From NCBI GenBank assembly GCA_963675755.2, contig CAXXMD010000002.1, forward strand, positions 1,952,001 through 2,016,000: a stretch of 64,000 bases of DNA, written 5' to 3'. The notes under the pieces were generated by a model. That model was not told the origin of the DNA. It searched no databases and worked only from the letters and a program-made list of their open reading frames with translations. The stretch comes from a bacterium (lineage in GTDB: Bacteria; Zhuqueibacterota; Zhuqueibacteria; Residuimicrobiales; Krinioviventaceae). The position numbers and the translations under genes are program-made. This document shows, one piece after another, positions 1-64,000 of the stretch. Position 1 is the stretch's first letter, and the number at the start of each line of letters is the position of its first letter.

Positions 1-2133
1 TACTTTTCATATGTGGACGTTGGAGATCAATACTATACAGACAGAGAGTATACAATAACAGGATTTCCAAATCAATTGAATAATTGTTTATGGATCAAAA
101 CCCGAAACAGTGAAAAGTATATAACCGATGATAATTACATTCAATTTCAGTTAAAAAGAGATGCAACCGTCTATATCGCTTATGACAACCGGGCCAGCTC
201 TGTTCCTCATTGGTTATCATCAAATTTTGAGCAAACTGAATACACTATTGAGAATTCTGATGAAGAAAGTAATTTTACTGTTTGGAAGGGCCGGTTCCCG
301 GCAGGTGATGTAACATTAGGGGCCAATTCGGCAAGCGGAGCAGAGGGTGTACAAACAAATTATGTTGTACTTGTAGATATACCGATACAGATGCTTGACC
401 CAAGAAACAACAAAACAGGTGTTGGGAATGATGTAATCTTGAGCTGGGAACCTCTGGGCAATTTCGGGACATATGATATACAACTCGGTGAAGATCAGGA
501 CATGTCAAATCCCTTAAATAATAATACCAACATAAAGCGTACCAGGAATAGTATAAGAGACTTGGATTATAATAAAGACTATTACTGGAGAGTCAAAGCT
601 CACAATCGTGACGATGAGGATGCCTGGTCCCAAACGCAAAAGTTTCATACAATGGATGAACCGCCAGTTGAAATAATTACAAGCTGGTATAATCCTGTAT
701 TTGCCTGGCTTGAAGAAAATGATCAATACTATATTGATCGAAATGATGTAGTTCTTTCCCTCCCGGATCAGTTGAAAAATTCATTATGGATTAAAACAGC
801 TAATAATGATGCACAAAACACTTTTAATTATTATAATCTGCGTCTTCGATTTGAAAAAGAAGCAACCCTCTATGTGGGTTTTGATAAAAGGGCGACATCC
901 CTGCCAACCTGGGTAACAGATCATTATAGCAATACCGGCTTGACCATAAAAGTTTCGGATGAAGCAAATGAATTAAATATATGGTCCAGAAATGTAGAAA
1001 AAGGCGAAATCAAGTTGGAGGCAAACATGGCGGAAGGCGGTGAAAATATCAAAAGTCATTATGTCGTTTTAATAGACACCAACCAGGTACAGACCCTTTC
1101 TGCAAATTTCGGTTCAGATGTAACAACGGGAGTGCTACCGTTAACCGTCAGTTTCTCAGACAGTTCTCAAGGCTTAATCACAGCATGGTTATGGGATTTT
1201 GGTGATGGCGCAACCTCTACAGAACAGAATCCTTCCCATACCTATGAAAACAGGGGAATCTATACCGTTAGCCTGACAGTCAATAATCAATACAGTTCTG
1301 ATACAACTATAAAAGAAAATTACATTACCGCATACGAAACAGCGCCGGTGGCTAAATTCGGTTCAGACAAAATATCAGGATATCTGCCATTGACTGTCAG
1401 TTTCTCCGACAGTTCTCATGGGATTATCGAATCTTGGGCTTGGGATTTTGGTGACGGGACAACATCAACAGAACAGAACCCTTCTCACACCTACGAAAAC
1501 ATGGGCAGCTATACTGTCAGCCTGACAGTCAGTAATCAAGACAGTTCTGATACAATGATAAAAGAGAATTACATAAAAGCATATATTGTACCGCCAACTG
1601 CTAACTTTGGTGCGGATGTAACTAATGGCCTACTACCGCTAACCGTTAGTTTCACCGACAGTTCGCTGGGTGAAATCGACTCCTGGTTGTGGAAATTTGG
1701 AGACGGACTCACAAGCACAGTGCAAAATCCAAAGCACATGTACACATCTGGCGACTCTTTTACGGTATCACTTTTTGTGAGTGGGCCCGGTGGATCAAAT
1801 ACAATGGTCAAAACAAATTATATTTTAGTGGACCATCAAACATCCATTGACGACATGGCCGGGATACCGGAAAAGTTCGATTTACTGCCCAATTATCCCA
1901 ATCCATTCAATCCGCAAACCACAATCCGGTTTGCGGTACCGCAAAAATCACATGTAACATTAACAGTATTTGACATAAACGGAAAACAAATAAGCAATTT
2001 GTTCTCCGGGATTAAAAATCCGGGACATTATGCTATAACCTGGAATGCCTCAGGCTTTTCATCCGGTATGTATTTCATCAAAATGGATACGGACACCTAC
2101 TCTTCTGTTAGAAAATGTATCTTGGTTAAATAA
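1..2133 (+). CDS. Secreted multidomain protein, 5'-truncated by window edge: two 'YYxDR' domains, Fn3-like, 3 PKD, T9SS-type C-terminal sorting domain
   Basis: Frame is open from base 1. Three WDFGDG/WKFGDG PKD repeats; YYWRVKA Fn3-like motif; C-terminal PNYPNPFNPQTTIRF...KCILVK. Confidence 0.85.
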   Translation, partial: YFSYVDVGDQYYTDREYTITGFPNQLNNCLWIKTRNSEKYITDDNYIQFQLKRDATVYIAYDNRASSVPHWLSSNFEQTEYTIENSDEESNFTVWKGRFPAGDVTLGANSASGAEGVQTNYVVLVDIPIQMLDPRNNKTGVGNDVILSWEPLGNFGTYDIQLGEDQDMSNPLNNNTNIKRTRNSIRDLDYNKDYYWRVKAHNRDDEDAWSQTQKFHTMDEPPVEIITSWYNPVFAWLEENDQYYIDRNDVVLSLPDQLKNSLWIKTANNDAQNTFNYYNLRLRFEKEATLYVGFDKRATSLPTWVTDHYSNTGLTIKVSDEANELNIWSRNVEKGEIKLEANMAEGGENIKSHYVVLIDTNQVQTLSANFGSDVTTGVLPLTVSFSDSSQGLITAWLWDFGDGATSTEQNPSHTYENRGIYTVSLTVNNQYSSDTTIKENYITAYETAPVAKFGSDKISGYLPLTVSFSDSSHGIIESWAWDFGDGTTSTEQNPSHTYENMGSYTVSLTVSNQDSSDTMIKENYIKAYIVPPTANFGADVTNGLLPLTVSFTDSSLGEIDSWLWKFGDGLTSTVQNPKHMYTSGDSFTVSLFVSGPGGSNTMVKTNYILVDHQTSIDDMAGIPEKFDLLPNYPNPFNPQTTIRFAVPQKSHVTLTVFDINGKQISNLFSGIKNPGHYAITWNASGFSSGMYFIKMDTDTYSSVRKCILVK

Positions 2134-2148
2134 TATTTGGGGAAAACC

Positions 2149-5100
2149 GTGAACACAATAAAAAACGTATGCCTGTTTCTTTTTTTGAGCGTTTCAATAG
2201 CACTATCTCAAGACATTCAAATTCAATGGGCAAAAACATATGATTATGAATCTGATGGACACTTTATTTTTACATATGATGAAGGACTTTTTTTCATAAC
2301 AGGTGGTGAAGAAATTGTCAGTATTGATAACCAGGGCGCTGAGCAAAATGTCTGGTCGCTTGATCCTGATCATAAATATGAATACATGGGTGATATTGTA
2401 TTTAAAAAGTGCAATGAAGGATATATAATAACAGGTTCGATTCGTCTTGAAGATGAAAACAAAATCAAGGTATTGCTGAAAAAACTTGACAATCAAGGGC
2501 AGCAGGAATGGGAAAAACTCTTTTTCAAAGATGATTATATTAGTGATTATGATGAAGAAGAAGCAAACGTTTCCGTTAACAACTATGGTGGATTTGTCAA
2601 ACAAACACGCGACAATGGTTACATTCTATTTTGTAAAGGATTAGAGTCTGACAGTTTTTATTTCGACGGCTACATGTGGATAATTAAAACAAACCCATAT
2701 GGGGAAAAAGAATGGGACTATAAATTTGGCACTTTTGGCCACCACATAGCATTACATCAAACATCTGATGATGGTTATTTAGTGGCATATAGCAAGCACG
2801 ACGACTATGATGGCGATACTGACCATCTGCTCCGGTTAACACCAGATGGAAAAAAAGAATGGGATTATACATTTAGCACTGACAGGGACGTTAAATCAAT
2901 ACAGCCAACATCTGATGATGGTTATCTTGTCGCTTATAACCGTGATAACGATTCCGGCAATCTGCTCAGGTTAACAGCAGATGGTCAGGAAGTCTGGGAG
3001 AAAAGTTATAAAGAGTTATTAGGATACACCAAACCAGCAGACGATGGCGGATTCTATATATACGGTAACAATCATTCAAAGGATAACCCTGCATGGGATA
3101 CCATATATTTGAAAAAAGTAGCTGAAAATGGTGATGAAATTTGGAAAAAGACTTTTCAAGGTGATATGTCATATGCCTGGTTTTACAACATGATTAAATT
3201 GGATGACAATGGTTACCTGTTATATGGTCATTTTTCAGAGTTTGCTTGGCATACAGGACAAAAGGGCTGGTTAATCAAAACGGACAATTCAGGTAATAAA
3301 ATATGGGAAAAAACATTTACAAGCATTAATAGCATAACTCAAATTCTAAAAATTTCCCCAAACAAATTTATTTTAGCAGGGCATAAAGACGGTTATAAAA
3401 CTATAATTAAAGTCCAGGAAACCACTGAAAATTCCACAACATTTGAATTATTAAGCCCTGTAAACAATAAATCGGGAACTGGAACTCAACTTGTTCTGGA
3501 TTGGACCCCTGTCGATAACGCTTCATCATATCTTGTTGAATTAGATGATAATAGAGACATGTCAAGTCTTGTCATCTCAAAAACTGTATCAAATGAATCA
3601 AACTGCATAGTAGATGGTTTATCCTATTCTACACAATATTATTGGAAAGTCAGGGCACAATTCCCGGATGGATCAGGTTATTGGACAGAGTCCGGCACAT
3701 TTAAAACAATGCCTCCTCCACACATAGAGTTTAATGATAAAGAATACAATATGTCTTATGTGGATGCTGGCGATCAATATTACACGGACAGAGAGTATAC
3801 CATAACAGATCTACCTGATCCATTAAAAAATTGCCTGTGGATCAAAATCCCAAACAGTGAAAAGTATTCAACAGATGACAATTACATTCAATTTCAATTA
3901 AAAAGAGATGCAACTATCTATATCGCTTATGACAACCGGGCCAGCGCTGTCCCAGTTTGGTTATCATCCGAATTTGAGAAAACCGAATACACCATTGAGA
4001 ATACTGATGAAGAAAGTAATTTTAATGTATGGAAGGGCCAATTTGCAGCAGGTGATGTAACATTGGGAGCCAATTTAGCAAACGGCGCAGAGGGTGTCTT
4101 GACAAATTATGTTGTGTTAATAGATATCCCCACCCAAATGCTTGACCCCAGGCACAACAAAACCGGGATTGGAAATGATTTATACTTTAGCTGGGAACCA
4201 TTGGGCAATTTCGGGCCATACGATATAAAAGTCAGCGAAAATCAGGACATGTCAAATCCCTTATATCATATTACCAACATAGAGTATGCCAGGTATAAAA
4301 TAAGAGATTTAGACTATAATAAAGACTATTACTGGAGGATCAAAGCGCACAATCGTAATGATGAGAATGCGTGGTACCAGACACGAAAATTCCATACAAT
4401 GGATGATCCCAATATTCGTCTCTGGGGGCAACAATGGTATACATTTTCCTGGCTTGAAGAAAATGATCAATATTATAATGACCGGAATGATGTGGTTCTT
4501 TCTATCCCTGATCCGTTAAAAAATTTATTGTGGATTAAAACAGATAATGATGATGCAGCTAATGATTCTAACGATCATCTGGAATTTAGATTATATTATA
4601 ACGCAACCCTCTATGTTGGTTTTGATTCAAGAGCTACATCCCTGCCAAACTGGGTAACAGATGATTTTAGTAATACCGGTTTGACCATAACCGTTTCTGA
4701 TTCGGCAAAAGAATTAAATATATGGTCAAAAAATTTCAATAATAGCTGGGTCGCATTGGGATCTAATATGGCCAAAGGCGCTGAAAACATCAAAAGTCAT
4801 TATGTCGTTTTAATAGATACCAACCAGGTACAACCTATCTCTGCTCATTTTGGTTCAGATGTGACATCAGGTGCACTACCCTTAACCGTTAATTTCGCAG
4901 ACAGTTCCCAAGGCCTTATCACAGCATGGGAATGGGATTTTGGTGATGGAACAACCTCTACAGAAAAGAATCCCTCCCATACCTATGAAAATACGGGAAA
5001 TTATTCGGTGAGTTTAACAGTACACGCACCAGACAGCTCTGACACAATCATAAAAGAAAATTACATTACAGTTAAAAATGTGATAGCAAATTTCAGTGCA

Positions 5101-5619
5101 GATGTGACCACGGGGCAAGCGCCACTCACTGTGAGTTTTACCGACAGTTCGCTGGGTGAAATTGATTCCTGGTTATGGAAATTTGGTGACGGACTCACAA
5201 GCACATCACAAAATCCTACACACGTGTACACATCTGGCGACTCGTTCACCGTATCGTTATTTGTGCGTAATTCCAGTGGATCAAATACAATGGTCAAATC
5301 GAATTATATAATAGTTGACCACCCAACATCCATTGACGATATGGCCGGGATACCGGACAAATTCGATTTACTGCCCAATTACCCAAATCCATTCAATCCG
5401 CAAACCACAATCCGGTTTGCAGTACCGAAAAGGTCATTTGTAAAATTAACTATATATGATATCAACGGAAAGCAGGTCCAGAACTTATTCTCCGGCACCA
5501 AAAATCCGGGGAATTATGCCATCACATGGAACGCCTCAGGCTTTTCTTCCGGCATGTATTTCATCAAAATGAATACGGACACCTACTCGTCTGTTAGAAA
5601 ATGTATGCTGGTCAAATAA
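2149..5619 (+). CDS. Secreted paralog of the upstream gene: signal peptide, beta-propeller-like N-terminus, Fn3/'YYxDR' modules, 2 PKD, T9SS-type CTD
   Basis: GTG at 2149 after GGGGA (ORF track starts 2137). Signal peptide; QTSDDGY propeller-type repeats; strong similarity to the 1..2133 product. Confidence 0.85.
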   Translation: MNTIKNVCLFLFLSVSIALSQDIQIQWAKTYDYESDGHFIFTYDEGLFFITGGEEIVSIDNQGAEQNVWSLDPDHKYEYMGDIVFKKCNEGYIITGSIRLEDENKIKVLLKKLDNQGQQEWEKLFFKDDYISDYDEEEANVSVNNYGGFVKQTRDNGYILFCKGLESDSFYFDGYMWIIKTNPYGEKEWDYKFGTFGHHIALHQTSDDGYLVAYSKHDDYDGDTDHLLRLTPDGKKEWDYTFSTDRDVKSIQPTSDDGYLVAYNRDNDSGNLLRLTADGQEVWEKSYKELLGYTKPADDGGFYIYGNNHSKDNPAWDTIYLKKVAENGDEIWKKTFQGDMSYAWFYNMIKLDDNGYLLYGHFSEFAWHTGQKGWLIKTDNSGNKIWEKTFTSINSITQILKISPNKFILAGHKDGYKTIIKVQETTENSTTFELLSPVNNKSGTGTQLVLDWTPVDNASSYLVELDDNRDMSSLVISKTVSNESNCIVDGLSYSTQYYWKVRAQFPDGSGYWTESGTFKTMPPPHIEFNDKEYNMSYVDAGDQYYTDREYTITDLPDPLKNCLWIKIPNSEKYSTDDNYIQFQLKRDATIYIAYDNRASAVPVWLSSEFEKTEYTIENTDEESNFNVWKGQFAAGDVTLGANLANGAEGVLTNYVVLIDIPTQMLDPRHNKTGIGNDLYFSWEPLGNFGPYDIKVSENQDMSNPLYHITNIEYARYKIRDLDYNKDYYWRIKAHNRNDENAWYQTRKFHTMDDPNIRLWGQQWYTFSWLEENDQYYNDRNDVVLSIPDPLKNLLWIKTDNDDAANDSNDHLEFRLYYNATLYVGFDSRATSLPNWVTDDFSNTGLTITVSDSAKELNIWSKNFNNSWVALGSNMAKGAENIKSHYVVLIDTNQVQPISAHFGSDVTSGALPLTVNFADSSQGLITAWEWDFGDGTTSTEKNPSHTYENTGNYSVSLTVHAPDSSDTIIKENYITVKNVIANFSADVTTGQAPLTVSFTDSSLGEIDSWLWKFGDGLTSTSQNPTHVYTSGDSFTVSLFVRNSSGSNTMVKSNYIIVDHPTSIDDMAGIPDKFDLLPNYPNPFNPQTTIRFAVPKRSFVKLTIYDINGKQVQNLFSGTKNPGNYAITWNASGFSSGMYFIKMNTDTYSSVRKCMLVK

Positions 5620-5696
5620 AGTGTTACCCCGGGTAACTTGCCCGGGATTTTCCCATTGACACTTTATCCCGGGTGCGAGCTCCAAGCTATCAACTT

Positions 5697-5795
5697 GCTA
5701 AAAGCTGACAGCTAACAGCTTTTAGCATATACCTCCATTCAGCTGCCTCACGTTTCATCTACCTACTGAAAACTGACCACTGAATACTGACAACT
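5697..5795. repeat. Degenerate heptamer tandem repeats
   Basis: gctaaaa-gctgaca-gctaaca-gct and actgaaa-actgacc-actgaat-actgaca-act. Confidence 0.6.
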
Positions 5796-5910
5796 TTATA
5801 TCGCAAACATTTTTGAATTTTTAAAAACTTTTATTTATTCATATTTATATTTATATTCTAATCTCGATTTATATACCATCAATCCGCATATATTCAATGC
5901 AGGAGTACAT

Positions 5911-7119
5911 TTGAAAAAATTGCTTTTAGCATCATTAATTTTATCATTCTGCATGAACTGCAGCAAGGCAGACAATACCCCGTCCCCAAAAACGGTCAAG
6001 GTTACGGTTGCTTGTTATTATTTCCCCAACTATCATCCTACTGATGCCCGTAACCAAAAACTCAAGGGCGACGGATGGTCTGAATGGGAGCTTGTAAAAG
6101 CAGCCAAATCCCGTTTCCCCGGACATTTACAGCCCAATGTTCCCATGTGGGGATACACGGATGAATCTGATCCTGTGCAAATGGCGAAAAAGATCAATGC
6201 TGCTACAACGCATGGTATTGATGCATTCATCTTTGACTGGTACTGGTTCAATGACGGATCATTTTTAGAATCAGGATTAGACAAGGGCTTTTTACAGGCG
6301 TCAAATAATGATCAGTTAAAATTTGCGCTCATGTGGGCCAATCATGATTGGCTGGATATCCATCCGTACACACGGGGAGAAAAAGCCAAAATCCTCTATC
6401 CCGGCAAGATAAAAAAAGAGACATTCGAGATCATATGCGACCATGTTATCGAATCCTATTTCAAGCACCCCTCCTACTGGAAAATCGATGGTAAACCCTA
6501 TTTCTCCATCTATGAACTCAACAAATTGATGGAAAGCTTTGGCAGCATTGAGGCCACACGTTCGGCATTGGACGAATTCAGGGCCAAAGCCATAAAAGCT
6601 GGCCTGCCCGGAATTCATCTCAATGCTGTAGTCTGGGGACGCTCTATCCTGCCCGGTGAGTCAAAACCTGCAGATGCCGCGGATGTTGTAGAACAGCTCG
6701 GTTTTGACAGCGTCACTTCCTATGTATGGATACACCATGTCCAGTTGCCGGGAATGCAGACAGATTACCCTTACGTACAGGAAGAGTATTTTAAATACTG
6801 GACCAAAGCAGATGCCATGTTTAATGTGCCCTATTTCCCCAATGTAACCATGGGCTGGGATTCGAGTCCCAGGGCAAACCAGGAACAACCATATGGCAAT
6901 TTCGGATATCCGTTTATGCACACCATATCGGGCAATACGCCCCAACGTTTTGAGCAGGCCTTGCTTGCCACAAAAAACCGTGTATTGCAGCAACAAGATG
7001 GACCCAAAATCATCACAATAAATTGCTGGAACGAATGGACCGAAGGCAGCTATCTTGAACCGGATACCCGCAACGGTATGGCATATCTTGAAGCAGTAAA
7101 AAATGTATATAAAAACTAG
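5911..7119 (+). CDS. GH99-like / WbsX-family glycoside hydrolase, probable lipoprotein
   Basis: CYYFPNYH, WSEWELVK, FDWYW, ALMWANHDW, GWDSSPR and INCWNEWTEGSYLEPD motifs; TTG start after AGGAG. Confidence 0.8.
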   Translation: MKKLLLASLILSFCMNCSKADNTPSPKTVKVTVACYYFPNYHPTDARNQKLKGDGWSEWELVKAAKSRFPGHLQPNVPMWGYTDESDPVQMAKKINAATTHGIDAFIFDWYWFNDGSFLESGLDKGFLQASNNDQLKFALMWANHDWLDIHPYTRGEKAKILYPGKIKKETFEIICDHVIESYFKHPSYWKIDGKPYFSIYELNKLMESFGSIEATRSALDEFRAKAIKAGLPGIHLNAVVWGRSILPGESKPADAADVVEQLGFDSVTSYVWIHHVQLPGMQTDYPYVQEEYFKYWTKADAMFNVPYFPNVTMGWDSSPRANQEQPYGNFGYPFMHTISGNTPQRFEQALLATKNRVLQQQDGPKIITINCWNEWTEGSYLEPDTRNGMAYLEAVKNVYKN

Positions 7120-7141
7120 TATGATTTATTGGAGCCGGAAA

Positions 7142-10090
7142 ATGAAGAACAAGAAACAAACGCAACAGACGGAATTATCTATTCAAACTCTCACAGTAAT
7201 AACAATGGCGTTCATCCTGCTATTAAGCGCCGTAATCTGTTTTGGCTCGGATACGTCCGACAGGGATTACACGGCACTGGTCGATCCCTTTATCGGCAAC
7301 CTGGATTACGGCAACACTTTTTCAGGTCCCGCAACCCCGTACGGGATGATCCAGCTTACTCCCCATCTAAAATTTACCGACGAAGAAGGTTCGGGTATCC
7401 TTTACGGATTTCAGCATACCACCAACAGCGGCAGTGCCGGCGGCGGTAATACGGTCCGCGGTGATATCCTTTTCATGCCCTTTGCAATAAAAAACGCAGA
7501 GATTCCGGCGGATATGTCTTTTCAGTCCAAATTTTCCCACAAAAATGAAACCGCATCCCCGGGATATTTCAAAACCCTGCTGGAGGATTACAACATTACC
7601 GCTGAACTGACCGCAGCATGCCGGACCGGATTTCATAAATATAGCTTTCCCGAATCAGATAACGCCGGTATTGTGCTCAAGCTCGCCAGGGGATCAGTAA
7701 CCATATCGAGTGATGAGATGTCCGGTTATGAACAATCCCCTTCCAACGGTAACCGTGTGTACTTTTATGCAAAACTCTTGAATCCTGCTGACAGCTATGA
7801 GATTATTCATGGTGATAAAATCATCAAAGACATAGACACCCTGGAAGGAAGCGATATAAAAGCGATTTTCAAATTTAAATCCAATACTGACAAACCCATT
7901 ATGTTCAAAGTGGGGATTTCTTTTGTGAGCAAAGAGGGCGCAAAAAACAACCTTGAACAAGAAATACCGGATTGGGATTTCAACAAGATCAGGAACAACA
8001 CCGTTTCGGAATGGAACCGGGAGCTTGGCAAAATCGAGGTTAGCGGCGGTACAGAGACCGAACAGACCATTTTCTATACCGCTCTATATCATTCGCTGAT
8101 TCACCCCAGCATTTATATGGATGTGGACGGTAAATATCATAGCGCGAACGGAAATAACTATACTGCCGAAAAAGGTTTTGAAAATTATACCACTTTTTCC
8201 TTGTGGGACACATTCAGGGCGCTGCATCCGCTTTATACAATCATTAATCAAAAGAGAACATCCCAATTTATCAGAGCCTTTATGGAGCGTTATGATCACC
8301 GGGGCCGTATGCTGATCATGGATTTCCGCGGTGTAGAAGGTCAACAACCCCCAATGATCGGGTATCATTCGCTTTCTGTTCTGGCAGATGCATATGTTAA
8401 AGACATCCGCGATTATGATGTGGCCAAAGCCTATAAAGCCATGGTACATCTGGCAAAAAATTCCGGCAGACAGGGTATGGAGCTTTATCTAAATTACGGT
8501 TACATTCCTTCAGACCTGGTGGGTCAATCGGTCTCCAGAACGTTGGAATATTGTTATGATGATTGGTGTGTCACACGTCTGGCAAAAGATTTTAACAATG
8601 CGGATTATCAGTATTTCAGCCGTCGCGGTCAGTTTTTTAAAAACGTTTTCTCGCAAGAGGTTAATTTTATGCGGGGACGTAAAAGCAATTTCGAGTTTGT
8701 ACCCAATTTTGATCCCATGGAAACCATTAACCACTATACCGAAGCCAACGCATATCAGTACAGCACATATGTACCGCAGGATGTGGAAGGTCTGATCAAT
8801 TTGATGGGTGGCGACAAGGTATTTGAAGCCTGGTTGGACGCCTGTTTTACCACCCAAACCGATTTTTCCAAAATCAATGTTGCCGATGTTACCGGTCTCA
8901 TTGGCCAGTACGCGCACGGTAATGAACCCAGTCATCATATCTCTTATTTGTACAACTATGTGGGTACTCCCTGGAAAACCCAGGAAATGACCCGCAAGAT
9001 CATGGCCACTCTGTATAAAGCCACACCTGATGGAATTGACGGCAACGAAGATTGCGGACAGATGTCCGCCTGGTACGTAATGAGCGCTATGGGGCTCTAT
9101 TCCGTCACACCCGGACAAACATATTATACCATTGGAAGTCCGGCTTTTAACAATATCAAGATCCATTTGGAAAATGGCAAAACCTTTGAAATCGTTGCAA
9201 ACAACAACAGGCCGGAGAATGTATATATCCAATCCGCGCAGCTGAACGGTAATAGCTATTCAAAAACCTTTCTGGAACATGAGGATATTATGAACGGCGG
9301 TACAATTGTTTTTGAAATGTCGAATGTTCCCAACAAAACCCGCGGAACAGCCAAAGCAGACCGTCCCTACGCGCCAGAGCATTCATTTGTTATAGCAAAA
9401 GCGCCCGAGATATCATTCCCCAACATCCTGTTCCTGGACCATACCACCATTACCATGGCGCCTGCAGAAGCGGGTGCAGAAATCCGCTATACACTGGACG
9501 GATCAGAACCGAACAAGATGTCCATGCTTTATACCCAACCCATTACCATCGGGCAGGAAACCCTTTTCAAAACAAAAAGCTATGTGGATGGGAAACTTGC
9601 AAGCGATACCAAAACCGTACATTTTAAAACCATTGAAATGCTGGACGCGGTTACAGTAACCGATGAATTGCAACCCGGTGTCAGTTATTTATACAAAGAA
9701 GGAAACATAGCAGACTGCCGCGACCTGCCCAACCACAAGACTCTGAAAACCGGTGTACTGGAATATTTCCATGTAAACGAGATTCCTGACTCTCGCCAAT
9801 TCGGATACAATCTTGAAGGGTATTTACTCGTTCCTGAAACAGGTGTATACAGTTTTGGACTGGAAGCCAACGACGGTGCGGTATTGTACCTGAATGACAA
9901 AATCATCATTGACAATGACGGCGGCCACCGTGCGCAGCGATTGGACACCAAAATTGGACTCAAAAAAGGCTGGCACCCCATTCGGGTAGATTATTTTCAA
10001 CAAGGTCTGGCAAAAAGCCTGGATGTCTATTGGACAGGCCCCGGCATCGAGTACCAGGCACTCGCTCCGGAAGTGCTGTTTCATAAATAG
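7142..10090 (+). CDS. GH92 alpha-1,2-mannosidase with Fn3-associated and PA14 domains
   Basis: VDPFIG, SLWDTFRALHPL, SRTLEYCYDD, TEANAYQY, GQYAHGNEPSHH and GNEDCGQMSAWY; YTLDGSEP; ANDGAVLYL..IDNDGGH. Start uncertain (7103/7142/7208). Confidence 0.9.
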   Translation: MKNKKQTQQTELSIQTLTVITMAFILLLSAVICFGSDTSDRDYTALVDPFIGNLDYGNTFSGPATPYGMIQLTPHLKFTDEEGSGILYGFQHTTNSGSAGGGNTVRGDILFMPFAIKNAEIPADMSFQSKFSHKNETASPGYFKTLLEDYNITAELTAACRTGFHKYSFPESDNAGIVLKLARGSVTISSDEMSGYEQSPSNGNRVYFYAKLLNPADSYEIIHGDKIIKDIDTLEGSDIKAIFKFKSNTDKPIMFKVGISFVSKEGAKNNLEQEIPDWDFNKIRNNTVSEWNRELGKIEVSGGTETEQTIFYTALYHSLIHPSIYMDVDGKYHSANGNNYTAEKGFENYTTFSLWDTFRALHPLYTIINQKRTSQFIRAFMERYDHRGRMLIMDFRGVEGQQPPMIGYHSLSVLADAYVKDIRDYDVAKAYKAMVHLAKNSGRQGMELYLNYGYIPSDLVGQSVSRTLEYCYDDWCVTRLAKDFNNADYQYFSRRGQFFKNVFSQEVNFMRGRKSNFEFVPNFDPMETINHYTEANAYQYSTYVPQDVEGLINLMGGDKVFEAWLDACFTTQTDFSKINVADVTGLIGQYAHGNEPSHHISYLYNYVGTPWKTQEMTRKIMATLYKATPDGIDGNEDCGQMSAWYVMSAMGLYSVTPGQTYYTIGSPAFNNIKIHLENGKTFEIVANNNRPENVYIQSAQLNGNSYSKTFLEHEDIMNGGTIVFEMSNVPNKTRGTAKADRPYAPEHSFVIAKAPEISFPNILFLDHTTITMAPAEAGAEIRYTLDGSEPNKMSMLYTQPITIGQETLFKTKSYVDGKLASDTKTVHFKTIEMLDAVTVTDELQPGVSYLYKEGNIADCRDLPNHKTLKTGVLEYFHVNEIPDSRQFGYNLEGYLLVPETGVYSFGLEANDGAVLYLNDKIIIDNDGGHRAQRLDTKIGLKKGWHPIRVDYFQQGLAKSLDVYWTGPGIEYQALAPEVLFHK

Positions 10091-10185
10091 GGAATTATCG
10101 GATCGGTTCCTGTGCTTCGACAAGCTCAGCAACCATTTCCGCCGCAGGTGGAGTATCGAAGGATAAGGTCAGGAATATAAACAAC

Positions 10186-10249
10186 TTGATCGCCGGGTAC
10201 ATTGGTGCCCGGCGGTATTATAATGCAGGACTTGTCCTGCTTTTTTTTT
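10186..10249 (+). repeat. Tail-less copy of the 90-bp double-hairpin unit, followed by a T-run (may terminate the GH92 transcript)
   Basis: ttgatcgccgggtacattggtgcccggcgg..tgcaggacttgtcctgc-T9, matching 18630-18690. Confidence 0.75.
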
Positions 10250-10256
10250 GTAGAAA

Positions 10257-10410
10257 TCTCGTCTGAATTGGGATGAAAGGATTAAAAGATGAATAGGATT
10301 GAATCCCCCCCCATTCCAATCCTGTCATCCTTTAATCCTACGAATCTAAATTCAGACAATAAAAAAGCGCCGATTACTGCATGATTAGCAGTGCCGGCGC
10401 TTATAGTAAA
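10257..10410. repeat. Repeat A copy 1: long imperfect hairpin plus minus-strand terminator
   Basis: gtctgaatt...aattcagac, then aaaaaagcgccg...cggcgcttatag. Aligns end to end with 16064-16216. Confidence 0.85.
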
Positions 10411-10477
10411 CACTTGCTATATAATGGCACGAGTATTATGATTGTAATGCATAGATGTAGAAAACGGATAAAAAAAT

Positions 10478-10499
10478 CGTGCCACAGGCACGGGCTACC
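10478..10499 (-). repeat. GTAG-type REP-like palindrome
   Basis: Minus strand reads GGTAGCCCGTGCCTGTGGCACG. Confidence 0.5.
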
Positions 10500-10552
10500 A
10501 ACTGGGAATCCTGTTCCAAGGACATGGACATCATTCTATTCATTGTAAGGAA

Positions 10553-10969
10553 TCAAGCACAATCATAGCTCCAATGAATTCTAAATAGTAAATCAATTGC
10601 CGCATTATACCTATTCGATTCATGAAATGGTACAAACAGCAGAATTGGTATTATACACTCAAGAATAATATTGTAACTTGGATTGAGCATATTGAAAATT
10701 AAAATGGATAAAACGATATGATAAAAAATCAACTTAACTTGTTTAGGACATTTGTTATCACTTTCTTTTGGATAAATTTTAAAAATGGCCATCCCAGCGG
10801 TTCGCCCTTTTAATAAAAATAATTCTCCAATTTGAGTTATAATAAAAAAGAATAGAAATGAAAAAACCAAATTACCACCTGCATAATTAACTGCAATAGC
10901 AGGCAAAAAAGAACTAAAAAAATCAAAAAGTATAGACAATACTCTTTTAATAATCATAAGTAACTCCAT
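10553..10969 (-). CDS. RDD-like membrane protein, putative immunity protein of the adjacent RHS toxin
   Basis: KRVLSILFD start, GRTAGM motif, hydrophobic segments, very AT-rich, directly downstream of the RHS C-terminus. Confidence 0.6.
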   Translation of the reverse strand: MELLMIIKRVLSILFDFFSSFLPAIAVNYAGGNLVFSFLFFFIITQIGELFLLKGRTAGMAIFKIYPKESDNKCPKQVKLIFYHIVLSILIFNMLNPSYNIILECIIPILLFVPFHESNRYNAAIDLLFRIHWSYDCA

Positions 10970-10991
10970 TGTTTGCCGAATAATTTATATC

Positions 10992-11932
10992 TTAGTTTTC
11001 TTCTTCGTCATCTTCTTCCAATTGATCGCTTTGTTCATTTTTTTCTATTATTTCTTGAATTTGCTTTCCCCTTTCAATAATATTGTTTCGAAGATCCCCT
11101 GTAATTTGTGCAGTATTAATAAGAGCTTCAATTAATTTTAAAGCTCTACCATCTACAGCCAACTTACCAATATTTATACCACCTGTTAAAATATCTTCCG
11201 TAAGTCCAACGATTTCCAGCTTAGTACCCTCAATGCCTGCTCCTTGAGCTACTTCATAGGAGAGATTTCCGAATGCATTTGCATCAATACCATCAGGAAC
11301 ACTAGCTGCCAATCTAAAATCTTCAATTCCAGTGGCTGCTGAAAAACCTCCAGCGACTTTCAATGCTTCACCGCCTACTACCAAGCCAACACCAAGAGCT
11401 GAAAATCCACCTACAGAAGCGATTGTTACTCCAACTCCTTTAATTTGTAGAACCCATCCAGCAGCATAAGTTAAACCACCTCCTACTGTCTTTATACCGG
11501 CTTCTAACATAGCAGATTTATCTTTTTCGCCACTTGGATCAATTCGATTTACCGGATTATTTGAACAATAGTGAAAAGGTGTTAATCCAGGGTATTTCTC
11601 TGCCAACGGATCAACGCTGATAAACCGCCCGACGACCGGGTCGTGGTATCGTGCTCCAAAGCTGCAGGTCCGACCCCTGGCGGATAGTAAAGATCAAGGC
11701 CGTGCTCGTCGTCCAACTCTTTGCCGGTGAATTTCTGGATCGTTTCTATAGAACTGTTAACCGAACTGCGCGATACCGAGCCGAAAGGATAATAATCGTA
11801 GCGCTCAACTACGTTCTTGTCCGCGTCTACAACCACCCGGGTATTGCCCAGGTGGTCGTGAATATGAAAATAATATTGCCCTGCTGACGCAACACTGTAT
11901 TGCATCATAACCAAAATAACGCAAAAAAACAA
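10992..11932 (-). pseudogene. Orphan RHS core plus C-terminal toxin, frameshifted by a 23-nt insertion
   Basis: HDHLGNTRVV..YDYYPFG..FTGKELD..DLYY in one frame. Removing 11661-11683 restores FGARYHDPVVGRFISVDPLAEKYP..NNPVNRIDPSG. Confidence 0.85.
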
Positions 11933-11955
11933 ATGTTTTAATCAAACGTTTTTTT

Positions 11956-12035
11956 ATCCGTGAAGATCCGTGTGAATCCGTGGCCGAATTGACAGATAGG
12001 AAATTAGCCACTGATCTCCACAGATCAGCACGGAT
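11956..12035. repeat. Inverted pair of 10-mer tandem repeats
   Basis: atccgtgaag-atccgtgtga-atccgtggc ... gccactgat-ctccacagat-cagcacggat. Confidence 0.7.
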
Positions 12036-12184
12036 GAGAATTGCAATATTTTGTATTTAGGTGCCTTGGTAAGCAAGGAGACGATTGTGACGGAGACAAT
12101 CCCCCCCATGATTAGATTTACAACGTCAATTCAATCCTGTAATCCTACAAATCATAATTCAGACAGATATGAACATTTTGATTA

Positions 12185-12280
12185 ACCGGCCCTTCGATAC
12201 GCTCGTCCGCAAAAGCGGACTCACACTCAGGGACCTAAATTATTCTAATCAAGTTAATCCGGTTAATCCTTTAATCAGGG
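12185..12280. repeat. Repeat B copy 1 (CCTTCGATAC..CTCAGGGAC palindrome plus 9-mer tract)
   Basis: 12213-12280 aligns with 18413-18480. The palindromic half recurs at about 18572 and 18839. Confidence 0.8.
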
Positions 12281-12298
12281 TGAGCTTTACCCGAAAAA

Positions 12299-13180
12299 TT
12301 AGACACAAAGAAAAGCTCGTTTTTGATTAAATTGGTTTTCAAAGTTAATAGGTGACAAATAATCCAAACTTGAATGAAGCCGTTTATAATTATAAAAGAT
12401 GTCAATATAATCAAAGATTTTTTGTTCAGCATCCTGAAAGGATTCAAATCGTTCAAAAGAATAAAACTCAGATTTGAATGTACCAAAAAAAGATTCCATA
12501 ACGGCATTATCATAACAGTCACCTTTGCGACTCATACTTTGAACAATACCCTGTTCTTTCAAAAATGCTTTTACTTCAATACTTGCATACTGGATGCCGC
12601 GATCGGAATGAAAGATCAACCCTTTTTCGGGTTTTCGTTTGGCAACAGCATCTTTTAGTGACTTTAACACAAAGTCCAAAGATAGATCACGACTTAAGTG
12701 CCAGCTAATGATCTGTCTGGAAAACAAATCCATAATGGCTACAAGATACATCCACTGCTTCTGGACTTTGATATATGTAATGTCTGACAGCCAAATCTGA
12801 TCCGGCCGTTCAGCATGAAAGTTTTGGTTTAGCAAATTTGCGGCAACACGAAACCGGTGTTTTGAATATGTCGTAGCCTTATATTTTTTCTTAACTTTAG
12901 AACGTATATCATTCTCACGCATCAAGCGAGCAACACGGTTTTTGCTGCAATTGTTATTCATTGCTTTAAGCTCGGCTGTAATTCGCGGACTGCCGTAAAT
13001 ATATCGACTTTGCTCATGAACCTGTTTAATGAGTTTGAGTAATTTTTCATTTTCAAGTTCGCGCTGACTGGATCCGCGTCTTCGCCAGGCATAATATCCG
13101 CTCCGGGATACTTTAAAAGCTTCACACATCTTCTGCAGCCGAAATCTGGAGCGGTGCAGAAAAATGAATTCACATTTCAT
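12299..13180 (-). CDS. IS3 transposase OrfB (DDE/rve integrase)
   Basis: YGSPRI, WLSDITYI, HSDRGIQY, DNAVMESFF, YNYKRLHSSL. Confidence 0.95.
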   Translation of the reverse strand: MKCEFIFLHRSRFRLQKMCEAFKVSRSGYYAWRRRGSSQRELENEKLLKLIKQVHEQSRYIYGSPRITAELKAMNNNCSKNRVARLMRENDIRSKVKKKYKATTYSKHRFRVAANLLNQNFHAERPDQIWLSDITYIKVQKQWMYLVAIMDLFSRQIISWHLSRDLSLDFVLKSLKDAVAKRKPEKGLIFHSDRGIQYASIEVKAFLKEQGIVQSMSRKGDCYDNAVMESFFGTFKSEFYSFERFESFQDAEQKIFDYIDIFYNYKRLHSSLDYLSPINFENQFNQKRAFLCV

Positions 13181-13479
13181 TTCGGCAGTTTGGAGAAGAT
13201 GCTGATTGCTTTTTTTAAGATTTCGTTCTCCTCTTCGAGGTCAACGAGTTTCTTTTTGAGATCACGTAGTTCCTGATCAGCAGGCTTCAAATGTCCTTTG
13301 CCTGGAAAAGCATTTTCTTCATCTTGAAGGTACTCTCTTTTCCAATTGCGAAGTGTTGAAGGATTTATTCCAAGTTCTCGGGCAACTGCTTTTAATGGCC
13401 TTTGCCCATCGATGATCAATTTAACTGTTTTGACCTTAAATTCCGTACTAAATGAGCGTCTTGGTTTTCGTTCATTCAT
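13177..13479 (-). CDS. IS3 transposase OrfA (HTH)
   Basis: FSTEFK..VARELGI..TLRNW..EENEILKKA. A7 slippery run at 13210-13216 leads into the open -1 (orfB) frame. Confidence 0.93.
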   Translation of the reverse strand: MNERKPRRSFSTEFKVKTVKLIIDGQRPLKAVARELGINPSTLRNWKREYLQDEENAFPGKGHLKPADQELRDLKKKLVDLEEENEILKKAISIFSKLPK

Positions 13480-13546
13480 AACACACCTCCATTGTTGTAA
13501 TATACGAACTTTTCGGTGTGTCTACAATATCAGGTAAAGGTTAGGG

Positions 13547-14290
13547 TTATATTACCCAGGACAAAATAAAACTAACATTCCCAGCCTTGTATTGTTCCAA
13601 CCCGAATGTATAGAAAAAATTCATTTGAAAATAACGTTGATAATGCCCCAATCCCAGTTGATATCGTCTGGACTGCTTGTATTGAATATGGGACAATATG
13701 ATATAATCATGTTCCAGAAATCTGTAAACCGTATTGATCGATTCTGAATATTGTTTACGGTAATATTGCATAGTCAGCTGATTTTGCAGCATGGTCATAG
13801 ATATAGCCTGTCCATCAGGATAAATGGACGCGGACATTCTTGTCCCCAAAACCTGAGCAGGATATCTCATATGCAATCCCGTCAAGTTGGGATATATATT
13901 ATGAATTTTGTATTTCTGCAATAACACACGTGCACGGTTAGCCCCTTGCTGCGCAACCAGCCCGGCCATAACCCAGCCCATAATATCTCGTTTGGTGGTT
14001 TCAGGATTTCGGTTCATTCGCCATGCAAACAACTCTAATGGCTCGTAGAAATTTACAGCATTTCCTTTACTAAAGCGGGTCAGTTTTATGAGATTATACT
14101 TTAATCGACGTTCATCCATATTGACACGAAATCCATTAAACAAAAAATAATTCAACGAATTCGTTCTCTGATAGGAACCAAGGGAATCCAGGATGACGTA
14201 ACGATCATACGATACCGGTTGAGCAGTCAAAATAGAATTAGTGAATGGGAACAGTCTGAGAATCATCCAAATTACAACTAGCTTTTTCAT
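13547..14290 (-). CDS. Hypothetical exported protein, possibly outer-membrane beta-barrel-like
   Basis: MKKLVVIW signal-like start at 14290 (ORF track starts 14350); alternating hydrophobic C-terminus VSFILSWVI. Confidence 0.55.
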   Translation of the reverse strand: MKKLVVIWMILRLFPFTNSILTAQPVSYDRYVILDSLGSYQRTNSLNYFLFNGFRVNMDERRLKYNLIKLTRFSKGNAVNFYEPLELFAWRMNRNPETTKRDIMGWVMAGLVAQQGANRARVLLQKYKIHNIYPNLTGLHMRYPAQVLGTRMSASIYPDGQAISMTMLQNQLTMQYYRKQYSESINTVYRFLEHDYIILSHIQYKQSRRYQLGLGHYQRYFQMNFFYTFGLEQYKAGNVSFILSWVI

Positions 14291-14522
14291 AGTTTTTCCT
14301 GGATGAATACATGTATTTTTAAACCCGGGTAATGAGAAAAACATCAACAACTAACAATTAAACGCTGAATCCAGGATTCGGTTCCTGGCCTGACCAACAA
14401 ACTGGATTTACACTGATACACTCGCCATTCAATTGGGTAAACAAGGATTTAAATATATTATTAAAACATTATTGCAATACATGTAAATTCTTAATATCTT
14501 TAAAAAAATCAGGGAAAAAACC

Positions 14523-16022
14523 ATGAAAACCTCAATATCAAGACGTAGATTTTTATCTGCCAGCGCCGCTACTACTCTGTTTCCATATTTTATATATTGT
14601 AAATCAAAACCAGGCAAACCCAATATCATTTTTTTGATGGATGATCAGCACAGGTGGGACGCCCTGGGTTTTGTTGATAACAAGACGATTACCCCGAATC
14701 TTGACAAACTGGCAAATAATGGGATTTTCTTTGACCAGGCTGTCTGTCAGGCACCCATGTGCACACCCAGCAGAAACTCGATGATGTTCGGGCTTTATCC
14801 GAACCAGATTGGCGTTTTACGAAATGGGACCGGTATTCCGGACGATAAACTGCCTGCAAAAACACTCCCCCAACTGCTCAAAGAAGCTGGTTACCAAACC
14901 GCAGGGTTCGGCAAGACACATTGGGGACTGGACTGTTCCACACGCGGATTTGAAACCCGCGACATCGCCCAATGCTTTGAATACGATGCAATCATGATGA
15001 AAGACGATGCTCCGGAAGACAAAAAACTTTACGATGCCGAAAGTATTACCATGGGCGGAGGTGAAGAAAATAATCATGGCTATCTCGGGTTTACCAGTTC
15101 GCTGACTGAGGAACAACATCGTGACGGCTGGGTAACCAAGAAATGTCTGGAATTTATTGAAAATGGTACCGATCCAAATCGGCCCTTGTTCCTTTACCTG
15201 TCATTTCTCAAACCGCATGCAGGGCACAATGTGCCTGCAGGGTATGAGGAAAAGTATGACCCCGATCAAGTCCAATATGCTCAACAACCGCCCTGGAAGC
15301 AGGACAATTCTCCTCACGCGCTGGGTATTAACAGACGCGATATGTATATCAATTATTGGAGCAAAGCAACAGATGAGCAATGGCGATTGATGACCATGCG
15401 CTATCGGGCCAATTGCACCTGGATCGATGACATGTTTGGCAGAGCGGTAAAAGCGCTTGAACAAAAAGGATTATTGGAAAACGCCTTGATTGTTTATTGT
15501 TCGGACCATGGAGAAATGCTGGGTGAAAGATTTTACAGATTTAACAAATATTGCCTCTATGAATCCAGTGTACGGGTACCCGTAATTTTATCAGGATCTG
15601 TAGTGCCTGCGGAATCACATGGCACGAAAGACCATAGACCGGCACAACTTGTAGATCTGTATCCCACTCTGCTTAAAGCAGCAAATTTACAGGTCCCAAA
15701 CAGTGCTGTGGGCCTGGATTTGTTTAGCGATAAAAAAAGGACTGCATCATTCAGCGCATTGCATGAGCGGGAAACAGAAGCTGCTTTTATGTGGCGTACT
15801 CCCGCATACAAATTAATACTTGTCATGAATCGCAAGGCGGATGCCAGTCAATATACAAAAGCGGACATCAAGGACGGTGAATTTTATAATCTTGAAAATG
15901 ATCCCCGGGAATGGAACAATCTATATAATGATCCACTTGAATCGTCTAAAATTCAAAAAATGACCAAAGAACTGTTATCACATCTCGGTGGATTATCACC
16001 TGTGATACCAAATCCCGTCTAG
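14523..16022 (+). CDS. Formylglycine-dependent sulfatase, Tat-exported
   Basis: SRRRFL Tat motif; PNIIFLMDDQHR; CTPSR (CxPxR); GKTH; SDHGEMLG. Confidence 0.92.
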   Translation: MKTSISRRRFLSASAATTLFPYFIYCKSKPGKPNIIFLMDDQHRWDALGFVDNKTITPNLDKLANNGIFFDQAVCQAPMCTPSRNSMMFGLYPNQIGVLRNGTGIPDDKLPAKTLPQLLKEAGYQTAGFGKTHWGLDCSTRGFETRDIAQCFEYDAIMMKDDAPEDKKLYDAESITMGGGEENNHGYLGFTSSLTEEQHRDGWVTKKCLEFIENGTDPNRPLFLYLSFLKPHAGHNVPAGYEEKYDPDQVQYAQQPPWKQDNSPHALGINRRDMYINYWSKATDEQWRLMTMRYRANCTWIDDMFGRAVKALEQKGLLENALIVYCSDHGEMLGERFYRFNKYCLYESSVRVPVILSGSVVPAESHGTKDHRPAQLVDLYPTLLKAANLQVPNSAVGLDLFSDKKRTASFSALHERETEAAFMWRTPAYKLILVMNRKADASQYTKADIKDGEFYNLENDPREWNNLYNDPLESSKIQKMTKELLSHLGGLSPVIPNPV

Positions 16023-16063
16023 TCTAAACTGCGCCAGGGGATATCAGGATGATCGTTATGGGT

Positions 16064-16216
16064 TCTTGTCTGAATTAGGATGAAAGGATTAAAAGATGCA
16101 TAGGATTTAATCCCCCCCATTCCAATGCTGTTATCCATTAATCCTACAAATCATAATTCAGACAAAAAAAGCGCCGGACAATGCATGGTTAGCAGTGAGA
16201 CGGCGCTTATAGGAAA
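16064..16216. repeat. Repeat A copy 2
   Basis: Aligns with 10257-10410, including the terminator hairpin aaaaaagcgccg..cggcgctt. Confidence 0.85.
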
Positions 16217-16251
16217 ATTGGTCAGAGGTCCATGCTACGAACAAAAGATTA

Positions 16252-17280
16252 TCACTCTAAATCAAACTCTTTAATATCCCAATTAAAACAATTATAAAAG
16301 CTACTTCGACTTTGATATAACTTTATAAATTGACTTTTTTGATGGGTGAAAATATTATATTTCATAAATTTAATATTAGTAAATATCTCAAAACGTCTGG
16401 TAAAATCGACAAAATATAAACAATTATTGTAAATAGTTATACTACTGCCTTTATCAAATAACACAAAACTTTGTTTATTTTGTAAATCAAACAGTTCGAT
16501 AAATCTTTTCCCTCTATCCTCAGAATAACGATTAATAATCAATGAATCATTATTAATCCATTCAAAACTTGAAACATTATCAAGTATGGGTACAAATTTA
16601 AATTGTTGTAAATCCAAAAAAGTTAAATATCTTTTCCCATTTCCTCCTATATATCTTGCTCCAATAAAATTATTATCTGGACTTATTCGCACTTCACCAT
16701 AAACAGATGAAAAATCACCCAACTCATAAGGATTTAAAATTTTCCTGGTAGAAATTTGATCGCCATTAATTATTAATAATACTTTTTCAAGATCATTTTT
16801 ATTATTTAATAGTTGTAAACATAAATAAATTATTTTATCCTTTTTCAATATCCATTCAAAATTATTAATACTTTGATAGCTATCTTTATAAATTAATTTT
16901 AAATCATAATTGTGTTTATTATCATATTCAACTACACTTATTGAATCACCAGAAAAGCATGCCCAAACACTTTGATTATAAACAAATTCATTATGGTTAA
17001 AATCAGGTAATTGCGTCACAGTTTTTTTTAATATATCTACAATATAATGATTACGATCTCCCCCTTCTCCTATAATTGCAGTATTTGAAAAAAACTTGAA
17101 ATCTAAAAACCTTCTTGTTAATGGTGTAACAAAATCCATAACCAAAGAATCTTTTTTCATATCACGAATTACAAACCGGTATTGATTATCTTTTGCGGGT
17201 TCATAATATACCAACAATGTTGTTTCTGCATATATAACGGATGCATAAACAAGGATGAAAAGAAATAATTTAAATTTCAC
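16252..17280 (-). CDS. Exported, probably beta-propeller protein; putative immunity partner of the upstream RHS toxin
   Basis: GTG start after GAGG; signal peptide; ISPDNNFI TolB-like turn; extremely AT-rich; 14 bp after the RHS stop. Confidence 0.6.
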   Translation of the reverse strand: MKFKLFLFILVYASVIYAETTLLVYYEPAKDNQYRFVIRDMKKDSLVMDFVTPLTRRFLDFKFFSNTAIIGEGGDRNHYIVDILKKTVTQLPDFNHNEFVYNQSVWACFSGDSISVVEYDNKHNYDLKLIYKDSYQSINNFEWILKKDKIIYLCLQLLNNKNDLEKVLLIINGDQISTRKILNPYELGDFSSVYGEVRISPDNNFIGARYIGGNGKRYLTFLDLQQFKFVPILDNVSSFEWINNDSLIINRYSEDRGKRFIELFDLQNKQSFVLFDKGSSITIYNNCLYFVDFTRRFEIFTNIKFMKYNIFTHQKSQFIKLYQSRSSFYNCFNWDIKEFDLE

Positions 17281-17294
17281 TATTTCACCTCACT

Positions 17295-18377
17295 TTAGTA
17301 TTTCTGCTTTGATAAAAATGTTTGTTTTGCTATCCAAGTCAAACCATCAGCAGGTCCATACCCCCCACTGAAAACGGCTGTTGAAAGCCGAACGGGCAAT
17401 GTATTACCTAACAACTGATTAGGTAAAAATGTCTTACCTATGGCCTTACGTATTGTTTGTGCAGCTTGTTGATGACATACATTCCTGGAGATATATTCCC
17501 ACCATCCTCGTTTTGAAGGTACAAAACCTCCCTTTGGAGCAGCCATAGCTGCATGGATTCCCCCATGGCGGGCTATACCGCTAAGTTTTTTATCATAATA
17601 TATATTATAAGAACCACTATGTAATGGTTCTTGGTCAGCAAGTGTTATTGCATCACGACCTATTTGTCCATCAGCCCAAGCCCAACCATTCGTTTCATCT
17701 TCTATAAATTTATCTATTTCGTCTTCTGACATAGTAGTCTTTGAAACTTGAAGTTTTGGATCAGTTGGCATAATTTTGTTAAACACAGCTCCCTCTAAAA
17801 ATGTGGGTCCTAAAAAGTTTAACGTTTTATCCAAATCTCTTCCAATATTGTTAGCGACAAAATTACTCACGCCAGTTTCATTATATGCAGTATTCCACAC
17901 TGCCTTTCCTGCAACCTCTGCTCCAAGTTTTTGCATGGCAGCTTCTACACCACCAGCAGATACTAATCCCATTGCTCCAAATGCAGCCCCAATGAAAAAA
18001 TCTGTTTCAAAATTTGATTGCCCATTTGAAAAAATCTTATTCATAACAGCATTTGAAAAACCACCAAATAAAATTGGCGCAAGAAAAGCAAACTCCCCAT
18101 CAGGATCCACTATACTTAACGGGTTATTGCCGCAATATACATATGGGCTAAATCCCTGTCCGGCGGGGTCGGGCGTAAACCAACGACCAATGCCAGGATT
18201 GTAGTATCTTGCTCCAAAATAATAAAGCCCGATATCCGAATCAAGCTCTTTTTGCGAGAACTGGTAATTGTTATCATTGTTACCCGAAGCCACCAGGGTT
18301 TCTCCAAAGGGGGTGTAATCGCGCGTCATATCAGTATTGCTCAGCCGTCGCGTACTACCAACCTGATCTTGATACAC
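17295..18377 (-). CDS. Orphan RHS core plus C-terminal toxin, 5'-truncated at repeat B
   Basis: DQVGSTR, DYTPFGE, QKELDSDIGLYYFGARYYNPGIGRWFTPDP, YCGNNPLSIVDPDG cleavage motif. No convincing start codon. Confidence 0.85.
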   Translation of the reverse strand: MYQDQVGSTRRLSNTDMTRDYTPFGETLVASGNNDNNYQFSQKELDSDIGLYYFGARYYNPGIGRWFTPDPAGQGFSPYVYCGNNPLSIVDPDGEFAFLAPILFGGFSNAVMNKIFSNGQSNFETDFFIGAAFGAMGLVSAGGVEAAMQKLGAEVAGKAVWNTAYNETGVSNFVANNIGRDLDKTLNFLGPTFLEGAVFNKIMPTDPKLQVSKTTMSEDEIDKFIEDETNGWAWADGQIGRDAITLADQEPLHSGSYNIYYDKKLSGIARHGGIHAAMAAPKGGFVPSKRGWWEYISRNVCHQQAAQTIRKAIGKTFLPNQLLGNTLPVRLSTAVFSGGYGPADGLTWIAKQTFLSKQKY

Positions 18378-18412
18378 AAAACGGTAGCCTTCGGTTAGAT
18401 AAAGCTCGGGAT

Positions 18413-18482
18413 AAGCGGATTCACACTCAGGGACCTAAATTTTCCAAATCAAGTTAATCAGGTTCATCCTTTAATCAGGGTT
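18413..18482. repeat. Repeat B copy 2
   Basis: aagcggattcacactcagggacctaaat...aagttaatc.ggtt.atcctttaatcaggg, as at 12213-12280. Confidence 0.8.
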
Positions 18483-18485
18483 GTC

Positions 18486-19160
18486 TCCTCATGCCCAGGC
18501 TCTGTCTGGGTGCGAATTGCTTGCTATAGGGTTCCAGGGCCGTGTCTTGGTACCAGGATGGGACATTTCTCACCAGCCCTTTGATACACTCGTCCAAAAA
18601 TGCGGACTCGCACTCAGGGACCTGGATTTTTGATCGCCGGGTACATTTGTGCCCGGCGGTATTATTGTGCAGGACTTGAGTCCTGCATAAATGACATCGT
18701 AGTTATCTTAAACTCAGTTTGCATGTTCCCAAACTCCCCAGGAGTACAGTCCGTTTATGGACTGTGTGCGGATCGCAGATCCGCTTAATGACATAGAATC
18801 TATTAGAATCTCAGTTTTAACCAGGCGGAACATTTCTCACCAGCCCTTTAATACACTCGCCCGCAAAAGCGGACTCGCACTCAGGGACGTGGATTTTTGA
18901 TCGCCGGGTACATTTGTGCCCGGCGGAATTATAATGCAGGACTTGAGTCCTGCATAAATGACATCGTAGTTATCTTAAACTCAGTTATGGGTTCCAAGGC
19001 CGAGCCTTGGTAACAGGGTGGAAAGAATTTCCTTGATCGCCGGGTACATTTGTGCCCGGCGGTATTATTGAGCAGGACTTGAGTCCTGCATAAATGACAT
19101 CGTAGTTATTTTAAGCTCAGTTATAGGGTTCCAAGGTCGAGCCTTGGAACCAGGGTGGTA
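18486..19160. repeat. Compound palindromic repeat array
   Basis: Three near-identical 90-bp units (18630-18719, 18897-18986, 19033-19122), one structural variant (18741-18816), and gggttccaagg..ccttggaaccagg-type hairpins at 18529, 18989 and 19126. Confidence 0.9.
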
Positions 19161-19200
19161 TCAGGGTGAAAATCTCGCGACTGACACCTTACCAGATGAA

Positions 19201-19905
19201 TCAAACAAACTGTACCTGCTTGACCTTTTTAAAACAGATATCCTGCAATTTCAGTTTTTCCACAGCTTTTTTAAAATTTTCTGTTACAATGATTATTTCA
19301 GGTAATTCCTTGATACGAAAGATCTCTTCATCCAGTTGTTCGGGTACTATACTGATCTTGAGGTGATCAGGCTTGGTGATTGAATTTTTACCGCATCGTT
19401 TGCAGGTTTTAACATTGCTATCCATTAATGCAGCTTTGGCATGGATCTGAAATTCATAATATTTGAAATCACTTTGATCGCTCATTCGAATTTGTGTTGG
19501 CGCAATAGCAGGCAAATTTATATTTTGCTCCTTTAATTGCTGGTAGGCTTTGAAACTGATGAGCGGAGTCCAAGGATTTGGCCATGCAAAATCATAACCA
19601 TTCCAATGAGCAATTCCTCTCAATGGACCAAATCTAGTTCCCGGCAGAACAAACAAATCGTTAAAGATTTTATCCGTAGCCGGCTTCATTTCATGATGCA
19701 CAGCCCATTGATAAGGTTTTGGTCTTGAATAATAGTCTTTATACTGCATGCAGGATTCATTAATATTTACTTTAGGATATTGTAAGCCAATAGCCAGCCA
19801 GCTACTGTTACATACATTGCAGATTATACCCGGTACACAGTATTGATGTATTGCACGTATCAAATAATTGGTCGCATTGTCATATGTCATTTCAAAATAG
19901 TTCAT
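19201..19905 (-). CDS. Double-CXXCG motif protein (similar to myxobacterial SitI6-type immunity proteins)
   Basis: PGIICNVCNSSW..GLQYP, LPGTRFGPLRG, CKRCG, IIVTENF. Likely ATG at 19905 (ORF track starts 19920). Confidence 0.7.
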   Translation of the reverse strand: MNYFEMTYDNATNYLIRAIHQYCVPGIICNVCNSSWLAIGLQYPKVNINESCMQYKDYYSRPKPYQWAVHHEMKPATDKIFNDLFVLPGTRFGPLRGIAHWNGYDFAWPNPWTPLISFKAYQQLKEQNINLPAIAPTQIRMSDQSDFKYYEFQIHAKAALMDSNVKTCKRCGKNSITKPDHLKISIVPEQLDEEIFRIKELPEIIIVTENFKKAVEKLKLQDICFKKVKQVQFV

Positions 19906-19935
19906 ATTCTGGTATCCCAATAGTAAATACTTTTT

Positions 19936-20004
19936 TCCTCATGCCCAGACTCTACCTGGATACGAATAGCTTGTTTGGATTCCAGGGCCTAGCCTTGAAC
20001 CAGG
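19936..20004. repeat. Direct repeat of 18486-18557
   Basis: tcctcatgcccag.ctct..ctgg.t.cgaat.gcttg...ttccagggcc...cttg..accagg. Confidence 0.75.
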
Positions 20005-20092
20005 TTGAATTCTTACAGCTACAAGCTTTACTTGCCTCACCTGATTACTGATTACTACAGCTTTTCACGTTAATCGTCTTTCGTCTGCTATC

Positions 20093-22396
20093 TCACTTGA
20101 GCAGCAGCATCTTTTTTGTTTCGATACGTTCACCATTCACAATAAAAGTATAAAAATAAAGTCCGCTTGCAAACTCATTGGCTTGCCAGGAATACTCGTA
20201 CCAACCGGCACTCAAAATTTCATCGGCAATTACGGTTACCTGTTGACCTGAAGCGTTAAAAATTACTACCGATGCCCGGCCCTGATCCGGCAAATAAAAC
20301 CGGATATTTGTTTCAGGATTAAAGGGATTGGGATAATTTTGCTCCAAAATATACTGCGAGGGAATTTTATCTTCATTTTTAATATCTGTAGATGTACCCT
20401 GATTTGCAGCAGCAAAGGTCGGTTCCATTTGTACAAAAGCCCCGGTCCCGTCAGGAAAACGTCCGGTAGTGCGATCATCTGTCTGTTCAGAAAAAGTCAC
20501 CTGATCAACAATACTCGTATCGGAATTGGACAGATATATGGCCTCACCAGATGCGGATAGCTTGAAATTCGCATGTAATCCGGTTTGATCATCATCTTTA
20601 TCCGCCCAGATAATCAAATAATTATGAGCGGCAATAACAGTATCCGGAAAGGACCATTGCGTCAAATCATTGTTATCATCAGTGAGGAAATAACCGCCTA
20701 GTTGAATTGTTTCATCAGTATTATTATAGAGCTCTATCCAGTCGTCAAATTCTCCATTAGCATCTGTTACTGTGGATTCATTACTGGCCATAAACTCGTT
20801 TATTACAACATCACCTTGTACATTAATTTCAAACAATTCATATTGCGCACGTGCAGGTAAAAAACTGGCAGCGTTCTCATTTTCAGCATATATATAATAT
20901 TGAAATCCTGTTGCTCCTGCATTGACCGCAATACCATATATACCGTCCCCTGCATCTCCATCATCATGATTACCATCATCATACATCCGGGCTTGAACAA
21001 ATGCATCAGTAGCTCCATAGCGATAAACCATTTGGACCACATCAGCATTATCCACCCCGGCCGTAATTGTAACAGCAGAATGTGCTGACACCTGCGAAGG
21101 ATTAACAGATATATCATGAACAACGGGTGGATCTGCCAGGAATTCAGGTTGAGCATTCAGGAAATCGAGTCGTGCTTGCATCAATTCGGTAATTCCAATG
21201 ATTGGCTGGTTACCGGGCCCCGGAGGGCCACCACCCCCTATACTGTTATCAATATTGTTTTTAAAATCTGTATAGGTGTAAAACTTGTTGGGATCATTCA
21301 TTACTTCCGTATCAATAATACTTTGCAATTCCTGCGCACGGGTTTTGTACCAACCATTACTGAAAACATCATCCATGATTGTTTTCATGTGTGCAATATA
21401 TATTTTTTGATATGCCGGCTCTGAAAGTATTTTAGAAATAATGGGATAATTGTCATTTTCAACATTCAAAAACGGGTCCAGTTGTTGTATTCCGGTAATA
21501 CTGGAGACATTACTACCAAAAAGATTGGTAAATACTCCAAAGTTTTCATTCAGGTCCCAAATAACAGGATTAAATAACCCTGCATCATCTTTATATAAAT
21601 AATAATTATGTCCAAAATTAACTGGCGAGTCCAGATTTACCATTAGAATGTCAAACGCCAACATCCACAAATGTCTGTCTATATTTAAATAATTTTCAAT
21701 ATCATTTGTATTATTGTTCAGCACATCCAGAAAATCAATCAAATCTTTCCATCCATAATCAGACTCGATTTCAAAAAAAGGCGTATAACTGGATGAATCA
21801 GCACCCCAATAGCCCCATACAACAGTTTCCTGCTGCATATTGTTATTTGTCAATTCTCCTTTAAAATATGCATTATCATCACTGTAAAAATGGGTCCTCA
21901 TAAAATGTTTGTCAACATCCTGAACATTGGTATATAAACCCAGGTAGGTCCCATTAATCCAAACCTTGCAATAATTTGCCTGACTTGCCGGCATATATTT
22001 ACGGGCAATCTCATAACTCAATGTTTCCCGCACAAAACTGGGATCTTTGTAAACGTTTGCCAGCTTGAGAGTTCCATAACCCTGGTGTTCCTGATCATCT
22101 ATCAAATAATCCAGTTTTATGTTCAATGGATTTTTGATCAGGCTGGAATTATAACTGCTGTTTCCTTTATAACGTACTCCCACACTGTCATATTGTATAC
22201 CATTTACAATTGCTGTACCCAGCAACCGATCCTCATTGCCTTCTGCATAGAGATTGTCAAGCAGTTCATCCCAGTTTGATTCCGCAAAAGTCAACTCGAT
22301 GGTATTGATGGTATCTATATCGTAAAAATCCTGACAAAAGATTTTGGTCGCAACAACAAGCAGGAAAATCATTCCCCAAAGTGGTTTTGTTTTCAT
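20093..22396 (-). CDS. CotH-family kinase with lamin-tail domain and T9SS-type CTD
   Basis: VGVRYKGNSS, NLD..HNYYLY, IWDLNENFG; VVINEFMASN..DWIELYN lamin tail; QNYPNPFNP. ATG at 22396 followed by a signal peptide. Confidence 0.88.
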   Translation of the reverse strand: MKTKPLWGMIFLLVVATKIFCQDFYDIDTINTIELTFAESNWDELLDNLYAEGNEDRLLGTAIVNGIQYDSVGVRYKGNSSYNSSLIKNPLNIKLDYLIDDQEHQGYGTLKLANVYKDPSFVRETLSYEIARKYMPASQANYCKVWINGTYLGLYTNVQDVDKHFMRTHFYSDDNAYFKGELTNNNMQQETVVWGYWGADSSSYTPFFEIESDYGWKDLIDFLDVLNNNTNDIENYLNIDRHLWMLAFDILMVNLDSPVNFGHNYYLYKDDAGLFNPVIWDLNENFGVFTNLFGSNVSSITGIQQLDPFLNVENDNYPIISKILSEPAYQKIYIAHMKTIMDDVFSNGWYKTRAQELQSIIDTEVMNDPNKFYTYTDFKNNIDNSIGGGGPPGPGNQPIIGITELMQARLDFLNAQPEFLADPPVVHDISVNPSQVSAHSAVTITAGVDNADVVQMVYRYGATDAFVQARMYDDGNHDDGDAGDGIYGIAVNAGATGFQYYIYAENENAASFLPARAQYELFEINVQGDVVINEFMASNESTVTDANGEFDDWIELYNNTDETIQLGGYFLTDDNNDLTQWSFPDTVIAAHNYLIIWADKDDDQTGLHANFKLSASGEAIYLSNSDTSIVDQVTFSEQTDDRTTGRFPDGTGAFVQMEPTFAAANQGTSTDIKNEDKIPSQYILEQNYPNPFNPETNIRFYLPDQGRASVVIFNASGQQVTVIADEILSAGWYEYSWQANEFASGLYFYTFIVNGERIETKKMLLLK

Positions 22397-22422
22397 ATTA
22401 AAATCCTGATTCGTGATTAAGA

Positions 22423-24261
22423 TTATTTCAACAAGATCATACGTTTTGTTTCCGCAAAAGCCCCACTGGTCAACGTATAAAAATAGGTCCCACTGGATAA
22501 ATCTGATGCCTGCCACTGAATATCATGCCAGCCCCCGGGCATTTCATCGTTTATCAAAGATGCTACCTGTCTTCCATTGGTATTAAAAATAACCAGTTTT
22601 ACCCGCTCCTGACAGGGCAGGTAAAACCGGATTGTTGTTTGAGGATTAAAAGGATTGGGATAATTCTGCGCCAACTGGTATTCCGTTGGCATCGCAATCT
22701 GAACTGTAATCTCGTCCGTAAATGTATAGCTTCCATCAAGATCGATCTGCTTTAATCGATACTGATAAGCAGATAACTGTGTATCTGAATTCACCAATAC
22801 ATCCGTATATTCATATTGGACATGTTCAGAGATGGTATTTCCCCCGGAAACAAAATCCAACACTTCCCACCAGTCACCATTTTTTCTTTCAATCTCAAAG
22901 CCATAATTACGGCTTTCGCTATAGGTGTCCCAGGCCAGTTGAACTGTATTATCATCTGGGAGATAGGTCCCTTCCAGTGTTCCAAACTCTACGGGGGTGG
23001 TGGTATTGAGGTCTGCGTCTCTAACCAGTCGGACATAATTGTAGATACGTATCACATCACCCTGCGGACCATTACCATAGGGGTAATCATCCGGATCACC
23101 AATTTTAGGATCACTGCGCTGAGCACCTGCTCCATGTACATCCTGGAGTATATAATTTCCTGAAAAATCCTGCATCCAGCCCAACGCTTCACCAAAACAG
23201 ACATAAACTCCTCTATCCGGATAGGGGCCATCACAATGCGTTGTAGATGCCCAATAAAAAGGATAATTGGCACCGCCGCCTTCATCTACAATGACCGGTA
23301 CATTAAACAGCGGCGAGATTGCAGCCGAGTTGGTATATGACAAACTGCGTTCATAATCTACAATGCTTTGTAATTCTTTGGCGTTTGGCAGACGCCAGTC
23401 ATTGTGCCCCAGGTAATTTTCACTGTTTTTCTTTTGGGTCCAGGCAAACGCCTCTTTCCACCCCATGCCCTCGCTGCTGCCGGCCTGATCCCACATTAAA
23501 CCTGTTGCAAGATCGGTTATGGTACCATCATTGTTATCTGAAAAATCGTTGGTACCATAATCCGATCTGCCCCTTACCACCTTGACCTCAAAATCCTTGT
23601 TCACAGGATACCCCTTTATCCTTCCGTCAACAAAATTAACGCCGAACATGGTCACGTTTCCACCCATAGTGGTACCTTTATAAATAGTCGAGGTTGCATA
23701 CTGTGCATCAATAATCCGTTCATCCGAAATCACCGTACCGCCAAAACGGAAGTCAAAAGCATCGGTGTCAATATAGGGAATACACTGATCTTCAGTCATC
23801 ATGGTTTTACCGCTAAACAGAATCAGTGAATACAGTTCCTGTATAGTAGGTAATCTCCAATCCGTATAACCTGCAAGTGTACAGGTATCGGCATAGGTCT
23901 GACAAACACTCTGGGAGTATTTGCCTTCCGGCAGACCTTTTTGCCACATCAAACCGGTTACATTGTCTGTAACAGTTCCATCGCCATTGTCAGTATAAGA
24001 GGGTTGATTCCCATTATATTGTGCATCCTGACCATAAAAATCACTCCCGGAGGAGGGTGCGGATATAGCAGCCGAGTTGTTATAGCATACTGTCTGGCCG
24101 GTATCTACAATGGGATAGGTGATTGTGCTTTGGGTTGATGGGGATTTTGCAACCGCTGAATGTGTAGTGATCACATCCGGGTAAACCCGGGCAAATACAT
24201 TCACCGCATTGCTCAACAGCAGGAAGGTTAAAACTGTGATGTAAGTGATGTTCCGCTTCAT
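22423..24261 (-). CDS. DUF1566 (Lcl C-terminal domain x2) protein with T9SS-type CTD
   Basis: DTGQTVCY; two copies of DNxDGTxTDxxTGLMW..DWRLPxxxEL; QNYPNPFNP. Confidence 0.85.
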   Translation of the reverse strand: MKRNITYITVLTFLLLSNAVNVFARVYPDVITTHSAVAKSPSTQSTITYPIVDTGQTVCYNNSAAISAPSSGSDFYGQDAQYNGNQPSYTDNGDGTVTDNVTGLMWQKGLPEGKYSQSVCQTYADTCTLAGYTDWRLPTIQELYSLILFSGKTMMTEDQCIPYIDTDAFDFRFGGTVISDERIIDAQYATSTIYKGTTMGGNVTMFGVNFVDGRIKGYPVNKDFEVKVVRGRSDYGTNDFSDNNDGTITDLATGLMWDQAGSSEGMGWKEAFAWTQKKNSENYLGHNDWRLPNAKELQSIVDYERSLSYTNSAAISPLFNVPVIVDEGGGANYPFYWASTTHCDGPYPDRGVYVCFGEALGWMQDFSGNYILQDVHGAGAQRSDPKIGDPDDYPYGNGPQGDVIRIYNYVRLVRDADLNTTTPVEFGTLEGTYLPDDNTVQLAWDTYSESRNYGFEIERKNGDWWEVLDFVSGGNTISEHVQYEYTDVLVNSDTQLSAYQYRLKQIDLDGSYTFTDEITVQIAMPTEYQLAQNYPNPFNPQTTIRFYLPCQERVKLVIFNTNGRQVASLINDEMPGGWHDIQWQASDLSSGTYFYTLTSGAFAETKRMILLK

Positions 24262-24317
24262 GATGTTCTCCTTACATGATGTGATGTTTTCATGATGTTC
24301 TCTCGTTCTATTAATTC

Positions 24318-24344
24318 TGACGCTGCTTTTGAGAAAACCTTGCG
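24318..24344 (-). promoter_or_regulatory. Putative ECF sigma promoter
   Basis: CGCAAGG-N15-CGTCA upstream of the DUF1566-CotH operon; same spacing at two other sites. Confidence 0.75.
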
Positions 24345-24365
24345 GTTGGTTGTAAAAAAAAAACC

Positions 24366-24446
24366 ATGATTATCATGATTTGACCTTGATTACCATGATT
24401 GACCTTAATTACAATGATTGACCTTAATTACAATGATTAAAGGATT
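24366..24446. repeat. Degenerate ~19-bp tandem repeat
   Basis: atgattgaccttaattaca twice exactly, plus variants. Confidence 0.7.
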
Positions 24447-24495
24447 GGAGGATGAAAACTGGAATGTTAAATTAAAAATCCCTTTTATACAATAG

Positions 24496-24522
24496 GTAGG
24501 GACCGGTCTGAGACCGGTTCCT
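24496..24522 (+). repeat. GTAG-type REP-like palindrome
   Basis: GTAGGGACCGGTCTGAGACCGGTTCCT. Confidence 0.6.
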
Positions 24523-24580
24523 TCATGATAAAAAATCTCTGGACTGAATGATTAAAGGATATTTCTCCTTCCCAAATTCC

Positions 24581-24847
24581 CAGACTGTGTGAAACCCAAA
24601 AAAAAATGTGTTTTTGGAGTGCGGCGCCTTTATGCGCCGCGTCGGGCCGAAGGTCCGAAATAGATATGACTTCATTGTCCAATATTTTAAACCATTGTAA
24701 TAAGATTAGTTCAATATTATTATAAGAATATAATTATATTATGGCCGTCTACGACGGCCCGCATTACATAAAGGTAATGCACTCCACACTATTTTGACTT
24801 ATCTCAAGCTCAACATTTTTTTAATTAATTCATTTTAACAGAGTCTG
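24581..24847. mobile_element. MITE-like non-coding element (267 bp) inserted into a palindrome
   Basis: Terminal IRs CAGACTGTGTGAAA / TTTAACAGAGTCTG; TCC duplicated on both sides; splits tctccttcccaaat..atttgggaaggaga. Confidence 0.7.
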
Positions 24848-24948
24848 TCCGATTTGGGAAGGAGATTACATGCTTTTTTTAACATTCACCAAGGGGAATT
24901 GAAAATATTTCAAAATTTCTAGCACCCATCTTCATGCAGGTTACAGAA

Positions 24949-24987
24949 TAAAAAAATCCTCCCAAAGGATAAGCCTTCAAGGAGGAT
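24949..24987 (-). terminator. Intrinsic terminator after the sulfotransferase gene
   Basis: atcctcc..ggaggat stem with a T-run on the minus strand. Confidence 0.55.
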
Positions 24988-25040
24988 GAATATATATACA
25001 AACAGCTTTTAACGTTTGCCTATTGCCGTTTTACGTCTCG

Positions 25041-26690
25041 CTATTTTATCAATACCATCTTTTGTGTTTTTACCGGCTCACCACCAACATAGAGTGTATA
25101 GAAATAAATGCCGCTGGCAAAGGACCCTGCCTGCCATGTGAAGGAATGTAATCCTGCATTCAATTCCTGATTAACCAGCGTTGCCACCTGCTGTCCTTTT
25201 GCATTATAGATCACCAGAGATGCCAGGTCCTGCACAGGCAGATAAAAATCTATATTTGTGACCGGATTAAAAGGATTGGGATAATTTGCATCCAATTCAA
25301 TAGCAGTCGGTATCTGTTCATGCGTGTTGATACCTGTAAACAATCCGCTTTCAAAATCAGAGTCATAATATCGAACTGCTCTGAACACCGAATTGCTTTC
25401 CAGATCCATTGGATTTGAAGACTCGATGGGATTCACATACTCCCATACCGTCTCTCCCGCTTCGGTCACCTCAAAAAAGGTTCCGGCAGGACCATTACAG
25501 ATTAGTGTGTTTCCGTTAGGCAATCTCTGTGCACCCGAGATGTGATCAGCGTAAAATGACCGGGGTGGAGTGGCTTTATAGGTCCAGGTTGAGGTTTCAG
25601 GTCCATACGCCGCATCATTTTCGTGCGCATAGCTGCCGTTAACATAATCCGGCAGTGTTATCTGTTCAACTGTTGAATAATAGCCGTCCTGACGGCCACG
25701 GCCGTTATTAAATATCAAAACATCACCGGCACCGGGCAAGCCATCGGCAATCCAGTGACCATCGTGCGGTACAAACAGCTTTTGATCATCATCCGTACCA
25801 TGATCATAGGTTTGCGGGTTACCCCAGCGGTATAACAGATCGCCCTTACTTCCTGCGGCTTCTTCTGTTGTAGTATTATGGTCTATAATCCAGATTTCAC
25901 TAAAATTGTGCACAGTAATCATAACCTGATCACGCTCCGCGTTATACTCTACCGCATTGGTGTGGGTCCAATCTGCTGCAGCCGTATCATCAATTCTTCG
26001 CAGGTAAAAATTGAGATTAATCTTTTCAGGATGCTCTGAAATTACACCATAATTGGGTTTTGTTTCATCATAATCCTGAACCAAATGGTCCCAAACATGC
26101 CATTCCCACACAATATTACCACCTTCGGGGTATACTGGCTCAACTTCTATGATCTTGTCCGGCCAGAGTCCTTCATCCCCAAGTGTTTCAGGATCTCTAC
26201 CCTGCGCTAATGCTTCCTCAACGGATTTCTGTTCCCAGGAAATCATGAGTATATTGCCATTTGGCAAATATTCCACATCGTGATGCAGAAGGTAATTTTC
26301 ACTATTGTGTTCAAAAGACCAGAGCAGGTTCGCCTCCCAGTCTAAAAGCTGAACAATTCCACCGCTGCCACCGGTACCGCCAAATACCGGATTCACCTGT
26401 TTTCCAACTGTACATGTACGTAACAAGGATTTATCAGAAAGCAGATACACAGAATGCCCGGGAGTATAATCACCCGGCCAGGTTTTGACAAAATTCTCAT
26501 CTGCATCCATGAGATAGGTCGTTGTAGAGCCAAGAGGTGCAAACAGTGTATATCCACCGGATTCGTAACCATTTACAGTTAAATTCTGAACCTGGGGATT
26601 GGCATAACTCTCCCCATAGACACCCAAAATCATTAAAAGAATAAAATAAAGCATATTACCAATTTTAAAACTTTTAGTACCTGACAACAT
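25041..26690 (-). CDS. Aryl-sulfate sulfotransferase (ASST-like) with T9SS-type CTD
   Basis: GYTLFAP, LLHHDVEYLPNGNIL, DWTHTNAV, GDLLYRWGNP, SGAQRLPNGNTLI; ANYPNPFNP. Confidence 0.85.
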   Translation of the reverse strand: MLSGTKSFKIGNMLYFILLMILGVYGESYANPQVQNLTVNGYESGGYTLFAPLGSTTTYLMDADENFVKTWPGDYTPGHSVYLLSDKSLLRTCTVGKQVNPVFGGTGGSGGIVQLLDWEANLLWSFEHNSENYLLHHDVEYLPNGNILMISWEQKSVEEALAQGRDPETLGDEGLWPDKIIEVEPVYPEGGNIVWEWHVWDHLVQDYDETKPNYGVISEHPEKINLNFYLRRIDDTAAADWTHTNAVEYNAERDQVMITVHNFSEIWIIDHNTTTEEAAGSKGDLLYRWGNPQTYDHGTDDDQKLFVPHDGHWIADGLPGAGDVLIFNNGRGRQDGYYSTVEQITLPDYVNGSYAHENDAAYGPETSTWTYKATPPRSFYADHISGAQRLPNGNTLICNGPAGTFFEVTEAGETVWEYVNPIESSNPMDLESNSVFRAVRYYDSDFESGLFTGINTHEQIPTAIELDANYPNPFNPVTNIDFYLPVQDLASLVIYNAKGQQVATLVNQELNAGLHSFTWQAGSFASGIYFYTLYVGGEPVKTQKMVLIK

Positions 26691-26736
26691 GAGTTACTCC
26701 TTTACTGCATTTACCGAATATCTCTTTAATAATTTT

Positions 26737-26763
26737 TGACGATAAAAGTAACACAACCCTGCG
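26737..26763 (-). promoter_or_regulatory. Putative ECF sigma promoter
   Basis: CGCAGGG-N15-CGTCA upstream of the ASST gene. Confidence 0.7.
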
Positions 26764-26854
26764 GGGAGGATTTTAAATTCAGGGTTATTTTAAATAAGAC
26801 AAGAATCGGGCCAGAGTAAGAGGAAGGTAAAAAAATTCTGGAATGATAAAATTC

Positions 26855-26893
26855 AAAAAAAAAAAGCCAATAACATTAAAGTTATTAGCTTTT
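26855..26893 (-). terminator. Intrinsic terminator after the Spy-like gene
   Basis: Minus strand reads agctaataac-tttaat-gttattggct followed by a long T-run. Confidence 0.7.
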
Positions 26894-26902
26894 GAATACA
26901 AA

Positions 26903-27439
26903 TTAAGGACGACCTATTAGCGGTCGTTGTCCTGCTGCAGGAGGTGCCGGTCTGCCACCTCCCTGCCCCTGCGGTGGATGCATTTGAAAGAATTCGCCCA
27001 CTAGTTGTCGCAATTTGTCAACCTGGTTATCCTCGCAAAATGTTTTCAATTCCTGAAAATGAGCAAAGGTTAAACGTTCAATTTCCGTCTGCTTGTCACC
27101 AATTTGTTCAGATAACATTTTAACCTGGGCACTGTCAACTGTATCCTCAAATACCAAATCCATCAGTTGTTTTTTTAGAGCGCGGATCTCTATATTAATA
27201 TCCTGCGCTTTTCTTGCGTGCTGCTGTCGAATTCGGTCCAGTTGCTGCATCTGCTGATCTGACAATCCCAGTTCGCTTTGCAAAAATCGGGATGTACGTT
27301 GTGCGGGTGGGCCCAGTGGCGGCCCCGCAACCGGTTTGTTTTTCTGCATATCCCTTATGATATACAGTGTGAATGCATTCAAAATAATAAGCAATACAAT
27401 GACAAGCATGGTCATTTTTTGTTTTAAAAAGATATTCAT
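26903..27439 (-). CDS. Spy/CpxP-like periplasmic sensor or chaperone
   Basis: N-terminal TM; LGLSDQQ motif; helical Q/E/R-rich body. Confidence 0.75.
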   Translation of the reverse strand: MNIFLKQKMTMLVIVLLIILNAFTLYIIRDMQKNKPVAGPPLGPPAQRTSRFLQSELGLSDQQMQQLDRIRQQHARKAQDINIEIRALKKQLMDLVFEDTVDSAQVKMLSEQIGDKQTEIERLTFAHFQELKTFCEDNQVDKLRQLVGEFFQMHPPQGQGGGRPAPPAAGQRPLIGRP

Positions 27440-27451
27440 AATTTGCCTCTG

Positions 27452-27790
27452 TTAATTCTCAAAAATAAACAGGTTATTTGAATTGCTGTTCAATGAAAAC
27501 GTTTTGGCAAATTCAATTACCATCTGTTCACGCGAAACCTCTTGAACAGTTTCAGGAGTGGCAAAATAACTGCTAATGGTAAAAATATTGATAGCCGCAA
27601 TCAACACCAGTAAAGCAGGCTTTAAAATCGGCCATATGGTTTGCAGACCAAACCTTTTATGACCAGGATTATCAATCTCTGCTTTGACCCGGTTGTAAAA
27701 CCAGGAATCACCCTCTAGTCGTTCTGATTTCTCAAAACAAGACAGGGTTTTTTCTATTTCCTGCTCTATTTTTTCTTTTTTATTCATCAC
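27452..27790 (-). CDS. Putative anti-sigma factor (single TM)
   Basis: Small protein directly after the ECF sigma; WFYNRVKAEI followed by one TM segment. Confidence 0.65.
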   Translation of the reverse strand: MMNKKEKIEQEIEKTLSCFEKSERLEGDSWFYNRVKAEIDNPGHKRFGLQTIWPILKPALLVLIAAINIFTISSYFATPETVQEVSREQMVIEFAKTFSLNSNSNNLFIFEN

Positions 27791-27810
27791 AATACTCTTC
27801 CTGATATATT

Positions 27811-27837
27811 TGACGCTAATAGTTTTAAAACCTTGCG
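27811..27837 (-). promoter_or_regulatory. Putative ECF sigma promoter between sigma and anti-sigma genes
   Basis: CGCAAGG-N15-CGTCA. Confidence 0.75.
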
Positions 27838-27841
27838 CTGA

Positions 27842-28414
27842 TTATATATTTTTTTCAAAATAATTGTATAATTTATTATGCAAATTCTTTCTGGCCCGAT
27901 GCAGCAGCGACTCTACCGATGATACGGAAGTTTCCAAAATTTCAGCAATTTCTTTATTACTAAATCCATCATACTTGCTCAAGGTAATGGCAGTTTTTTG
28001 ATTTTCCGGTAAGGAGTCTATTGCCGCATTCAGAATATCCGTACGCTCTTTCACTTCCAGATCCTGCAACGGATCACTCTCACTTTTGATGTAAACAGGT
28101 TCAGAATCCTCTCCCTCACCAAAAATCGATAAAACATAACCAAACCGCTTTTTACGTTTCTTTTTTCGCAGCAGATCCAGTGATTTGTTCACTGCGATTC
28201 TATAAATCCAGGTGGAAAGCTGGGCATCGCTTCTAAAGGAATGCACAGACTGATACACCTCTACAAACACTTCCTGAGCGGTATCCTGCGCATCAAGATG
28301 GTTGTGTAAAAAATGAAAGCAGGTGTTCAGTACCTTGTCTTTATACATTTCGACACAGGTCTGAAAAGCCCCTTCATTACCCGCTTTTAATTTTTTGACC
28401 AGCTCATTATCCAT
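27842..28414 (-). CDS. ECF RNA polymerase sigma factor
   Basis: DAQDTAQEVF, STWIYRIAVNKSLD (region 2); LPENQK..SNKEIAEIL..SVESLLHRARKNL (region 4). Confidence 0.93.
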   Translation of the reverse strand: MDNELVKKLKAGNEGAFQTCVEMYKDKVLNTCFHFLHNHLDAQDTAQEVFVEVYQSVHSFRSDAQLSTWIYRIAVNKSLDLLRKKKRKKRFGYVLSIFGEGEDSEPVYIKSESDPLQDLEVKERTDILNAAIDSLPENQKTAITLSKYDGFSNKEIAEILETSVSSVESLLHRARKNLHNKLYNYFEKNI

Positions 28415-28635
28415 AATATTCCGGGATTCTTGAATAAACTACAATATACTCAATTCATGACCATTAATGCAACCCATGAAATGTATCAATCCGACAAAAT
28501 ATATATAAAATTAACATAAATTAATCCGGACAAATAAAATGTGTCGGAATCAACTCGCTATTGATATTGTTTTTAAATTTCAATAAATTACCAAATCCAC
28601 CAAATTAACATAAAATGAACAGGAGAAATGCTTTA

Positions 28636-30777
28636 ATGAAAAGAAAACGAATAGTTGTATTCGGTTTATTGATTCTAGGGGTCGTTTTCAATCAGGCCTT
28701 TTCACAAGATGCACTCAAAAAGTATACATCAGAAGATACCGTATATGTTTCTGCGGACAAAGATCCCAGAATTGCAGAGTTTAACAGTATAGCGATTAAA
28801 ATGCCGTTAACCATGCAAAAAACGCCGGCCACTGTGCAGGCCATTACCCAATCTACTCTTGAAGATCAGAACAGCATGGTACTGTCGGACGCGATGGAGA
28901 ACATTAGCGGTGTAAATCCCCAGAGTGGTTATGGAACACATGATTATTTCATGATTCGTGGTTTCGATACCCTTGAAAACGGATTGATGTTAACGGACGG
29001 AACCATTGAACCCGAAGCGATTATCCACAATATGTATAATATTGAACGCGTTGAAGTATTAAAAGGACCAGGCGCCTTTTTGTACGGTGGCAATCCTCTT
29101 TCAGGGACCATTAATCTTGTACGCAAAATGGCACAATATCAGAACTTTGCCAATGCTACGGTGTCTGGCGGTAGTTTCAATACCATGCGTGGCGTTGCGG
29201 ATGTAAATGTGAGCAACAACAAAGATCTGGCATTCCGTTTTAATGGTGTTTATCAACAATCAGACATGTACCGTGATGACAAAGAAAGCTCAGTATACGG
29301 TATTAATCCCGCGTTTTCATGGAAACCTGCACTGCAAAGCCAGCTGGATGTTAATTACGAATATCTGAACAGCCAGTACAGTCCCGATGCCGGTCTTCCA
29401 CTTTTATTAAATACCAATACCTACCAATTGGATGCTCTTGCAGATGTGCCGCGTGACCGTTCATATCAAACCCCCTTTGATGAATCGGAACAGATCATGC
29501 AGCGACTCAAGATCCATTATACCCATACATTTAACGATCATTTAAAATTGAGTAACCGTTTTTTCTATACCGATCTGAAATGGGATTCGCAGGGTGCCAT
29601 GGTAAACGGTGCATACCCGTCTTTTAACCAGGCTACCATGAGTTTGGTTACAGTGGTGAACCGCAGCATGCAGATTCTTGATGATCATCAAAAAATCACC
29701 GGCAACCAGTTCGAGTTGACATTCAGCAAAGAATTTGGCAAAACCCAATACCAATTACTCACTGGTATTGAGGCCCACCATTTCACCGATGTGTATACCA
29801 TTGATGTCGTCAATTCACTGCCATTCATAGACCTGTATAATCCTGTAGAAACATTTAATGGCGATTTCTCCAACGCTTACCGCTACCAGCAGGGTGACGC
29901 GGTTACCAATACTGTTGCTCCCTATATTATGAACGCATTAACATTACCGCAGGGATTCAATTTTATGGCAGGCGGACGTTTTGATAATGCCACTTATAAA
30001 GACGATCTCAACAGTGTGGACAAGACCTATAAACAGTTCAGCCCCATGGTAGGTGCAGGATACAGCCCCTTTAAATCCACATATCTCTATGCAAATGCAG
30101 GCCAGGCATTTTCCACACCTTCCGTGCGCTTGATGGGCGCACTTGATCCTGAAGAGAGCTTTCAGGTAGAAGCAGGTATTAAACAGAGTTTTCTAAAAGG
30201 GAAAATCAAATCCTCTCTTGCGGTTTACTCGCTCGAGAAAAAGAACATCGCTGTACCAGACCGCACCGGTTTGACCAAACAAGCAGGCAGCCAAAAATCA
30301 CAAGGTCTTGAATTTGAGGTTACTGCTCAAATGACAAAACACTGTGCAAGTATTTTCACCTATGCGTATACCGATGCAGAGATGACGGATTATTCTGAAA
30401 TGCTTATTGTGGGTTATGATGAAATTGGCTATCCTCAATATATGTATACAGACCGTTCAGGAAACAAGGCAACATTTGCACCTGAACACATTCTAAATTT
30501 CTGGCATTGGCGTGAATTTGGAGCATTCGAAATTGGGTTTGGCGTTCGTTATGTAAGCGAACAGTTTATCTATTATGACAATCTGTTCAAAATCGATTCC
30601 TACTATACCCTGAATGCAATGGCGAGCTATTCATTCAAGAACCTGAAATGGTTCATCAATGCAAAAAATATTACAGACAGTGAATATGAATTGAGTGGAT
30701 TTAGTGGATATTCGGTTATTCCGGCGGCACCTTTTGCAATTTACAGCGGTATCCGCTTTAATCTGGATTCTTTATAA
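28636..30777 (+). CDS. TonB-dependent receptor (siderophore-receptor-like)
   Basis: Signal peptide; IRGF and IERVEVLKGPGAFLYG..GTINLV plug motifs; NITD near the C-terminus. Confidence 0.9.
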   Translation: MKRKRIVVFGLLILGVVFNQAFSQDALKKYTSEDTVYVSADKDPRIAEFNSIAIKMPLTMQKTPATVQAITQSTLEDQNSMVLSDAMENISGVNPQSGYGTHDYFMIRGFDTLENGLMLTDGTIEPEAIIHNMYNIERVEVLKGPGAFLYGGNPLSGTINLVRKMAQYQNFANATVSGGSFNTMRGVADVNVSNNKDLAFRFNGVYQQSDMYRDDKESSVYGINPAFSWKPALQSQLDVNYEYLNSQYSPDAGLPLLLNTNTYQLDALADVPRDRSYQTPFDESEQIMQRLKIHYTHTFNDHLKLSNRFFYTDLKWDSQGAMVNGAYPSFNQATMSLVTVVNRSMQILDDHQKITGNQFELTFSKEFGKTQYQLLTGIEAHHFTDVYTIDVVNSLPFIDLYNPVETFNGDFSNAYRYQQGDAVTNTVAPYIMNALTLPQGFNFMAGGRFDNATYKDDLNSVDKTYKQFSPMVGAGYSPFKSTYLYANAGQAFSTPSVRLMGALDPEESFQVEAGIKQSFLKGKIKSSLAVYSLEKKNIAVPDRTGLTKQAGSQKSQGLEFEVTAQMTKHCASIFTYAYTDAEMTDYSEMLIVGYDEIGYPQYMYTDRSGNKATFAPEHILNFWHWREFGAFEIGFGVRYVSEQFIYYDNLFKIDSYYTLNAMASYSFKNLKWFINAKNITDSEYELSGFSGYSVIPAAPFAIYSGIRFNLDSL

Positions 30778-30806
30778 AAAAAGGGAGCAAATGCTCCCCA
30801 TTTTTT
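30776..30806. terminator. Bidirectional terminator
   Basis: A-run, gggagca-aa-tgctccc, T-run between convergent genes. Confidence 0.75.
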
Positions 30807-31203
30807 ATTCAATAATAATTGCCGGGGGTGACTGGCCCCTGGCAAATTCTTTATCCTTGATACAAAATACAGCATAAGGATTAGAGCCCGATTTTGCTCC
30901 ATTGCCCACATTCAGTACCAGTTTTTGTCCATCCTTCAAAGTGCGGGTATAGTTGCCCACTAGCTTTTCATCCATGAACTGAAAATAAACATCAGAACCT
31001 TCAGCGGTCCAGATGATCTGTTCTCCACGTTTAGAACGAACAACCGATTTTGAATTGTCCTCACTGTCGACTACTCTCCACTCGTTATTGATCTTTTTTA
31101 TGGTTACCTGGTGTTTTTTTACATCTTGTCCCGTCATTGTAAAAAAAAGTCCACTACCCAAAATCAAAACAGATATGAAAAGTAAAATGATATGTTTTTT
31201 CAC
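30805..31203 (-). CDS. Small exported beta-sandwich-like hypothetical protein
   Basis: GTG after AGGAG; signal peptide; GEQIIW..YAVFC..GQSPPAIIIE. Confidence 0.65.
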   Translation of the reverse strand: MKKHIILLFISVLILGSGLFFTMTGQDVKKHQVTIKKINNEWRVVDSEDNSKSVVRSKRGEQIIWTAEGSDVYFQFMDEKLVGNYTRTLKDGQKLVLNVGNGAKSGSNPYAVFCIKDKEFARGQSPPAIIIE

Positions 31204-31224
31204 GTATTCTCCTTTATTTAATGA

Positions 31225-33786
31225 TCAAAAATTGTCAACAATCCCGGCGAACCGATCATCCTGAACAAGCCCCTTTAATTCAGGCTGATATCGGATCTCT
31301 GATACAGAATACCCCATACGGATGGCCCGCTCAATCCAATATAGCGCTACTTCACGGTTCCCCAATTGTTCATAAACCGTTGCAGCTCTATACAATACCG
31401 GTACATTTTCTGGCGCCAGCTTTAAAGAATGCTCTATCAATGCTTTTGATTTTTCATCCTCTCCCAGCATGCTGTAATACGCCGCCAATTGCGATAAAAC
31501 AACCGGATCGTTTTGATTGACATTTTTGCGTTCCAAGGCGCGCGAAATTGCCTGACGATAAGTATCCGCTACAACGGAACTATCATAACCCGCCCAATAA
31601 TATGCAGATGCCAAATTTCCCCATACCTGGTAATCATGTTCATTGAGCTGTAACGCAAGTTTGTACATGTCAATTGCCTTTTTATACTCTCCTTCAATAT
31701 AATACAGGGTTCCCAGGTTGGATGAAGCGCTATAGGTTGGTTTTAATTCAATAGATTTTTCAAACATGTTGCGCGCATCCGGCCAGCGTTTTAAAAGATA
31801 ATAGATTCCCCCCAGATTGTTATAGCCTTTATAGTTATCCGGGGTGAGCGTATTAACCTGTTCAAATTGTACAATAGCTTCATCATATCGTGCTTGTTGA
31901 AAATAAAAAACGCCCAAATCATTGTATCCGCCCCAATAACCGGATTTCAGTTGGATGGCCTTTTTATATGTTTTTTCAGCCTCTTTCTGCATGTTCATCG
32001 CCTGGTAGGTCTTTGCCAATCCTCGAAAAGCCTCCGCATTTACCGGATCAATTGCAAGCGCACGATTATAGAATTTCATTGCCTCCTGATATTGTCCCGA
32101 GCCTGCATTTACCATTCCCAATGTAACACAGATTGGCGCTAATCCGGAATTCAGTTCATAAGCCTTTTTACATGCTGTTTTGGCCTTGTCTACCCAGTCC
32201 GGGTTCTTGCTGATTTCATACTTTAACCAGTATGCTTCACCCAGACCGGCAAAAGCCAGTGCATAATTTTTATCCAGTTCTATTGCATGATTGAACAGAT
32301 TCAATGCAGATTCCAGACTTTCAGAATCCTGATATCGCTTTAAATATCCATACCCCTGTAAATAAAATTCATAAGCACCGGGAACATCCGTAACACCGGT
32401 CTTGATCTCGGCTTCTGCACGGGTATCAATATTCAAATTCAACATTTGCATGACCTGTTTTACCGATTCTTCCTGCAACAGGATCGCATTTTGTTTTTCT
32501 ACATCAACCACCGCAGAATTTAATTGCCGCATCTTGCCCGCATCTACCAGGTTCAATAGCAATCGGTAATGATCACCAAGCTGCTGTAAACTTCCGGTTA
32601 CCACAATATTTGATCCAAATATTTTTTTGGCTTCACCGGGACTGCTGATTTGCTGTTTTCGTACTTCACTTGAAGGCACAACCCAAAGCGATTCATGATA
32701 TTTTTCCAACTGTGACAACTTGCTGGAAATAATCTCCTGCAAACCGTCACAAAAAGCAGCAAGTTGATGATCATCACCAATATTGGTAAAGGGTAATATC
32801 GTCAAATGCTGCTGCGAGTTGTTCCCATCCATCATGGATTTTAAAGGAGTTAAATACCATAAACCCAGGATCACAACCAAAGCGGCAGCTGCCATACCCC
32901 AATAGGCATATTGGGGTATACGCTCTCTAAATACTGTTTTGGATTTTTGTTCATCTTCAGGATTGAATTTTTCCTGCACCTGAGGCAAAAGGTCATCCAG
33001 TATTTCAACAGCCGAGGCATAACGATGATTCAGGTCTTTTTGCAGACATTTCAAAATTACTGCCTCTAATCCGTCATCAATATGATTTGTAATGGGCAGC
33101 GGTTCATCGTTCATAATGGAGTAGATAATAGCCTGTTCATAAGCGCCGTCAAAAGGCATGTGTTTGCAGAACATCTCGTACAATACAACTCCCAAAGACC
33201 ATAAATCAGATTGTTCACCAATCTCATTGCCCATGGCCTGTTCGGGACTCATATAGGCTACCGTCCCCAGAGTTGTACCTGCATGTACTACATCAGCTTT
33301 ATCATGGATTTTTGCCAATCCAAAATCCATGATCTTGATCTGCCCCTCACGCGTCACCATAATATTTGTGCTCTTGATATCACGATGCACAATCCCTCTG
33401 CTGTGTGCTGCCTTTAATCCTTCAGCAATTTGTATTGCATAGGATCGGAAAGGGATCGTACCGGTATCAATCAAACCGGGATCCTGGATAATATCTTTTA
33501 ATTCATAGCCATCAATAAATTCCATAACAATAAAAGCGGTATCCTGCATCTCTTCAATGGAATAAACCGTAGCAATATTGGGATGGTTAAGTGCAGCGAC
33601 TGCCCGGGCCTCGTTCAGAAAGCGATCTTTTTGTTCTTTGTCAGCAGACAAATGCGCAGATAAAAATTTAATTGCCACGTACCTGTCCAGTTTACGGTCA
33701 TGGGCTTTGTAAACCACACCCATACCGCCCTGACCGAGCTTTTCTACAATGGTATAATGGCCAATTTCTTTTCCGGGTACTATCAT
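31225..33786 (-). CDS. Membrane Hanks-type Ser/Thr kinase with TolB-like and TPR domains
   Basis: LGQGGMGVVY, VAIK, HRDIKSTN, DFGLA, SPEQ; one TM; ILPFTN; many TPR repeats. Confidence 0.93.
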   Translation of the reverse strand: MIVPGKEIGHYTIVEKLGQGGMGVVYKAHDRKLDRYVAIKFLSAHLSADKEQKDRFLNEARAVAALNHPNIATVYSIEEMQDTAFIVMEFIDGYELKDIIQDPGLIDTGTIPFRSYAIQIAEGLKAAHSRGIVHRDIKSTNIMVTREGQIKIMDFGLAKIHDKADVVHAGTTLGTVAYMSPEQAMGNEIGEQSDLWSLGVVLYEMFCKHMPFDGAYEQAIIYSIMNDEPLPITNHIDDGLEAVILKCLQKDLNHRYASAVEILDDLLPQVQEKFNPEDEQKSKTVFRERIPQYAYWGMAAAALVVILGLWYLTPLKSMMDGNNSQQHLTILPFTNIGDDHQLAAFCDGLQEIISSKLSQLEKYHESLWVVPSSEVRKQQISSPGEAKKIFGSNIVVTGSLQQLGDHYRLLLNLVDAGKMRQLNSAVVDVEKQNAILLQEESVKQVMQMLNLNIDTRAEAEIKTGVTDVPGAYEFYLQGYGYLKRYQDSESLESALNLFNHAIELDKNYALAFAGLGEAYWLKYEISKNPDWVDKAKTACKKAYELNSGLAPICVTLGMVNAGSGQYQEAMKFYNRALAIDPVNAEAFRGLAKTYQAMNMQKEAEKTYKKAIQLKSGYWGGYNDLGVFYFQQARYDEAIVQFEQVNTLTPDNYKGYNNLGGIYYLLKRWPDARNMFEKSIELKPTYSASSNLGTLYYIEGEYKKAIDMYKLALQLNEHDYQVWGNLASAYYWAGYDSSVVADTYRQAISRALERKNVNQNDPVVLSQLAAYYSMLGEDEKSKALIEHSLKLAPENVPVLYRAATVYEQLGNREVALYWIERAIRMGYSVSEIRYQPELKGLVQDDRFAGIVDNF

Positions 33787-33853
33787 AAATTTCCAGGCTT
33801 AATTTATCCATACCCACACCCCAGGCACATTCCCTTAACACATGGATTTATTG

Positions 33854-35143
33854 TTATTGACGTTTAATGACTACCAGGGTCATATCATCCATTTGCGGTT
33901 CATTTTGCACAAATGCATTTACAGATTGAAAAATAATATCCACAAGCTCTTTTGCTGAACGGTGCTTATTTTCTGCAACGACTTTTTCCAACCGGGGTTC
34001 ATCATATTCTTCCCGTTTCCTGTTCATCGCTTCGGTAATTCCGTCTGAAAACAGAACAAATACATCACCGGGATCAATTCTTACTCGGGCCTCTTCATAT
34101 ACACTTCGGGCCATAAAACCAACAACCAGCCCACCCTTGTCAAGCTTTTCCAGTTTATCCTTTTTGAATAACATGGGAAGATTATGTCCCCCATTACAAT
34201 AGGAAATGGTGTTATTTTCAGGGTCCAATATACCATAAAACAATGTGGCAAATTTATTTTCATCTGTACTGTGATACATGAGGGTATTGGTGGCCGCAAC
34301 GCAGGTGCTGCAATCGGAATATACAGCAGACTGCCCTCGCAGGGTTGCCTGTAAATTGGCCATCAATAAAGACGCGGGCATACCCTTGCCTGAAATATCT
34401 CCCAGGCAAAATGCAAGGGTACCGTTTGGTTTTTCAATATAATCAAAATAATCACCCCCAACCTCTTTGGCAGATACGCTTTTACCGGTAATTTCGTATC
34501 CGGGTATTGAGGGATCTTTGACAGGCAGTAATCGCTTTTGAATCTGACTGGCCATACGCATATCTTCCTGATATCGCATCAAGGCCTTTTCTTCTTCATA
34601 CAAACGCGCATTCTCTATGATTTGTGAGGATTGAGAAGCAATGATAGACAACAAACGTTGGTCATTCGGGGTAAAGCCGCTGCCATCCATCTTGTTAAAT
34701 ACAGTGATCAGGCCAATCATTTTCCCTTTGGCCATCATGGGTACAGTGAGCAATGTATGCACAGGGAACTCGGGCTCGGGTACCCAATTGATGCGGTCAT
34801 CCGTTTCCAGATTATTAATCAGCAGAGGCACTTTATGTTTCAACATCCAGCCGGTTAACTGGGTGTCCAAACGATAAGGAAGTCCATTAACCTGAGAGTC
34901 CTGCTTGCGGACCATGGTTTGAAACGGATTTTCTTCATTTTTTTCATCCAGCAATTGCACGGCGCATTGTTCAATCTGAAAATGCTTTACACAATTCTGC
35001 ACAATCATATCTACAATACTGTCAACAGATTGTGTTGAAGTTATTGCCGTTGCAATATCATTCAATACTGATAACTCTTTGACAGCAATTTTCAATTGCC
35101 GGTTTTCACTTTCAATCCGGTCAATGCTTGACTGATCAATCAA
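33854..35143 (-). CDS. GAF + SpoIIE/PP2C phosphatase (RsbU-like)
   Basis: GAF (FTPNDQRLL..ENARLY); VGGDYFD, GDISGKG, SDGITEA, DDMTLVV. Probable TTG start at 35143 (ORF track starts 35260). Confidence 0.9.
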   Translation of the reverse strand: MIDQSSIDRIESENRQLKIAVKELSVLNDIATAITSTQSVDSIVDMIVQNCVKHFQIEQCAVQLLDEKNEENPFQTMVRKQDSQVNGLPYRLDTQLTGWMLKHKVPLLINNLETDDRINWVPEPEFPVHTLLTVPMMAKGKMIGLITVFNKMDGSGFTPNDQRLLSIIASQSSQIIENARLYEEEKALMRYQEDMRMASQIQKRLLPVKDPSIPGYEITGKSVSAKEVGGDYFDYIEKPNGTLAFCLGDISGKGMPASLLMANLQATLRGQSAVYSDCSTCVAATNTLMYHSTDENKFATLFYGILDPENNTISYCNGGHNLPMLFKKDKLEKLDKGGLVVGFMARSVYEEARVRIDPGDVFVLFSDGITEAMNRKREEYDEPRLEKVVAENKHRSAKELVDIIFQSVNAFVQNEPQMDDMTLVVIKRQ

Positions 35144-35622
35144 AATATACCCTTTGGCCTGTTTTATTGAATACAATTCATCAACATGAAATAGAACAAA
35201 GCTTTGGGGTATATTCATTCCTGAATGTAGAGATAAGTATATGGGTGGTGTGAAATACAAAAAAGAGATTATTTCATTTCCGGGTAAACTTTTTGAGGAT
35301 TAAATTGTCTAATATTATAGAAAACTTGTAACCTTGTTGAACAATTAGAGTTTTAAATAAAAAAGTTACTATTACTTTGAATATTTTTTATATTGAGGTT
35401 TATCAATATCAAGAACACCTTTTTCACAGTCGACAATTTTTAACAGAATATAAAAAAATTTACCAGATATTGGAACGAATCAACAGGAATTGTGGTTATA
35501 TATAATAATCCACTCGAAGCAACATTTCTGTCACGGGCCGATATATTTAAATAGCTGAAAATTAAAAGCATTGATTTATTTTAATAGCAATTAGCCAATT
35601 GCTATTTCAGCCGGAGAAGTCC

Positions 35623-35805
35623 ATGAAACCCATTACTCGCCAACAGGCGGAGAAACTGTTTGATCAGGCACAGGTCAAAACCCACAAAATTGAACAAAGC
35701 AAAAAAGAACTAACCATATGTATAGCACTGGACAATGACAGATCCATATTTGTGGTATATGATAATAAGGAACATGAAGAAAAATATTTCTTCAAGGGGA
35801 ACTAG
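35623..35805 (+). CDS. Small hypothetical protein (60 aa)
   Basis: GGAG RBS then ATG; protein-like composition; followed by a terminator. Confidence 0.55.
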   Translation: MKPITRQQAEKLFDQAQVKTHKIEQSKKELTICIALDNDRSIFVVYDNKEHEEKYFFKGN

Positions 35806-35826
35806 ATAAATTCTACGATAATGATA

Positions 35827-35857
35827 TAACCTTTCGGGCAAAATACCCGAAAGGTTA
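35827..35857. terminator. Hairpin between convergent genes
   Basis: taacctttcggg-caaaata-cccgaaaggtta. Confidence 0.65.
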
Positions 35858-35863
35858 CAAGGT

Positions 35864-38287
35864 TTATGATACTTTTTTATATTTATTTACTTGTGTCAGT
35901 TTAAATGAAGTTACCAGTGCCTCAAGCTCACTGGCCTGACTCGCAAGCTCTTCGGAAGAGGTTGCAGATTCTTCGGAACTGGCAGAATTCTGCTGGGTTA
36001 CCAGATTCACTTCTTCTACCATACCACTCAACTCTTTAATACCCCCACGCTGCTGCTCAAAGATCCCAACAATATTAGTCAAAACATTTGAAAGCTTGTT
36101 GATATGATCGTCCATGGTATCAAAGTTTTCAGAAACCGTGCTGTTCATTTTCACAACATCTTCGGCTTTTTTAATTACATCGGCAATCATATCAGCCGTA
36201 GACCCCGCGGCTTCAGCGCTTCTCATTGCAAGGTTTCGTACTTCTTCCGCAACCACGGCAAATCCTTTACCGCTTTCTCCTGCTCTTGCAGCTTCTACCG
36301 CCGCATTCAGGGCAAGCAGATTGGTTTGAAAGGCTATTTCATCAATGGTATTGATGATTTTTGAAGTTTTGTCTGAAGAATCTTTGATATCTTTAACCGA
36401 TCTGGAGAGCATTTTCATATTATCCAGACCCATTTGCACATTACTGTTACATGTAGAGATCATATTATTAGATGCCTGAATTGTATCAACATTCTTGTTA
36501 ACCAGATCTGCCATGGCTAATAAATTACTGCTCATATTCTCTATGGATGCTGCCTGTTCGGCTGCACCATTGGCCAGATTTTGACTTCCCATACTAATAT
36601 GATCTGAAGCGCTTGCAACCTGTATACTGGAAGCGGCAACCTGGGTAAAGCCCTGCTCCAGATTTAACAAGGTAGTATTTAAAGCATTTTTGATCCGGGC
36701 ATGGTCACCAACATAATCCCCATGCATTCGTGGAGTCAGGTCTTTGTTTGCCAGCAAATCAAGTACACCTATTGCTTCTTCAATGGGTGTTAGTATATTT
36801 TGAATTGCATCGTTAAAACTGTTGATCAAATCCAGATACACACCCTGTGCATTTTCTGAACTGGCACGCGATTTCAGATCACCGGTTTTGATTGAATCAG
36901 CAACCTGTTTTACCTGTTCCAATGCCCGCTGCGAATTTCTTATTTCAGATTGGATTTTTTCGTTACTGCTTTTCAGATTATCAACCATGGTTCTGTATGC
37001 ATTGGCCAATGTACCTATTTCATCATTTTGATAAATGTCAATTTCCTGGTCCAGATCGCCCTGTGCAATTCGCTCAGAGATCCGGGTCAGTCGAATAACC
37101 GGTGCAGTTAATCTGTTTCCGGCAATTAATGAAATGGCTACCCCGGCAAATAACAGAACCAGTCCTACGCCTGCAAAGGTGTATAAAAGCTGATTTAAAG
37201 AACTATGAACAACCTGTTGTGTTGTTAAAAAATCATCTTCATAAACACTTGCACCAATGACCCAATCCCATGGCTCAAAATAAGCAAGTGCTGCAATTTT
37301 TTTACGAGCCGTTTTTTCATTCACATTTCTCCAATAGTATTCCTGAAATGCGATCTGCCTTTTATCAAGAGCAAGCGCGGTGTTGATCATATTCTTTACA
37401 AAAAACTCTCCGTTTGCATCCTGAGAGTTTAATACATTTTCACCGTCACGTGTACCTCCATCAGAAATAATGTAATTCCCCTGGTTCATGCCACTGCCTT
37501 CCAGAGCAAAGACATATCCGGTTTTTCCTACTGTAATATCCATAATACCCTGGCGAAGATTTTCAACAGCATCCTGCTTGACACCTACATACAACATGCC
37601 TATAATTTCACCACTGCTATTTTTGACAGGTTTATAGACTGTCAGATACCAGTCATTCACAACAAATGCTCGTCCATGAAAAGTTTCACCACGCAGGATA
37701 GTAGACACAACCGGATTTGCAGCCCCATCCGGATTTACAGCCGGGATATACGTACCAATGGCCCGCGAACCGTCTTTTTTCTCAACATTGGTGCAGATTC
37801 GCAGCATGTCTCCTTTGCTGTTCATGCGTTGAAAAATCGTGCAGGTTCCACCCACCAGATCCTTAACCTTGTCAACCAGAGGTGACTCTGTTGTCATTTC
37901 GTAATTTTTCCCCAGCCACTTTTCACCAATTTCAAATTGAGGCAACTCTACCTGTACAGATGTACGGGTATACTGGTTTATCGCATTCCAGCTTGTGGTT
38001 TTATTATTATTCTCCCTCAACTTGCCCATGGATTGCAATTGAAATTCTGCAACATTTAAATTTTTGTTTAATTGATCTTTGATAATTTCATGTGATGTTT
38101 GACAATAGTTGTAAACATCTTTAGTGATTTGGGCAATATTTTGCTCTTTAAGCAAATCCAATTGACTCATCATTACAGAGTCCACGTCATGTTGCTTGTT
38201 AAATGTTAACAAGAAAAGAACCAGTATAGTACCGAAAATAGAAATTACAGGTAAAGCAATAACTTTTTGTTTAATGGATAATTGCAT
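35864..38287 (-). CDS. Methyl-accepting chemotaxis protein (Cache sensor, HAMP)
   Basis: Two TMs; [17 protein letters not shown] Cache-type region; [37 protein letters not shown]. Confidence 0.95.
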
Positions 38288-38864
38288 AATCTACTCCTTG
38301 TCTGCAATATTCACACTATCATTTCACTGTTTTATTATGAATATCCAATACCCCTACAAATGATTTTTCACACAAATTACAGCTGGATTGACGGGAATCC
38401 CCCATTGATTATATGCAAATTAAAGCAGGAGTTAAATTAGCATATAAACAAAATAGTGGATTTGAATCGAGTTCAATTACAATTCCGTATCTACAAAAAC
38501 CGAACCAAACCCACAATACTTGAATTTTGACAAGAAAAATAAACCTTTGTTTTTAAGTACCTTACAATATTAACATAAAATTAATACATGAAAAATTACA
38601 AAAACTGACTGTACAATCGTTAAAAACCAGAAAATTGTAGAGAAAAGCGGGAAAAAATTACTCGTGTAAGTAATGAATTTTTAATCACAGAACAAGTGCT
38701 AATATTAGCTTGCCATTATAGGGGTGTAATATTGCTGTGGTTTAATCATCCATTAAAATTTGGGAGTACTTTGGTTATCTGACATATTGCCAAAATCCCT
38801 CAGGATTATTATATTATTTATCTGTGTTAATACTGACAAAAGAGAGTAAAAAACTGAGGAAATT

Positions 38865-39698
38865 ATGAGTATTCAATCCATATCAGACAAAACAACACTG
38901 AACAATGGCGTAAAAATGCCCTGGTTTGGGCTGGGTGTTTTCGAATCCCGCGAAGGTGGAGAGATTGAAAACGCCATACATACTGCTTTTGAACATGGAT
39001 ACCGTAGTATTGATACCGCATCCTTTTATCAAAATGAACGGGGCGTGGGCAAAGCAATACAGGAAAGCAACGTACCCCGTGAAGAAATATTTGTAACCAC
39101 AAAAATCTGGAATGATGATGTTCGCGCCGGTCGGACAAAGCAGGCGTTTGAAAAGAGCCTTGAAAAACTGAAACTCGACTATATCGACCTGTACCTCATC
39201 CATTGGCCGGTGGGTGGACATTTTGTTCAGGCCTGGAAAGATTTAAAAGAGATCTACCAATCAGGTCTTGTCAAAGCTATTGGTCTTAGTAACTTTATGA
39301 TACACCATTTGCAGGAATTGATGGACAGCAGCGAAATTATACCTACAGTAAACCAGGTGGAATTTCATCCACGGCTGGTGCAGCCCAAACTGCGACAATT
39401 CTGCAAAGAGAATAAAATCCAGTTTGAAGCCTGGAGCCCGCTCATGCGTGGAGAGATCTTTAGCATACCGCAAATCAACAATCTGGCAAAAAAATATAAT
39501 AAAACTGAAGCGCAAATTGTACTGCGTTGGGATTTGCAGCACGAGGTTGTTACTATTCCCAAATCTGCCAAACCGGAACGTATTATTGCAAATGCTCAAA
39601 TTTTTGATTTTGAACTGCAACCGGAAGAAATGGACCTGCTGGATGGTCTTGACAATGCAACCCGAACCGGTCCGGACCCCAATAATTTCAACTTTTAA
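38865..39698 (+). CDS. Aldo/keto reductase
   Basis: GYRSIDTASFYQNE, FVTTKIWN, DLYLIHWP, IPKS..RI. Confidence 0.95.
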   Translation: MSIQSISDKTTLNNGVKMPWFGLGVFESREGGEIENAIHTAFEHGYRSIDTASFYQNERGVGKAIQESNVPREEIFVTTKIWNDDVRAGRTKQAFEKSLEKLKLDYIDLYLIHWPVGGHFVQAWKDLKEIYQSGLVKAIGLSNFMIHHLQELMDSSEIIPTVNQVEFHPRLVQPKLRQFCKENKIQFEAWSPLMRGEIFSIPQINNLAKKYNKTEAQIVLRWDLQHEVVTIPKSAKPERIIANAQIFDFELQPEEMDLLDGLDNATRTGPDPNNFNF

Positions 39699-39703
39699 TA
39701 AAG

Positions 39704-39737
39704 GTTCCTCCGGTCCCCCCTATATTACCGGAGGAAC
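39704..39737. terminator. Hairpin between convergent genes
   Basis: gttcctccggt...accggaggaac. Confidence 0.65.
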
Positions 39738-39743
39738 AATTTC

Positions 39744-41675
39744 TCACCGTATCAATACCATTTTACGGGTATCTGAAAACTCTTTTGAACGGATGGTATA
39801 ATAATAAACTCCTGATGCAGCCTGGTTGCCAGATGCATCGGTCCCATTCCACATGACCTCATAATGCCCGGCAGGCCTGTCTTCATCAATCAGGGTAGCC
39901 AGTTTTTCGCCCTTAACATTGTAAACACCAAGCTCTACAAAACCGTGTTCCTGCAATTCAAATGAAATCCGTGTTACAGGATTAAAGGGATTGGGATAAT
40001 TTTGATACAACCGGTATTGGTTGGGAGTGTGGGTATTTAAATCCACTGCAGTATAGGTAGTTGTATTTTCCACCAGTTGCGCGTCTGTTTCCAATGTAAG
40101 CGAATCTCCCATTGTAGGATAAAGGGTTAATCTCAATCCATAAAATCCGGGAGTTAAACCCTGTGTATTCCACAAGGCCAACAGACCATTTTCAACAGGT
40201 TGCTTGTGCATACCATCAGTATCCCGCCAAATTGTACTGCTGTCTCTGATTCCGGCTGCATATTCAATCTTGTATTGCTTGAACTCGAGCGGATTATCAG
40301 GACCGCTAAGAATTCTGGCCGATCCAACAACAGGCACCTGCTCATTTATCTTGTTGTCAACCCAACCGATTTTTTCCTCAAACAAGAGTGCGCCGCCATG
40401 TGCTTCAGGAACAGCCAGGTAGCCGGTATTTAAAAGCGCTATGGCTGCAGATTCGTCAGCATCTATTTCCGTACCCAACAAAGATGACATGGCAGCAACC
40501 AGAATTCCGGTCTCTCGCGCAATGGTTTGTGACATGTTCAATGTACGGTAAAGTATCATTTCACTCCTGGCAAAAGCACCTATGTACCCTCCACTGCCAT
40601 CGCACACACTGTTGTCAACAACTACGTGGGAACTGTCCATAGACAGTATTTCACCAAACACACAATTTTCAATGGTCAGTTTTGCTTCTTTTGACGCGTA
40701 AAAATTCCAGGTTTCTACCTCTGTATTTATCATACGCATATTACGGTCAGGAACATCCAGCACCTTGTCAGAATATTTATAACCATTGGTCAAATTGGAT
40801 ATTGTTACAGAATCCGGAATATCCACATACAATCCCGCTGCGCGTAATTTTGTATCTCTGAATATTACATCACATCCACTAATGGCAATTGTTCCCCACC
40901 AAACATTTGTACAACTATCTACGGATACAGCATAATCAATGCCTGTTACACCGGGTGTTTCCTCTGAAAACTCGAAACCTACTACCATTGAATCCGCAGG
41001 TAGAGTCATATCTACTTTACTGTTTTCCGGTAAAACAAACCAGAACAACAGAGAATCACATTGGCTGAAATTTATTGTGTTTTGATTAAAACAAAGATAC
41101 TCACCCGGAAGAATGCTTCTGGCTATGTCGGCGCTGCTGTTTTCCATCATTGCCGTTGTGATAAATCCTTTGGAAATATGAGAATCATGAATTTCAAGAT
41201 ATGCTTCGTTGGTCATACCAATATCCCAACTTTGATTGGAGGATGTAAAATTCACCCCGTTCATCAAAAACCTGCCATTCTCAATAATCAGAGATTCGTG
41301 CTCATAAATATATTCTTGAACAATAGTAAAATTACCGCCCCGAACATCCAGAGTACCATTCCCCATGATATAAATATCACCATCGATATAAAAATCAGCA
41401 TTATCCAATAACAATATGCCATTATTTACAATGGCAAGATCACCATCCAGATGATAACTACCGGTAATTGTAAGCGTTTCATTGGGATCAGGATATCCTA
41501 CAATGAGTTCAGCGTCATTCGTTTTCTTTTGTTTCTTTAATTGTGGTAAAGAATGGAGCGATCTGGCAAAGGATTTTGCCTGTGCCGACGGAATTACCAA
41601 TAACGAATCCTGCGCTAAAGTTTTCCCCGATATGATAAAACTGATAATAATAGCAATCAAACTCAAATTTCTCAT
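39744..41675 (-). CDS. Secreted beta-helix-like protein with FlgD-Ig/T9SS-type CTD
   Basis: Signal peptide; beta-rich repetitive body; QNYPNPFNP..WNGTDASGNQAASGVY. Confidence 0.75.
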   Translation of the reverse strand: MRNLSLIAIIISFIISGKTLAQDSLLVIPSAQAKSFARSLHSLPQLKKQKKTNDAELIVGYPDPNETLTITGSYHLDGDLAIVNNGILLLDNADFYIDGDIYIMGNGTLDVRGGNFTIVQEYIYEHESLIIENGRFLMNGVNFTSSNQSWDIGMTNEAYLEIHDSHISKGFITTAMMENSSADIARSILPGEYLCFNQNTINFSQCDSLLFWFVLPENSKVDMTLPADSMVVGFEFSEETPGVTGIDYAVSVDSCTNVWWGTIAISGCDVIFRDTKLRAAGLYVDIPDSVTISNLTNGYKYSDKVLDVPDRNMRMINTEVETWNFYASKEAKLTIENCVFGEILSMDSSHVVVDNSVCDGSGGYIGAFARSEMILYRTLNMSQTIARETGILVAAMSSLLGTEIDADESAAIALLNTGYLAVPEAHGGALLFEEKIGWVDNKINEQVPVVGSARILSGPDNPLEFKQYKIEYAAGIRDSSTIWRDTDGMHKQPVENGLLALWNTQGLTPGFYGLRLTLYPTMGDSLTLETDAQLVENTTTYTAVDLNTHTPNQYRLYQNYPNPFNPVTRISFELQEHGFVELGVYNVKGEKLATLIDEDRPAGHYEVMWNGTDASGNQAASGVYYYTIRSKEFSDTRKMVLIR

Positions 41676-41758
41676 GCGTATCAACTCCTGATTTTTTTCT
41701 AATTTATATTACGAAAAATAACAGTTTTAGCGTGTGACCTTACGCACAGAGATATAAT

Positions 41759-44700
41759 TTATTGGTGTGGATATTGATAAGTTATATCAAAACGTGTACC
41801 TGTTGAATTTGACACCTCAATGTTACCACCCAGCTGCCCCACCAGGCTGTTGACAAGGCGCAGTCCTAATGATTTTACACTGGTAAAATCTATCTTGGTA
41901 TCCAATCCAACACCTTCATCCCAAATGGAGAGACTATGCTTTAAGCAATTTTCATGATCAAGATGACACTTTTCAACACGCAGTTCAAGATGAATATCTC
42001 CCTCACCTTCAGGATATGCATATTTAAAAGCATTTGTCATTAATTCATTAACAATCAAACCACAAGGTATTGAACGATCAATATCGAGTCCCACATCTTC
42101 AGGAATGTCTACAATAACATTCACGTTACTTGCCTGCTCTTTAAAAAGATAGGAAATATGGTCAACAATTCCCTGCATATAAGACTTGAAATCAATTTTT
42201 GACAGATCGTTCGTTTGGTACAACCTCTCATGTACCAACGCAATGGTTTTCACCCTGTTACGGCTCTCTTCTATAACGTTCTGTACATTATCTTCAGGGT
42301 GATTTCGTCCCTGCAAATAGAGCAGGCTTGAAATAATTTGAAGATTATTTTTAACCCTGTGATGTATTTCTTTTAATAAAACTTCTTTTTCATTCAATGA
42401 TTTTTTCAATTCATTTTCAAATAAAATCTGGGCCGTAACTTCCATACCGTAAATATTGAAATATGTTTCACCAGAAATGGGTGCAATGGTCAACTTGTAA
42501 TAATAATCATCATGACACTGTTCGATATACTCTTGCACTGTGTGCTCTTTTTTCGCAGTATCAATAATTGTTAAAATATGATCGGGGACTGTATTGCCTA
42601 TTTTCGCATCCCATTGTGATAAAAGTTGAAACGAAGACTCGTTAGCAAACAATATCACACCCATCTCATCAATTCTAATTACAGGACTAGGATTTTCATT
42701 TGGAAAGCGAGCCATACTTGCAATATTGATTTGAGCTTCTTTTATAGCAGTCAACTGGTTTTCCAACAATTTGTTGATATTGGCAAGTTCCATGTTTTTA
42801 TTATCTACCAGTTTTTTGGCTTGCATCAACTCTTTATTCCGGGTTTCAAGCATTACATTATTTTTTAAATTTCTAAAAATCAAGAATGTGATCACCAGCA
42901 ATAACGTCATCATCATTCCTATAAACCAGTTTTGCTTCCAAATTGAAGGTAAAACATGAAAATGGATCTTTGCAGGAGTAGGATCAACATTCAGATCATC
43001 ATTCATAGAACGAATTTGTATTGTATGCATACCCGGTGACAGCATCAGAAAAACATTATTGGTTTCAGGCGTATATGGAGACCAGTTACCATCATCCAAC
43101 TGGTATGAATATAATAACCAATTATCATTTTGGGGCTGCCAATGGTCGTTCCCTTCCCATTTAACCACAACATTACCCGGGCTTGCAACTTTATCAATTG
43201 AAGAAAAGATAGTTGTTTCCGGAATATTCTTTTCAAAAAATACACCCACACTAAATATTTTATACATATCAAGATCAAATTTGGGGTATTCCGGATTGGG
43301 CTGTAAAAACCAAAATTCATTAAAAAAATTCAACCAAAGTTTTGAATCACTTTCTTTATAAAAATAGATATAATCTTTAATGTCCAAATCAAATGGAAAT
43401 TCCAATTCAAACCATTGTGTCATTTCAATATCTTTTACATTCATGATACCGTAATTAATTCCTGTTTTGGTAGATATTACTACTCGGTTATTACTCAGGA
43501 ATACGACATCACGAATATTATTATCAATCAAACCATGTGAGGCATCCAAAATCTTCCAATTTTGTCCATCATATACAACAATTCCATAGCCCCTGCTACA
43601 AAACCACAATCTGCCATCAGGATCAAGGACTATATTATCAAACTTTGCTTTTTCAAGTCCGGGTACTTTGATATCCTGCCAGCTCTGATCATCAAACACT
43701 TTGATCCCATAATATCCGCAACTCCAAACGCGACCATCAGGAGACTGTTCAAGTCCATATGAAACGTCCGGTGCGTTGGGTTCCAAGTGATGGTACCATT
43801 CCCCCCCGGTCTGATCATCAGGAATAAACTCTAATAACCCACCCTTGAAATTTTCATCATATTCAAAATCAACAGCTCCGGACAACCACAAATGACCATT
43901 CCGATCTTCAAGGATAGTATTATATCCTATTGACCAGGAAAGGTTTGAATGAATTGTACGTTTCCATTTATTATTTTCATAAAATGCAGTTGCGGCAACA
44001 CCATGATGAGAACCTATAGCCCACACTTGACCATTTTTCAGGCCAAAAAGATGTTGCGGGTGACTCATTAAACCTTCTTTGATACCAAAGCGGGTTTGCA
44101 TATTCTGCTTTGCCTGAATTACATCATTATTATTATCAATATACCAGTTTGCTCCCATTTCATCTTTAAATTGGAGTACACCATTATTCCAAAACGCTTC
44201 ATTCTTGCTTGCATTCACAAATCTGGAGACAAACTGATTTTCACCACACAGCCATACATCACCGTTAAAATCTATCAGTCCGAACGTTCGATTACTGGGC
44301 ACTTTATTTTTAAGAGATGAATAGGTATAAATTTTTATTTCATCATTTTTTAAAACATGAAATGACTGGCTCCCGGTAATCCATATCTCGTCATCTGTCT
44401 CAATCAAATCAGAATTTCGGTTAAACCCGCCAAGGTTTGTGAGATCGATATATCTCCACTTTTCGTTCTCAAAAATATTTACACCACTTTTTTTATCTTC
44501 ACTTAATACCCAAATAGCTCCATCTTTGGTCTGAAACAAATATGGAGTCTCACCAGGAACCAAGCCATCTTGTTCAGTATAAAAAGCATCAAATAATTCA
44601 ACTTTACCCTTGTCATCTGTAATTTCAAACCATCCAACATTACCATTCTGAACAGCATACCAAATACGTTGATTAAAAACATCAAAAACTAGATTTCGGG

Positions 44701-45385
44701 GTTGAAACAAATCTTTATATTGTAAATCTATAATATCAAGATTCAACTCTACCGTATAAAGTGTGTTTGAAAATGTAATTTTCTGATCAGATTCAAAAGA
44801 ATCCAAATGAAATGATTGTCCATTTTGAAAAGAAACTGAACGATTAGTATTCTCTTCAAAATCAAATATATTATCAGACGTTGCGTATAAATAGAATTCA
44901 TTTTTATACCAACGCAAGACTCCAAACCGTGTAGGAATCAATAGACTACTGTCTGGTGCTTGGATAATATCATAATCAAGCCAGAAAAAGTCTGAAAATA
45001 AAAAAAGTGGAGTTAAAACATCATTATCCACCAAATATAATCCGGTTGTAGAACCTGCAATTAACCGGCCATCCGACATTGTTAGCAATGTTACAATTTT
45101 ATTGGCAGGTTCTCCCATGCAAGAGTCTATTTTTACCCATTTCAAGCCATTATAGCTTACAAGCCCCTGGTTTACACCAAACCACATGGTACTGTCCGGA
45201 GTTTGTTCCATGCAATTTACACCCAAACCATCCAGACCATTAAACTTTTGCCAAAATGAAATATTATTTACAGGATCATTTTCAAAAGGTTGGAAAAATA
45301 ATACAGGCAAGGCTATGCTATGATATAAAAACAAAACCATCACCACCCCGAACAAAACTACGCCCCGACGCCACCTGGAATCCAT
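41759..45385 (-). CDS. Sensor histidine kinase (propeller + Y_Y_Y, TM, PAS-like, HisKA_2)
   Basis: LLKEIHHRVKNNLQ, NELMTNAFKYA, DEGVG, SLGLRLV; YSYQLDDG; DPTPA. Confidence 0.92.
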   Translation of the reverse strand: MDSRWRRGVVLFGVVMVLFLYHSIALPVLFFQPFENDPVNNISFWQKFNGLDGLGVNCMEQTPDSTMWFGVNQGLVSYNGLKWVKIDSCMGEPANKIVTLLTMSDGRLIAGSTTGLYLVDNDVLTPLFLFSDFFWLDYDIIQAPDSSLLIPTRFGVLRWYKNEFYLYATSDNIFDFEENTNRSVSFQNGQSFHLDSFESDQKITFSNTLYTVELNLDIIDLQYKDLFQPRNLVFDVFNQRIWYAVQNGNVGWFEITDDKGKVELFDAFYTEQDGLVPGETPYLFQTKDGAIWVLSEDKKSGVNIFENEKWRYIDLTNLGGFNRNSDLIETDDEIWITGSQSFHVLKNDEIKIYTYSSLKNKVPSNRTFGLIDFNGDVWLCGENQFVSRFVNASKNEAFWNNGVLQFKDEMGANWYIDNNNDVIQAKQNMQTRFGIKEGLMSHPQHLFGLKNGQVWAIGSHHGVAATAFYENNKWKRTIHSNLSWSIGYNTILEDRNGHLWLSGAVDFEYDENFKGGLLEFIPDDQTGGEWYHHLEPNAPDVSYGLEQSPDGRVWSCGYYGIKVFDDQSWQDIKVPGLEKAKFDNIVLDPDGRLWFCSRGYGIVVYDGQNWKILDASHGLIDNNIRDVVFLSNNRVVISTKTGINYGIMNVKDIEMTQWFELEFPFDLDIKDYIYFYKESDSKLWLNFFNEFWFLQPNPEYPKFDLDMYKIFSVGVFFEKNIPETTIFSSIDKVASPGNVVVKWEGNDHWQPQNDNWLLYSYQLDDGNWSPYTPETNNVFLMLSPGMHTIQIRSMNDDLNVDPTPAKIHFHVLPSIWKQNWFIGMMMTLLLVITFLIFRNLKNNVMLETRNKELMQAKKLVDNKNMELANINKLLENQLTAIKEAQINIASMARFPNENPSPVIRIDEMGVILFANESSFQLLSQWDAKIGNTVPDHILTIIDTAKKEHTVQEYIEQCHDDYYYKLTIAPISGETYFNIYGMEVTAQILFENELKKSLNEKEVLLKEIHHRVKNNLQIISSLLYLQGRNHPEDNVQNVIEESRNRVKTIALVHERLYQTNDLSKIDFKSYMQGIVDHISYLFKEQASNVNVIVDIPEDVGLDIDRSIPCGLIVNELMTNAFKYAYPEGEGDIHLELRVEKCHLDHENCLKHSLSIWDEGVGLDTKIDFTSVKSLGLRLVNSLVGQLGGNIEVSNSTGTRFDITYQYPHQ

Positions 45386-45604
45386 CTAGCTTCTATACCT
45401 TATAATTCAGAGCAATTCATGAAAAACATCATGAATCATATTCAATAAAGAATTTAATAAAATTATACTTAACCACAAAGTATAAAATAAAATTCTTTTA
45501 ATACACCAAATATAATGTAACAATATTTATGCCGAACACATTAACATAAATACTTGAAAAGATAAAAAGAAACAGAAAACCCCTGGCAGGCAGCAAAAAC
45601 CAGA

Positions 45605-48600
45605 TTAAATAATTTTTTTGGGATACTTGTATGAAATATCAAACCTTGTTCCGTTATCAACGGAAATATTAATTTCACCATCTAACTGATCAACAAGATT
45701 CTGAACCAGGCGTAATCCCAATGTATTCATATTCTGATAATCAATATCGTTGTTGATACCTACACCTTCATCCCAAACGGAAAGTACATGTTTTGTAAAA
45801 TCATCTGATCCGTTACCTTTATCATTTACATTTAATTTTAAATATACAACTCCCTTTTTCTCAGGATATGCATATTTGAAAGCATTGGTAACCAATTCAT
45901 TTACAATTAATCCGCAGGGTATGGATCGATCCAGATCAAGTTTTACATTCTCAGGTATATCTACAACTACATTTATACCTTTTACTTTATCTTTAAACAG
46001 ATAACCGATATGATCAACAATTCCCCTCATATAGATCTTGAAATCGATTTTAGATAAATCATTAGATTGATACAATCGCTCATGAACCAAAGCTATAGTC
46101 TTGACGCGGTTGCGGCTTTCTTCAATTATATTTTGTACCTCTTCATTAGAATTATTTCTTGCCTGAAGATACAATAAACTGGAAATTATCTGTAAATTAT
46201 TTTTTACCCGGTGGTGGATTTCTTTGAGCAGCACTTCTTTTTCACCAAGCGATTTTTTAAGTTGATCTTCAAAAACAATCTGAGCTGTAATTTCCATTCC
46301 ATAGATGTTATAATATTGTTCACCATAGATCGGAGTTATGGATAATTTATAAAAAATATCTTTGCCGCAACGTTCTATATATTCCTGTACTTTATTCTCG
46401 ACATTGGCTTTACGCATTAAATCTAAAATATGATCAGGAACCCGATTCCCCAACTGCACGTTCCATTGAGCCAACAAATGTACAGATGACTCGTTTGCGA
46501 ATAATATCGTTCCCTGTTCATCAATACGCAATACAGGGCTGGGATTTTCATTCGGGAATTTTGCCATGCTGGCAATATTGCTTTGGGCTTCTTTGATCGT
46601 TTTCAACTGCTTTTTCTGGATCTCATTCTGTTTAGCCAGTTCAATATTTTTTCTAAAAATACTGGATATCAATAAAAGAATAATGGAAATAAAAGTAATT
46701 AACAAGGTTAGAAACCAACCCTGTTTCCAAATGGAAGGCAAAACTTTGAATTCAATAACAGCCGGAGTAGGATCAATATTTAAATCCTGATTCATAGAAC
46801 GGACCTGGATTTTGTGTTTTCCCGGTTCCAGCATGTAAAAAGTTTGAGAACGCTGTCTGGAAAACAATGACCAGGGACCATCATCAATTCGATAGGAAAA
46901 ATAAATATTATCGTTTGCTTCCGGTTTTCCGGGTTCAACACCTCTCCAGTTTACGATAAAGCTCGTTTTATAAGATATTTCATCAAATTTTGTAACAATA
47001 AACGTTTCAGGAAACAAATTTTTAAAAGTCAATCGTTGTGCGTTAGGTTTTTGAATGACATGACCTATATTCTTATAATGCGGATGATTTTTCAAAATCC
47101 ACTGTTCAGAATATCTATTAATCCAAAAACTGTTATCATTCTCTTTAACCAGATAATTGAAATCTTTTGACGTGAGTTCTTCAGGCGTCAACAAGGGAAA
47201 CCACTGTATTGTTTCATAATCACTTGCATCGCATCTTGCAAGATTAATACCTGTAATTGTAGATACCAGCACCTTGTGATTATCCATAAACAAAATATCA
47301 CGAATCGTATTATCTGAAAGTCCGTTAAGAATATCTATATTATACCAGGTGTTACCATCGTAAATAAAAATACCATATCCACGGGTTCCTACCCACAAAT
47401 TCCCGTGTGGATCGGTTTCAATTGCATCAACTCGAACGACAGTATCTGGTGGTAAATTAAACTTTTTCCAATCTCCATTTTCATAAACACGTATACCAAA
47501 CAAACCACCAATCCAAATTCGTCCATCTGGAGTTTGAGTAATACTGTAAGCTACTTTTTCAGTAGCTTTTATATCAAGATGTTTAACCCATTTACCCTTG
47601 TTTTTATCCTGAGGTATATACTCTAAAATACCTCCTTTATAATTACTGCTTATGCGGAAATCAACAGCACCAGACATCCACAAGTGATCATCTTTGTCTA
47701 CAAATAAACTGTTCATCTCAATTGACCAGGAAGTATCTCCGTGATCCGTTCGTTCCCACTTGCCGTTTCTAAAAACTGCGGTTGCAGCCCGTCCATAATG
47801 AGAACCAGCAACCCAAACATTTCCATTCTTTTGCTGCACCATTTTAACAGGATCGCTCATGACACTATCTTTAACACCATATCGTTTCCAGGTGTTGTTC
47901 TTGAATGCAAGTAGATAACCATCATCATGAATATACCAGTCTGTACTGTCCGCATCAGTGAATTGGAATATGGAATGATCATAATATACTTTACTCTCAT
48001 CCTGTTTGTCAAATCGCACAACAAACTGGTCTTCACCGGCAAACCAGATATTTTTACTATTGTCTTGAAAAATTGAAGTTTTGTTGCCCGGCACCCGTCC
48101 ATCGAACCGGGAGAAAGGATAAATTTTCCATTTATTATTCTGGAGTATATGCAGGTAATGAGTGCCAGAAATCCAAACCTCATCATCAATTTCCAATAAT
48201 TGACAATTATTATCATACCCACCCAAATCACCCAGTTTGAAATGTTCCCAGCGATTGTTCCGGTATGTATTTACACCGCTCGAGTTGTCATCAGTTATGC
48301 CCCAAATACTGCCGTCACGGGTTTGTCTTAAACGTGTCAATTTACCGGGTACAAGACCATCTTTACGAGTAAACAGTTTGTAATCAAAATCCTTTCCCGC
48401 CAGACAATTTTTAAAATCAATATAACCAATATTTCCATCGGTCATAGTAAACCAGATAAGGTCTCGCTGTTTATCATATATAATCTCACGTGGTTTGAGT
48501 TTTTCATTGAATGCTTCTTCAACCTGGTCAATTTTGATAATCTTAACAAGTGTTGAAGAAAAAGGATCGTTCAAAAATACCTTGTCGTTTGTTTTTATGG

Positions 48601-49216
48601 TATCTTTTTGAGAGTCATATAACTCTCCATTATCAAAAAAGATTTGATTATTATCTCTTCTTAAATATTCTCTAATTCTATTTTCAGTTGTGAATAACCG
48701 GATTTCATCATGAGTGATTTGTATAAACCCAAATTGTATGGGAATCCATAAAGTATGGTCAGGCGCTTCTAATATATCATAATAATACCAGAATATATCT
48801 GGTAGTGCTAAATAAGGCTGCCAGGTGTTATTATTAAACAGCGTTATACCTGAATTGTTTGCAGCAAAAAACTCCCCATTACTACATGATAAAAAAGTAA
48901 CTATTTCTAAATTTCTTATTCCTAACGAGTTATTATGCAAGACCCAGTTAATTCCATCATAACTGACAGCACCCTTGTCTGTACCAAACCACATGGTACT
49001 GTCACAAGATTGCCCCATACAGTTCAACCCATAACCGCTCAGCTCTTTAAAGGAATTCCAACGGGTTACATTACTAAACGGATCTTCCGTTATTGGCTGA
49101 TCATATTCAATGGAAAAAGAAAGGCATGAATAAAGTAATATAAATACTACTATTCCTTTGAAAAGAATTGTATCCAAATCATACTTGTAATTCTTCACCG
49201 ACAACCCCTTATTCAA
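45605..49216 (-). CDS. Sensor histidine kinase, tandem paralog of 41759-45385
   Basis: Same architecture and motifs; exact start uncertain. Confidence 0.92.
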   Translation of the reverse strand: MNKGLSVKNYKYDLDTILFKGIVVFILLYSCLSFSIEYDQPITEDPFSNVTRWNSFKELSGYGLNCMGQSCDSTMWFGTDKGAVSYDGINWVLHNNSLGIRNLEIVTFLSCSNGEFFAANNSGITLFNNNTWQPYLALPDIFWYYYDILEAPDHTLWIPIQFGFIQITHDEIRLFTTENRIREYLRRDNNQIFFDNGELYDSQKDTIKTNDKVFLNDPFSSTLVKIIKIDQVEEAFNEKLKPREIIYDKQRDLIWFTMTDGNIGYIDFKNCLAGKDFDYKLFTRKDGLVPGKLTRLRQTRDGSIWGITDDNSSGVNTYRNNRWEHFKLGDLGGYDNNCQLLEIDDEVWISGTHYLHILQNNKWKIYPFSRFDGRVPGNKTSIFQDNSKNIWFAGEDQFVVRFDKQDESKVYYDHSIFQFTDADSTDWYIHDDGYLLAFKNNTWKRYGVKDSVMSDPVKMVQQKNGNVWVAGSHYGRAATAVFRNGKWERTDHGDTSWSIEMNSLFVDKDDHLWMSGAVDFRISSNYKGGILEYIPQDKNKGKWVKHLDIKATEKVAYSITQTPDGRIWIGGLFGIRVYENGDWKKFNLPPDTVVRVDAIETDPHGNLWVGTRGYGIFIYDGNTWYNIDILNGLSDNTIRDILFMDNHKVLVSTITGINLARCDASDYETIQWFPLLTPEELTSKDFNYLVKENDNSFWINRYSEQWILKNHPHYKNIGHVIQKPNAQRLTFKNLFPETFIVTKFDEISYKTSFIVNWRGVEPGKPEANDNIYFSYRIDDGPWSLFSRQRSQTFYMLEPGKHKIQVRSMNQDLNIDPTPAVIEFKVLPSIWKQGWFLTLLITFISIILLLISSIFRKNIELAKQNEIQKKQLKTIKEAQSNIASMAKFPNENPSPVLRIDEQGTILFANESSVHLLAQWNVQLGNRVPDHILDLMRKANVENKVQEYIERCGKDIFYKLSITPIYGEQYYNIYGMEITAQIVFEDQLKKSLGEKEVLLKEIHHRVKNNLQIISSLLYLQARNNSNEEVQNIIEESRNRVKTIALVHERLYQSNDLSKIDFKIYMRGIVDHIGYLFKDKVKGINVVVDIPENVKLDLDRSIPCGLIVNELVTNAFKYAYPEKKGVVYLKLNVNDKGNGSDDFTKHVLSVWDEGVGINNDIDYQNMNTLGLRLVQNLVDQLDGEINISVDNGTRFDISYKYPKKII

Positions 49217-49317
49217 AATGGCACTATGGAATAAAAGTATAATTGTTTAAATAATTTTAGAACATACTACAAATATAATTAAAAATCAATTATCATCACT
49301 GCAAAATTAAATTTTTT

Positions 49318-50937
49318 ATGTATTTTTTCCTGTATTTGTTTTCATTTCCTTTTTTTGTATATTTTAAAATGAATAATCAAGGTTGGACAATGATCAAAAA
49401 TAATGAAAATTTCGGTTTCTATATTGTTTTTTTTACAATCATGTTACTGCATGTACTCTTGATGGCTTTTACCCGCCTGCTGCCTGCTGTTGATGCCCCC
49501 ATGCATTTGGCATCCGCAACCATTTATCGGGAATTTGGTAATTCTGCCAATGGCTTTCAAAACTGGTTTGTTTTAAAAAACATGGTTATGCAGCCAAATT
49601 CAATCCATCATTTCTTTTGCGGCTGGCCGATTTTCCCTTCAGTAGAATTTGCCAACACGGTCTATTTCATGTTGTATATGATTATCTTTCCCTTGTCTCT
49701 GCTACTTGTAATACGCAAATTCGGTGGTCACCCGGCATACGCGTTATTGGGATTCCTGGTGCTGTACAATAACAACTTTATCTGGGGCTTTATGGGATTT
49801 TTCATGTCCGTTCCCTTTGTACTTTTATTTCTTGTAATACTATCGGATTACTTTTTCAAAGCCCGCAAGCGAGATGCCCTGTTTATTATTCTCATGTTTA
49901 TTGTCCTTTTTATTATGCACGGCATTACCACCCTGCTGACTATTGGATTTTTTGGTCTAGCACTTTTATGGCGTTACTGGAAAACCCCCAAGACTCTGAT
50001 TGCCAAAAGTCTGGTACTGGTGCCCGTACTCTTGTTGCTTGCCAGATTTTTTACCACCCAGGGCGAAGAAGGCGGCAATGCCGGCGGTAAAAGTTTTCTC
50101 AAAGAACTTTATTACTATTACAGAGATGATTACCTGGCAACATTGTTTAACCGCATTGGCATGCTTTACCGCAACAACTGGTTGTTCAACGAAGGTAAAT
50201 GGGCCATGCTGCTGGCAGCCTCGTTTTCCATATTGCTCCTTTTCATCATCATTTTGAATTTAAAATTCAGCAAACAAATTTTTAAAGCAGCCAGTCCGTC
50301 AAAGGCAACGTACATCCCCATATTGTTTGCCGCTGCGGTTACCCTGTTGTGGATTATCATTCCCGCACCCAAGCGCTTTATCAGTTTTTCGTATGAACGT
50401 ATTGATGTCTTTGTGTTCCTTGCTCTCATTTTGTTTGCCAGCTTGTTTTTCAAAAAACCATTCAGCAAACCTGTGCTGTATGGAATTGCTGTGGTGTGTT
50501 TGATCCATTTTGTTATGTGGATGGATTTTTATCGGGATTTTAACAAAGAAAACCAAAACCTGAACGCCGGGTTTTTCCCCAAAGCGGATACTCACCATGT
50601 GCTTACCGGATTAATTTACGATGCCGAGTTCAGGGGGCACCCCATGTATATCCATTTCCCCAACTATTATATTGTATGGAACAAGGGTATTGCTACTCCC
50701 CGCTTTACAGATTTAGGACTCACCTGGCGTGTTGGCAGAAAAGACGATCTGCCCGAGTACAGCGAATGGCTCTACCGGCGTATTCCACGCGAGATGGAAT
50801 ACTATGCCGAATATGAAAACGTTTCGTATTTGCTGGTGCGCGGAAAAATGACTGACCGGGCCGCCGCCTTTTTCGACGATTTTCAACTCGTTAACAGCGC
50901 CAGCAAATGGGAGCTGTGGGAGCGGGTGACAGAGTAG
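49318..50937 (+). CDS. Polytopic membrane protein, possibly GT-C glycosyltransferase-like
   Basis: Many TM segments; LPAVDAPMHLA motif after the first TM; soluble C-terminal domain. Start may be 49390. Confidence 0.55.
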   Translation: MYFFLYLFSFPFFVYFKMNNQGWTMIKNNENFGFYIVFFTIMLLHVLLMAFTRLLPAVDAPMHLASATIYREFGNSANGFQNWFVLKNMVMQPNSIHHFFCGWPIFPSVEFANTVYFMLYMIIFPLSLLLVIRKFGGHPAYALLGFLVLYNNNFIWGFMGFFMSVPFVLLFLVILSDYFFKARKRDALFIILMFIVLFIMHGITTLLTIGFFGLALLWRYWKTPKTLIAKSLVLVPVLLLLARFFTTQGEEGGNAGGKSFLKELYYYYRDDYLATLFNRIGMLYRNNWLFNEGKWAMLLAASFSILLLFIIILNLKFSKQIFKAASPSKATYIPILFAAAVTLLWIIIPAPKRFISFSYERIDVFVFLALILFASLFFKKPFSKPVLYGIAVVCLIHFVMWMDFYRDFNKENQNLNAGFFPKADTHHVLTGLIYDAEFRGHPMYIHFPNYYIVWNKGIATPRFTDLGLTWRVGRKDDLPEYSEWLYRRIPREMEYYAEYENVSYLLVRGKMTDRAAAFFDDFQLVNSASKWELWERVTE

Positions 50938-51057
50938 AAAACAATTTATTGCAAAGTCATATTAGAAATTTGTTTAGAATTTTGCATTGCATTTTACTAA
51001 ATTCTTTTTATTTTTTATCTAGCGGGAATTTTATTCAACCACCAGCAAGGGGCATTC

Positions 51058-54000
51058 ATGGAACCATTAAACCTGAAAGCATCACACAAGGTTGTTAAAG
51101 ATTATTATGCCGAAATAGAAAACCTCACTTCCATGCATTTGTTTTCAGAGGGCAATGTCTCTCCTGCTTTTGCAAACTTGTTAAGACACTGTGCCAGACA
51201 ATACAACTGGACACTGGCAGAACAATATCCACTGACTGTTAAAAACAAAAATATTCGTCCTGATGGCGCATTGATTGACCAGTTTGAACTGGTTCATGGA
51301 TTATGGGAAGCCAAAGACAGCCAGGACGATCTTGCGCTTGAAGTCAAAAAAAAATTCGACAAAGGTTACCCCAAAGAGAACATTCTTTTTCAGGAACCTG
51401 AACGTGCCATTATATGGCAAAACGGTGTTCAGGTTTTTGACGAGCCCCTGAAAAACCCCGACAATCTCATTGCCTGTATAGATATCTTTGTTCGTTTCCG
51501 TCCGCCTGAAATTGAGGAATGGGAACAAGCAGTTGAAGAATTTAAACTCAAAGTACCCGAACTGGGTGCATCTCTGCTAAACATTATTGAACAAGAGCGT
51601 AAACAGAACAAGGCTTTTGTAAGGGCCTTGCAAGACTTTATGGAACTGTGCCGGGCCGCCATTAATCCCAATCTCTCTGAAAAAGCTGTTGAAGAAATGC
51701 TTATTCAACACCTTCTTACGGAACGGATTTTCCGTAATGTCTTTAACAACCCGGATTTTGCCAACCGCAACATAATTGCACATGAAATTGAAAAAGTGAT
51801 TCAGGCACTAACCTCACGCTCGTTCAGCAAGCACGAGTTTTTAAAAAAACTGGACCGCTTTTATACAGCAATTGAACTGACTGCAAGCACCATTGATGAT
51901 TATACCCGAAAACAGGCCTTTTTAAACACGGTTTACGAAAACTTTTTTCAGGGATTTTCTGTCAAAGTGGCTGACACTCACGGCATAGTTTATACCCCGC
52001 AGCCTGTTGTGCATTTTATGGTCAATTCTGTTGAAGCCGTCTTGAACAAAGAATTTAACCGCTCACTATCAGATAAAAATGTGCACATTCTAGACCCCTT
52101 TGTGGGAACGGGTAACTTTATAATTAATGTAATGCGCAAGATGAAAAAGACCAGCCTGGCACACAAATTCAGACACGAGCTGCACTGTAACGAAGTCATG
52201 CTGCTACCCTATTACATAGCCAGCATGAACATTGAGCACGAATATTATGAACTGACCGGTGAATATGTGCCCTTTGACGGCATCTGCCTGGTAGACACCT
52301 TTGAACTGGCAGAAGATAAACAGTTTAGCCTGTTTACTGCCGAAAACACCGAGCGCGTGCAGAAACAGATGGAAACCCCCATTTTTGTTGTCATTGGCAA
52401 CCCGCCCTATAACGCGGGCCAGGTAAACGAAAACGACAATAACAAAAACCGAAAATACCCGGTAATAGACCAACGCGTAAGAGACACCTATACCCGGGAT
52501 TCAAATGCCACCAACAAAAACGCCCTGTCTGACGTTTATGTCAAAGCCATACGCTGGGCCTCTGACCGTGTGCTGAAAAACGGTGAAGGCATTGTAGCTT
52601 TAATCACAAATAACAGCTATATAGATGATTTTGCATTTGACGGAATGAGAAAACATTTACATGAAGATTTTGACGATCTATATATTATTGATCTAAAAGG
52701 CAATGTCAGAAAAGACTCTATGCGTGACGGTATTCCATTAGGTGAAAAGCATACTATTTTTGGTTTATCTGCAATGGTGGGAATTTCAATAGCAGTACTT
52801 GTTAAACACAAGAAACCGAAAAAAAAGCAGATCGATTATTTTTCTGTGGATTTTAGGGCCACAAGAGATGAAAAATTGGATATACTTGAAAAAGCAGAAA
52901 ATATATTTAATCTTCAATACAAAAATATTTTACCCGATGCAAAACACAACTGGCTGACCGAAGGTATGCGGCAAGAGTTTGACGGGTTTGTGCCGTTGGG
53001 AACTAAAGATGCAAAACATAATTTAGAAAAGTCAATATTCCATACATATAGTAGAGGTGTAGCCACTTGCCGTGATGCATGGGCATACAACTTTTGCCAG
53101 ACAGAATTGATTGAAAACATAACAAACATGATTGATTATTATAATGAACATGTTTATAAATGGTCAAAAATGTTAACAAAACCTGAAATAAATAGTTTTG
53201 TTGATAACGATGATAAAAAAATTAGTTGGAGTCGTGATCTAAAACAGGATATGGTCAGAGAAAGAACAGCCCAATACCATGATAATAAATTAAAGCCGGC
53301 ACTTTATCGACCGTTTAGTAAACAATATCTGTTTTTCGATCGAATAATTAATGAAGAAATTTACCAATTTCATCATTATTACCCATTAAATCAAGAGAAC
53401 AAGATCATTGGATTATCTGCCCCCGGCAACACAAAACCCTTTCACTGCATTATGACCGATATCATAGCGGATCTACACCTGACAGGTGATTCACAATGCT
53501 TCCCCTTTTACACCTATGATGAAGATGGCAGTAACCAACGTGAAAACATTTCAGACTGGGCATTGGATGAATTCCGCAGCCAATACAATGATAAAACGAT
53601 AACCAAATGGGACATTTTCTATTACGTTTACGGCCTGCTGCACCATCCACAATACCGGGAAACATACCAGGCCAACCTGCGCCGTGAATTGCCGCGCCTG
53701 CCCTGGGCACCCGACTTTTGGGCGTTCAGCCATACCGGCAAGCAGCTCGGCGATCTGCATGTTCACTATGAACAACAGGATGAATATCCGCTCGATATGG
53801 TGGAAACACCGGAAATGCCCCTTGATTGGCGCGTTGAAAAGATGAGGCTTACGCCGGACAAGTCCCAGCTCATCTATAACGATTTTCTCACCCTTGCCGG
53901 TATTCCGCAAGAGGTGTTTGAATACCGGTTGGGCAACCGCTCTGCCCTGGACTGGATCATTGACCAGTACCGGGTCAAAACCGACAAACGCAGCGGCATT

Positions 54001-54117
54001 GTTAACGATCCAAACCGTCCTGACGATCCTGAATATATAGTTCGGCTTGTCAAACAGATCATTACTGTTAGCCTGAAAACCGTAGAGATTGTCAAGGGGC
54101 TGCCAAAAATAAAATAA
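51058..54117 (+). CDS. Single-chain restriction-modification enzyme (Type IIG-like; m6A MTase with Type ISP-like specificity region, no helicase)
   Basis: PDG..EAK nuclease motif; GIVYTP; ILDPFVGTGNF; IGNPPY; LYRPF; YRLGNRSALDWIIDQY. Confidence 0.88.
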   Translation: MEPLNLKASHKVVKDYYAEIENLTSMHLFSEGNVSPAFANLLRHCARQYNWTLAEQYPLTVKNKNIRPDGALIDQFELVHGLWEAKDSQDDLALEVKKKFDKGYPKENILFQEPERAIIWQNGVQVFDEPLKNPDNLIACIDIFVRFRPPEIEEWEQAVEEFKLKVPELGASLLNIIEQERKQNKAFVRALQDFMELCRAAINPNLSEKAVEEMLIQHLLTERIFRNVFNNPDFANRNIIAHEIEKVIQALTSRSFSKHEFLKKLDRFYTAIELTASTIDDYTRKQAFLNTVYENFFQGFSVKVADTHGIVYTPQPVVHFMVNSVEAVLNKEFNRSLSDKNVHILDPFVGTGNFIINVMRKMKKTSLAHKFRHELHCNEVMLLPYYIASMNIEHEYYELTGEYVPFDGICLVDTFELAEDKQFSLFTAENTERVQKQMETPIFVVIGNPPYNAGQVNENDNNKNRKYPVIDQRVRDTYTRDSNATNKNALSDVYVKAIRWASDRVLKNGEGIVALITNNSYIDDFAFDGMRKHLHEDFDDLYIIDLKGNVRKDSMRDGIPLGEKHTIFGLSAMVGISIAVLVKHKKPKKKQIDYFSVDFRATRDEKLDILEKAENIFNLQYKNILPDAKHNWLTEGMRQEFDGFVPLGTKDAKHNLEKSIFHTYSRGVATCRDAWAYNFCQTELIENITNMIDYYNEHVYKWSKMLTKPEINSFVDNDDKKISWSRDLKQDMVRERTAQYHDNKLKPALYRPFSKQYLFFDRIINEEIYQFHHYYPLNQENKIIGLSAPGNTKPFHCIMTDIIADLHLTGDSQCFPFYTYDEDGSNQRENISDWALDEFRSQYNDKTITKWDIFYYVYGLLHHPQYRETYQANLRRELPRLPWAPDFWAFSHTGKQLGDLHVHYEQQDEYPLDMVETPEMPLDWRVEKMRLTPDKSQLIYNDFLTLAGIPQEVFEYRLGNRSALDWIIDQYRVKTDKRSGIVNDPNRPDDPEYIVRLVKQIITVSLKTVEIVKGLPKIK

Positions 54118-54166
54118 CAAAAAATGTTTAACCCAAATCCCTAAACTATTAATAAGAATCTAGTAT

Positions 54167-54844
54167 ATGAACAAATGCTTGCTTAACAGTAAATGGATAT
54201 ACTTTTTATTGCTTTTCCCTGCTGTCTCTGCCATACTGGCTTTGAACCATTTTGGTTTTGTTTTCAAATCGGGCACGGCAGGTTCCGGTATCATCATCCT
54301 GTTGCTTTTATCAATAAAACAGTCGCATTCTCAAGATATGTTTATGCTGATGGCTGCGTTTGCGTTTTCCATTGTTGGCGACTGGTTTTTGTCCAACATG
54401 CATGGAAATGCCAACATGTTTGTTACAGGAATCGCGTTCTATTTCTTTGCGCATCTGGGATATTTGTTTTACGCGTTGATGAATGGAAACATAACCAGGA
54501 AATTCACTATCTTTTTACTTTTGGCATATTTGATCTTTTTTTATATCGAGCTTTATCCCGCGTTCAACAATATCATACTCATGTGGGCAGCGCTGATTTA
54601 TCTGATCGTCTCCTGTATCTCTCTGGGGGCGGCAATGGGTTTGCGGGGCACGTCTGTTACAAAATGGACTTTTGTATTCGGTATCTTTTTAATCCTTTTT
54701 TCCGATACTATTATAGCCTATAAAGAATTTGTAGGTTTTAACAAGCTCAATTTCCTCATTTTACCCACCTACTATCTGGCACATATGAGTATTATTTTTT
54801 CTGTTATGAAAAGACATTTGGATAAAACTAAACCGGGCTTGTAA
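54167..54844 (+). CDS. YhhN / lysoplasmalogenase-family membrane protein
   Basis: FSIVGDWFL, FFAHLGY, LFSDTII, YYLAH. Confidence 0.8.
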   Translation: MNKCLLNSKWIYFLLLFPAVSAILALNHFGFVFKSGTAGSGIIILLLLSIKQSHSQDMFMLMAAFAFSIVGDWFLSNMHGNANMFVTGIAFYFFAHLGYLFYALMNGNITRKFTIFLLLAYLIFFYIELYPAFNNIILMWAALIYLIVSCISLGAAMGLRGTSVTKWTFVFGIFLILFSDTIIAYKEFVGFNKLNFLILPTYYLAHMSIIFSVMKRHLDKTKPGL

Positions 54845-54888
54845 CCACATCAAAACAATTCTGTTAAAACGCGAAAGTAAATCTTGAT

Positions 54889-55422
54889 CTAATTATCATT
54901 CCTGGCAGAGGCAATTCGTTCATTCAATATTTTGACAAATTCCTGCTCATTAGCAGGTGAAATTCCATACTTTTTGCTGCTTGTCTCTATCAGGATAACA
55001 TCCTTGAGCATGCTGGTAGAGTACATCTTAACATTTCCTTTATCCGTGTAATACACAGTAAACAAGGTATATCCCGGCAGCTTGAATCCTGTTGATGTAA
55101 TGGAATATGCCAAATCCGTTTTAACATAATTTATCATTTCAGCAAAATCAATTTCATCTTTGAATGGACCGCATTGTAATATCAAAGCATTGCTGGTTAT
55201 TGTATAACGCATTGTGGGGTAAATAATTAAGAAAAAGAATGATATAATAAATACAGCACCCATCAAAAACACAGTAAAAATATTTAATACGATAATTTCT
55301 GCAGAATTCCAATCTACAACAGAAATATAAAAAACAATGTGTGATATGAAAAACACAGGGACCAGGATTATTAAAAACCACCCCATAATGGATATTCGAG
55401 GTTTGAAAACATTATTATTCAT
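54889..55422 (-). CDS. Membrane protein with bacterial PH domain
   Basis: Two TMs, then RYTIT..LILQCG..KYGISP. Confidence 0.65.
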   Translation of the reverse strand: MNNNVFKPRISIMGWFLIILVPVFFISHIVFYISVVDWNSAEIIVLNIFTVFLMGAVFIISFFFLIIYPTMRYTITSNALILQCGPFKDEIDFAEMINYVKTDLAYSITSTGFKLPGYTLFTVYYTDKGNVKMYSTSMLKDVILIETSSKKYGISPANEQEFVKILNERIASARNDN

Positions 55423-55443
55423 ATTTTTAATTGACCAATTTTT

Positions 55444-56016
55444 TCAATTCAACCGATCAGAGATATCAAACTTTTTACTGATCTCTTGTAATTCCTGCTC
55501 GGTAATGGCATTCTCATTTAAAAGCCAGTTTAATCGCTTCAACTCTGCAGCATTATCTTTTTGGGGATCGATATAAAAATACTGATCACGAAGATATTGC
55601 CGCTTATGTTCATAGATTTGTTCTATAAATGCATTTACTGCATTTTCATTCGGTTTGTTCTTGAACATAAACAATCCTGTACCGTTATTTAGCATTATAA
55701 TCTTGTAACGTTTTTTAGTGATTTGATAAAATGCACCAATAATAACGGTCATAATGATCCAAAATCCCAATGGCCTTAGATTCGCTCCGGTAATCATTTC
55801 GTACGCTATGCCAATCACAGAAAACACAGCAAAAGATAGTGTGATATAAAACAGACGCGCACTTTTATCATACTGGTTACGAATATTTTGGGTAATATCC
55901 TCGTAGCTGACAAAATACTCGGAATCACCACTGGCATCCTTGGAGTGACATTGAATACCATTTTTTTTCAATACAAAAGATCTTTTTTCGAATAACGTTT
56001 TTTGTTTGAATTCCAT
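55444..56016 (-). CDS. Hypothetical membrane protein (2 TM, SHOCT-like tail)
   Basis: 190-aa ORF with RBS; LNWLLNENAITEQEL tail. Confidence 0.6.
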   Translation of the reverse strand: MEFKQKTLFEKRSFVLKKNGIQCHSKDASGDSEYFVSYEDITQNIRNQYDKSARLFYITLSFAVFSVIGIAYEMITGANLRPLGFWIIMTVIIGAFYQITKKRYKIIMLNNGTGLFMFKNKPNENAVNAFIEQIYEHKRQYLRDQYFYIDPQKDNAAELKRLNWLLNENAITEQELQEISKKFDISDRLN

Positions 56017-56382
56017 ATCTTGCCCCTCAAATTATAAATCACATCAAATGTATTTAACCGTTATTACATCTGTTTTTCGAAAAATTCAGTACGAAATAAA
56101 ACTTTGATTTAAAAACTTGAAATAAAACCCCAGCTATTATAAGCAATAATCAATTAATGAAATAAAAAATAAAGATGCAACAGGAATATGCAGAGCAGCC
56201 AGAGGAATTTCTATCGAAACACCAAAGCCCTTTGATATGCCTCAAGAGGTCGCATTCCATTTCAGGCAATACCAAAGGGCTCGTCCCATGTGGTATATTA
56301 TAACATATATGCCCGGCTTTTCGATACATCCCGATCCACCCGCTGGCGGACGGGATTCACTGGGCCCGGTCTTTTACACTAT

Positions 56383-56892
56383 TTAAGCCGGAGTAAAATA
56401 ACTCCGTATATCATCATCAGATTTTTCCAGTCCCCAAAAAATATATCCCTTTTCCACAATCTTGTCCACCAACGGAGCAGGATAAAACGGAGTAGTCAAT
56501 TCCAAAATCTGGCCCGGTAGCAGATCTTTAACTTCAGTAGTCACCAAACCCAGCGGATGTTCGCCTTTATCCAGCATGGGACGCGCATCAATACGTTTCA
56601 CAATGGTTCCGGTTTTGAACCAGACCGGGGGTTCATCCTGATTTTTGTTTATATTTTTAACATCAACAGGCTCCTGTCCCGCTTTGATTCGCAAAGCATT
56701 CAACAAAGTATACAATTCGATCTTGCCAACCAAAGCAGCCTGGTTCACAGATGTAACTCTGGCAACGGTTCGTTTCAACATGGGATTCTTTAATTTTTTA
56801 AATGCCGGAGCCAATTCTATCAATGTATCTTCAAGTTGGGGGAATTCATCCAGCATTTCCCCGATTTTGGTGTTGGGTCTTATATCTAACAT
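56383..56892 (-). CDS. DUF1858/DUF2249-domain protein
   Basis: IRPNTKIGEMLDEFP..FKKLKNP; IDARPML..GEHP..PFYPAPL. ATG at 56892 after AGGAG. Confidence 0.75.
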   Translation of the reverse strand: MLDIRPNTKIGEMLDEFPQLEDTLIELAPAFKKLKNPMLKRTVARVTSVNQAALVGKIELYTLLNALRIKAGQEPVDVKNINKNQDEPPVWFKTGTIVKRIDARPMLDKGEHPLGLVTTEVKDLLPGQILELTTPFYPAPLVDKIVEKGYIFWGLEKSDDDIRSYFTPA

Positions 56893-56896
56893 AATA

Positions 56897-58129
56897 CTAC
56901 TCCTTGTCAGTTTCATAAGATAACAAACGTTGTTCTCCTTCCAGGGCACGATAACCCGAAAGGTCTTGTGAGACTTCTAACGTGCCTAAATAGTCGCCCT
57001 TTTCATTACGCACTGCAAAATATTCAATATGGATAAATTTTCCGCCCATATTGATCCAAAAGGGTGCATGACTCTGTCTGCCGCTTTTAAAATCATCCAG
57101 AATCTGATCTACAATATGCACACTGCCTGGAGGATGACACATTTGCACTTTACGATTCAGAATGGTCCTGTTTCGGTCAAATATGCGATGACTGCCTTGT
57201 GAAAAGTATTTCACATTATCATCCTTGTCTACAAATGTCATATCCACTGGCAGTGTATTGAGCATGCTCACCAGTTCTTCATTGGTAAAACTACCGCTTG
57301 GGAATTGAATGCGATCAGACACAACCTGCTGCTCTGCAGGTTGTATTTCAATATTCTCCGGCTGCCATTTTTCCTGCGGATCATACAAACAAAATCCGAT
57401 CTCTATACTGGCATTGTAAATTTCCAACCAGTCCGCATCAGTCAAACGTTCGGCACACATGGGCAGCAGAATTTTCTCTTCCTTATAAACCATCTCTTCC
57501 AAGGCCGTTGTAGCGGGTATAATGAGAAATTCGACAACCGATTCCAGATCCTCTTTACTTAGTTCTCCTTCAACAGATAATCCTTCATGCACTGCTTTGA
57601 GCTGCTCGCGTATCTCGTCATGTTTTCCCCACATAACTGTGGGAGGACCGGTAATACCCAGTTTTTCCAAAAACGGGAACAATAGATTTTCTTTCCGACG
57701 ATAATGCTTGTCCACATCCATAAGATTATTAAAATGTTGTTTGTATTGCAAGAGCAGTTCAGTTGGTTTTGTGCTGGCGATCTTTTTATGAATCGCTTCA
57801 AGTTCAGCAATTTCCAGTTGTATAGCGCGGTTCTCCTGCACAAAGGTATGAATGGGGTGACCAGGGGGAACATCCAGCGAGTTATCTTCTGAAACAACAC
57901 CCTTTAATGCCTGGGAATGCACATCACACAGTTTAATAACCTCTTCCTGCGGCAAACCCTCGGCAATTAATTCCTGTTCAACTTCTACCACTTCACCATA
58001 GGGCACCTGTCCCAGCATGTCCAGCAACTGGTTCCTTACAACATCTACTTCTTTACCTTCATGCAATTGCAAGATCATATGCTTTAACAATTGCTTACGC
58101 TTGTCCATATTATTTATCAATTCACTCAT
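56897..58129 (-). CDS. DUF438 hemerythrin-like/PAS protein
   Basis: LCDVHS, GHPIHTF, HYRRKENLLFP, VMWGKHD; PAS region LPVDMTFVD..CHPPGS. Confidence 0.85.
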   Translation of the reverse strand: MSELINNMDKRKQLLKHMILQLHEGKEVDVVRNQLLDMLGQVPYGEVVEVEQELIAEGLPQEEVIKLCDVHSQALKGVVSEDNSLDVPPGHPIHTFVQENRAIQLEIAELEAIHKKIASTKPTELLLQYKQHFNNLMDVDKHYRRKENLLFPFLEKLGITGPPTVMWGKHDEIREQLKAVHEGLSVEGELSKEDLESVVEFLIIPATTALEEMVYKEEKILLPMCAERLTDADWLEIYNASIEIGFCLYDPQEKWQPENIEIQPAEQQVVSDRIQFPSGSFTNEELVSMLNTLPVDMTFVDKDDNVKYFSQGSHRIFDRNRTILNRKVQMCHPPGSVHIVDQILDDFKSGRQSHAPFWINMGGKFIHIEYFAVRNEKGDYLGTLEVSQDLSGYRALEGEQRLLSYETDKE

Positions 58130-58198
58130 GATCTATTCCTTTCAGATATAATTATCCTTTTTACATGATAAATATAATACAGAATCGGTCTAAAATCA

Positions 58199-58212
58199 TT
58201 GATTCACATCAA
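58199..58212. promoter_or_regulatory. FNR/Crp-family binding site
   Basis: Perfect TTGAT-TCAC-ATCAA. Minus-strand TATATT at 58176-58171 fits class II (-41.5) geometry. Confidence 0.7.
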
Positions 58213-58297
58213 GCGAATTGCAGATAAATGATAAAATTAGTTAAGAAAGGCAAAAAACCTCCGCCAGGCAGCGGAGGTCATAAGATAAAAAATTTAA

Positions 58298-59242
58298 TTA
58301 TTCAAACACCGGTACCACATTGCGAATACCAATCTCACCACCCTTGGCCGGTAATGTGATCAGCTTGCCGCCCGTTGGCCAGGCCCATTTGGTAGATTCA
58401 CCCGTAATGTATCCATACGCCAGGATGATTCCGCCGGTATATTCTCCCCAATAACTATTATAATGATCATGGCCGCAAAAGGTAGCGCGAATGTTCCCTA
58501 CCTCTACAAATGCATCATACACACTGCCATCGTCTTCTTCATAATAGACTTTTTCCTTACTTTCACCCTGTTTGGGGATGCTGGTATCGTTCCACAAGTC
58601 CTGATACTGTTTTAACGGAATGTGAAAAAACGCGATTGCAGGATCATCATACTTTTTCGACATGTCCCGGTACCAGTCCAACTGGTCCGCTTTAATGGAT
58701 TTAAATCCCTTTTGCGAACCGGAATCAAAATTCCAGAGCTGCCAGGCGGTTTTATCACCGGATTTCACCTCGATTACATAATCATATTTCTTGCTGTCGC
58801 CATTGCCATGGTAACCCAACATACCCCATTGAGAGCATTCAAACACCTGTGCAATTGAGTCTCTGCCGAATCCGCCTTCGGGGTCATGGTTACCGTAAAT
58901 GAACAACCAGGGACGTTCAAAAGCGTCGAAAACATTTACAACTGATGATACCATCAAATGGCCCTCGTTTTCCCAGCCGGTCATAATATCACCGGTCAAT
59001 GCAATTATGTGGGGATCATACATTTCCACCAGTTTGCGGACACGTTGAAAGGTAACAAGATCTTTTTTCCATCTTTCCGTATGCCCCAGGTGCATATCGG
59101 TAAACTGTAAAATCCGTATGGAATCCGCGCAATCACAGACGGTTACCTCAAAGCGATCGGTATCAGTTTGAACGGGTTTGATCTGCGCAAATCCCAGCAT
59201 GCTGGTAAACAATATGAGTAATACAGTAAAATTTCTTTTCAT
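58298..59242 (-). CDS. Exported calcineurin-like metallophosphoesterase
   Basis: Signal peptide; DMH, TGD, GNHD, FFHIP, GHDH motifs. Confidence 0.88.
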   Translation of the reverse strand: MKRNFTVLLILFTSMLGFAQIKPVQTDTDRFEVTVCDCADSIRILQFTDMHLGHTERWKKDLVTFQRVRKLVEMYDPHIIALTGDIMTGWENEGHLMVSSVVNVFDAFERPWLFIYGNHDPEGGFGRDSIAQVFECSQWGMLGYHGNGDSKKYDYVIEVKSGDKTAWQLWNFDSGSQKGFKSIKADQLDWYRDMSKKYDDPAIAFFHIPLKQYQDLWNDTSIPKQGESKEKVYYEEDDGSVYDAFVEVGNIRATFCGHDHYNSYWGEYTGGIILAYGYITGESTKWAWPTGGKLITLPAKGGEIGIRNVVPVFE

Positions 59243-59452
59243 TCATTTCTCCAAATCAGATAACGGTTAATCATTTACAGAAGCTAATTTAACATATATC
59301 ATGATTCATTACAACGAATAATTTCCCGCTTTTGCGCCGGTACCAACGGAAACCAGCGCAGTTTTTTCTTGATTGCTTGGATTCATTTTCATACATTTTC
59401 ACGTGGGGATTTTCCCAAAATCCAAAACAATTTCGAACACACGAGGAACACG

Positions 59453-61210
59453 ATGACTCTGCGCACTCTATTTCCAACAATCGTCCTGTTACTGCTATTG
59501 GGGACAACTGTTACGTTTTCAGCGGATAAAGTATTAGAACAGTATAAGCAATTAATTAATAAACTTGAAAAGTACAAAACACAAAAGCTCGACCAGGCCG
59601 AAATTAAAAAAATCCGTTCTGAATTAATAAACATTCAATCACAATATAATAATTCTATAAACTCACAAAATTCAAAAACAGTTTATACAGACAGTACGGC
59701 ATATGAATCGGATGATATTATCATTTCTGATCTACTGATAGAAGATTCAGGCTTTGGTTTATATCAAGTAAAAGGATTTGTTAAGAATAAATCACATCAA
59801 TGTTTTGATCATCTCATAATAAACTTGCATATTTTCCAAAATGACTCCCTTGTACATACAACACCTTTATTTATACAAAAATATTCATATTCATATTTCG
59901 GTTTTTTACCATTCTCAACATCAAAGATCTGGATGTTAATGGAAAAAGTAGAATTTACAAGTTTACAATTGGATATCGATTACTCTAAAGTTGTACCCGC
60001 TGCAGGTGATAAATTTTTATGTGATCAGCTTCTTGTATTAAAAGATAATAATTTTGAAGAACTGGAAATGTTCTATTCGCGTTGGTTAAACTGGTCCGGC
60101 TGCATTGTAAATGCTTATAATTATTTTATTTCTTATCCGGAAATTGAAGCAATTATGTACAAAAACAATCAAATTGTAGATACGTTTCCTGTATATCTTG
60201 ATATGCCTTGTCAATTATCAGAAAAAGTTGCTATCAGTATAGTCACTCAAAAACCGGACGAATGGGAGGTAATTTATTTAACCAACTGTGCAAATCAACC
60301 CATTGATATTTCAGGTTGGACTTTGGGAAATAGCATCACACCCAAAGCATACAGAATCCCTCAAAATACTACAATAAATCCATCCGTGGGTCTTTATTTT
60401 GATGATTTGAATTTTAGCATTCTGGATGAAAATGAAACCATCTATTTACACGACAACGAAGGAAACCTGGTTTGCACTTGGATTGATACAATTGATTATT
60501 ACGCATTGGCACCTGGGAATAATATATGTTTTATGAATGGTATGTTTACTAAAAATGATTTTGATAATGTACAGTATGAAATCTATTATGATGTTCAGTC
60601 TTTAACCGGCTCGGGTAATATTCCGCCCAATCTGCCGAAAACAGATAAACTCGCATATCACGCACAAGCAGGTACAGAACTACCGGTTGAATTCTTTATG
60701 ATAGATTATAATAACGATGACATGGAGCTTACCATTGATTGGGGAGACGGGACCGACTTCACAACCCAGTCCGGTATTGCATCCCGCTCTTTTCCACAGT
60801 TCACTCATACCTATACGGATACGGGAACTTTCTATATCAGCGCCAAAGCATCGGACGACAGCTCGGAAACACAATGGAGTTTTGGAATACCGGTTTTTGT
60901 ATCCGGAGCAACCACCTCTATCGATCCTGAGAATGCTGCAAATCCTATTACCTTTGCGTTGCAGCAGAATTACCCCAATCCATTTAATCCCTCTACCACC
61001 ATCAGCTATACGGTAGCGGAGAAAAGTAATGTGAGTCTTGAAATCTTTGATATCAACGGCAGGTTGGTCACAACCCTGACCGACGCCGAGCACCAGCCAG
61101 GCTCGTATCAACTGGACTGGAACGCCGCCACCCACAGCAGCGGAGTATACCTCTGCCGTATGACCGCGGGCAGTTATACAAATGTAAGAAAAATGTTATT
61201 GATCAAATAA
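59453..61210 (+). CDS. Secreted protein with Ig-like (FxLYD-like), lamin-tail, PKD-like and T9SS-type CTD domains
   Basis: ATG at 59453 after GAGGA; signal peptide; IDISGWTL; IDWGDG; QNYPNPFNP. Confidence 0.8.
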   Translation: MTLRTLFPTIVLLLLLGTTVTFSADKVLEQYKQLINKLEKYKTQKLDQAEIKKIRSELINIQSQYNNSINSQNSKTVYTDSTAYESDDIIISDLLIEDSGFGLYQVKGFVKNKSHQCFDHLIINLHIFQNDSLVHTTPLFIQKYSYSYFGFLPFSTSKIWMLMEKVEFTSLQLDIDYSKVVPAAGDKFLCDQLLVLKDNNFEELEMFYSRWLNWSGCIVNAYNYFISYPEIEAIMYKNNQIVDTFPVYLDMPCQLSEKVAISIVTQKPDEWEVIYLTNCANQPIDISGWTLGNSITPKAYRIPQNTTINPSVGLYFDDLNFSILDENETIYLHDNEGNLVCTWIDTIDYYALAPGNNICFMNGMFTKNDFDNVQYEIYYDVQSLTGSGNIPPNLPKTDKLAYHAQAGTELPVEFFMIDYNNDDMELTIDWGDGTDFTTQSGIASRSFPQFTHTYTDTGTFYISAKASDDSSETQWSFGIPVFVSGATTSIDPENAANPITFALQQNYPNPFNPSTTISYTVAEKSNVSLEIFDINGRLVTTLTDAEHQPGSYQLDWNAATHSSGVYLCRMTAGSYTNVRKMLLIK

Positions 61211-61220
61211 AAAATCAGTT

Positions 61221-61251
61221 ACTCCCCGAATGTCAATAATTCGGGGAGTTT
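61221..61251 (+). terminator. Intrinsic terminator
   Basis: actccccgaat..attcggggagt-tt. Confidence 0.6.
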
Positions 61252-61276
61252 ACCTCACTTTAAATCCAATTTCATA

Positions 61277-61305
61277 TTGACACTGTGCCGTATTTTCTCT
61301 ATTTT
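61277..61305 (+). promoter_or_regulatory. Putative sigma70 promoter
   Basis: TTGACA-N17-TATTTT, 25 bp before the start codon. Confidence 0.5.
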
Positions 61306-61330
61306 ATAAAAGTAAATCAAGAGGGATAAA

Positions 61331-63067
61331 ATGGGGCAAAACATATCCATCATTATCATGCTGCTTGTATTCGCCGGGATATCAACTGCGGCAGATTCAT
61401 ATCCGAATTGCATTCAAAATTCAAAAAATATTAAAGATCTGCATGTACAAAAGCACGTCTCTCAAACAAGTCCGGAAACCGGCACTGACAATCTTGTCAC
61501 CTATACACATGAGATTGATCTGGAAACCATTAATCATAACCAGGACATCTATGAATGCGGAGATCTGGTTATCACGAATCTCATGTTCGCGCATATTTTT
61601 GACACCATTCAGCGTGTTACATGCCGTTCAAAAAGTATTTCTCATCAGTATCTGGACAATGTCGTCATTAGAATCAATTACTATCTCGATGACGAGTTGA
61701 TGTATACCTATCCGTTTCTGGTTTACGACTATACATTCAATTGGCAGGGCATGCTCCCCTATTCCGGATCAATTCTCATGACGGCAACAAACGCATTGTC
61801 CTATAATCGTATCGAGTTGTTTGTCCAATATGAAATTGCAAGCCCCCAAGAAGATGATTTCTTTATGTGCGATCAATTGCTGTCCTGGTCTGAAAACTCG
61901 TTTGAACTTGCAAAAACCAACGCCAATAACGATTCATGGAAATGGCTGGGATGTATTATCAATTCGTCCAATTATCCGATACTTTCACCCGCTATCAGAA
62001 CTGATTTTTTCCTTAATAACCAGTTTGTACAAACGTCAAGGCCCTTTCTTTTTCCTGAATGTGAAAACTCGGATAATATAAAAATAAGAGATGTTTACCA
62101 GGCACCCGATTCTCTGATCTGGATCGAATTATCAAATTGCAGCGATGAAAACCAGGATTACTCTGGCTGGTCACTGGGAAACAGCACCAATCCCAAAGCA
62201 TATACCTTTCCCGAAAACAATTACATGTACAGAAAAACCATTATATGGTTATCCTCCGCTGATCTCAATTTTCAGGTTCTGGATGAGAATGGAGCGGTAT
62301 ATTTGTACGATAACACCGGAACATTGATTTCCACATGGGATGAAAATTCAAATAATCTACTGTTTCAACCGGAACAACATGTTTGTTTTGATGATTATAT
62401 CGTAACGAAATTGGGAGTTGATCGTTTCCAATTTTCTTTAACATACGAGCCCCAACCCCTTGAAGGCACTGGCAATATTCCGCCCAACCTCCCGCAAATG
62501 GAAAAACTCTTCTATGAAACAGAGGTAGGAGATGCATTATCGATTGAATTTTTTATAATCGATTACAATAACGATGACATGGAGCTCACCATTGATTGGG
62601 GAGACGGGACCAATTTTACAACCCTATCTGGTGTGGCTTCACGCTCGTTTCCGCAGTTCATCCACACCTATGCGGATACGGGAACGTTCTATATCAGCGC
62701 CAAAGCCTCAGACGACAGCTCGGAAACACAATGGAGTTTTGGCGTGCCGGTATATGTTTCAGGAACCCCTACAGCAATCGACCAGGAAAATGCTGCAAAT
62801 CCCGTAACCTTTGCGTTGCAGCAGAATTACCCCAATCCCTTCAATCCATCTACCACTATCAGTTATACGGTAGCGGAGAAAAGTACTGTACTTCTTGAAA
62901 TCTTTGACGTTAATGGCAGGCTGGTCAACACCCTGACCAACACCGAGCACCAGCCAGGATCATATCAACTGGACTGGAACGCCGCAACCCACAGCAGCGG
63001 AGTATACCTCTGTCGCATGACCGCAGGTAGTTATACAAGCGTCAGGAAAATGTTGTTGATCAAATAA
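61331..63067 (+). CDS. Tandem paralog of 59453-61210
   Basis: Same domain order; near-identical last ~170 aa. Confidence 0.82.
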   Translation: MGQNISIIIMLLVFAGISTAADSYPNCIQNSKNIKDLHVQKHVSQTSPETGTDNLVTYTHEIDLETINHNQDIYECGDLVITNLMFAHIFDTIQRVTCRSKSISHQYLDNVVIRINYYLDDELMYTYPFLVYDYTFNWQGMLPYSGSILMTATNALSYNRIELFVQYEIASPQEDDFFMCDQLLSWSENSFELAKTNANNDSWKWLGCIINSSNYPILSPAIRTDFFLNNQFVQTSRPFLFPECENSDNIKIRDVYQAPDSLIWIELSNCSDENQDYSGWSLGNSTNPKAYTFPENNYMYRKTIIWLSSADLNFQVLDENGAVYLYDNTGTLISTWDENSNNLLFQPEQHVCFDDYIVTKLGVDRFQFSLTYEPQPLEGTGNIPPNLPQMEKLFYETEVGDALSIEFFIIDYNNDDMELTIDWGDGTNFTTLSGVASRSFPQFIHTYADTGTFYISAKASDDSSETQWSFGVPVYVSGTPTAIDQENAANPVTFALQQNYPNPFNPSTTISYTVAEKSTVLLEIFDVNGRLVNTLTNTEHQPGSYQLDWNAATHSSGVYLCRMTAGSYTSVRKMLLIK

Positions 63068-63073
63068 ATCTCC

Positions 63074-63109
63074 AACTTGCAGTCCTAAAATAAAAGGACT
63101 GCAAGTTTT
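63074..63109. terminator. Terminator between convergent genes
   Basis: aacttgcagtcct..aggactgcaagtt-tt. Confidence 0.7.
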
Positions 63110-63140
63110 AAACGATCTCCAATTATTTCTTCATTCAAAT

Positions 63141-64000
63141 TCATACAGATGGCTTTATATTTTGATTTACATGAAACAGATTCTTTGGATCATATTTATT
63201 TTTGATCTTTACGAGTCTATCATAATTCATTTTATACGATGCTTTTACCCGGTCCTCTCCTTCTTCCATCATAAAATTCACATAAGCGCCACCAGCAGAA
63301 TAGGGATGGAGTGCATCATAATAATCTTTTGTCCATTTGGTTATTTTTCCATTATTTACCGGATCAGGATCTACTCCAACAATCACCTGCGACCAGGTTG
63401 CATCCCGATAACTCCAGGGTGTATCAGTCGCTCCAACTTTATGGGCCGCTCTATCAATAGGATAAAGATGCATTGTAGAATGACCGGTAGGCAATTGTTC
63501 GCTGAATTTTGCATGCTGTTTCACCGCATCATCACTCAATTCATTTACAAAATCTGCCCGCCAGTACCATTGTAATCCTGATGGATAGAAAACATCAAAC
63601 ATGCTCTGCAATGCCGGATAAGGAACAGGACCTACATGCTGAAAATCAGGGGGACCGAATTCCAGAATGGGTTTAAATTCTTTTTCAGCATTGTCCATAG
63701 AGCCCATATAATTCCATATAACACCGCACATCTTTTTACCATGCAAATGTTCCGGAAAAGGAGGCCCCGGTACAGTTAACGTGGCAAAAAATCCATACAA
63801 ATCATCAGAAGTATTTACAATAAAATCCCTATACCATTTCAAGACTTTTTCGGTTTTAGAGATATCCCATAGAGTGGGACCAGCATATACAGTATGAACC
63901 GGATGGGCCTGAAACAAAAAAGATGTGACAACGCCAAAATTGCCTCCACCTCCCCGAACAGCCCAAAACAGATCCTTGTTTTCTTTTGCATTCGCAACAA
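63141..64000 (-). CDS. FAD-linked oxidase (BBE-like), 5' part outside the window
   Basis: LFWAVRGGGGNFGVVT upstream of the listed ORF; AYVNF..NYDRLVKIKNKYDPKNLF. Confidence 0.9.
   Translation of the reverse strand, partial: VANAKENKDLFWAVRGGGGNFGVVTSFLFQAHPVHTVYAGPTLWDISKTEKVLKWYRDFIVNTSDDLYGFFATLTVPGPPFPEHLHGKKMCGVIWNYMGSMDNAEKEFKPILEFGPPDFQHVGPVPYPALQSMFDVFYPSGLQWYWRADFVNELSDDAVKQHAKFSEQLPTGHSTMHLYPIDRAAHKVGATDTPWSYRDATWSQVIVGVDPDPVNNGKITKWTKDYYDALHPYSAGGAYVNFMMEEGEDRVKASYKMNYDRLVKIKNKYDPKNLFHVNQNIKPSV

Follow-up and report, generated by a model that had tools for sequence, protein, structure and literature searches.

Two RHS-type toxin/immunity modules in the 64,000-nt stretch of DNA analysed here (the window; coordinates without a contig prefix are window positions) occupy sites that are both empty in a sister genome. 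Each module ends in a terminator and one arm of a palindromic repeat, a combination that marks the 3′ end of RHS-type modules in the genus. We give roughly an even chance to the explanation that homology-driven recombination through this shared arm brought the modules to their sites and that they act here mainly as immunity genes and a silent stock of toxins. The flanks of the modules are ordinary repeats of the genome, so they show module movement and not a new cassette machine; we find no support for a dedicated cassette system. The genome that contains the window is designated G000, and the sole sister genome with which it was compared G001.

Two modules with a common layout and unrelated contents

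Both modules lie on the minus strand and run from repeat B through an RHS core end with its C-terminal domain and a small ORF to a terminator and repeat A, the common orientation and order given in the initial annotation. The core ends matched TIGR03696 (RHS-associated core; cut-off 32.5 bits) with 50.3 bits in module 1 and 87.6 bits in module 2. DPxGE motifs are visible in both core ends, and a co-oriented ORF is found directly 3′ of each toxin gene (10553-10969 and 16252-17280).

The toxin gene of module 1 (10992-11932, minus strand) encodes a signal-peptide remnant, two RHS repeats, the core end and a glycine-rich C-terminal domain, and its frame is shifted by a 23-nt insertion at 11661-11683. 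The presumed immunity partner, imm1 (10553-10969, minus strand), is a hydrophobic protein of 138 aa that is 96% identical to that of G001 and has a weak match to RDD (E 0.055) as its sole Pfam hit. The terminator hairpin of the module (10359-10407, minus strand) was located by folding and agrees at 44 of 46 positions with the module 1 terminator in the G001 array. At the other end there is an array-type leader (11933-12165, minus strand) made up of a hairpin, a C-run and a second copy of the palindrome right arm (12127-12165) ending AATTCAGACA. Two direct arm copies, at 10313-10358 and 12127-12165, bracket the module.

In module 2, a terminator (16165-16212, minus strand) is followed by imm2 (16252-17280, minus strand), a presumed immunity partner of 342 aa with no Pfam family match, and by an RHS core end with C-terminal domain 2 (17295-18377, minus strand) in an intact frame of 360 aa. 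This domain is rare, with 3 other matches among 1.84 billion representatives. The open frame extends back into repeat B and ends there, as had been described. Module 2 lacks both the leader and the additional copy of the arm, and its RHS fragment is truncated at B2. BLASTP found no relationship between the two toxin domains (best E 2.1) or between imm1 and imm2 (best E 0.11), which bears out the original description of the contents. The RHS core ends agree at only 39% of residues, and at the DNA level no similarity was detectable.

The repeats that flank the modules

The likeness of the flanks far exceeds chance. A1 and A2 are ~87% alike over ~140 nt, and B1 and B2 are 88-91% alike over 69-76 nt. 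A repeat comparison within the window aligned 10257-10311 with 16064-16118 (93%), 10306-10364 with 16112-16170 (88%), 10361-10393 with 16165-16197 (85%) and 12206-12281 with 18406-18481 (88%). By whole-genome BLASTN, the best non-self match of A1 was A2 (86.9%, 137 nt, E 5e-40) and that of B1 was B2 (91.3%, 69 nt, E 1e-21). Both repeats are thus shared by the two modules, as first noted, and these mutual genome-wide best matches hint at a link closer than shared family membership.

Repeat A is made up of an intergenic palindromic repeat of ~100 nt with a terminator attached. The region 10250-10410 folds as a hairpin (z -8.0), and the shared terminator, already recognized in the initial annotation, forms a hairpin with a U run after it. 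The A1 palindrome (10257-10358), delimited by repeat comparison and hairpin folding, comprises a left arm, a C-run and a right arm, with the ends GTCTGAATT...AATTCAGAC. The A2 palindrome (16064-16164) was delimited by comparison with the second G001 site and with the array type. B1 (12186-12280), delimited from the repeats and the G001 empty site, is formed by a nested hairpin (B-left) and a TAATCC-rich part (B-right), and B2 (18386-18481) lies directly against the RHS fragment, at its truncated 5′ end. To the left of A1 lies T1 (10186-10250, plus strand), a hairpin repeat and terminator of a GH92 gene, which has 9 copies in G000 and is also present at the G001 empty site.

The distribution of the sub-elements distinguishes the arm joined to the terminator from all the others. 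In G000, five of the six arm-plus-terminator copies are at RHS-module loci and the sixth is at L002; in G001, all nine are in the RHS loci L032, L034 or L036, giving 14 of 15 copies for both genomes. Together with a leader, arm and terminator form the module spacer in arrays of G000 (C3:637-642 kb) and G001; co-directional arrays with repetitive intergenic sequence are seen at the same G000 position and at L032 and L034. These spacers contain the half-palindrome only. The right arm with its terminator is therefore the conserved 3′ boundary of RHS-type modules in the genus.

The remaining elements are multicopy, intergenic, hairpin-forming units of variable order. The arm alone is present in 15 places of G000 and 10 of G001; these copies mostly adjoin housekeeping genes, as do those of B. 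The sub-elements form 36 clusters in G000. There is an uninterrupted A-then-B composite at C2:1924540-1924743, and tandem T1-A arrays are found at C2:1926871-1927912. At the 21 other repeat loci examined, only 4 of 67 neighbouring ORFs belong to toxin/immunity-type Pfam families. Palindrome arms alone, the A left arm and B are generic mosaic intergenic repeats, mutually independent. It had been said that independent occurrence of the repeats, with no enrichment at toxin/immunity genes, would speak against a cassette system; this is what we find for B and the palindrome arms, but not for the arm with its terminator.

Sites without modules in the sister genome

Between module 1 and the first module of the G001 array, the one next to PGM, identity is 96%, and in the flanking DNA it is 83-91%; on these identities, module 1 was probably exchanged recently with a G001-like lineage. 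At the site corresponding to module 1, G001 reads GH92, T1, ~70 bp, B-right and the gene for a 267-aa protein; there is no A palindrome, and of B only the right half. At the second site, the order is sulfatase, A palindrome and next gene, without the terminator and without B. Resident sequence accounts for B-right at the first site and for the A palindrome at the second, and since B-right stands without A at one site and A without B at the other, the histories of the flanks are separate. The view of the modules as strain-variable units is upheld. The initial annotation had also suggested looking in relatives for A joined to B: the sites are indeed empty, but the palindrome or B-right alone is present, with no A-B junction. 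With one sister genome for comparison, we infer the direction of change, insertion in G000 as against precise loss in G001.

The left arm of A2 agrees with the G001 site 2 palindrome at 36 of 38 positions. In the distal right arm of A2, all 27 positions agree with the array type and 24 of the 27 with the orthologous site, so that A2 may be a hybrid of an ortholog-like left arm and an array-type distal right arm, as judged from three differing positions in 27.

At site 2 the G000-specific DNA amounts to 6.25 kb (16165-22415). Its left edge is the module 2 terminator, collinearity with G001 returns at 22416, and B2 is in its interior, not at its edge. Beyond B2 there is a short-repeat mosaic (18481-19160) of D9, D4 and three T1/B-left units, followed by a lone immunity-type gene (Gmx_para_CXXCG, Imm43, Imm11; 19201-19920, minus strand), whose G001 homologue sits after a toxin with an RHS core end and DUF2380. 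The block also contains a CotH-family gene for a CotH-LTD protein with a T9SS sorting tail (20093-22397, minus strand), which was not found at the corresponding G001 site. At its right junction the block shows no visible homology.

Reciprocal best matches between A1 and A2 (87%) and between B1 and B2 (91%), in direct orientation and 5.8 and 6.2 kb apart, would be expected if an A-module-B unit had been duplicated locally, 6 kb away, and its inner toxin and immunity genes then swapped through RHS-core and terminator homology. Such a history is distinctly unlikely given the dissimilar DNA of the core ends (39% of residues shared), the leader and signal-peptide remnant of module 1 set against the truncation of module 2, the array-like donor of module 1, and the G001 sites, where B-right lacks A and A lacks B.

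It is also unlikely, though somewhat less so, that the arrangement is a coincidence, in which A would be a MITE/REP-like element inserted independently beside terminators, B would be unrelated, and the modules would be decaying vertical remnants deleted in G001. No target duplication was visible by eye at the A copies, the tie of arm and terminator to RHS loci (14 of 15 copies) would be unexplained, module 1 is more alike between the species (96%) than its surroundings, and the G001 deletion would have to be precise enough to spare the palindrome. Consistent with coincidence are the terminal inverted ends of A and its many dispersed copies, including the tandem T1-A arrays, the four Y1_Tnp-type genes of G000, one of which adjoins an arm-plus-terminator copy, and the frameshift in toxin 1.

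Recombinases and delivery machinery

Four tyrosine recombinase genes (PF00589) were found in G000, at C2:549682, C2:2254394, C3:604557 and C3:3502359. None is in the window and none is within 30 kb of the window modules or the array, the nearest to the C3:637-642 kb array being ~33 kb away, and no XerD-like or IntI tyrosine recombinase is adjacent in G000. A search of Rfam returned nothing, and no R′/R″ core sites were seen by eye. Across the 9 copies that have the A palindrome in common, none of 29 pairs showed compensatory changes.

These data bear on a site-specific cassette system of the integron or rAID type, in which an attC-like A palindrome would be cut at AATTCAGACA by a recombinase encoded elsewhere, with capture and movement between A sites. 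Its attractions are that the end of the arm coincides exactly with a junction in a number of contexts (A1/terminator, A2/terminator, leader 1/flank, the PGM side of the array and the G001 empty site), that A is an imperfect ~100-nt palindrome 3′ of the cassette and that arrays with repetitive spacers exist. We nevertheless consider it very improbable, with only four tyrosine recombinase genes, all more than 30 kb from modules and array, array spacers that hold half-palindromes only, arm-only copies at 15 and 10 places with mostly housekeeping neighbours, and pairing that has not co-varied. What survives of the dispersed, repeat-delimited cassette system originally put forward is the variable modules and their conserved arm/terminator boundary; the dedicated system itself finds no support, the repeats being generic and resident and no tyrosine recombinase being nearby.

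In the G000 assembly (three contigs, 98% complete), on which the absence of an RHS shell depends, PF05593 and DUF6443 each gave 0 matches, although PF05593, when searched in six frames, likewise failed to detect the shell genes of G001, which are diverged. That genome has two RHS shell genes, and tblastn of G000 with these ORFs found no homologue of either protein. The full-length rhs acceptor that the initial annotation had suggested looking for was thus not found in G000. VipB likewise gave 0 matches in G000, and there is no TssC. With neither an RHS shell gene nor TssC in the genome and with the frame of toxin 1 disrupted, the modules have most likely been retained for their immunity genes and as a store of silent toxins, and not for delivery.

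Proposed placement of the modules through a shared arm

The flanks have two parts. The terminator hairpin and one arm of the TAATCC-rich palindrome are carried as the 3′ end of the module, and the full ~100-nt A palindrome, B-left/B-right and T1 are resident mosaic repeats; in the window, repeat A is the former joined to a full palindrome. In the explanation to which we give an even chance, recombination through the shared arm, the ~45-nt arm, with other dispersed repeats, would supply portable homology for ectopic placement, and module 1 would have arrived by transfer from a G001-like donor and recombined at site 1. Several observations count against this proposal: the right junction of the 6.25-kb block is without homology, G001 site 1 is without an A palindrome, module 2 is without leader or second arm, B2 abuts a truncated RHS fragment, and the mutual best matches of A1 with A2 and of B1 with B2 suggest a tie between these two loci in particular. 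More speculatively, and with a probability well below even, the half-palindrome might be a portable address by which a horizontally acquired module integrates at any of dozens of landing pads through RecA or an enzyme that cuts at the AATTCAGACA end, in a lineage that stocks immunity genes after losing rhs delivery.

Relation to known systems

Integron cassettes carry a ~100-nt imperfect palindrome (attC) at their 3′ end and are arranged in arrays. The present modules resemble them in having a ~100-nt imperfect palindrome 3′ of a promoterless-looking unit and in forming arrays, and differ in the lack of an integron integrase and of R′/R″ sites by eye and in the half-palindromes of their arrays. 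The BIME/REP elements of E. coli, pneumococcal BOX and Neisseria Correia elements are short intergenic hairpin units of variable order, often associated with terminators, present in tens of copies and possible substrates for recombination. The G000 repeats are likewise intergenic hairpin units of variable order in tens of copies, but they belong to other sequence families, and here arm and terminator are tied to one gene class.

The usual picture of orphan toxin/immunity modules is one of silent spares behind an rhs gene, and earlier work on orphan rhs-CT/immunity modules of Enterobacteria includes that of Jackson in 2009, Poole in 2011 and Koskiniemi et al. (2014; PMC3967940). The window modules have the TIGR03696 core end and the downstream co-oriented ORF of such modules, and G000 lacks a full-length rhs gene. 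The enterobacterial modules similarly combine a core-end piece with a toxin domain that varies and a small ORF for immunity, form tandem arrays and differ in content between close relatives, with homologous recombination as the accepted route of movement. Unlike these, the window modules lie away from any rhs gene, in a genome without an RHS shell gene, and are dispersed to sites with resident palindromic repeats; each has a 3′ terminator and half-palindrome, and module 1 has a leader with a signal-peptide remnant. The rAID-1 loci of Bacteroidales, as characterized by Ross et al. (bioRxiv 10.1101/471110), are defined by a 5′ XerD-like recombinase and share with our modules arrays of co-directional, low-GC immunity genes against contact-dependent toxins, repetitive intergenic sequence and a suggested role in acquired defence. 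No XerD-like recombinase is near the G000 modules or array, and here the toxin domains are still attached.

What is distinctive here is orphan modules at ectopic sites in a genome without an rhs shell gene, each bearing half of a palindrome that the genome itself contains as a dispersed repeat. If landing is enabled by the shared arm, immunity genes would have a concrete means of spreading and persisting without a delivery system, and ordinary intergenic repeats would shape the integration sites of accessory genes. If the arm is not responsible, this is an ordinary repeat-rich variable region.

The DNA between the modules

Unlike the modules of the arrays, the two in the window have conserved genes between them. 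These encode a hypothetical protein of 267 aa (minus strand) and a sulfatase (plus strand), and the pair, at 13547-16022, is shared with G001 at 88% identity. The sulfatase and an ordinary gene had been correctly named; they are not alone, as an IS3-family insertion sequence (12281-13543, minus strand) abuts B1. A transposase is therefore visible in the window, and the earlier statement that it contains no recombinase was wrong. The element has overlapping orfA (13177-13479) and orfB (12299-13180), with matches to HTH_Tnp_1 (E 5e-20) and rve (E 2e-26), terminal inverted repeats and a 3-bp target duplication (GGG at 12278-12280 and 13544-13546). The target site is undisrupted in G001, and the element appears to be a simple, separate and later insertion with its own duplication. 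A second, identical copy is present at G000:C2:2198570-2199833.

Flanking repeats of the two RHS modules

A repeat search of positions 8000–21000 recovered the non-coding repeats around the two RHS modules as paired segments. On the A side, 10257–10311 matched 16064–16118 at 93%, 10306–10364 matched 16112–16170 at 88% and 10361–10393 matched 16165–16197 at 85%; on the B side, 12206–12281 matched 18406–18481 at 88%. Across the whole 6.48-Mb genome that holds the window (G000, contigs C2 and C3), the best non-self match of A1 was A2 (86.9% over 137 nt, E 5e-40) and that of B1 was B2 (91.3% over 69 nt, E 1e-21). With repeat pairs at 85–93% and genome-wide reciprocal best matches, the observation of the initial annotation that A and B bracket both modules is sound; this reciprocity of A1/A2 and B1/B2 could also reflect gene conversion between these neighbouring loci or a local duplication.

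Read on the minus strand, both modules (10257–12280 and 16064–18482) run from B through an RHS core end with its C-terminal domain, a small ORF and a terminator to A. The RHS-associated core model TIGR03696 matched both, more strongly in module 2 (87.6 bits) than in module 1 (50.3 bits). BLASTP bore out the earlier view that the toxin domains of the two modules are unrelated, as are the partner proteins (imm1, 10553–10969; imm2, 16252–17280). The RHS frame of module 2 had been placed as starting at repeat B, and it does indeed stay open back into B2 (18386–18481).

Anatomy of the repeats

Repeat A is a ∼100-nt imperfect palindrome, with ends GTCTGAATT...AATTCAGAC and a C-run loop, joined to a minus-strand terminator (a hairpin followed by a U run). 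A 161-nt stretch holding A1 (10250–10410) folded at −65.2 kcal/mol (z −8.0 versus shuffles). The pairing of the palindrome is kept across nine aligned copies, with compensatory changes in 0 of 29 pairs; there is therefore no sign of structure-level selection beyond sequence in the A palindrome. Repeat B is a composite of B-left, a nested hairpin of the CTTCGATA...ACTCAG type, and B-right, which is TAATCC-rich and resembles the A arm (half of the palindrome). Twelve aligned spacers share a core consisting of a ∼45-nt arm ending AATTCAGACA and then the terminator; on the other side of the arm there is a leader hairpin in the tandem module arrays and the left arm of the palindrome in the window.

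An Rfam search of 9800–20200 returned nothing relevant. A REP/RAYT origin was considered for the GTAG-type hairpin at 10478–10498, which has at most three copies at up to three mismatches and is therefore not a REP family at that stringency. The repeats here behave like BIME/REP- or BOX-type mosaics.

Distribution of the repeats in two genomes

When the sub-elements were queried separately, G000 gave 36 match clusters in which they occurred independently of each other and in varying order. The order is A, T1 (the hairpin repeat/terminator found at 10186–10250 in the window), B at C2:1169822–1170232. At C2:1924540–1924743 an A palindrome is followed ∼60 bp on by a B-left-type hairpin and B-right, giving an uninterrupted A-then-B between ordinary genes, and C2:1926871–1927912 carries T1–A units in tandem. 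The latter resemble three tandem ∼160-nt units at 18560–19122 that are built from T1 and B-left pieces. At the 21 other loci scanned, toxin- or immunity-type families were found in 4 of the 67 ORFs flanking clusters (Cys_rich_CPCC and NADase_transloc at L005, RES at L006, WapI at L014). The remaining named neighbours are ordinary, for example an ABC-F protein, GH28, THF dehydrogenase, a class-II tRNA synthetase, PPK2 and fumarase.

The arm joined to the terminator has a different distribution. With 10306–10410 as the query, 5 of the 20 matches in G000 extend into the terminator, and a separate whole-genome search found a sixth arm-plus-terminator copy at C3:637376. Five of these six copies belong to RHS-module loci, namely the window, which has two, and an array at C3:637–642 kb, which has three. 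The remaining copy, at C2:1358899, neighbours two ORFs, one hydrophobic (142 aa) and one Y1_Tnp-like (182 aa). The same query gave 19 matches in the sister genome G001, and the nine that include terminator sequence are confined to the RHS loci L032, L034 and L036. Arm-only matches are dispersed (15 in G000, 10 in G001). The flanks are built from two kinds of sequence, a 3′ unit particular to the modules and generic repeats resident in the genome, and searching the repeats across the genome gave a divided answer: the sub-elements mostly have ordinary neighbours, and the arm-plus-terminator unit is tied to RHS loci.

In the non-RHS case (L002 4853–6194; G000 C2:1358853–1360194), the Y1_Tnp (IS200-like) match of the 182-aa ORF is borderline. 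This neighbourhood could be a non-RHS module or contain a RAYT-type gene. Comparison of imm1 with the small ORFs of L002 or of a further locus, L001, gave no convincing similarity.

Both sites lack the modules in a sister genome

G001, a single 6.5-Mb contig from the same genus, is collinear with the window at 83–91% identity and is without both modules. Its site 1 reads GH92, T1, ∼70 unrelated bases, B-right and a 267-aa gene, with no A palindrome; B-right is therefore resident sequence there. At its site 2 the order is sulfatase, A palindrome and, directly adjoining and without any terminator, the next gene by its 3′ end, so here the A palindrome is resident. G001 position 4102954 joins window 22416, and the G001 gene beside the palindrome aligns with window ORF 22423–24261; with the CotH gene it has only a T9SS tail in common (49% over 98 residues). 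Thus the G000-specific block at site 2 is 16165–22415. This block of 6.25 kb holds module 2, which has no leader, B2, a short-repeat mosaic, a lone immunity gene and a CotH-family gene (start codon 22397). B2 is interior to the block and not at its edge, and the right end of the block shows no visible homology.

The modules therefore lie in DNA absent from one sister genome, the sole comparator. The cassette interpretation that had been proposed is only partly supported, by this absence and by the tie of arm plus terminator to RHS loci; a dedicated system is not supported, the other repeat parts being generic and occurring independently.

Scanning metagenomes with the 267-aa protein turned up no relatives; with the sulfatase it gave 71 loci at up to 73% residue identity, none with A/B repeats or an RHS core end. 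Contigs from three sequencing runs of one study, two of them on a single sample that may be the source, compared with 8500–21500 at 85% likeness, gave no assignable empty-site or circular junction, such contigs being blind to rare forms. There were 27 joints in these contigs; among the 15 listed, the short sides were 20–38 letters, bar one diverged same-length stretch inside the IS3 element, and they fit an explanation by paralogous repeat copies such as the A–T1 arrays and the C3 array. Separately, the ∼2.7 kb at 2842–5620 has at least seven further matches in G001 at 75–80%, six of them in a run at 4076031–4095596; these are a tandem paralogue family.

An IS3-family element adjoins module 1

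The initial annotation saw no recombinase in the window, having missed an IS3-family element at 12281–13543 with orfA at 13177–13479 and orfB at 12299–13180 (HTH_Tnp_1, E 5e-20; rve, E 2e-26). The element is flanked by GGG on both sides. Because its target is undisrupted in G001 and a 100% identical copy is present at C2:2198570–2199833, it is a simple, recent insertion adjoining B1 (12186–12280). It is a separate event. The two identical copies are inverted relative to each other, ∼234 kb apart, and could invert the segment between them.

Tandem arrays and the proposed origin of module 1

The G000 array (C3:637–642 kb) is located between a DeoR regulator and phosphoglucomutase (PGM) and has three or four co-directional modules, each ending in terminator, right arm and a leader that is 82–83% identical to window 11897–12171. 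Two G001 arrays, L032 and L034, are longer with the same build. The PGM-side flank is orthologous between the genomes (91.4% over 3.7 kb), beginning at the arm.

Window segments 10313–10818 and 10814–11674 are 96% identical to two pieces of G001, which is higher than the 83–91% of the surrounding DNA. They seem to have made up the module next to PGM, the first of the G001 array, until an IS-linked rearrangement. A 323-aa DDE transposase ORF is present at both G001 breakpoints (L032 12365–13336 and L033 4753–5724; Pfam assignment made on the L032 copy). In G001 imm1 is split, and the breakpoints are ∼1.7 Mb apart, which looks like an IS-mediated inversion. The first module of the G000 array differs from module 1, and in the window module 1 lies between two direct arm copies (10313–10358 and 12127–12165).

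Segment matches were counted by position on alignment A3. The A1 terminator matched G001 module 1 at 44/46 positions; the proximal right arm of A1 matched the site-2 palindrome at 19/20 and G001 module 1 at 14/20. The left arm of A2 matched G001 site 2 at 36/38, and its distal right arm matched the array type at 27/27 and the orthologous site at 24/27. These numbers, which are small, are compatible with crossovers inside the arm or at its end. We suggest that the modules may have reached their sites via homology-driven recombination, in which the portable homology would be the arm and perhaps T1 and B-right; the arrival of module 1 would follow transfer from a G001-like donor.

Toxin, immunity and delivery genes

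With an E cutoff of 1, Pfam assigned no family to imm2 or to either toxin domain, and imm1 gave a weak RDD match alone (E 0.055). In a set of 1.84 billion representative proteins, C-terminal domain 2 (17295–18095), which has no Pfam family, matched just three others (E 6e-46 to 3e-4); a word-index search with it returned only the query itself. C-terminal domain 1 gave only sub-0.9 leads (Atlas). No toxin precedes the ORF at 19201–19920, whose matches (Gmx_para_CXXCG, E 1.5e-28; Imm43 and Imm11, both weak) mark it as an immunity-type gene. The G001 homologue of this gene (67% DNA identity) stands behind a toxin that combines an RHS core end with a DUF2380 domain. A sigma-70 promoter scan found 38 sites versus 32.7 expected, which says little.

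G000 has three RHS core ends, no matches to the RHS repeat (PF05593) or DUF6443, and no homologue of the two G001 shell ORFs by tblastn (shell genes being the rhs delivery genes). G001 has 11 core ends and two shell genes, which hmmscan and DUF6443 detected as a 1453-aa ORF (RHS_repeat, E 5.5e-11) and as open frames 1622 and 1721 aa long. A six-frame PF05593 search missed both, so the finding of PF05593 in at least 3 of 31 genomes (G000 and 30 relatives) is a lower bound. On the 3′ side of the shell genes (L035 164–6089 and L036 190–5707) separate short proteins are encoded. Each begins much like a signal peptide and continues with two RHS repeats, the core end and a toxin domain, and their signal peptide can be aligned with the beginning of window module 1. 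VipB/TssC was found in neither G000 nor G001. As G000 has no shell gene and toxin 1 is frameshifted, the present role of its modules is likely to be immunity or a silent toxin stock.

Relation to known systems

The closest known kind is the orphan rhs-CT/immunity module (Koskiniemi et al. 2014, PMC3967940). Such modules are usually seated behind a full-length rhs gene, a feature absent from G000. The defining feature of rAID-1 arrays is a 5′ XerD-like recombinase, and their intergenic repeats are integron-like (bioRxiv 10.1101/471110). In G000, by contrast, the four tyrosine recombinase genes all lie more than 30 kb from the modules and the array. The full-text matches listed included no published description of orphan RHS modules flanked by palindromic repeats, a weak indication that the arrangement is unpublished. 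The finding is a variant of the orphan RHS module theme.

Short insertions in RHS core ends

The toxin gene of module 1 is broken by a 23-nt insertion (11661–11683) between LYY and FGARY codons. As a candidate multicopy element it was rejected, with one copy in G000 and two at three mismatches. GC-rich short insertions occur within RHS core ends at YY|FG codon junctions in the window and in L032 and L034 of G001 (alignments A1 and A2). The 23-nt insertion is shared by window module 1 and two G001 modules; a 32-nt insertion with TAG is found in four G001 modules and not in window module 2, and a 33-nt insertion at YDYY|PFG in two G001 modules. One G001 module has a sequence like the 23-nt insertion at the opposite end of its RHS-repeat segment, and in another the RHS-repeat segment is missing and a single copy of such a sequence is left.

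What the first reader, a model, noticed from the sequence alone, without database searches (positions are those of the whole stretch)
18741..24785. Covarying double-hairpin family: GGAGT, 7-bp stem, (C/G)TTTAT loop, second 7-bp stem with C-GNA-G triloop
Seen, three copies: 18741(+) GGAGT ACAGTCC GTTTAT GGACTGT GT GCGGATC GCA GATCCGC; 24616(+) GGAGT GCGGCGC CTTTAT GCGCCGC G TCGGGCC GAA GGTCCGA; 24785(-) GGAGT GCATTAC CTTTAT GTAATGC G GGCCGTC GTA GACGGCC. Stem sequences differ largely but stay paired, while leader, loops and lengths are conserved, so a sequence search would likely miss them. Known: d(C-GNA-G) triloops are unusually stable in single-stranded DNA, and HUH/RAYT transposases recognise a short guide plus hairpin. 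Inference: an ssDNA-level, shape-recognised element, possibly with active stem diversification.
Basis: partly seen in the sequence, partly recalled or inferred. Interest (0 to 1): 0.75.

Follow-up and report, generated by a model that had tools for sequence, protein, structure and literature searches.

The report
REP hairpins riding inside a MITE
The three double hairpins are a new variant of a common bacterial repeat (REP) that a single-strand-cutting transposase recognises, and two of them sit as a pair inside a small element that appears to be moved by a second, unrelated transposase.

Summary
Confirmed: three copies, the only full-descriptor hits in the window, at most 0.025 per shuffle. 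A truncated GTDB scan with 11 stem pairs left free gave 41 of 43 paired matches in four genomes, 0 of 74 elsewhere (genomes grouped after seeing pairing). In a close relative, copies flank a split RAYT/TnpA-REP gene with Quentin subclass-2.8 motifs. That subclass's REPs are GTAGT-stem-C-TTTA-G, so this is a GGAG-footed, two-hairpin REP variant. An intact IS1182 with the same ends occurs in the relative. Stems fall into a few recurring subfamilies that blastn finds; active diversification is unsupported. Covarying REP stems and REP-plus-second-hairpin units have precedent. I found no report of a REP doublet carried by a DDE MITE. Cleavage, transposition and transcription were not tested.

The parts
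18741..18784 (+). REP copy 1 (subfamily A): GGAG foot + T, 7-bp stem with GTTTAT loop, 2-nt linker, 7-bp stem with C-GCA-G triloop; no MITE end found upstream; same subfamily as the copy beside the RAYT gene in L076
   Evidence: blastn 90% over 50 nt to L076:5118-5167
18725..18740 (+). Left half of a palindrome resembling the MITE target family, directly before copy 1; possibly the remnant of a MITE insertion whose arm was deleted (inferred from a few bases only)
24564..24577 (+). Left arm of the target palindrome into whose loop the MITE inserted
   Evidence: 10 of 10 arm pairs with the right flank
24578..24580 (+). Left copy of the 3-bp target-site duplication (TCC)
24581..24847 (.). 267-bp non-autonomous MITE with IS1182-type terminal inverted repeats, carrying the REP doublet
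   Evidence: intact IS1182 with the same ends at L066:7122-8721
24581..24595 (+). Terminal inverted repeat on the B side (1 mismatch to the 14-nt motif shared with IS1182)
24616..24658 (+). REP copy 2 (subfamily B), foot facing outward, arm of the doublet
24659..24742 (.). 84-nt AT-rich spacer; length 84-85 in 6 of 6 copies of this MITE type, about 70% identity
24743..24785 (-). REP copy 3 (subfamily C), foot facing outward, other arm of the doublet
24833..24847 (-). Terminal inverted repeat on the C side (2 mismatches); continues as the left end of the intact IS1182 does
24848..24850 (+). Right copy of the target-site duplication (TCC)
24852..24865 (+). Right arm of the target palindrome

Best explanation
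The elements are REP sequences of a RAYT/TnpA-REP (HUH Y1) system close to Quentin subclass 2.8, with a GGAG foot instead of GTAG and a second 7-bp GNA-capped hairpin. Shown: the family exists in four genomes, and its copies flank a RAYT gene in inverted orientation in a close relative. Inferred from E. coli, Stenotrophomonas and Marinomonas TnpA-REP biochemistry: when the GGAG strand is single-stranded it folds; the enzyme reads the foot and TTTA loop by sequence and the stems mainly by shape, nicks nearby and spreads copies. Subfamilies A, B and C therefore keep the foot, loop and lengths while their stems differ by compensated changes. Also shown: the inverted B+C pair in the window, like most copies sampled, is the interior of a 270-300-bp MITE. 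The MITE has the ends of an IS1182-family element, is flanked by 3-4-bp duplications and sits in the loop of another palindrome family. Inferred: an IS1182 transposase moved the doublet in trans as cargo, while stand-alone copies such as 18741 reflect the RAYT route or decay of MITEs.
For: RAYT link: L076 holds a gene with NHYH, WY and YIYYNP motifs. Both halves hit NCBIfam NF047646 (E 1.2e-8 and 3.5e-11, below cut-off because split); 6 of 6 full-length relatives scanned pass the cut-off. One copy ends about 20 nt from the stop codon, a disrupted copy lies just upstream of the start in the opposite orientation, and a third follows. A RAYT profile hit only L076 among the 109 scan loci, and nothing in the window. 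Independent match: subclass 2.8 key motifs are NHYH, W[YH], YIHYNP with a proline-rich N-terminus, and its REPs are GTAGT + 5-7-bp stem + C-TTTA-G. Pairing at positions left free in the scan: 41 of 43 against 0 of 74. MITE: 39 of 57 copies checked have the 14-nt end motif upstream, nearly all at about 36 or 70 nt. 8 of 13 complete units have exact 3-4-bp duplications and the other 5 differ by one base; flanks pair as palindrome arms (6-10 of 10) in 13 of 13. Intact IS1182 (387 bits, cut-off 270) with the same ends and the same kind of target lies in that genome. Some IS1182-family members are reported to target palindromes. A window protein is 96% identical to one on a contig of the same length as OY843751.1.
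Against: Neither the RAYT nor IS1182 is in the window; both come from a relative. The only RAYT found is split into two frames in that assembly, and two protein searches found no intact close homologue; the nearest full-length relative is 44% identical. It is one REPtron in one genome. The canonical GT[AG]G foot is not met. The role of the second hairpin is not shown. The IS1182 itself carries no hairpin copy, so why the arms stay more conserved than the spacer inside a MITE (91% against 70%) is unexplained by the DDE route alone.
Confidence: 0.8

Rival explanations
1. The hairpins are now an RNA-level or host-selected signal (mRNA stabiliser, attenuator or protein-binding site) spread by the MITE; the RAYT link is historical.
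For: Inside MITEs the arms are more conserved than spacer and outer arms (91% against 68-71% in the window type; 91-94% against 82-90% in the JAKQIY type). The only RAYT found is split. Stem 2 has 17 G.T against 3 A.C on the GGAG strand. RNA-level roles are attributed to REPs in general.
Against: The C-GNA-G triloop (47 of 55 copies GNA, biased by the search pattern) is a DNA-stable motif (abstract). No terminator-like site at the hairpins. No Rfam match in the window. Most G.T cells are one inherited position, and stem 1 shows no G.T bias. All window copies are intergenic but in mixed orientation.
Confidence: 0.12
2. The hairpins are neutral cargo of an IS1182 MITE; pairing is kept by hairpin-templated mutation correction, and the position next to a RAYT gene is chance.
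For: Most sampled copies (39 of 57) are in MITEs. Pair-breaking variants are as common as compensated ones within MITE lineages (10 broken against 5 both-side states).
Against: Templated correction would keep stems but not the unpaired loop: loop differences are 6 of 108 and 0 of 132 against 178 of 752 and 156 of 1028 in the spacer (partly biased by the search pattern). About a dozen copies, including all KSB1 copies, have no MITE end. Three copies surround the one RAYT gene, whose subclass has a matching REP type.
Confidence: 0.05
3. One reading: an enzyme actively rewrites the stems, and recognition is by shape only.
For: 12 of 14 pairs show a change on both sides across 45 distinct copies; covariation score 0.752 against 0.230 shuffled. 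Within the window's MITE type both arms show compensated variants (4 states among 6 copies).
Against: Few stem types recur many times and across genomes. The count of pairs with two-sided change is reached by 31 of 500 shuffles, and the set was pre-selected for pairing and is related by descent. No reverse transcriptase or template gene was seen among 40 window ORFs. The same pattern is described for ordinary REPs.
Confidence: 0.03

Closest known systems
REP/REPtron of TnpA-REP (RAYT) subclass 2.8 (Quentin et al. 2018, PMC6006769)
   Same: Partner protein motifs NHYH, WY, YI-YNP and proline-rich N-terminus; tetranucleotide foot + T, short stem, TTTA loop; several REP subfamilies per REPtron.
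   Different: Foot is GGAG, not GTAG; the loop reads (C/G)TTTAT, so TTTA is closed by C.T or G.T inside a 7-bp stem; a second GNA-capped hairpin follows. Table S1 lists single hairpins only, from cyanobacteria (2 of 7 parts read, whole file searched for GGAG and CTTTA).
GGAG-footed REPs of Chloroflexus aurantiacus and Methylomonas methanica (Quentin Table S1, subclass 2.2)
   Same: GGAG foot followed by T and a 7-11-bp stem.
   Different: Different RAYT subclass and loops; no second hairpin listed.
REPINs and head-head REP dimers (Bertels & Rainey 2011, PMC3337134; Di Nocera 2013, PMC3733652)
   Same: Two inverted REPs with feet outside, discrete spacer length and spacer more variable than the REPs.
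   Different: Here the doublet joins two different subfamilies and is enclosed by IS1182-type terminal repeats and a target duplication; the spacer is not a long hairpin arm.
[quoted passage not shown]
   Same: A REP unit joined to a second stem-loop, flanking a RAYT gene, with hundreds of genomic copies.
   Different: Degenerate GTAG-1 units in Pseudomonas; their sequences are in a figure I could not see, so a direct comparison was not made.
IS1182-family elements and their MITEs; REP-targeting ISs (IS1397, IS621)
   Same: Terminal inverted repeats, short duplication and insertion into palindromes.
   Different: Known cases insert into REPs; here the non-autonomous element also carries a REP doublet as its interior.

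Membership tests
REP (RAYT-associated) | Short intergenic palindrome repeated in the genome | tested here: met
   3 copies in intergenic DNA of the 64-kb window; 21 in 12 loci of the relative and 24 in 17 loci of JAKQIY from a truncated scan
REP (RAYT-associated) | [quoted passage not shown] | tested here: met
   GGAG in 55 of 55 aligned copies (required by my descriptor); foot differences 4 of 90 and 12 of 110 in whole-MITE alignments
Canonical REP | Foot is GT[AG]G | tested here: not met
   Foot is GGAG; GGAG feet do occur in Quentin Table S1
REP (RAYT-associated) | Copies flank a tnpA-REP gene in inverted orientation (REPtron) | tested here: met
   L076 in the relative OY843751.1; one locus, gene split, left copy disrupted; not in the window
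REP (RAYT-associated) | Strand-specific binding and nicking by the cognate TnpA-REP | not testable with these tools
   Needs an in-vitro assay (as in PMC8266576)
TnpA-REP subclass 2.8 | NHYH, W[YH], YIHYNP motifs and proline-rich N-terminus | tested here: met
   NHYH, WY, YIYYNP (one residue differs) and HTPPHLF
TnpA-REP subclass 2.8 | Placement by the authors' subclass profile or tree with reference members | not tested
   No reference 2.8 protein was retrieved (searches gave only distant RAYTs); assignment rests on motifs and REP likeness
REPIN | Inverted REP pair at a fixed spacing, REPs more conserved than spacer | tested here: met
   Spacer 84-85 nt (6 copies) or 93-94 nt (8 copies); arms 91-94% against spacer 70-82%
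REPIN | The doublet itself is the mobile unit, moved by RAYT | tested here: not met
   Homology extends past the REPs to terminal repeats and target duplications of DDE type
IS1182-derived MITE | Terminal inverted repeats shared with an autonomous IS1182 | tested here: met
   Same 14-15-nt ends as L066:7122-8721, whose ORF passes NF033551; likeness beyond about 18 nt is not evident
IS1182-derived MITE | Target-site duplication, no coding capacity, multiple loci | tested here: met
   Exact 3-4 bp in 8 of 13 complete units, one mismatch in 5; 267-299 bp
IS1182-derived MITE | Mobilisation in trans by the transposase; empty orthologous sites | not testable with these tools
Known structured RNA (Rfam), tRNA, intrinsic terminator | Match at gathering score; ARAGORN gene; hairpin plus T-run | tested here: not met
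   (one search covered 24260-25050 only)

The most novel reading that the evidence does not exclude
The 270-300-bp unit is a two-enzyme element: an IS1182 DDE transposase moves it by its ends, while a RAYT still acts on the internal two-hairpin REPs and replaces or re-seeds arms. That would explain why the foot, loop and pairing stay conserved inside the MITE, why the same arm variants occur inside and outside MITEs, and why one B arm is paired with different partners in two MITE lineages. It would be a case of REP doublets spreading by hijacking a second transposase, with the second hairpin as an extra recognition module of this RAYT clade.
Probability: 0.2. Interest if true: 0.7.

Novelty: new variant of a known kind. 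Interest (0 to 1): 0.42.

Why it matters
How REPs and REP doublets spread is still described as unresolved (PMC8266576 introduction). Here most sampled doublets carry the signature of a DDE insertion, which offers a RAYT-independent route for REP-doublet dispersal that can be tested with two ordinary enzymes. The family also gives a natural substrate set (GGAG foot, TTTA loop, second hairpin, three stem subfamilies) for a RAYT subclass with no biochemistry in the papers I read. It is not a new kind of element: covarying stems, GGAG feet and REP-plus-hairpin units each have precedent.

Tried and rejected
Rfam at gathering score and ARAGORN on the window: nothing. RAYT or IS1182 in the window: none by Pfam on 40 ORFs, motif scan, profile or tblastn. 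blastn of window 24563-24863 against plasmids: only AT-rich chance hits at E 0.3-0.9. tblastn of RAYT queries against plasmids and phages: 1, 1 and 0 records; the Chloroflexota hit is another RAYT type with GTAG-led repeats, and the family model hit neither fetched region. Intact close RAYT homologue: none at 59-189 or 190-2000 residues (the latter is weak evidence). Idea that the MITE interior is the REPtron with tnpA deleted: rejected, spacer ends are no more alike to the REPtron's inner sequences than shuffles (208-312 of 500). Spacer homology between the two MITE lineages: 1 of 6 tests at 9 of 500, inconclusive. Intrinsic terminator or promoter at the doublet: not found above chance. DGR target hairpin (GNA loops, recalled; an Lcl_C gene lies nearby): rejected because the copies are not at a gene's 3' end and no reverse transcriptase was seen among the 40 ORFs. 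A tree of MITE units ended in an error and gave no result. The taxa of the RAYT homologues and the named lineage of the window stayed open; record titles give KSB1 for one genome, Cytophagia for one and only 'bacterium' for two. Metagenome and viral contig collections were not searched.
Full report
Observation. The three elements are present as described at 18741(+), 24616(+) and 24785(-). With leader, loop and GNA fixed and the stems free, the window gives exactly these 3 hits and each of 40 dinucleotide shuffles gives 0. Shape+GNA and leader+shape give 3 against 0.025; shape alone with one mismatch is not clearly enriched (20 against mean 11.7, max 20). Each folds as ssDNA into the two hairpins (z -3.2 to -5.8). 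There is no Rfam or tRNA match in the window. The host looks like an FCB-type bacterium from its many Por-secretion tails (inference). No Y1 transposase was found among 40 ORFs or by profile.

The family elsewhere. Of 117 scorable matches (one more was cut by a contig end), 41 of 43 in four genomes pair at 9 or more of 11 free positions, against 0 of 74 in all other genomes. I grouped the genomes after seeing the pairing. The genomes are OY843751.1, JAKQIY, CAYNSO (titled Cytophagia) and WJJN (titled KSB1). A window protein is 96% identical to one on a contig with the length of OY843751.1, so I treat that genome as a close relative. On 55 copies chosen for at least 6 of 7 pairs in both stems (7 of 62 descriptor hits dropped), 12 of 14 pairs change on both sides, and the covariation score is 0.752 against 0.230 shuffled and at most 0.179 slid. 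The percent paired is circular, relatedness inflates the score, and 31 of 500 shuffles reach the pair count. The stems are a few recurring subfamilies: in JAKQIY two exact stem-1 types make up 20 of 24 copies, and blastn links each window copy to siblings. The triloop is GNA in 47 of 55 (biased by the pattern); AAA and four others occur.

The RAYT link. In L076 a gene at about 4422-4972 carries NHYH, WY and YIYYNP and is split into two frames in that assembly. Both halves match NCBIfam REP-associated tyrosine transposase below cut-off; 6 of 6 full-length relatives scanned, from a search of 1.84 billion representatives, pass it. A B-type copy ends about 20 nt past the stop codon facing the gene, a disrupted A-type copy lies just upstream facing the other way, and another A-type copy follows. 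Window copy 1 is 90% identical over 50 nt to that last copy. A profile of the clade hit only L076 among the 109 scan loci. Quentin et al. 2018 (PMC6006769; I read the abstract, sections 12 and 26, part 1 of 2 of section 15, and parts 1 and 7 of 7 of Table S1 plus term searches of it) give subclass 2.8 the motifs NHYH, W[YH], YIHYNP and a proline-rich N-terminus. Its REPs are GTAGT, a 5-7-bp stem and C-TTTA-G. That independent likeness to GGAGT-stem-(C/G)TTTAT is the strongest argument that the neighbourhood is not chance. Against: one locus only, the gene is split, and no intact close homologue was found.

The MITE. Aligning the doublets showed homology beyond the REPs. A 14-nt end motif lies upstream of 39 of 57 copies checked, nearly all at about 36 or 70 nt; 17 lack it (four of these are arms of decayed doublets) and 1 was too short. 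Partial model hits and one at 47.5 bits were left out. Of 13 complete units with both flanks (two at contig ends dropped), 8 have an exact 3-4-bp duplication and 5 differ by one base; in all 13 the flanks pair as arms of a palindrome. In the window the unit is 24581-24847, with TCC duplicated and arms at 24564-24577 and 24852-24865. L066 holds a 1600-bp element with the same ends, a 3-bp duplication, a similar palindromic target and an ORF passing the IS1182 model (387 bits, cut-off 270). It has no hairpin copy inside. Palindrome targeting by some IS1182-family members and loop-only duplication are discussed in PMC5678879 (passages); REP-targeting ISs in PMC3184786 (passages). Within the window's MITE type (6 copies) the arms are 91% identical and the spacer and outer arms 68-71%, with spacer length 84-85; in the JAKQIY type (8 copies) the figures are 91-94% against 82-90%. 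The unpaired loop differs at 6 of 108 and 0 of 132 cells against 178 of 752 and 156 of 1028 in the spacer (three truncated units included, pattern bias applies). Pair-breaking variants also occur (10 states against 5 two-sided). The spacer is not a remnant of the REPtron.

Mechanism. Shown: family, REPtron in a relative, MITE anatomy, matching IS1182. Inferred from PMC8266576 (abstract, introduction, part 1 of 2 of the discussion): TnpA-REP binds one folded strand, reads the foot and loop, nicks at a nearby dinucleotide and joins strands. The C-GNA-G cap would help hairpin 2 fold in ssDNA (PMC3201870, abstract only). Inferred: the doublet's latest insertion at 24581 was made by an IS1182-type transposase in trans. 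Copy 1 is either a RAYT-spread singlet or a MITE remnant, since it follows half of a target-like palindrome. Unexplained: why the arms stay conserved as cargo, and what hairpin 2 does. Overall confidence 0.8; RNA-level or host selection 0.12, neutral cargo 0.05, active rewriting 0.03.

Comparison and novelty. Subfamilies with alternative complementary stem residues, head-head dimers and REP units joined to a second stem-loop beside RAYT genes are in Di Nocera 2013 (PMC3733652; sections 5 and 16 and passages, figures not seen). Selection for complementary mutations is in Nunvar 2010 (PMC2817692, passages). Fixed-length, variable spacers are in Bertels & Rainey 2011 (PMC3337134, passages). GGAG feet are in Quentin's Table S1. 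The REPIN-versus-MITE distinction and frameshifted RAYTs are in 10.1101/2021.07.10.451892 (passages); 10.1101/2024.06.02.596822 (passages) added nothing. Searches of the open-access library showed no listing that describes this family or a REP doublet carried by an IS1182 MITE; I read listings and the passages named, subscription papers and ISfinder were not covered, and bioRxiv supplements were not seen. Verdict: new variant of a known kind; interest 0.42, mainly for the nested REP-in-MITE-in-palindrome arrangement and its bearing on how REP doublets spread.

Noticed in passing
window 18400-19160, 10186-10234, 12206-12281: A cluster of other palindromic repeat families in 136-267-bp tandem units (families D2, D9, D14, D15), with siblings at 10186 and 12206; D15 resembles the MITE target palindrome. 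Copy 1 interrupts this array.
   Followed up: partly
window 17295-18377 and 19201-19920: An RHS core-domain C-terminal ORF and a SitI6-family double-CXXCG immunity gene flank the repeat cluster; it looks like an orphan interbacterial toxin-immunity cassette region.
   Followed up: no
window 12299-13479: IS3-type two-ORF element (HTH_Tnp_1 and rve).
   Followed up: no
L066:5128-5190 and L088:148-210; L076:4318-4380: A 20-bp hairpin-containing insertion in the B arm of two MITE copies, and a longer interruption in the left REPtron copy: small palindromes appear to insert into this family.
   Followed up: no
L083:280-422: In the KSB1 genome, two tandem units in which two hairpin-1 arms face each other 8 nt apart with no full hairpin 2, like a doublet with its centre deleted.
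   Followed up: no
window 10306-10364, 12134-12165, 16112-16170, 38343-38374: A further short non-palindromic intergenic repeat family (D11, D20).
   Followed up: no
window 51058-54117: Type ISP restriction-modification-like ORF with methylase, coupler and specificity domains, 1019 aa.
   Followed up: no
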